Assembly: GCA_002245135.1 (NCBI GenBank)
Contig: NGBS01000879.1
Location: 186,001-215,396 of the forward strand
DNA length: 29,396 nt
Direction of reading: 5' to 3'
DNA from: Proteromonas lacertae
Taxonomy: Eukaryota
Shown here: piece after piece, positions 1 through 29,396 of the stretch
How positions within the stretch are numbered: position 1 is the stretch's first letter
How the letters are laid out: each line of letters opens with the position of its first letter
Position numbers and translations under genes: made by a program
Notes under the pieces: generated by a model
Database searches by the model: none
What the model saw: only the letters and a program-made list of their open reading frames with translations
What the model was told of the DNA's origin: nothing

Positions 1-672
1 ATATAATAATTCAAGAAATCAAAGAAACAGTTCCATTGTTTAATACATATGGAGATTGGAAAGTTCCACCTCCAGTAGTATTGCAATTAGTTAAGAAGCA
101 AATTCCAAGAAAACCCTTAATACCAACAAGTTATTATAAATTAATAGATGAAAATAATGCCACAAGATGGAAATTAGAACCTGATGAAGAATTGCCATTG
201 AAAGTGACATTTGAATAATTAGAAACTGGTAAATTTAACTATTGTTTCCACTTTGAGATAGTTAATAAAGATAAAACGTATGAAGTTCCAATCAGTGGTA
301 TTTGTGATTATCCAAAAATTAATCAAAATCCGAAAGATATATTTATGAAATCAATAAAACAAAAGAATGAACAACAAATAATAAGTAAGAGATAAATAAA
401 GAACAAAAGATATTATGAATTTGGTCAATTATTAATAGGCAAAAACATAAATATGAGAGAAAACAATCCATCTTTAAAAGCTAGTAATTGTGAAACAATT
501 TAATTCAGTAATAATGGAATGTTTTCTGCAACAGTTGATTTGTCAATGCAAAATGATGATGGAATATTCACAATAGAACCAACCCAAATCGATATTGAAG
601 CAGGTGAAACTCAAACAGTAGATACTGGGGCATTTCCAGTAGAAAATATTCAATAAACAAAAGTTGAATGAA
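1..672 (+). pseudogene. HYDIN: HYDIN (axonemal central-pair protein) fragment, central region, with in-frame stops
   Basis: The frame of ORF 36..218 continues through TAA codons (216, 393, ~501, ~651) without frameshift: RWKLEPDEELPLKVTFE*LETGKFNYCFHFEIV...ISGICDYPKINQNPKDIF...YYEFGQLLIGK...FTIEPTQIDIEAGETQTVDTGAFP. This matches my recollection of the HYDIN stretch W-x-V...FNFEI...GIC-x-YP-x-I-x-QDP...YYFGPLLCGK...VWAYP. Confidence 0.8.
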
Positions 673-1446
673 AAGATAGAAGAATTTTTAAATACTGAGA
701 TGTTATTCAAACTACCCATTACTCCATATCCCATATTTATACAATTTATAAACGTATAAGAGACTTTGTTTATGAAAATTCTAGTATATTATGAAGTGAT
801 TGATAATTTCAAAGAGAGTTTAATATTAATTCAAAACTTTAAAGATAATTGAAATAACCAAGACATTTACATTAGATAATATCTTTATAAAGAATTTAGC
901 AAGATTTGAAGATCAATATGATGAGATAGTAGTTGGTGCCCAAGATGAAGCAAAGATTGAAAATATGATATGAGAAAGAAAAGAAATTAAATGAAAAATA
1001 GTAATAAAAAATGAAAGTGGAATAGTGTTGATAATGGTTTTAGAAGAATTATAGTAAAATAAGATGATAATTATTCTTTCTTCTTCTAGAAATATTATTA
1101 CCAAATTGATGAAAAATACATTTTCAATAATCAGAATTTATATAAATAAAAAGAATTATTGGTAAATTGTATTGAATGATTACTATAATAATACAACACA
1201 TATAACAATTGTAATGAATGATTGGTAAATTATTACATTGGTATAATTTAAAATAGTCAAAAGAAAAGAAAAAAGAAGATATATTTTTATATATATTGTT
1301 ACACTTACGTCATAAATAATGAATCATTTTTTTTTGGGGGGGTAAGAGTATTATAAAATAACACAGTAAAATATCTATAAAAGCTATTCTATTACTATAA
1401 TTTCTATAAATATATATCATTCTATCTATTCCTATTATATGAAATA

Positions 1447-1532
1447 TGAGAAATCAAAAGTGTCTCCTAGACAAACGGCGTGAGAAGATTTAGAAATACT
1501 CCGTTTGTCTAGGAGACATTTTTCACTTCTCA
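1447..1532. repeat. Inverted repeat made of two family-A-like TIR cores placed end to end
   Basis: TGTCTCCTAGACAAACGG (1461-1478) and CCGTTTGTCTAGGAGACA (1501-1518) are perfect 18-bp inverted arms with a 22-bp spacer, extendable imperfectly to 1447-1532. The arm resembles the family-A core GTGTCTGGTAGACAAACGG. Confidence 0.8.
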
Positions 1533-1864
1533 ATTTTCTTCTGTGACTTATGTGTATCATTTCATAATCATTGATACTATTACATAAAATAAAAAGCAAC
1601 ACATAAATTATAATTTTGTAAATTATACAAAAGAAGCTAAGTGTTAAAAATCTATTGTAATTGGCTACACACTGAAATGATTGATTTTTATAGAAGGCAC
1701 TGAAATATGAAATACATTAATTTGTTGTAGCTTTGAGATTCATGTCGATTAAAGATTGTATTTCTGTTTATATTGTAGATATTAACTTTGTAACTAAAAA
1801 TATAGATTTTGATGAAAAACATGTGCATATAAAACAAGTGTTTATATCAAAATATTGATTTTCG

Positions 1865-2162
1865 TACAAATAAGGGGGTAAGAAAATTCAAGTTTTTAGT
1901 TACATTTTTTTATTTATATCAACAACAGAAGTGAGTTGTAAGCTAATATTATATATTATTCATGTACTTAATATGTATTAATAGATTATGTAAAACATTT
2001 TGTTACATAGGCTAATTAAGTCATATCGTGACATGTCTATCATATACAAAATGTTAAAATAAAAGTAACAATTTTTCATTAAAAGAAGTGTAATTGTGTA
2101 TTTAGTTTGTTTTGAAAGTGTCTGGTAGACAAACGGCCAACTCTGACAAACGGCGTACAACA
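1865..2162 (-). mobile_element. Right end of a family-A (Ginger-like) TIR element
   Basis: Ends ...GTGTCTGGTAGACAAACGGCCAACTCTGACAAACGGCGTACAACA at 2162. About 2058-2162 is a near-perfect reverse complement of 2977-3080. The subterminal TAAGGGGGTAAGAAAATT (1871) resembles 27361. Confidence 0.8.
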
Positions 2163-2309
2163 ACTATTATACCATTTTGCATATTACTTATACTTTTTAT
2201 CAAGCCATTTCATATTACATATATATAATTGCAAAATAATTATACAAATCTCAAGCCTTTTTAAAGAATTTTTATTCTTTTATTTTACAATGAGCTTATA
2301 TTATGTTGA

Positions 2310-2460
2310 TACAACCTAAATGCATATTCTTACTTATTTTGATGAAAAATTGAAACTTTTATACTTACTTTGTTATATGAAATACATTTATTTTGATTTT
2401 TTTTAATGTTTCATTCACTACTAGAGACTAAAATACATTAACTGAAATGACTAAAATACA
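2310..2460 (+). repeat. Degenerate internal part of a family-A TIR arm lacking the terminus
   Basis: CTAAATGCATATTCTTACTT...TTTTATACTTACTTTGTTATATGA and GACTAAAATACATTAACTGAAATG match 7158-7222 and 7329-7352. Confidence 0.7.
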
Positions 2461-2609
2461 TCTAATACTTAGAATATCCTAAAATTAGTTTAATTTAAGC
2501 ATTAAAGAAAAATATAAATATGATGTCAAGTATATATCAAACTTTTCAAATTTATATCTTATAAAATGTAAGTCTATATATATTTGTTATTTGATATATT
2601 TGTATAACG

Positions 2610-2976
2610 AAGTGTTATTAGAAATAAGAAATGTTGCTGAGCCATCACACGAGCAAAGAGATCAGCCAGTCAGGGAAAAAAGAGTATATGTTAGTGTATC
2701 GCAGACACAGATAGATATTCTGAAGCGTGTATATGCTAAAGAAGGAAGAGAATATTCCTTACAGTCATATCAATCAATTACATGAATTAAACCAAAACGG
2801 TTAGAAGCATCGATTAGACTGCTTAATAAAGGCCAGTGTATTGATAAAAGTTCTGTTAAACGAGGACGTTGCCATAAGTTAACAGAACATGAGTCATTAT
2901 TGCTTTCAAATACTGTAAAAGAAAACAACACTATCAATTTAAATGGTTTAAAAGAAAAAATCTTCACACAAACTGG
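2610..2976 (+). pseudogene. N-terminal HTH region of a Tc1/mariner/IS630-like transposase, truncated by a TIR insertion
   Basis: Reading ORF 2591 through one TGA (2783) gives ...SIT*IKPKRLEASIRLLNKGQCIDKSSVKRGRCHKLTEHESLLLSNTVKENNTINLNGLKEKIFTQTGV, with an RGR-x-x-KLT linker and a second HTH. It stops exactly where TGTTG begins (2977). Confidence 0.65.
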
Positions 2977-3470
2977 TGTTGTGTGCCGTTTGTCAGAGTT
3001 GGCCGTTTGTATACCAGACACTTTCAAAACAAACTAAATACACAATTACACTTCTTTTAATGAAAAATTGTTACTTTTATACTTACTTTGTCATATAACC
3101 TACATCTATGAGTAACTATTAATTGTCATAATATTGAATAAAAACTATCAAAATATATTCTAGAAATTATGTATATTCCAAATTTTATGTATTTATTGAC
3201 ATATAATGTCTAAATGAGAAGTGTCAGTTACACAGGAATTAAGAATTATACCCCTTCTGACTTCATTTTTAATTTAAAATTTCATTTTCTTCAACTTTTT
3301 TGTTTGTATGTTTTTTTTGATTCAGTCAAAGAGAAAAAATGAATTTCAGCAGACACTTTGAAGAATGTTATTAAATTCTATCAAGATAAGAAGATATTTC
3401 AAAAAAGAAAAATCAAGCTTGTCAAACTTGACAGTTTATTTTATATTTCAGAAAATCAAAATGTAAGTAC
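2977..3470 (+). mobile_element. Left end of a family-A (Ginger-like) TIR element
   Basis: Starts TGTTGTGTGCCGTTTGTCAGAGTTGGCCGTTTGT. Has a subterminal AAGAATT-x3-CCCCTTCTGAC-x-TCATTT (3241-3270, also at ~20299-20327) and AAAATGTAAGT at 3458-3468 (also at 20748-20758). I found no matching right end with a target duplication. Confidence 0.8.
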
Positions 3471-3490
3471 TATATATATATATATATATA

Positions 3491-3535
<45 letters not shown>
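3471..3535. repeat. Compound microsatellite (TA)n(TTA)n
   Basis: Directly visible. It generates the spurious IYIY/poly-Leu ORF 3358..3618. Confidence 0.95.
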
Positions 3536-3624
3536 CAAAATACTTACTTTATATTATTTATAAGCTGTATAATACTATCATGTACAGCGAAAGGTATAGA
3601 AGCATCATTATTTTATGAACATAA

Positions 3625-5150
3625 AGTAGATGTAATTGATTTTGGTGATAAATTTATTAACAGATAAGCTGAAAGCGCATTTTAATAGAAAATCGAGGTT
3701 TAAGAAGTCAAAGATTAACTAGGCCCAATTATGGAGTAGAAAAAATAATATATCAAATATACAGCAGAATAGTGTTGATTTAGACTTTAGGAGAAAAAAT
3801 GTATTAATTAGAAGAAAAAAAGCTCAAGCTCAAGATTTAGATATTGGTTGAAGTACTCAAATAATATCAATGGATCCTGCTTATTTATCATTAGATATTG
3901 GTTGAAGTATCACTTACAAATGAAGGATCAATTAAACCAAATGTAATATTTACTCCACCAAGGTGAATTAGATATAGAAGAAAGTGTAACAATCGAAGTA
4001 TCTTATACAAGTTCAACTCTTGGTGAATTTAATGATCATTTTGAATTTGCATTAAAAGGAGCAACTAATAATGTGGTATTAACAATAAAAGGACATGTAG
4101 TTGGTCCAACATTCTTCTTTAATAAGAATAAACTAGATTTTGGTATTGTAAGTTATGCATTTTTAAACTCAACTGATTTGATATTAAGAAATACTTCCTC
4201 TGTTCCATTTATAATCAATTTACGAGTTCCTCAAGATGGTAATTACTTAAACAAAGAATTCGAAATAATTCGAGCAGTAGCAACAGTATTACCAGAAGGA
4301 GAAGAAAAAATCAAAATCAATTTCATATCTCAAACAATAAAAGTATATGATTATTGTTTAGCAATTGATATTGAAAGTGTAGGTGAAGCTTTATTAACAA
4401 TTCCAATAAGTGCTGAATGTCGAGTAGCTGAAGTAGAATTATTAGAAGAATCATTGAAATATGGAGATTGTTATTTAAGATATACTTATTATCGAACTTT
4501 AACATTAAAGAATAAATCCAATTTATATGCTCAATTTGAAAACAGAACAAGATAAAAGAAGTAAATCGATTGGTAGTTATTTCCCTGATCCAGTTAAAGG
4601 TGTAATTGGACCAATGGCAACTCAAATGATTAAAGTTTAATTAAATCCTGAGAAATTAGGTGATATGAGAATTCCATTATATATTCAAATAATTGGCAGT
4701 CAATATCCTCCATTGGTATTAGTATTAGAAGCAAATGGACTTGGACCAGTGATAAAGTCAAATTTAAATCATATAAAATTTGGTGATATAACTTGTTTAG
4801 ATACTCATACAAAAGAATTTACAATAACTAATCCAACTTCAATTCCAGCTTTTTATAAATTAGATTTTGAACGAGGATTTTATTTTAATACTGATATAGT
4901 TGATGGTATATTACAAAGTAAAGAATCTCAAAAGATAGTAGTTAGTTGCATGTTGGAAGATGTATTAGCTTATAAAGATACAATATACATAGCAGCAACT
5001 GAAGGAGATAGTGCAATTCTTCCAGTTACAGCTAAATGTTTAATAACAACAATATTTTGAGAAGATCCAGTAGATGTAATTGATTTTGGTGATCAATTCA
5101 CAAACAGAACAATCGAAAGAGTATTTTTATTAGAAAATCGATGTTTAAGA
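3625..5150 (+). pseudogene. HYDIN: HYDIN fragments, N-terminal ASH/Ig-like repeat region, rearranged and disabled
   Basis: LTIKGHVVGPTFFFNKNKLDFGIVSYAF...LRNTSSVPFIINLRVPQDG...YCLAIDIESVGEALLTIPISAEC...YGDCYLRY...GSQYPPL...GLGPVI...FGDITCL...IDFGDQFT are recognisable HYDIN motifs. Broken by a frameshift near 4540, a TAA near 4638 and TGA 5058. 3625-3745 is a second diverged copy of the 3' part. Confidence 0.85.
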
Positions 5151-5582
5151 TATAAGTGTAACAATCGATTCCTTCTATTATTATCGAATCTAAGATAATA
5201 ATTCATATATAATTCTGCTAATAATTCTTTCCCTTGTTTCTTCGTTGTATTGTCATTACATTTTAATTAACCAGCCATCATTAATAGAAATTTTAAAGCT
5301 GTTCAACCAAAATCATAATGACATTATCAATTCCATATATTCATAAACATATATAAATGTACCAGTACAAATTATCCCAAACAAACTCTGTTTCATTTAA
5401 TGTAACTTCTTTTATTGTAAATATTATCTCAGTATTAACTAATTCTCTCTTTTCATTTAATTTTTATGTTTGAATTTGAATTTATATAATTCATCTATAG
5501 AAATTTCTTCATTGGTTGGAGATTTTGAAAGATTCCATAAATTCTTTAAAAATAACACAAATACTCAAAATACAATATATAG

Positions 5583-7100
5583 TATATAAATGGGACTCTG
5601 GCACAATGTCATAGAGTTCTAATGAGTGTTCTAGGAGTCAGTCCCCTTCTAGATTCAGAGTTTGTACCAGGGTCCCATTTACGTAAGGTTACTACGGGAT
5701 TCCTGTAAGCTATTTCTATACCTACCTATACCTATCTATGAGACGATCTCCTACTGTTACTCCTGGAAGCTATCTAGAAGTGTTGGTTACCTCGAGGTGA
5801 TGATTCTAATCACACTCTTGACTATCCTTGCTACGCTGGTGACCTTGTAAGGGCTTTTAATTGAACCGTGGAAACTCATCGTGGAACCGGGACTTTACAA
5901 TTGTTAACAAGTTACCAAATGGTAACTCTGGGAGGTTCTAGCTAGTTGTGGATTTCTCAAGGGACTTGAAGATAATGATTAGCAGTCTCGGAAGGCTTCT
6001 GAAGGTATGTTTTTCTTACAATGACTAGGAACAACCCGACAACTACAAGAGACTAACAAGACTGAGAATTACTTAGCCGATGATAAATTAACTAGTGCGT
6101 CTAGAGCATCTTCCATTACCTGGTGATTGCTTAGCTCAGAGAATCGTCTATCGATGTATTGCTTTAGCTGAGTTATGTTGAATTGCAAGGAGCAGGAGAA
6201 TTGAAGGAGGTCCAATACATGAAGTAGATAATTACGAAGGCTAGCTGCTAGTTCAATTCCCTTGTAATATTGCGGGTCACTGAGGATAGGTATATCAAAG
6301 ATAGCACTTACTGATTGTTTCACTTGATCGTAGAAGCTGCCAGTCACACCCTCAATGGATTCAATTACTTGCTTCAACAGTTCCTCAGCCATGTCTCCTT
6401 CGGGAATCAACATATTATGCAGTTGCAGTATTTCTTCTTTCTCAAGGAACTCAAAGATGTCCTTGTAGTCATCTATAGGATCTAGCTTCTCCAAGGTATC
6501 CTCGATTTCTTGGAGAATACATGATAGGAATGAACTAGTACCATGGCAGATATTTCTATTTGCATCCTTCAATTCCTTAAAGCACTCTTCTACCATCCTA
6601 CAGCCTAACAACTCAGGGTTATGTTCAGCTAAGTATGGATGATGCTTGTAAAGCTCCTTCTTATACTCCGGGAATTTCTTCTCTCTCAAATCCTCCAGGG
6701 AGCGTTCAAATTCATGTTGAGAGTGAAGGAATAAATCTTTCACTCTTCTGTAAGTACCGAAGTTAACAAATCCATCCTCATCCTTTGGAGTGTCCAAGAA
6801 ACAATTCAAGACCCTTTCAATAACTTCAGCAGCTTCATTGATGTACTCAGTAAATGGTGCAGTAACAGACTGCGGGTGTGTCTGAAGCTAAGTTAAGTTC
6901 ATTTCCCTTCCTTTGATAGACAAGTATATGGAGGTTTGTTTACCGAACCAATGATATCTAGCATCTTGCTTCTCATGCTTTGAAGGTATTAATTCCATCT
7001 CATGGAGTTCATCCAGAACATCCTCCCAGCCACGAAAGGGACGGACCCCTAGAAAACTCGTTAGGACCCTGATACTTTGTGCTAGGGTCCCATTTATATA
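5583..7100. mobile_element. GC-richer unit bounded by 67-bp imperfect inverted repeats (unclassified)
   Basis: 5583-5649 aligns without gaps to the reverse complement of 7034-7100 (54/67 identical by hand), both starting TATATAAATGGGAC. Base composition is visibly less AT-rich than the flanks. Confidence 0.6.
6069..7100 (-). pseudogene. Unknown, probably helical protein (~340 codons) interrupted by one TAG
   Basis: ORFs 6888..7145 and 6069..6809 are in the same frame, separated only by TAG at 6888-6890 and 26 sense codons (MNLT*LQTHPQSVTAPFTEYINEAAEVIERVLNCF). No family recognised. Confidence 0.5.
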
Positions 7101-7736
7101 TGTTGTGCGCCGTTTGTCATAGTTGGCCGTTTGTCTACCAGACACTTTTAAAACAAACTAAATGTATATTCTTACTTGTCTTAATGAAATATTGTTACTT
7201 TTATACTTACTTTGTTATATGACCTACCTCTGCAGTATACTTTTTGTTAATATAAATAGTTTGAATATTTGCGCCGTTTGTTTTCTAGAATTATTTGAAG
7301 CAAACTAAATGCATATTTAGCTAATATAGACTAAAATACATTAGCTGAAATGTTAAGAACAACTTAATGTTGATCATAAGACATTTAAAATGAAAAAAGA
7401 AAATATAGAATCAAGCCTCACTCAAGCCTATTTTTTACATTTCTTTTTTTTTATATAAAGATTTAATAATTATTATATTCTAATTATTTCAGCTAATGTA
7501 TTTTAGTCTATATTAGCTAAATATACATTTAGTTTGCTTCAAAAATTTCTAGAAAACAAACGGCGCAAATATTCAAACTATTTATATTAACAAAAAGTAT
7601 ACTGCAGAGGTAGGTCATATAACAAAGTAAGTATAAAAGTAACAATTTTTTATCAAGACAAGTAAGAATATACATTTAGTTTGTTTTAAAAGTGTCTGGT
7701 AGACAAACGGCCAACTATGACAAACGGCGCGCAACA
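7101..7736. mobile_element. Non-autonomous TIR element (MITE), family A, Ginger-like termini
   Basis: 251-bp near-perfect TIRs (7101-7351 / 7486-7736), termini TGTTGTGCGCCG...CGGCGCGCAACA, 134-bp non-coding spacer. No clear target duplication (TATA vs AGTC). Confidence 0.92.
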
Positions 7737-8277
7737 AGTCCGGTTAGTTCAATTTTTCTTGCACTTAAGGTATCTGTTACTCTACTTTGTAGCGAACTGT
7801 TAATTCATCTCTATTCAATATATTCTTTGGAGTTTGGATCTCTAATGTGGTTGCTGATGGTCTTGATTGATGGTTCAGATATAAGGACACATAACTACAA
7901 AACCCTCCCAATATTGCTAATGATGACTTTCAATGCCTTTGAAAAATCCACAACTAGCTAGAACATCTCAGAATTACAATTTGGTGGTTTTATCGATGTA
8001 GTTCTTTTTATAAACTATCTATATTAATATTCTTTTTATGCATATTTGATATAAAATAATCTCTTTTATACTTATTTAAAAAGAACAGCATAACTACAAA
8101 AAACAAAAAACTTATAGAAACAAATATTTATGTCGATATAAACGGGTTTGAGTGTAAATTCAAGTATCATTCAAGCATAATATATATTATCTAAAAAGAT
8201 TTTACATTTTATATTTATACTACAACAATAATTCCATTACATATACATTCACAATTACTATAGAAGAGAATGACATT

Positions 8278-9117
8278 CTAAAACATATAACATGCAGAAT
8301 CTTTTATATAGAAACCAAGTTCCTTTTTAAATAATGCAACTTTATACCCTTTTACAACAATTCTTGATATAAAATCTAAATCCTCTGTTGAATAAAGCGA
8401 TTCATTGTAAAGAATATATTTCATTATATCTCTTTTTATTGAAGGCCAACCATTTGTTATATAGAATCTATTTGACACATCACACATATATATTCTACCA
8501 TTATTATAAAATGTATTCCTACATCTTTCTGTAATTTTATTATATTGATTAATAACAGCATATTTTTTATATTCTTTTGTAAGATTAACTGAATCAAGCA
8601 AGCTATAGTTTCTTATTGAAGGATGAAATACTACATCAATCTTTGAATTTTCATAGAATATTTTATGAATTATGTATAGTCTGTATATTGACATTATATC
8701 GTCAATATCAAAAAATGAAAGTATTTGACATTGTGAATGGAAATATCCAAAGTTTCGGTTTGACGCAGCATTATACTTATTATATCTAAGCAGAATTACT
8801 AATTTCTGTGTGCATTTTTTTAATTCTTTTGATTTTTGTTTATAGTATTTTGATAAATTAGCATTAACTCCTGACAATACAATAATTATTTCTTCCGGAT
8901 ATTGTATAGAATTGCATATACTTCTTTTTAAAGTATTAAAACATCTTTCATAGTCTTCATAAGTTGAAGGTATTATTAGTGATATACAAAATGGATGTAT
9001 ATTAGATATTAAGTAAATATACTTTTCACATATAATTAATAATATAAATGAAAAGATAATAATAATTAATTTGTTTAAATCTATTTGTATATGTTGTTGA
9101 ATATTATAAATTTGCAA
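8278..9117 (-). CDS. GT2-like (GT-A fold) glycosyltransferase, type II membrane protein; true start unresolved
   Basis: Hydrophobic N-terminal anchor, ISLIIP, EIIIV, AASNRNFG, SFFDIDD (DxD), EDLDF. The ORF opens on TTG and no in-frame ATG precedes the anchor. Confidence 0.8.
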   Translation of the reverse strand: MQIYNIQQHIQIDLNKLIIIIFSFILLIICEKYIYLISNIHPFCISLIIPSTYEDYERCFNTLKRSICNSIQYPEEIIIVLSGVNANLSKYYKQKSKELKKCTQKLVILLRYNKYNAASNRNFGYFHSQCQILSFFDIDDIMSIYRLYIIHKIFYENSKIDVVFHPSIRNYSLLDSVNLTKEYKKYAVINQYNKITERCRNTFYNNGRIYMCDVSNRFYITNGWPSIKRDIMKYILYNESLYSTEDLDFISRIVVKGYKVALFKKELGFYIKDSACYMF

Positions 9118-9330
9118 CTACTGGTTATTAAAACATTAAGATGGCATTCTAATCTAATTACTTTAAATTGATTTGAATTATATGTTTACCTTGGAGTTGC
9201 ATCAGTTCCATTATCTAGCGAGGTGTAATTCATGCCTGGATGAAGTAAGTGTGTTGTATATTGATATGAGTTCTCTTACTTTGAACTTATTTGAAATGGG
9301 GTTATAATACATATAAATACTACATTTTTA

Positions 9331-10197
9331 ATGAAATTCAAAATATTTGCAAAGTATTTTTTAGTTATGATAATTATTTCTGTTTATTATAGTATTAATA
9401 TATACAAAGTTTTAAGAAATAATTTATTATATTCATGCATAGTAATTAGAGTAAAAGATGCAACGACTGAGCAACTTGAAAGGTATATACAATGGAAAAA
9501 ATCTTTTCCTAAAGAATATGACTTCTTTGTCCTTTCAATGACTAAAATAAATGCAAATATTCTAAAAACCTCTGGTGTAATTAATATAGTAGTACCATTC
9601 AATGAAATATTGAAAAAATATCCAAATATTACTCGATTAAATGGTAATTGTTCTAGTTTTAAATCTTCAAGATTACTTTCGTGGATTTCTCATTCCGAAT
9701 CATTAACTATTCTGTACTCAAAATTTAAAAAAAGATATGATTATATATGGATTATAGAACAAGATGTTGGTTTTACCGGAAGATTATATGATTTTATTAG
9801 TTTATATAGCAACTGTACGAAAGATTTTATAACAATAAATGTAGGAAAAATAACACCCAATTGGGTATGGTTTAATTGCGCTACAAATGAATATTTATAT
9901 AGAAGAAATACCATCTTTAAGAATAATTATGGCTACGCAAATAGAGAATATGTTCAAAGATGGTCTAAGTTATATTTGAAATATATGATACATGATTTGC
10001 AAAATAGTTATCATTCGCAAACTGAAACAAGTACTATCGAAACAGCTATGTATTACAATCTTTCATATGAAGTAATATCCAAAGTGTATATAGGTTCTCC
10101 TTTCTCTGCTGGTAAAACATTGACAAAAGAAAAATGGTATAATATAATACATACTAAAATAAATCACAATAAATTCTTTCACCCTTTGAAATTTTAA
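9331..10197 (+). CDS. Putative glycosyltransferase-like type II membrane protein
   Basis: 288-aa ATG-to-TAA ORF with an N-terminal anchor, YDYIWIIEQDVGFTG (ExD motif after a beta strand) and terminal FHPLK. Confidence 0.6.
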   Translation: MKFKIFAKYFLVMIIISVYYSINIYKVLRNNLLYSCIVIRVKDATTEQLERYIQWKKSFPKEYDFFVLSMTKINANILKTSGVINIVVPFNEILKKYPNITRLNGNCSSFKSSRLLSWISHSESLTILYSKFKKRYDYIWIIEQDVGFTGRLYDFISLYSNCTKDFITINVGKITPNWVWFNCATNEYLYRRNTIFKNNYGYANREYVQRWSKLYLKYMIHDLQNSYHSQTETSTIETAMYYNLSYEVISKVYIGSPFSAGKTLTKEKWYNIIHTKINHNKFFHPLKF

Positions 10198-10271
10198 TGG
10201 ATAAAATGACTTTTCAAAAAGAAAAAATTCAGACATTAATCAGAATAAATCGTATAAATATTATAAAAATA

Positions 10272-11288
10272 TCAACGTTCTGTATAAAAATATAAATAAT
10301 TTTTATATAAAATGGTTGAACTAAAATTATTTTTAACTGCTTTTATAGCTCTATCATATTGATGAATAATTGATGGTATAGACGAGTCTAAATTAAGAAT
10401 TACATTTTTAACTGGTAAACAACATATATTTGAATCAAATAACCATAAAGCTAATGTTCTAACAGGTGAATGAGATGAGTTAAGTATGTATATAGGATAC
10501 TTAAATGAATGTGTATTCCATATATATGTATTTAACCCACCTTGATCATTTTCATTACAGTTAAAAGAACATATATACTTTAAAAAATCAACAAGAAATG
10601 CTAATATATCAGGATAAGTACCAAATATTATTCCTCCATTAAGTACATTGCTTTTATATATTTTTGAAGTAGGTCTATAATTTTTAACATATAATGTATT
10701 TGATTTATCTCCGCCTATTTTTCTTCGAGGATGTTCTTCCACCAAATATACTCCTTTTTTAATATTCCAATTGAATGGATTTAATTGAAATAAAACATCT
10801 CTAATATCTGTTAATAATATATATTTAAATCTATATCCATAGAATCTAATGAATAACTTCATAATGAAATATCTATAGGTAAAGAACGATATACTATTAT
10901 ATAAAAACAGATATTTTATAATATTCGACCTAGATATTGGAAAGGATTTATCATTATATGGATAAAATGGATATGTCTTATTAAGTATTATTAAATGTAT
11001 ATGATATGATAGAAATGATTTATTAATTATATCAATATTAGAAAATGTAAAAAGAATTAAATTTCCTGAATATTTTGTTTTGTTTAATGACAAAATAAAA
11101 TTTTGAATTTTTGAGAAATTGTAATTTAGCGCAAAAGACATGATTAGTTGTTCATTACTATGAATATACGTATTTGTGATGCTATTATAATTATAGTATA
11201 ATAAATGATAATCAGTATAATAGATAATAATATTGACATCATAAAATATAATAATTAAAAATAGAGTAAAAATTAATTCCAAAATCAT
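10272..11288 (-). CDS. Putative GT-A fold glycosyltransferase, type II membrane protein
   Basis: First ATG gives MILELIF... plus anchor. Motifs ILLTDIRDVLFQLNPF, LNGGIIFG, NDQGGLN, IIHQYDR. Confidence 0.75.
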   Translation of the reverse strand: MILELIFTLFLIIIFYDVNIIIYYTDYHLLYYNYNSITNTYIHSNEQLIMSFALNYNFSKIQNFILSLNKTKYSGNLILFTFSNIDIINKSFLSYHIHLIILNKTYPFYPYNDKSFPISRSNIIKYLFLYNSISFFTYRYFIMKLFIRFYGYRFKYILLTDIRDVLFQLNPFNWNIKKGVYLVEEHPRRKIGGDKSNTLYVKNYRPTSKIYKSNVLNGGIIFGTYPDILAFLVDFLKYICSFNCNENDQGGLNTYIWNTHSFKYPIYILNSSHSPVRTLALWLFDSNICCLPVKNVILNLDSSIPSIIHQYDRAIKAVKNNFSSTILYKNYLYFYTER

Positions 11289-11324
11289 GCATTTATTATT
11301 AAACACATTAATATATGTTAATAT

Positions 11325-12248
11325 ATGTTATTTTATTCTCAAATAGAAATCATCTTAATTTTTATGTTTCTAATTTTATGTTTTAGAGCTAAATATGGCG
11401 AAAATAGAAGTAATATTATAAACTATGAATATATTAGAGAATTTGAAAATCTTAAAATGAATGGGTTAAACAAATTAAAATGCTTATATCCTATTAAAGT
11501 TATTCATGTTAGTAGTATTATTATATTTCTTTTATCTAGGGATAGGCTTTATGCAGTTTATTATTCAATTAAGTATTGGATGAAATTGAATAGAAATTAT
11601 AATATAAAGCTAGTTATATTGGATCATAGTAGTACTTTTCTACCACTTTTAAACTATTATGATTATATAAAGAATAAATATGATATAGATATTGTTTATC
11701 TCAAACAAAACAGCTGGAAATATTTAATCGATATAGATATTCCAAATATAATTATTTCTTATCTCAATTTAAATATAAATATAAAATATTATATTTTATC
11801 AGATATAGATATTATAATGATAAATACACCTGCAAATATATTAGACTTATATGCTTCAGTACTTAGCAATTGCAATGTTAGTGTAGTAGGTCCATCACTA
11901 ATGGTTAATGATATATCTAATAAATTCCCTGATTTTAAAAAAGTATATACTTTTGAAACTAATTATCTAAAAACAAACCATTATGATATAATATACAAAA
12001 ATCAGTATTACACTTTTATTAGCGCAGATATTGACACAATATTTGGAATGAGAAAAAGAACAACAAAATTTAAAAGACATTCATTATATTCTTTTAGATC
12101 TCTATCACCTTATGTTGTTCATCATATTGATTGGTATATATCCTATCTTGATTTGCCTAAATCTTTTATATATTATGTAAAACATTCAAAATCTATAAAT
12201 CATTCAGGATCTGCTTTTAATATTTCAAATTCATTAAAACAGCCTTAA
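11325..12248 (+). CDS. GT2-like glycosyltransferase of bacterial appearance with an added N-terminal anchor
   Basis: RDRL, VILDHSSTFLPLLNYY, YYILSDIDI (DxD), ADIDTIF, PYVVHHIDWY resemble the bacterial GT2-like pattern NRL...DNxSTYPPLL-x-YY...TDPD...IDTTF...HLPWY (from memory). Confidence 0.7.
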   Translation: MLFYSQIEIILIFMFLILCFRAKYGENRSNIINYEYIREFENLKMNGLNKLKCLYPIKVIHVSSIIIFLLSRDRLYAVYYSIKYWMKLNRNYNIKLVILDHSSTFLPLLNYYDYIKNKYDIDIVYLKQNSWKYLIDIDIPNIIISYLNLNINIKYYILSDIDIIMINTPANILDLYASVLSNCNVSVVGPSLMVNDISNKFPDFKKVYTFETNYLKTNHYDIIYKNQYYTFISADIDTIFGMRKRTTKFKRHSLYSFRSLSPYVVHHIDWYISYLDLPKSFIYYVKHSKSINHSGSAFNISNSLKQP

Positions 12249-12257
12249 TTTAATTCG

Positions 12258-13244
12258 ATGATGTTCATTAAGAGATATATTAAAATAATCTCTTTATTCT
12301 TTTCTCTATTCATATTATTATATATTAAAAGAATTAATTTATCAAAAATAGATTTAATATTTAAAAAAATAGAATTAATAAATAATTATAATTATTCAAA
12401 ATTGTTTATTAATTCAATTAATCTTTATAATCAAAGACTACCATCTATAAATAGATTGTATCAAATGTATAAATCATGCAATGGTAAAAAAAGGACAATT
12501 ATTGTTCTGCTGTTTTATAATCAAATAAAACTATTCATTGATAGAAATTATCTATTCTTAAATCTAAAACATTATGATAAATTAATTTTCTTTGTTACTG
12601 AAAATATAACATTAGATGAAAAATACCGCAATATTTTCTATTCTGTTGTAGATGTTTCATCTCAGTTTTATACATTTCCCTATAAATTCAATACTTCAGC
12701 TTATAAACCAAACTACATGAAAAGAGGAAAATGGAATTATCAACATATGTGTAGATTTTTTTTTAAAAGTATTTTTATTAATCCATTATTGTGTGATTCA
12801 GATTTGATTATGAGACTTGATTCAGAATCTATTTTAAACACTTCTTCCAATTTATTTAATTACATGAGTGATGAAATTGTATATATGCATAACAGAATTT
12901 TATACGATGCTGTATTTGTAACAAAAGGATTAAAAGATTTTATATTTTCATTTATTAATGCATTTAAGATTAAAGTAGAAGATGTTAATAGATTTAGTAA
13001 AAATTTTAATTCCAGTGCACTTATTTATTATAATAATTTTGAAATATGTAGATCGAAATTTTTTAGAAATAGAAAAATGTTTCAGTTTATGATGTTAGTC
13101 GATTTAAGTTATGGCCAGTTTATCTATAGATGGGGAGATGCACCATTGAGATATACAAGCTTATCGTTATTTGCAAAAAGTTACACTAAATTATCATTAC
13201 CTAAAGATGTAAATTATTGTCATAATTTATGCAATTATTTGTAA
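12258..13244 (+). CDS. GT15 alpha-1,2-mannosyltransferase (KRE2/MNT1 family)
   Basis: YQHMCRFF, MRLDSE, YYNNFEI, FF, GQFIYRWGDAP are GT15 signature motifs. N-terminal anchor present. Confidence 0.9.
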   Translation: MMFIKRYIKIISLFFSLFILLYIKRINLSKIDLIFKKIELINNYNYSKLFINSINLYNQRLPSINRLYQMYKSCNGKKRTIIVLLFYNQIKLFIDRNYLFLNLKHYDKLIFFVTENITLDEKYRNIFYSVVDVSSQFYTFPYKFNTSAYKPNYMKRGKWNYQHMCRFFFKSIFINPLLCDSDLIMRLDSESILNTSSNLFNYMSDEIVYMHNRILYDAVFVTKGLKDFIFSFINAFKIKVEDVNRFSKNFNSSALIYYNNFEICRSKFFRNRKMFQFMMLVDLSYGQFIYRWGDAPLRYTSLSLFAKSYTKLSLPKDVNYCHNLCNYL

Positions 13245-13371
13245 AAATAGTTTGTTTACATCAATTCCAGTACATTTATAAATTTTAGTGAATATAACAG
13301 TTTATTATTCAATAATGCAAAATATTAAATATTATACTATATTTATACTTATAAGAATTAAATATTAAATA

Positions 13372-14326
13372 TTATTTAAGTTTGTAGTATAATGAATATG
13401 ATAGAATATCAGTAGATATTATTCTATGTATTACTGTAACATTTTTATGAATTGCACATCTATTAGGAAGAATTGCATAACTTGATATTCTATTAATTTT
13501 TAGATGAAGACTATATAATAACCATGAAATATGTTGATCGTCAATTCTTATTAAGTATGTATTTCTTAGTGATTGATTAAATAATAATGTTGGCATATCA
13601 GAAGAAAACATTGTTGCAAAACCTGAGTATACATCAATACCTGAGACAGGAAACTGCTTATTATAGTATTCTGCTATATTTTTAGGAGAACTATATTTAA
13701 ATGAAGGATTTGAATTTATACGTTTCCATTTTTGTTTTTCAGCGCCCCAAAATTGATACTCTTTATAAAGATATGGCTTTAGTTCTTCATACAGTCTATT
13801 CAAATCTACATATGTATCAACATCAAACTTTGCATAGTATTGAGAATATGGACATAGTATATTCAAAAATTTCATTGTATAAAGAGTAAATATAGTTTCA
13901 TTAGCAAATGATTCATGTATATTTATTTGAAGTATATCTCCATACATTCTGTTTTATAATATATCTTACTGCTATATACCTAGAATTTTTACCCCACGTT
14001 AATCTGATTGCATTTCTTTCACTCATTTGTTTACATTCAGAAATAATGAATATATATATAAAAGTGTCACTTGGACATGTGGTATTATGGATAAAATAAT
14101 AATCATAAGGAAAAGGGTGAGGATAATCTGATTTTGCATAAGTCGTATGTATACATCTAGTATTCTTTTGCTTTAAACATTTTTCTTTACATGTAGCATT
14201 CTTTAAACACATTAGAGTATTCAATACTCTACTATTTTTAACATAACTATATTTTTTATTATATACCATGAGTATAATAATCAAAAAATAATAAATTAAC
14301 AAATAATAATATGATAAAATCTTCAT
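13372..14326 (-). CDS. GT31 beta-1,3-glycosyltransferase (galactosyltransferase family), two exons
   Basis: ERNAIRLTWG, YGDIL, ESFAN, CP, AKFDVD (DxD), SG, IDD and a terminal H motif. A 31-nt GT..AG intron (13949-13979) joins the two ORFs in frame (KNSR-MYGDI), though the linker is shorter than usual for GT31. Confidence 0.82.
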
Positions 14327-14341
14327 TACTTCACTAAAAAT

Positions 14342-15763
14342 TTAACAAAAATTCTCTCTTACTATTGCTTTTGATATATATGATATATTGTTTGATAGAA
14401 AGAAAAGATGAGATATATTTTTAATATGGATAATATATAGTCTATATTGACTTTCTTCAATTGAATTACTCAATAAATCTAAATCTTTATTCTCCCATGT
14501 TATATGTTTATATGATTCTTTCAATGTATATGGCGTAAGTGGATGGGATAGAAAAGTCTATAATATATAAATAAAAATACAGTCTCTCTATAACTATTGC
14601 CGAAATAATTATTTAACTTTCTTATTTTCCATAACTCAATATATGAACAGTATGTGTGATTTTTACAGTATTTGCATTGATGTAGGCAATGATTACATTT
14701 TATTTGAGGTAATATAAATACAATATTTACAATAGTTGTTATGTAAAAACCAAACTTTAGAATTATTTCATCTTCATCAATATTATTACTATTAAATTTT
14801 AAAGTAAAATATTTCTTTGAATAGGAAGAATAGTATCCTTTAAAATCAAAACAATAGAAATGCATTTCTTTTTCTCTGTATAATTTTTTGTCCGATCCTG
14901 TGATCCAATTATTATGTACTGTAATATATGAATTATCTAATAGTAATATAATATTTAGATACTATGTAAATGATAATAAAATATTCTTTTCCCTCTAATA
15001 TAGAATTCATCTCCACATGCAAATAATTTCAGTGGCAAATATGTAACATTTATTGTTAAATTATATTTTAATGCATAATTCCAATGAGCTTGTTCACCCA
15101 ACTTAAATAGCATCCTATTTTTCTGTAATACATTCATAAAATTTATCATTCTTTGATTTGCATTAGCTAAACTATAACTGATCATATTGAATTATACTAA
15201 AAGCCTGAATTCATTGTTGGACAATAATGATCACATGAAGTGACTAAATCAGTATTATAATGAAGTAAATAGTTGATAGGGTTTTTGAAAAAAATTAGAT
15301 CTGTATCACATAGAATTATATTGAATTTGAGCAATAATAGAAGTTTCACATAATCAGTTTTTGAATAGACAATTTTCCAGTACATAGGAGTATTATAATC
15401 GATATGTTCAGTTATATTTTGTGTATAATTTGACATATATAAATTTGGTAAATCATGTTTAGTTAAAAAATAACCATTTAAATCCAAAGATATGAAAATT
15501 ATATTACTAATGTTAAATTTCCTTATAGAACAATAGTAAAAATTCATTAATTGTAGATATATATTAGAAGTAAATAGAACCAGAAATATATTCTTTTCTT
15601 TTTTAAATTTATTTAACATATTTATATCTGATATAAGTTTAATTTTTTTACTAATCTTTAAATAGTTTAAATCATCATAAATTATTTCAATAAATATTAT
15701 AAGAATCATAATTATAAGAATATAAGAATATTTCAACATTTTCTGTAACTTATGGAAAAACAT
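14342..15763 (-). CDS. Nucleotide-diphospho-sugar transferase (GT77-like), four exons
   Basis: ILCDTDLIFFKNP, NSGFY, EQ, LP-x-x-LF-x-CG, HNNWITG-x3-K-x-x-R-x-KE, RE-x-x-FL-x-HP. Removing GT..AG introns 15172-15197 (26 nt), 14937-14962 (26 nt) and 14558-14580 (23 nt) joins four ORF-track pieces into one frame. Confidence 0.85.
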
Positions 15764-15839
15764 ATTTCATAATATTTGTAGAAGCCATAAAGATTATATC
15801 ATGAAAAAATGATGTAATCTTAAACACAGTTCATAATAA

Positions 15840-16922
15840 TTATTTTTTATTTACTCTTTTCTTTATTTCATAATATAAAGGATCATAAATTGTATAAGTT
15901 CCATCATGAAACATATAATATCTATTTTTTCTTTTATTTTTATTAAAGTTATATAGAATTAATAATGAGAATGTACTTCTCGGAGATAAAATTAAAAAAT
16001 CACTCCTTCTAAGCAAATCAATATCACCAAGCAGTTTAATATAGAATGATTTAGAATAGTTCTTATTTCTACTTATTCCACTGCTATGATATATTTCATA
16101 TTCTTCTTTATATGATATACTATCACTAATGTTGTGTTTAATTTTATAAAAAAAATACTTATTATCAGTGCTTAACATTAACTTGCAGCTTCTATTTCCA
16201 CATATATTAGTATATAGTTTTAATATTCTTTGATAAATATTAATATCAATTTTACATTTATTTTGCTTAATCATACAATTATCACCTAATCTTATGTGAG
16301 CTCCTATATAAAACATATTTCTTTTAGTGAGAGTTGTTGTAAATAATTTTAATCTTATATATTTATTAAATAGTATTGAATTTATATATATGATTCGATC
16401 ATTGTGCTGATGTATATTTTTCTTCAATAATTTAAACTTTAATATTTTATTATATATTTGATCAACATATAATAACTGCGGAACTAAGTCATAGTGAGTT
16501 ATAACTTCAATATTTCTTATATTAAAAGCGATTATTTCATTAATTATTTTTTCAAATGATTTGTTATAAGAATAGCCTGAAAATTTATAAATTAGACAGT
16601 TTTCAATTTTCAATTTTCTTTCTTTAACAATAATGATCTTATTGAACTGCACTATATTTAATAATGAATATGTCGCATATACTATCATTATATTATATTA
16701 CACTATTATACTAACAAGTTGTCTGTTACTGATAAATGATAGAATTAATGATGAGCTAATTCCTAGTAATTTGTTTCCCAAACCTCCAGAATTAGGCTTA
16801 TTGTATATATACATTATTCTTTGAGTATTATAAGCATTATTAAGAAATAAAATAAAGGAAATTACAAAAAAGAAAAAGAAGGTACTGCTTTTGGTAATAT
16901 AGTATATATTTATAAATGACAT
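15840..16922 (-). CDS. Fucosyltransferase-like GT-B enzyme (GT11/GT23-NodZ/GT37 superfamily), two exons
   Basis: Anchor, GGLGNKLLG, IGAHIRLGD (motif I), LSTDN (motif II), D-x-x-LL...STFS (motif III). A 30-nt GT..AG intron at 16682-16711 joins the ORFs in frame. Confidence 0.82.
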
Positions 16923-17163
16923 ATATTATTATACAATATATCAATATTGTATAGTATGTTGGTTTTGTTTTGATTCAAAATAAAAAATTCGTGCATAATG
17001 TAGGCATATTTAATAAATAATATTCGAATTACTGTTTCTAAAATTAAACAAATATCCAATCCCTCTATAATCATTAATGTAAAATGATGCAAAACACATA
17101 AATACTACTCTTAAAATGAAATCCAATGATTTATATATACTACTTTTTACAACATTTATTGAT

Positions 17164-18400
17164 CGCCATTTGTCATAGTTGGCCGTTTGTCTACCAGACA
17201 CTTTTAAAACAAACTAAATGTATATTCTTACTTGTCTTGATGAAAAATTGTTACTTTTATATTTACTTTGTTATATGACCTACATCTATGTTAAAAAAGA
17301 ATATATTTCTTGATAATCGTCTTATAATCCAAGAATATGTTTTGAGATACTGTCATTAATCTTTCTTCAACGTTCTTTTGGGTCAAGCCTGGACAAACTC
17401 CACTATTAAGGGGATTAAGCTGTTCTTCACCAACACATTTCTGAGTGTTTTGGCATGTTGAATTGTAATGCCATTAACTTGACTTCTCAAGATATAATCT
17501 CTAATAGCTTGCCCACTAATGATAGAGTTCAAAATAATTGGCTTTCTCCCTCTTCTAACCTTAGGTGGTGAAATACTTGATTTGGCTTTGGACGTCTTCA
17601 ACTCCATAATTTGTAAGTACTTCCAAATAGTACTCTTGGTTCTTGCCATTTTTAAGGCAATTTCTCCAATACTACAAGATTGATTTACCAGAGCTCTAAT
17701 TTTCTCTTTTTCAGACTCTGGAGTTTTTTTGACAGTGACTTTACATGGTTGTTTTGGGGATCTCATTTGCTCTAATTAGCGAGAAAGATCTAAATAAAGG
17801 GAATGAAAATTCAGACAAAACGACTATTTTTATTGAAATCGTTCGATTTTTGTTTTTTCGATTTTTAATTATGAAATAGTTATTTGATCAGTCTAAAATT
17901 AAAATTATGTTGATTACCTATAAGGTAGCAATAGATTTATGATATAAAAATCAATAGATAAAGAGACATTTCAAAAAGTGAGAAATAAAAATTACAAAAA
18001 TACAACAGATAGTTTAGTTTTTTTTATTATTTTTGGTTATATATTTTTTATGGCTGAATTATTGATAGTTTTCTTTTATTTTATAAAAACTCTATCAAGT
18101 CAAGCTTGTAAATAGTGCAAAAAAATAAAGACAATACATATGTATAGTATAAAAAGAGAATGGGATGGCCAAGCCAAACCCATTTTTGATTCTACTATTA
18201 TATGGACTTTATAAATGAAGCTTGAAATTAACAAACATAAATTGACAAACATAAGCTTGAAATTACCTACTTTATTTTTATGAAGGTAGATGAATAATTG
18301 TATGTTATATTACAAAGTAAGTATTAAAGTAACTATTATTTATCAAAATAAGTAAGAATATAAAATTAGTTTGTTTTAAAAGTGTCTGACAAACGGTGCA
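17164..18400. mobile_element. Family-A TIR element with eroded ends, inserted in the glycan cluster
   Basis: Left arm 17164-17290 is nearly identical to 7108-7230. Right arm ~18304-18400 is a diverged inverse copy missing one GACAAACGG unit. The terminal TGTTG is absent on both sides. Confidence 0.8.
17300..17766 (-). pseudogene. N-terminal HTH region of a Tc1/IS630-like transposase
   Basis: EKEKIRAL...SIGEIALKMARTKSTIWKYL (HTH) and an RRGRKP linker. After a frameshift, PGLTQKNVEERL resembles the Tc1 P-x-LT-x6-RL motif. No DDE domain. Confidence 0.65.
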
Positions 18401-18409
18401 TTGAATATA

Positions 18410-19095
18410 TTATTTTTGTATACACCATGATTTATCTTTTGTTATATATAATTTTAAATGTTTTGATTTAACGAATTCATCTACTGCTCCTTTGACAGCC
18501 CTATTTAGCTTATCAACTGTACCATCAGGATATAATTTCCATCTACCTGGAGAATAAGAATAATCATCTCCGCATAAAATTCCTCTGTCTTTTAATATAG
18601 GAAAGTAATGATCAATATCATTCTTAACGCTGTAATAGTCATGCCTGCCATCAACATATATAAAATCATATGATTGTTGATAGAAAGATTTATAAACTAA
18701 TTCACTTTTAGATTTAAATATTTTGAATAATACTCTATTAGAATATTTCAGTACTACATTCATTGATTCTATAAATCTATTATTTTGAATTATTGAATTT
18801 ACATTAGCTCCATCATCATAATATTTTTGTTCTATCCATGGATCAATCAATGTATACTCTCTACAATTCTTCCATATTTTCAAAAGTTGTTCAGTATAGA
18901 TACCTCTTTGAACACCTATTTCCATACCTATTTCATACTTTCTCTTATCCAATATATATCCAATATATTCTCTACTTTTATTAGAAATTGTATTGAAGTC
19001 TATTTCATCATTTTTTTATTTGTTTTTATATTCAAATAAATAAATAATATAGTGAATACAGTAGAAATAACAATTAAATAATCACACAATATCAT
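18410..19095 (-). CDS. Class I SAM-dependent methyltransferase (Methyltransf_24-like) with N-terminal anchor; one apparent frameshift
   Basis: MEIGVQRG, IDPW, YDFIYVDGRHDY, LK-x-RGILCGDDY. ATG at 19095 gives MILCDYLIVISTVFTILFIYL, which joins the catalytic frame if one base is added to the T7 run at 19011-19017. Confidence 0.8.
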
Positions 19096-19110
19096 TTTAT
19101 AAGACTATTG

Positions 19111-19900
19111 TAGTGTTGTATTTTTCGGTCAAAAAATATAGGTTTACCTATAGATCAAAACCTATATCTTTAGCTTGACCTTTACCTTCCTTATACTAAC
19201 TATTAGTTGACCTCCTATTGAACATGAGTTAAGAAGCATATAATCTAACCATATATACAAAATTAATGTTTTATACATCATTTTTCAAATATCAAAATTG
19301 ACCGGTCGGTCGATGCACTTTTTATATTACTATTATTTTGATCTATTTCTCAATGATGACTCACAATAACATATTATTAACATAATATTAAATTAATTAT
19401 AGAATAAAAAAAATAAAAGAAAAAAAACATCAAGCTTGATGGTTTGACTAAGTTTATCTTTATTTTTTAAGATTTAGATCATTTAGAAGTATAATTACTC
19501 AATATTTATAAGACTTTATAATAAATGAAACTATAGGGATATCACATTACCACCTATCGCATCAAAAGAGTTGTGCATTTATTCAATTGCTGTATGTTAG
19601 AGAAGTAACATTTTAACTACTTCAAAATGTTTTGGAAAACGAGATTAAAATAAAATATTCAGATTATTGCATATGGTAAAAGCCAAAGTCAATTCAGATT
19701 CTGTCAACAAAGATCTATTTAAATTAATAACCTTCAATGCAGTCAGCATCACAATATTAGACTCACCAAAATTTAGAAGGTTTTGCTTTAAACTAGGATA
19801 TAGTATAACTCGAAGAGAGGTTTATAATGATTATTTATTTTTAGAAACTGAGAAAGTAAGAGACTTATTGAAGACAAATCATTAATATCCAGAAATAGAT
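19111..19900 (+). mobile_element. Remnant of a hAT-like transposon
   Basis: ORF 19667..19885 (LFKLITFNAVSITILDSPKFRRFCFKLGYSITRREVYNDYL...V..LL) resembles the hAT transposase dimerisation/DNA-binding region. Candidate terminus TAGTGTTG at 19111 with GACC/GGTC-rich subterminal sequence. No right end found. Confidence 0.5.
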
Positions 19901-21389
19901 ATCTATTATTATAATTACAATAATATTTGTTCTTTAGAGATAGTAATCAATATAAATTAATCATCAAAATAACAAGTTGTTTATAAATATGTTAAATATC
20001 ACTATTGAGTAGTTTGTAGATGATGTTGTTCCCCGTATGGCGGAAATCCCAGTATGGCGGAACTCTATATTGCAGAATGATTCAATCAAAACTATTATGA
20101 TATTCATGATGTTCGGAGTTAGTTATTTTAGAATATATAGGTTTCGACCCATATAAACAACTTTTTTAGGCAACGAAAAAATGTCTTAATATGACATGAA
20201 ACCTATCTAGATAGACTACAAAATTCATGTAGATTATGAATATAATATTATTTTATATATATACACTCAAAATGAAAATTATCAGTTATTCAGGATTTAA
20301 GAATTTGACCCCTTCTGACGTCATTTCTGTCTCGAGTTTTCTATCAAACTTTTGAAATGTTTTTCTTGATTTTTCTTATTATATAGTGTTTTTTAAATTA
20401 CTTTACTATAAATATTAGAATTAATAATGAACAATTTACCATTTGATATACATAGAAACTAAAATACAATTAAATCTACCTAAATAGCTAATGTTCATAT
20501 ATTTTATAATTTATAAATGAAATGTTTATTAAACAATTTATAATTACTTATTTTATATAGCTTATTTTAGTTAACTGCTTCTATTTACTAATTACTTAAA
20601 TATGAGACTACTGCATATTTCATTTACTCATATTGGATAAGAACCATTATTAGTTGATTATAAATTTAAGTTAATTCTATTCTAAAGTCATCCTATACAG
20701 TCATTTAAAAATATATCCGTTTCCTTTGATATTTGAATTTAATTTTGAAAATGTAAGTGCTATATATATTATTTATATATTATTCTTATATATTATTATT
20801 ATATTATAAATTATATACTCATGTAATCATATTAATATATTTATTACCTGATTTTAGATTTAATATAACAATCATCCTTACAGTACTTGTTTATCAAATG
20901 TTGTATATGGTTTTTATACTTATTACACTTGATTTTTTGTGATGAGTCATTTTAAACATCGTTATAAGCAGAATATAATTCTAGGTTACAATAATGAGTT
21001 TGATAAAGAGTGCATACACTAGTTATATGATTTTTTAAAGTATTATGGAAATGATATGTCTTACTAGTTTATAAAAGAAGATCCACAAGATTATGAAATT
21101 GCTGGTTTGTTCGTTAAATTAAGAAACATAAAAGAAAAAGCAATAATCTATTACAGTGTGAAAGATGAAAAAGTCATAAAAAGATTTGATTATCTTCATA
21201 CAATTAATTCAAATGATATGTTTCAAGAAGTGGAGAGAGTAATATGATCTAATATGCTGTTTGTTAAATTAGATGAGATAATAGCTGATTTTGATAGTCC
21301 TTCAACAGGAATAGTAGATCCATCAGTTCCAACCACTACAGCTACAGCAGCACCCCAACAGAAGCTGCTCCAGGAGCAATAACATATTC

Positions 21390-23339
21390 GATTTATTAGT
21401 AATTTCTCAATGTCTTTATTATCAAATCATCGAATAATAGAGAATATAAAACTTGCTTATATAGATGGAAGTAGTGAGATGGTAGTAAAAGAAATAATTG
21501 AAGTTTCATTTCTTCATTTGGGAAGTGTAAATGGTGATAATTGTAATGGTAATATATTATACAGTAATGCGATGACATACAGTTTACTTAGTCGAAGTTA
21601 TCAAACTTAATGAAAAGTTATGAGATAATCACTTCCTTTATAACAAATGAAAGAAATTTAGTATATAAAGGAAGTTATGAAATGAAAGATATAAGCTGCA
21701 CAGCTGCTTACGATGTAGTATCTCAAATCAATACAAATTGTCAAGGAAGTTGTTTAATAATTAGTGTAATAACAATGAATAGTGTGGATTATCCAGTATT
21801 GAGTTTCAGTTTAGATGAGATAATAATCAATAGTTATTTGAACAGTTATGAAAGTGAAAGTAGTAAATCGTTAAAAGAATCGTTGAAGTTATATATTGAT
21901 TAACTAATTTTAACATCTACAATGTCAATTGGTTATTCAATAATCAAAATATATGTCGATTCAATCAATCCGATAGGTAAAGATGAAACTGAATATAAAA
22001 ACGATTATACAATAAGTGATGAGTTAATAAAAAGTTCAAACAAACGAATAGGTATTTGGCTAAATGAAGAAGATAATGATGTTCGAATTTATTATATTAT
22101 GAAGCAATATGAGATTTATATAAATTCAAATGATGGCTTTAGAGGTAATTCAATTCAATTATCAATTCTTTATTGTATGAATAATGATGAAGAATTAAGT
22201 GAGATGGTGAATAACACAGAATATGAGATAATAATCAGTAATTGTAATAGAAATATAATTGAAAATCATAAGAATGAGATAGAAGAGAATAATGTGACCA
22301 TATTTTCAATAAGAAAAGAAGATTCAAATACATGTGATGATAAAATGTATAAATATATTATTATTGTTATTATTATTATTCTATATTGAATAGAATTCAT
22401 TCTTCTACTTCTCCATCTCGAAGAGTCTTGCCAATAGTAGAATATTTGCTATCTAAATCAATATCCAAAATAATCTTAATCTATCCAAAAGGTTTTGAAT
22501 ATGCTTCAGATTATGATTTATTAACTAGTTCAATTAATGCATTAGGAGCAACAATATCTAAAGAATATAAAGTGAATGAAACAGATATTAATGACATTAT
22601 ATCAGCAGTTCAAGCAGCAATGGCTTCAGTTAGAAAATATATAAATGATGGTGGTTTAATCTTTAATTTATTAGAAACTGAAGCAAGTAATATAATGTAT
22701 GAGAAACTGTTTAGCATATGAGAATAGCTAAGAAATCTCTTCAAAATATCGAATAATCTCCAGAAAGATAGAGAATTTTAAGAAAGTAGATAAGAAATAT
22801 CGAAAAAGATATGACATCATTGTGAAAGTATGTGTTATACATATGATGATAGTTTAATTAGTAAAATAAGAATGTTAATATTTGGAAATGAAAGTATATT
22901 ATCAGAAAGTGAATCTGTTGGAATAGCAACAATCGAATATATAAAATCTGATATAAATTCAATCAACTTATTAGAATTTCTTCAATCAAGTTCAATATTT
23001 ACATCTTTTGGAGATATTTCAATTGGTTTTGATAATTGCATAAACTTCCCAATGTTTTTATTAACAAGTGTAGATGGTAAAATCGAAGAGAAAGTGATAT
23101 TATATAAAAAATGGAATAGTGATACTTATCAAAGCAATTTCAATGAGATTCATTTAAATCGAATAATAATATCTTTAATATTACTATTTCCAAGTACTGG
23201 ATTATTTGCTTATCGTGGAGTAGATTTAGTATCAAGTTATTTATCAACAATCGAATATTTAAATGAAGTAGAAAGTGAAAGTGGTTTATTCTATCTACTG
23301 AAGATGTTAGAAGTAAAAGATCAGTTATTAAGTTATTAA
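21390..23339 (+). pseudogene. Captured fragment of a multi-domain protein with type-1 periplasmic-binding (Venus flytrap; AmiC/UrtA/LIV-like) domains
   Basis: SPSRRVLPIVEYLLSK...IILIYP...ALGATISKEY...DINDII...LIFNLL, FTSFGDISI, and a new domain start ISLILLFPSTGLFAYRG...IEYLN. A 47-nt GT..AG intron at 22347-22393 joins two ORFs. Several stops and frameshifts. Confidence 0.55.
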
Positions 23340-23745
23340 GAATATATTTCATACAGGAATTTCTTTTCCAACAAAATATCCAATAATCTCTTGGATTGGT
23401 TCTAATTTAGGTATAAAAGAACGGCTGACCAAGTTCCAATGATAAACTATAAAATGGAAGATATAGTATCAACATCAAATAGTGAATTAAGTTTGGTTTG
23501 GTATAATAATTCTAATCAAATGAATTATTCTAATCAATTATTATCATGGTTAAATTTGTTACCATTTGTTTTTTGTATTGGTGTTTGGTTTTTTACAGAA
23601 ACAATCAAAAACAAGAATCAAAAACACAAATTAAAAACACCATATATATATGACTGTTTTATTATCTATATATAATATAATATATACTATCTATTTATAT
23701 AATCTATTTTATACATAATATATAGCTAATTTATCTTTCATATAG

Positions 23746-24948
23746 GTTATCTGATAAGCACGATATTAGAGATACTCTTGAATATAATCATAAAGCAATC
23801 TTTTTTGAGAGTATTGAAGAATTAGTGAAAATAAGAAACGTTCTTCTATTTTTACACAAAAGAAATTTGACGAATACATAAAATGTATTAGAGACTACAA
23901 GCATAAAGGTTTTGAATTCAATGAAACTGATGGTAAACTTACATACAAAGGAAAAGAGATCATAACAATTGATAAAGCTTTTACACTTATTGAGAAATTA
24001 CATTTGGAGTTTGCTCATCTTAAATCTGATCCTCTCTTTGATAAGATTCAAGAAATGAATTTATATGGAATAACAAGAGAAGTTGTAGAAATATATGTTA
24101 AATTATGCAATGGATGCAAAGAAACAAAGAAAATAACATTACAGAAACCAGTAAAGCCGATTATATCTCATTATCCTAAAGATCGTGTGGTAATTGATTT
24201 AATTGAAATGACAGCATTTAATCCACATAAAAAAAGAGGTAAATACAATTATATATTGACAATGATAGATCATTATTCAAATTTTACAATGCTTTACCCA
24301 CAAAAGACGAAAACAGATAGAGAAACAGTGAAGAATGTCCAGTCCTATATTAGAATCTTCGGTCCTCCAAGAATAATTCAATCTGATAATGGTGCAGAGT
24401 TTAAGAACAAAATGATGAAGGATTTATTAGAAAAGTACAATATTAAAGAAGTCACAGCTCTCCCAAGACATCCGCAATGCAATGGTAAAGTTGAAAGAAT
24501 GAATAGATTAGTCAAAGAAACAATTACAAGTTATCACAATATTGAACCAAAAGTTTATTGGATAAATTTTATAGAAAGAACAATTGAAAGAATAAACTCA
24601 TCAAAATGTAGAAGAACAAGATGTAAAGCTAGATCATTATTTTTTATGAGTGTTAATGAGATAATGAAACAGAATCCAAAGTTTAAACTTGAAGGAATAG
24701 TAGAAGAAGATTATGATGATGATAATAATGATGATGATGTTTGTGATTATATTGATGATACTGATAATGAACTTGATGAATTATACTTCGATTATGAAGA
24801 TAAAGATGATATAGATAACAATGAAATGAAGAAAAAGAAAAGAGAAGATGATAATTACAAAAGAACGAGAAAAAGTTTAAAAAAGAAAAATAGCAGGAAG
24901 AAAGATAAAGATGATAATTTAGATGATAATTTAGATAATAATAGTTAG
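23746..24948 (+). CDS. Retroviral-type integrase/transposase (HHCC zinc domain + rve DD35E core) followed by an acidic/basic low-complexity linker
   Basis: HLEFAH...CNGC, VVIDLI, QSDNGAEF, PQCNGKVER, with exactly 35 residues between the second D and E. The frame is open from 23818, and one frameshift is needed to reach the exon start at 23746. Confidence 0.92.
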
Positions 24949-27033
24949 AAGAAGACATAGTTGAGAATATAAATGATGATAAAAGTATAGATGAAACACT
25001 TTTAGATATTGAGAAGAATGAGAAAGAGACAATAGCGAAGAATGAAAAGATAAATAACCATGAAATTAAAGAGTTGAAATCAGTAAAAGATAAGAAGTTT
25101 ACAAAAAATAAAAAGGTCTATGAAGATGAAATAGTAGATATTATTAATGAAACTAATGAAGATAATGATGAAGAAGAATCGACAGAAGAGGAAACTGAAG
25201 TAATGAGTTTATTGCTAATGTAACAAAGCACTTCAAAGCAGCAAATCAAATATATGATGAAATGAAAACTAGACAATATAAATATAATAATAATATGGTA
25301 AATGTTTCCAAAAAGAAATTAAAAGGAAAAGAAATAGCTCTTAAAAGGGAGATGTTGTTGTATATTCTGAAAAGAAAGAATTATCAAGATAGAAACAAGT
25401 TTGCAATAGTTAAACAGGATAAGAAGGCGAAGAAAGAAAAGTTATATATAATGTATATTATTATTATATATATATATGTATATATAGAACTGATGATTAT
25501 AAAACTATTAGAATAAGACCATCAACGCCTGTACATAAAATACAACTCACAGAGGAAGTAAATGCTGTTACTAAAAGAAAAGCCAGTAAAATATATGTAC
25601 ATATAAATATATATACAATATAATATAGATCGATAATACTCCACAAAAGAAGAATAAATATTGTTCAGAATCTGATATTGAAAGAATACACGACATTGTA
25701 AGAAATCCTAAGCTTAATGCTGTTTATGAAACAATAGCTATTCCTTGCAATGATAATATTGAACAAAATCAAGTTGATGAAAGAAAATTAAAATATGTAA
25801 TAGAATTGATGAATAGAATAGGTAAAGAACAATTGGATCTTGAAGATTTACAATATTTATTAAAATTATATTATTATAATAATATTTATAAAGATTATGA
25901 TAATAATTATTTACATGATGGAAAGTTTGAAAAGTTTTTAATCAAATCCAATGGCATTTATTACACTATGGTTGTTAACAATAAAAAACAAACAGTTAAT
26001 ATCATAGATCCATCAGGCGAAGGTAACTATGATGAAGATTTAAAGAAATTATCTACTCATGTTACAAGTACAGATGGAAATGATTATAAAGTAATGTATG
26101 ATGTCATCGAAGTAACCCATCCACAAGCAACAGAAATAATAGCATTAATTACTTTCATGGCAAGTATTAAAAAACTCAATTTGGATTTATAGACAACGCA
26201 TTAATGGAAATACTTTTCAAAGATTATTTAAAAACCTTGGTTAACAATCATTCCAGAATTATAGAGTTAGCATATATAGAAGTTATGCCGATTAAAGAAG
26301 ATAATGCCAATGATCAAAACATCTTGTACGATGAAGTTCAATACAATTCATTAAATTTTTTGGATAAAGTTAGACTCAACTATCAATATAACGATGAAGG
26401 AGTAAGATATTATGGAACAGAAAAGGATTATTTTATTAGAAAAGTAAATGATATAAAGGATGTTTTAGACAAAGATACAATGTTGGATGATGACCAATTC
26501 AAGATTCTCCTACATTTTTATGAATAGTAATAATGATCATGTTGTAGATCCATTACTATTTTATTATCAAGACAAAGCCAAAATCAAAATCAACATAAAT
26601 GAATATATTTTTTTCCAGTTGTTAAAGATTTACATTGGACGTTGTTTGAAGCAGATTATATAATAAACAGATACATCAAAATTACAGTTATGATTCAATG
26701 GGTTATTTTAGAAATAATAATAAAGAAAGAAGTGAAATAGTTAATACAATCTCATCAATATTTGTAATGAACAGTGAAGATTATGAACTTAAAGTGAAGT
26801 ATCATGAATCCAAGTTGATGCAAGGTAAGGACAACAGTTGTGGTTATTATGTGTTATTTTTCTTAGCTGCGAGAATCAACTTCTTGGATATTGAAAAGAT
26901 CCCAAACATTGAATCATTTAATATTGACTATTTTATCAAAGATATTAAGAAAGGATTACAGAATTTAGATGATAATGAAAAGGCAAAGATGTATTTCTAT
27001 GCAAGTAAAAGACCAACTTATTACAAGAATTAA
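24949..27033 (+). pseudogene. C-terminal part of the transposase gene: low-complexity linker, short introns, Ulp1/peptidase C48-like domain(s)
   Basis: Across frameshifts: MLDDDQF...YIFFPVVKDLHWTLFEAD...SYDSMG...MQGKDNSCGYYVLFFL (His, Asp, Gln, Cys motifs). AT-rich GT..AG intron-like segments near 25453-25487 and 25597-25628. Confidence 0.72.
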
Positions 27034-28913
27034 TGCACTCATTATTACTTCTATTACTATTATAAACACTATATTTCTTATATTCTATTAATAATTTTTA
27101 ATTTTTGAGTATAAAATAAAAAGCAACTGCATAATTTAAAACTATGTATAATTTGAATTACAATATTGTTCAGCTTTATAAATATATTATAAAATTATAT
27201 TAAAGTCAAAATTATAGAAATTCGATATTTAATGTATCTCATTTTTATAAAATCTTAAAGTATCAGTCTATAATATTGCAGAATATATTATTAAATAATT
27301 TTATGACTACTTTAGCATAAAAGAATTAGTAAATGTTTTAAAAATAGAAAAATTGCACAATTAAGGGGTGAAAAAATTAAGGAATTTCATTATATTTTTT
27401 CGATTATCATAATAACCAGATGGAATTTTTTTATAATATTTTATAATATTCTTAGTTAGAATATGTACTAATAGAATATTAAATAATATTAAATATATTG
27501 GTGAATTGAGTGATATCGTCTCATGTCTTACATATGATAAAGTTTATTATATATTTGTTAATAACTAACTCCGATCATCATGAATATCATATTAGTTTTG
27601 ATTGAATCACTCTGCAATATAGATTTCTGCCATACGGGGATTTCCGCCATACGGGGAACAACAATTACTACAACTTAAACAAACATTAATCTACAACTGA
27701 GATAAATTACTATTAAATCTTTCGCCTTATATATATACAAAAATACATCAGCTGAGATTAAAAAATCGATGTAAAGGTAATCAAAAATGGAAAAATAAAA
27801 ATTGATTTCAAGCCTCTTTCAAGCCTGCATTTTCAATTTCAATATTAAGTATTAAGAAATTTAAGTTATTATATTCTATTTATTTAAAAACCATAATCTC
27901 GTTTTCTTCTATTGCTATTGACGTATAATATGAAGTATAAACAAACAGTGTTATATATATTAATGATTAACCAGAACAATACGATATATAGCCAACGTAA
28001 CTTTTTTGAGAAACTAAGTGTATATTTGTAACTAAGAGTCATTACGGAAATGTCAAACTTGATGGCTCATACAAGTATTATGAAATTCAGTAACTTTTAA
28101 TTAGAACAATCTGTAAAGCTGTAACTTGTGTTAAATATACCTATATCGATAAATCATTCTCATACTTTCTTTTATTTTCAAGAGTTTGGCAGTTAGTTTC
28201 AGGATGAATACTCAAACTATATGAAAGTAAAATTAATTATTTAAGGCTATGGAATGTATGGTTAATAATATTGATAATTTTATCGAATATCTATAATAAG
28301 TATATTACTTATCTAGAATTATATTCTATATTGCCTATTTTATTTACACTTCTATATTAAAAGAGAATAATAAAAGTAATAGGATATTGGAATTAATTAT
28401 AGTTATAAAAAGTTTAGTAATATTTATATTATCTCTTTTAGTGTATAGATTAAATGAAAAATCATTTCGCTGCATTATAGGATTATATAAATTTTATAGC
28501 AACTAAAAGCTATTAATCAAAGATATGATGATTAATAAACAATATAATTCTTAAGATGTGTTGATTAGATTTTATATTTTAATATCTCAATATGCCAAAA
28601 TATATGGATGGAAAATATTACAGAGATGGATGAACAAACAGAAACGTAAGAAGTTTATTTACCAAAAATTTCATCAATAATATACAATAATTTCTCGTAA
28701 CCCACAAGAAATAATATTTCATAAATAACATACTTTCGAGAAAGTTGCATAATTACACCTCCCTTTAGATTAAGTGAATTGAAAGGGAAAATAATGATTA
28801 AACAAATTGACTTTTCAGAAATCTACATTGTATGTATTGGATTCCACAAAAAGATCCTCACTATCAACATTGCAAAAAATGTTAACTAGAATAATATACA
28901 ATGAAATAGTATT

Positions 28914-29342
28914 ATGTTTAGAAATACTTACTCATTAATTCAATTGTTTATTATTTTATTTTTACTATATTATTATTCTTATAAATATGATATAATTAAT
29001 ATTTATATTGGAAATTCATTTAAAAATTACTATCATTTACCTAACAAAACAATACAATGTAAATATAAAAGAAGAATATATAAATGTACATTTATGAAAA
29101 AATATAAAAAATATTATCATGCTTCAATTTATAATGGAAATAGAAAATTTCCTTTAAAACCAAATAATTCATATAACATAATAATAACCACAGAAAAATT
29201 AAGTCAAGTAAAATTTATGAAAAAAATAGGAGAAGGTAAGAGTGAACACTATCATTTAGCTGTAGATTATAGGCTATTTAATAGTAAACATCACATATCT
29301 AGAAATATATATTCATACTATAATATATCAAGATTTATATAG
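28914..29342 (+). CDS. 5' part of a type II membrane protein, possibly another glycosyltransferase (GT10-like)
   Basis: ATG plus a hydrophobic anchor like the cluster genes. IITTE...AVDYRL weakly recalls the GT10 N-terminal domain. Probably continues past an intron or the window end. Confidence 0.4.
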   Translation: MFRNTYSLIQLFIILFLLYYYSYKYDIINIYIGNSFKNYYHLPNKTIQCKYKRRIYKCTFMKKYKKYYHASIYNGNRKFPLKPNNSYNIIITTEKLSQVKFMKKIGEGKSEHYHLAVDYRLFNSKHHISRNIYSYYNISRFI

Positions 29343-29396
29343 AAACTGCAAATTTGAATTATAAAAATATTTCATCATTTATGAAAAGAAAAGATT

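Follow-up and report, generated by a model that had tools for sequence, protein, structure and literature searches.

Within the window (the whole 29,396-nt stretch that was analysed), positions 20024-27663 are occupied by a 7.6-kb element with terminal inverted repeats (TIRs), a Ginger-type DNA transposon encoding an integrase with an Ulp1-like tail. The left TIR (20024..20127, plus strand) starts with TGTTG and is 104 nt long, the length given in the original prediction; it has six mismatches to the right TIR (27560..27663, minus strand; 98/104 match), and each of the two occurs once. In length and termini (TGTTG...CAACA) they agree with the Ginger superfamily (~40-270 bp, TGTNR). The element is flanked by a candidate 4-nt target duplication with three of four bases identical, ATGA on the left (20020..20023) and ATTA on the right (27664-27667). 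The resulting target, GAT(G/T)AC, represents a single insertion site, from which no preference can be derived.

Two subterminal blocks lie inside the TIRs on the plus strand. The left one (20150..20326) shares 70% of its sequence with positions 3092-3268 of a nearby sister element (alignment score 101, maximum 35 in 100 shuffles), and the right one (27357..27535) is 71% shared with the right end of the sister, at 1866-2045. As the two blocks correspond to the two ends of a single sister family and the TIRs match, the data support one element and not a left TIR and an integrase from separate insertions, the outcome that would have overturned the original prediction. Searches for related loci gave 91 pattern hits (protein-based) and 236 hits (alignment-based) in metagenome contigs and seven hits in viral contigs, none of them confirmed. 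The TIR patterns matched nothing in contigs of viral or prokaryote genomes, and a plasmid search returned one weak integrase match.

Transposase

Exon 2 of the transposase (23746..25452, plus strand) encodes an H2C2 zinc finger, a DDE integrase core, an acidic tract, and a C-terminal domain, and carries ~6 frameshifts. It is followed by the 35-nt intron 2 (25453..25487, plus strand), also with an AT|GT junction, where the relatives read M-Y (five of five examined), and by the 32-nt intron 3 (25597..25628, plus strand), at which relative P0001 ends at the same place. The last exon (25629..27033, plus strand) encodes an Ulp1 (C48)-like protease tail and contains at least three frameshifts. The integrase matches rve with E 4.5e-13, and the H2C2 and D-D-E motifs are present, while none of the ten element ORFs scanned yielded an RT family; this agrees with the Gypsy-integrase-like transposase of the Ginger superfamily, which has neither RT nor RNase H. 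By Atlas features, the tail stands at 0.95 to PF02902 clusters, with 202 shared features; no C48 match for it came from Pfam or from a sequence search of PDB. We found no YPYY or GPY/F motifs in the three frames of 23818-27033, nor in the 23747-23881 reading.

In a tree of 31 rows without named Ginger2 sequences, the element and five relatives form a clade of their own (100/100), which joins stand-alone rotifer integrases at only 81/76. When we looked for relatives of greater length that might be spliced, nothing close emerged (39 hits of 875-2495 aa and nine of 511-2000 aa, best identity 33%), which is weak evidence. The original prediction had the transposase read into the integrase with one frameshift; a one-base shift into the integrase frame is real, but the total is ~8-9. 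All four frameshifts that could be located from homologs are deletions in A-rich sequence. As assembled, this copy cannot make the full transposase.

Cargo and the sister element

Upstream of exon 2, on the plus strand, lies the cargo. Its best-supported part (22374..23294) is a fragment from a 7TM receptor family with multiple periplasmic-binding domains (E 2e-47); it has one stop, two frameshifts, and deletions. The captured gene fragments originally suspected in this interval are thus present. The 5' part (20859..22346) consists of decayed coding frames, the best path through which has five in-frame stops. Here, 21790-21975 weakly matches P0066 1241-1311, a member of the receptor family (E 1e-5 in a 10-protein set). 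With a profile built from five repeats of P0066, the 5' cargo had no match at E <0.01. A cargo-internal 47-nt GT-AG intron in sense orientation (22347..22393) follows; with it removed, two frames become continuous and are ordered as in P0067. In the 3' part (23295..23640), TTTAG|G at 23411 is a competing acceptor, splicing to which would yield an 88-residue non-transposase peptide.

Pfam, NCBIfam, and PDB gave no name for the cargo ORFs; in the Atlas they stand at 0.86 to periplasmic binding proteins, which we treat as a lead. The nearest relatives are proteins with 74-89% identity across alignments of 89-93 residues. Judged from its sequence, the cargo is likely a decayed piece of a host receptor gene. 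The retained intron on the sense strand points to capture at the DNA level and, together with the receptor-family match, agrees with the definition of a Pack-type element, that is, one with an internal host-gene fragment taken as DNA. No terminal repeats bounding the cargo were found. A candidate hairpin end at 23560-23650 was rejected, as it was not above shuffles (z -0.64), and a 46-nt direct repeat (72%) in the two TA-rich ends, of low complexity, is weak support for the reading favoured below.

The cargo and the transposase differ in their stops: 0 of 1072 transposase codons versus 5-6 of 795 cargo codons (Fisher p 0.006-0.014, post hoc), with 3-5 stops expected in the transposase path at 3% decay. 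This asymmetry fits a transposase under selection while the cargo decayed. However, it is gone in the homolog-supported stretches (0-1 stop in the transposase, one in 286 codons of the cargo), and the codon-model path may avoid stops via frame shifts, with 26495-26649 ambiguous. Moreover, P0063/P0073 are damaged copies of this receptor, so the cargo may already have been decayed when taken.

The left end of the sister element (2977..5150, plus strand) comprises a TIR (2977-3080), the 177-nt shared subterminal block, a donor AAAAT|GTAAGT (3458-3468), a TA/TTA tract, and, from ~3580, pieces of Hydin (residues ~528-886). The donor and ~100 nt of TA-rich sequence are common to both elements, positions 20753..20858 resembling 3458-3567 of the sister. 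No transposase was found downstream of the sister cargo: tblastn with five transposase relatives gave nothing outside 23833-25599. The original prediction suggested asking whether different cargos sit at this position; the nearby sister element, in which other gene pieces follow the shared donor, supports this and makes the first intron a likely favoured site of capture.

A likely split start codon

The motifs on which the original prediction relied all lie where it had placed them: ATGTAAGT (AT|GTAAGT) at 20751-20758, CTAAT at 23726-23730, and TATAGG at 23741-23746, with 2993 nt between donor and acceptor and MLSDKHDIRDTLE as the joined reading. In the predicted gene structure, all of it on the plus strand, the coding part of exon 1 would be the AT of the split ATG (20751..20752). 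The putative first intron would begin with an element-derived 5' part (20753..20858; GTAAGT donor, 12% GC, first AG at +105) and end with a 3' part (23641..23745; 13% GC) that contains the CTAAT and the acceptor TATAG. GTAAGT occurs only once on the plus strand of the element. The donor motif AAAATGTAAGT is found three times in the window, whereas 100 order-2 Markov simulations averaged 0.17 copies and never had more than one; each of the three lies 310-727 nt inward of a left TIR. One of them, at 2566, counts against the reading favoured below: a Tc1-like frame comes after it, with no convincing AG|G partner.

An ungapped scan over six frames (58,674 placements) put the first 19 residues of the relative P0003 best at 23777 (score 36, next 29). 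This position is offset by one base from the integrase frame; the alignment indicates that the bases after the TATAG|G acceptor are coding. That frame lacks an ATG, and the first Met further along it is inside the zinc finger, so the split ATG is the best start. Hence the central claim of the original prediction, that the first intron splits the transposase start codon as AT|G, is likely. The chance that a donor is preceded by AT and an acceptor followed by G, with the frame correct, is ~0.17 x 0.11 x 1/3 = 0.006, a post hoc estimate. Shorter introns of 106 or 131 nt, ending at the first AGs, were rejected as a source of the ATG, as they give AT+A and AT+T. We also rejected the relatives' called first Mets as strong evidence, since the caller is inconsistent within one cluster. 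The Met of P0003 lies 11 codons downstream of the proposed start (codon 12 in the window, CTT here), and in that relative a start inside exon 2 is possible.

The CTAAT, proposed as branch-like, is present but not discriminating: the interval has six CTAAY, two of them with a YAG 8-30 nt downstream. It also contains 82 YAG, 47 GTA, and eight inner YAG|G. Introns identified here measure 26, 26, and 31 nt (three host genes), 35 and 32 nt (transposase), and 47 nt (cargo); the 2993-nt interval is 60-100 times as long. These lengths correct the original 23-31 nt given for the cluster genes. The short introns use the weaker donors GTATA, GTATC, and GTACA.

Origin of the interval and comparison with known systems

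We favour, with moderate confidence, a Ginger-type cut-and-paste transposon with a likely split ATG, in which the first intron is a likely capture hot spot holding receptor cargo and not a proven neutral bay. The native first intron would have been ~200 nt long, as its low-GC ends of 106 and 105 nt suggest. Template-switching repair in the TA-rich tract, presumably gap repair, probably copied into it ~2.8 kb of DNA that likely stems from a host receptor gene. Most transcripts are predicted to be mis-spliced into the cargo's own sites, and therefore the cargo would reduce or abolish transposase output, such copies being mobile mainly in trans.

The original prediction went further, to a neutral bay. 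On this reading the whole interval would be efficiently spliced, cargo-bearing copies would be autonomous, and the frameshifts would reflect recent slippage or assembly errors in a repeat. In its favour, both intron ends and ~100 nt beside each have been retained, the sole perfect GTAAGT of the element is stronger than the donors of the short introns, the homolog-located frameshifts are all A-rich deletions, the adjoining host ORFs are intact, and the stop asymmetry points the same way. Against this stand the length of the interval relative to other introns, its many inner sites (among them the cargo intron and the TTTAG|G), the loss of the asymmetry in homolog-supported stretches and the ability of the codon-model path to evade stops, the damaged receptor copies, which would let the decay predate capture, and the imperfect ends (6/104 TIR differences, one of four target bases). 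We consider such a bay unlikely, and are equally doubtful of a protist Ginger family that splices kilobases of host DNA (the receptor here, Hydin in a sister family) out of an ATG-splitting intron ~100 times as long as is normal for the host, stays autonomous while the cargo decays, and gates its transposase output by splicing.

The cargo could also lie upstream of the gene, as it does relative to the coding region in CACTA elements (PMC8978399), if an original ATG in exon 2, at the P0003 Met, had been lost and the donor belonged to a 5' UTR intron or were incidental. P0003 and four more of its nine cluster members are 499-, 283-, or 224-residue forms, and those examined begin at that Met. This would, however, require two base changes within one codon and leave the in-frame AT+G junction to chance; the first called Met also varies among P0001, P0003, P0005, and P0057, weak evidence given that three P0003-cluster members are called from a later Met. 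We regard this loss as quite improbable. Slightly less probable still is a nested insertion of another non-autonomous element with the receptor piece, or a separate origin of the left end and the integrase: the window is full of nested elements and the target duplication is imperfect, but the matching single-copy TIRs, the paired subterminal blocks, and a cargo with neither terminal repeats nor a hairpin above shuffles argue for one insertion.

Gene-capturing DNA transposons usually lose their transposase. If splicing works, a fixed capture site in the first intron of the transposase would let an element acquire host DNA and remain self-mobile. Even without splicing, different cargo behind the same donor in two sister elements suggests a hot spot of capture that is defined by sequence, with implications for the origin of Pack elements.

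The element resembles Ginger2/Tdd, described with 50-180-bp TIRs, TGTNR ends, H2C2 and DDE domains, and an RTATAY target (Bao, Kapitonov, Jurka 2010; PMC2836005), in TIR length, ends, the H2C2 and DDE integrase, the lack of YPYY and GPY/F, a candidate AT-rich 4-nt target, and occurrence in protists. It differs in its one candidate target, GAT(G/T)AC, which does not read RTATAY, in the Ulp1-like tail, reported for Ginger1, and in the cargo and likely split ATG, of which the available parts of that description make no mention. Ginger1, reported there from animals only, shares with it the C-terminal Ulp1 protease domain, TGTNR ends, and GT-AG introns (one to four in Ginger1), but has YPYY, GPY/F, and a CCGG/CCGT target, all absent here (PMC2836005). 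By sequence features, the element thus combines a Ginger2-like integrase with a Ginger1-like tail.

The presumed template-switching capture at the DNA level, with captured exons inside an intron, recalls Pack-TIR, Pack-MULE, and Tgm-Express elements, which are mostly non-autonomous (PMC8277862, PMC1947982). Pack-TIR breakpoints show microhomology in 67.6% of cases (PMC8277862). In Tgm-Express, captured exons lying in an intron are promiscuously included during splicing and some transcripts are correct, and the intron of Tgm-Express1 comes from a host gene, not from the transposase (PMC1947982). In the open-access literature searched (not including Repbase reports or figure 3 and the supplements of the GingerRoot paper, which may show cargo positions), capture is known for GingerRoot and CACTA, and we found no report of a transposase intron that splits the ATG and holds cargo. 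Gene capture by Ginger-type elements, taken in the original prediction to be undescribed, is already published: in GingerRoot, 22 of 77 elements carry gene fragments with introns, 84-1654 bp long (Cerbin et al. 2019; PMC6839031). Capture there mostly accompanies loss of the DDE region, which six of the 22 keep, and the main text uses the word intron once, not about the capture site (PMC6839031). Like GingerRoot, the present element is an integrase-type TIR transposon with host gene fragments; unlike GingerRoot, it has no 6-bp GC-rich target duplication, and its cargo is larger (~2.8 kb) and lies between donor and acceptor, with the transposase region kept (PMC6839031).

The element and its predicted split start codon

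The Ginger-type element spans 20024-27663 on the plus strand of the window (GC content ∼24%). Its 104-nt terminal inverted repeats (TIRs) have six mismatches, each end occurring once in the window; the termini read TGTTG and the flanks ATGA (left) and ATTA (right). A motif scan of the window recovered the splice motifs and the interval length of the original prediction, with ATGTAAGT at 20751, CTAAT at 23726, and TATAG|G at 23741-23746, 2993 nt from donor end to acceptor end, and MLSDKHDIRDTLE after joining.

The genetic code here is standard. The frame entered after TATAG|G contains no ATG and is interrupted by a stop at 23723; in the integrase frame, the first methionine comes at 24055, within the zinc finger. 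The string AAAATGTAAGT occurs three times in the window (2563, 3458, and 20748), each time 310-727 nt inside a left TIR, compared to a mean of 0.17 and a maximum of 1 in 100 simulations. Among 58,674 placements, the first 19 residues of P0003, a relative of the transposase, fitted best at 23777, where the register is shifted by one base relative to the integrase frame. The sequence following TATAG|G is therefore coding, and the single frameshift predicted on the way into the integrase is real, although the transposase carries ∼8-9 in all. Judging from the sequence, the transposase quite probably starts at an ATG split as AT|G by the first intron.

Transposase, cargo, and the predicted first intron

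The integrase core lies in 23818-24945 (rve, E 4.5e-13) and has H2C2 and DDE motifs; a motif search of the transposase found neither YPYY nor GPY/F. Language-model features (0.95, 202 shared) liken the last exon to an Ulp1 protease, a label without support from Pfam and PDB sequence searches. A near-length search gave eight matches, five of them closely related (45-93% identity); these five and the element make up a single clade in a 31-row tree, which includes no named Ginger. On sequence grounds, the gene is spliced: removal of the predicted introns 25453-25487 (35 nt) and 25597-25628 (32 nt) joins three exons with no stop, and M-Y is found at the position of the former in all five relatives examined. 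In P0001, another relative, a 30-nt intron at this place is read through, and the protein ends at the next intron. Four frameshifts were located by relatives and six on a codon-model path, with one in common.

The two ∼105-nt ends of the interval have a GC content of 12-13%, versus 26% in 20859-23640. Region 22374-23294 matches a receptor family (profile E 2e-47; seven of nine search matches), the longest member of which combines five periplasmic-binding domains with a weak match to 7tm_3. Compared to its closer relatives (74-87% identity over ∼90 aligned residues), the cargo has deletions and frameshifts; P0073, one of these relatives, is itself frameshifted, and the cargo source may already have been a decayed copy. 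We infer that the parent was a gene of the host genome. The cargo retains a 47-nt intron at 22347-22393, and hence was captured at the DNA level, in the sense orientation. In the 5' cargo, the reading frames are decayed and a single stretch weakly matches the receptor family; 23295-23640 has no assigned family. The receptor fragment recurs in damaged form in P0063, P0072, and P0073; P0063 occurs on 31 contigs, and the fragment may have been amplified elsewhere or be present in many samples.

That the whole 2993-nt interval is spliced out, leaving the cargo harmless to the transposase, seems doubtful. The donor is the sole perfect GTAAGT of the element, but the interval contains 82 YAG, 47 GTA, and eight inner YAG|G sites, one of which would yield an 88-residue wrong peptide, and two of its six CTAAY motifs are followed by a suitably spaced YAG. 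The other introns found point the same way: they are short, as originally noted, and measure 26-47 nt rather than 23-31 nt. Low GC, the standard code, the short introns, and the 30-nt intron of P0001 would be in keeping with a Blastocystis-like protist as host; introns are described as longer and more variable in low-GC Blastocystis lineages (PMC12129017), which leaves room for long introns here. The transposase frameshifts also argue against harmless cargo, although the four located by homologs are deletions in A-rich sequence that could come from slippage or assembly error. In favour of harmless cargo, the codon-model path meets no stops in 1072 transposase codons, although decay at the level of the TIRs (3% per arm) should have left 3-5, versus 5-6 in 795 cargo codons (post hoc Fisher test, p 0.006-0.014 across four cost settings). 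Still, this asymmetry is not present in homolog-supported stretches, the path can dodge stops by shifting frame, and the cargo could have been taken from a copy already decayed.

It is unlikely that the transposase started at an exon-2 ATG, since lost. P0003 does have a methionine of its own, aligned with window codon 12 (CTT), and the differing first methionines of the relatives are weak counter-evidence, as start calling varies even among members of a single cluster. We give equally little credence, or slightly less, to a nested insertion of the cargo or to the left end and the integrase being separate insertions.

The sister family and other insertions

The element and a second TIR family share a 177-nt left block (70%) and a 180-nt right block (71%). 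The TIRs (20024-20057 versus 2977-3010) have in common TGTTGT and a twice-repeated CCGT(A/T)TG(G/T)C-like unit, their local alignment not exceeding shuffles; the TIRs have apparently diverged faster than the subterminal blocks. The donor of the element recurs at the sister left end (2977), where it is followed by a similar TA-rich 100 nt and a first AG at +102 (+105 in the element). Hydin residues ∼528-886 follow this donor at 3947-5057, with a duplicate piece at 3583-3705. The right end at 2162, which differs from the left end at 2977 at 3 of 104 positions, is preceded by Hydin residues ∼2530-2580 and belongs to a first copy whose left part is beyond the window edge. Thus, as expected, the shared donor is followed by other cargo in the sister element, but no transposase was found downstream, nor any remains near either sister end (2162, 2977). 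It seems that cargo replaced the transposase or that the remainder was deleted. The pieces of Hydin, a flagellar central-pair protein, are broken (1-660 and 3580-5150) and run in reverse of the intact-gene order, C-terminal part first; if the host lineage lost flagella, they would be relics kept in transposons.

TIR sequence of the sister family is also present in two older elements (2256-2976 and 17156-18405). These carry helix-turn-helix frames, presumably Tc1/IS630-like (HTH_38, E 1e-4 for 17383-17775), which do not match each other. The first element has an AAAAT|GTAAGT donor at 2563 and is broken into by the TIR at 2977; no convincing acceptor was found for this third donor copy (2566), ahead of the helix-turn-helix frame. 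A MITE with sister-family ends (7101-7736; 268-nt arms, 95%, 100-nt spacer) shows no visible target duplication, and part of such an arm survives at 27731-27885, directly right of the element. An inverted repeat at 1441-1538 (41 nt, 16-nt spacer) resembles the sister TIR interior. A GC-richer (40%) insertion (5583-7100 and 7738-7990) is bounded by inverted ends of 67 nt and carries, on the minus strand, a 272-codon ORF without assigned family; 5914-6010 recurs inverted at 7889-7985. Region 8278-19015 is a dense cluster of intact, intron-poor genes, with matches including Glyco_transf_15, Nucleotid_trans, and Methyltransf_24.

Capture and comparison with known systems

On balance, we lean towards a Ginger-type element with a likely split ATG, the first intron as a likely capture site, and cargo predicted to reduce or abolish transposase output. 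Most likely, the TA-rich intron would be a fragile, microhomology-rich site where gap repair switches to host DNA. Microhomology is reported at 67.6% of Pack-TIR breakpoints (PMC8277862), and a low-complexity 46-nt repeat (72%) in both interval ends fits gap-repair capture. In soybean wp, captured exons within an intron are described as spliced in promiscuously, with some transcripts correct (PMC1947982); by analogy, similar or worse splicing would be expected here.

The original prediction took gene capture to be undescribed for Ginger-type elements, which is contradicted by its reported occurrence in 22 of 77 GingerRoots, only six of which retain the DDE region alongside their gene fragments (PMC6839031). 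Capture by such elements is therefore known, while the literature searched on gene-capturing elements yielded no report of cargo within an ATG-splitting transposase intron. The element has the TIR and transposase features of the Ginger superfamily, and its flanks, alike at three of four positions, are a candidate 4-bp target duplication. It differs from Ginger1 in motifs (no YPYY or GPY/F) and target, and from GingerRoot in target; in the features compared it resembles Ginger2, the Ulp1-like tail aside. Its way of working is that of a Pack-type TIR element.
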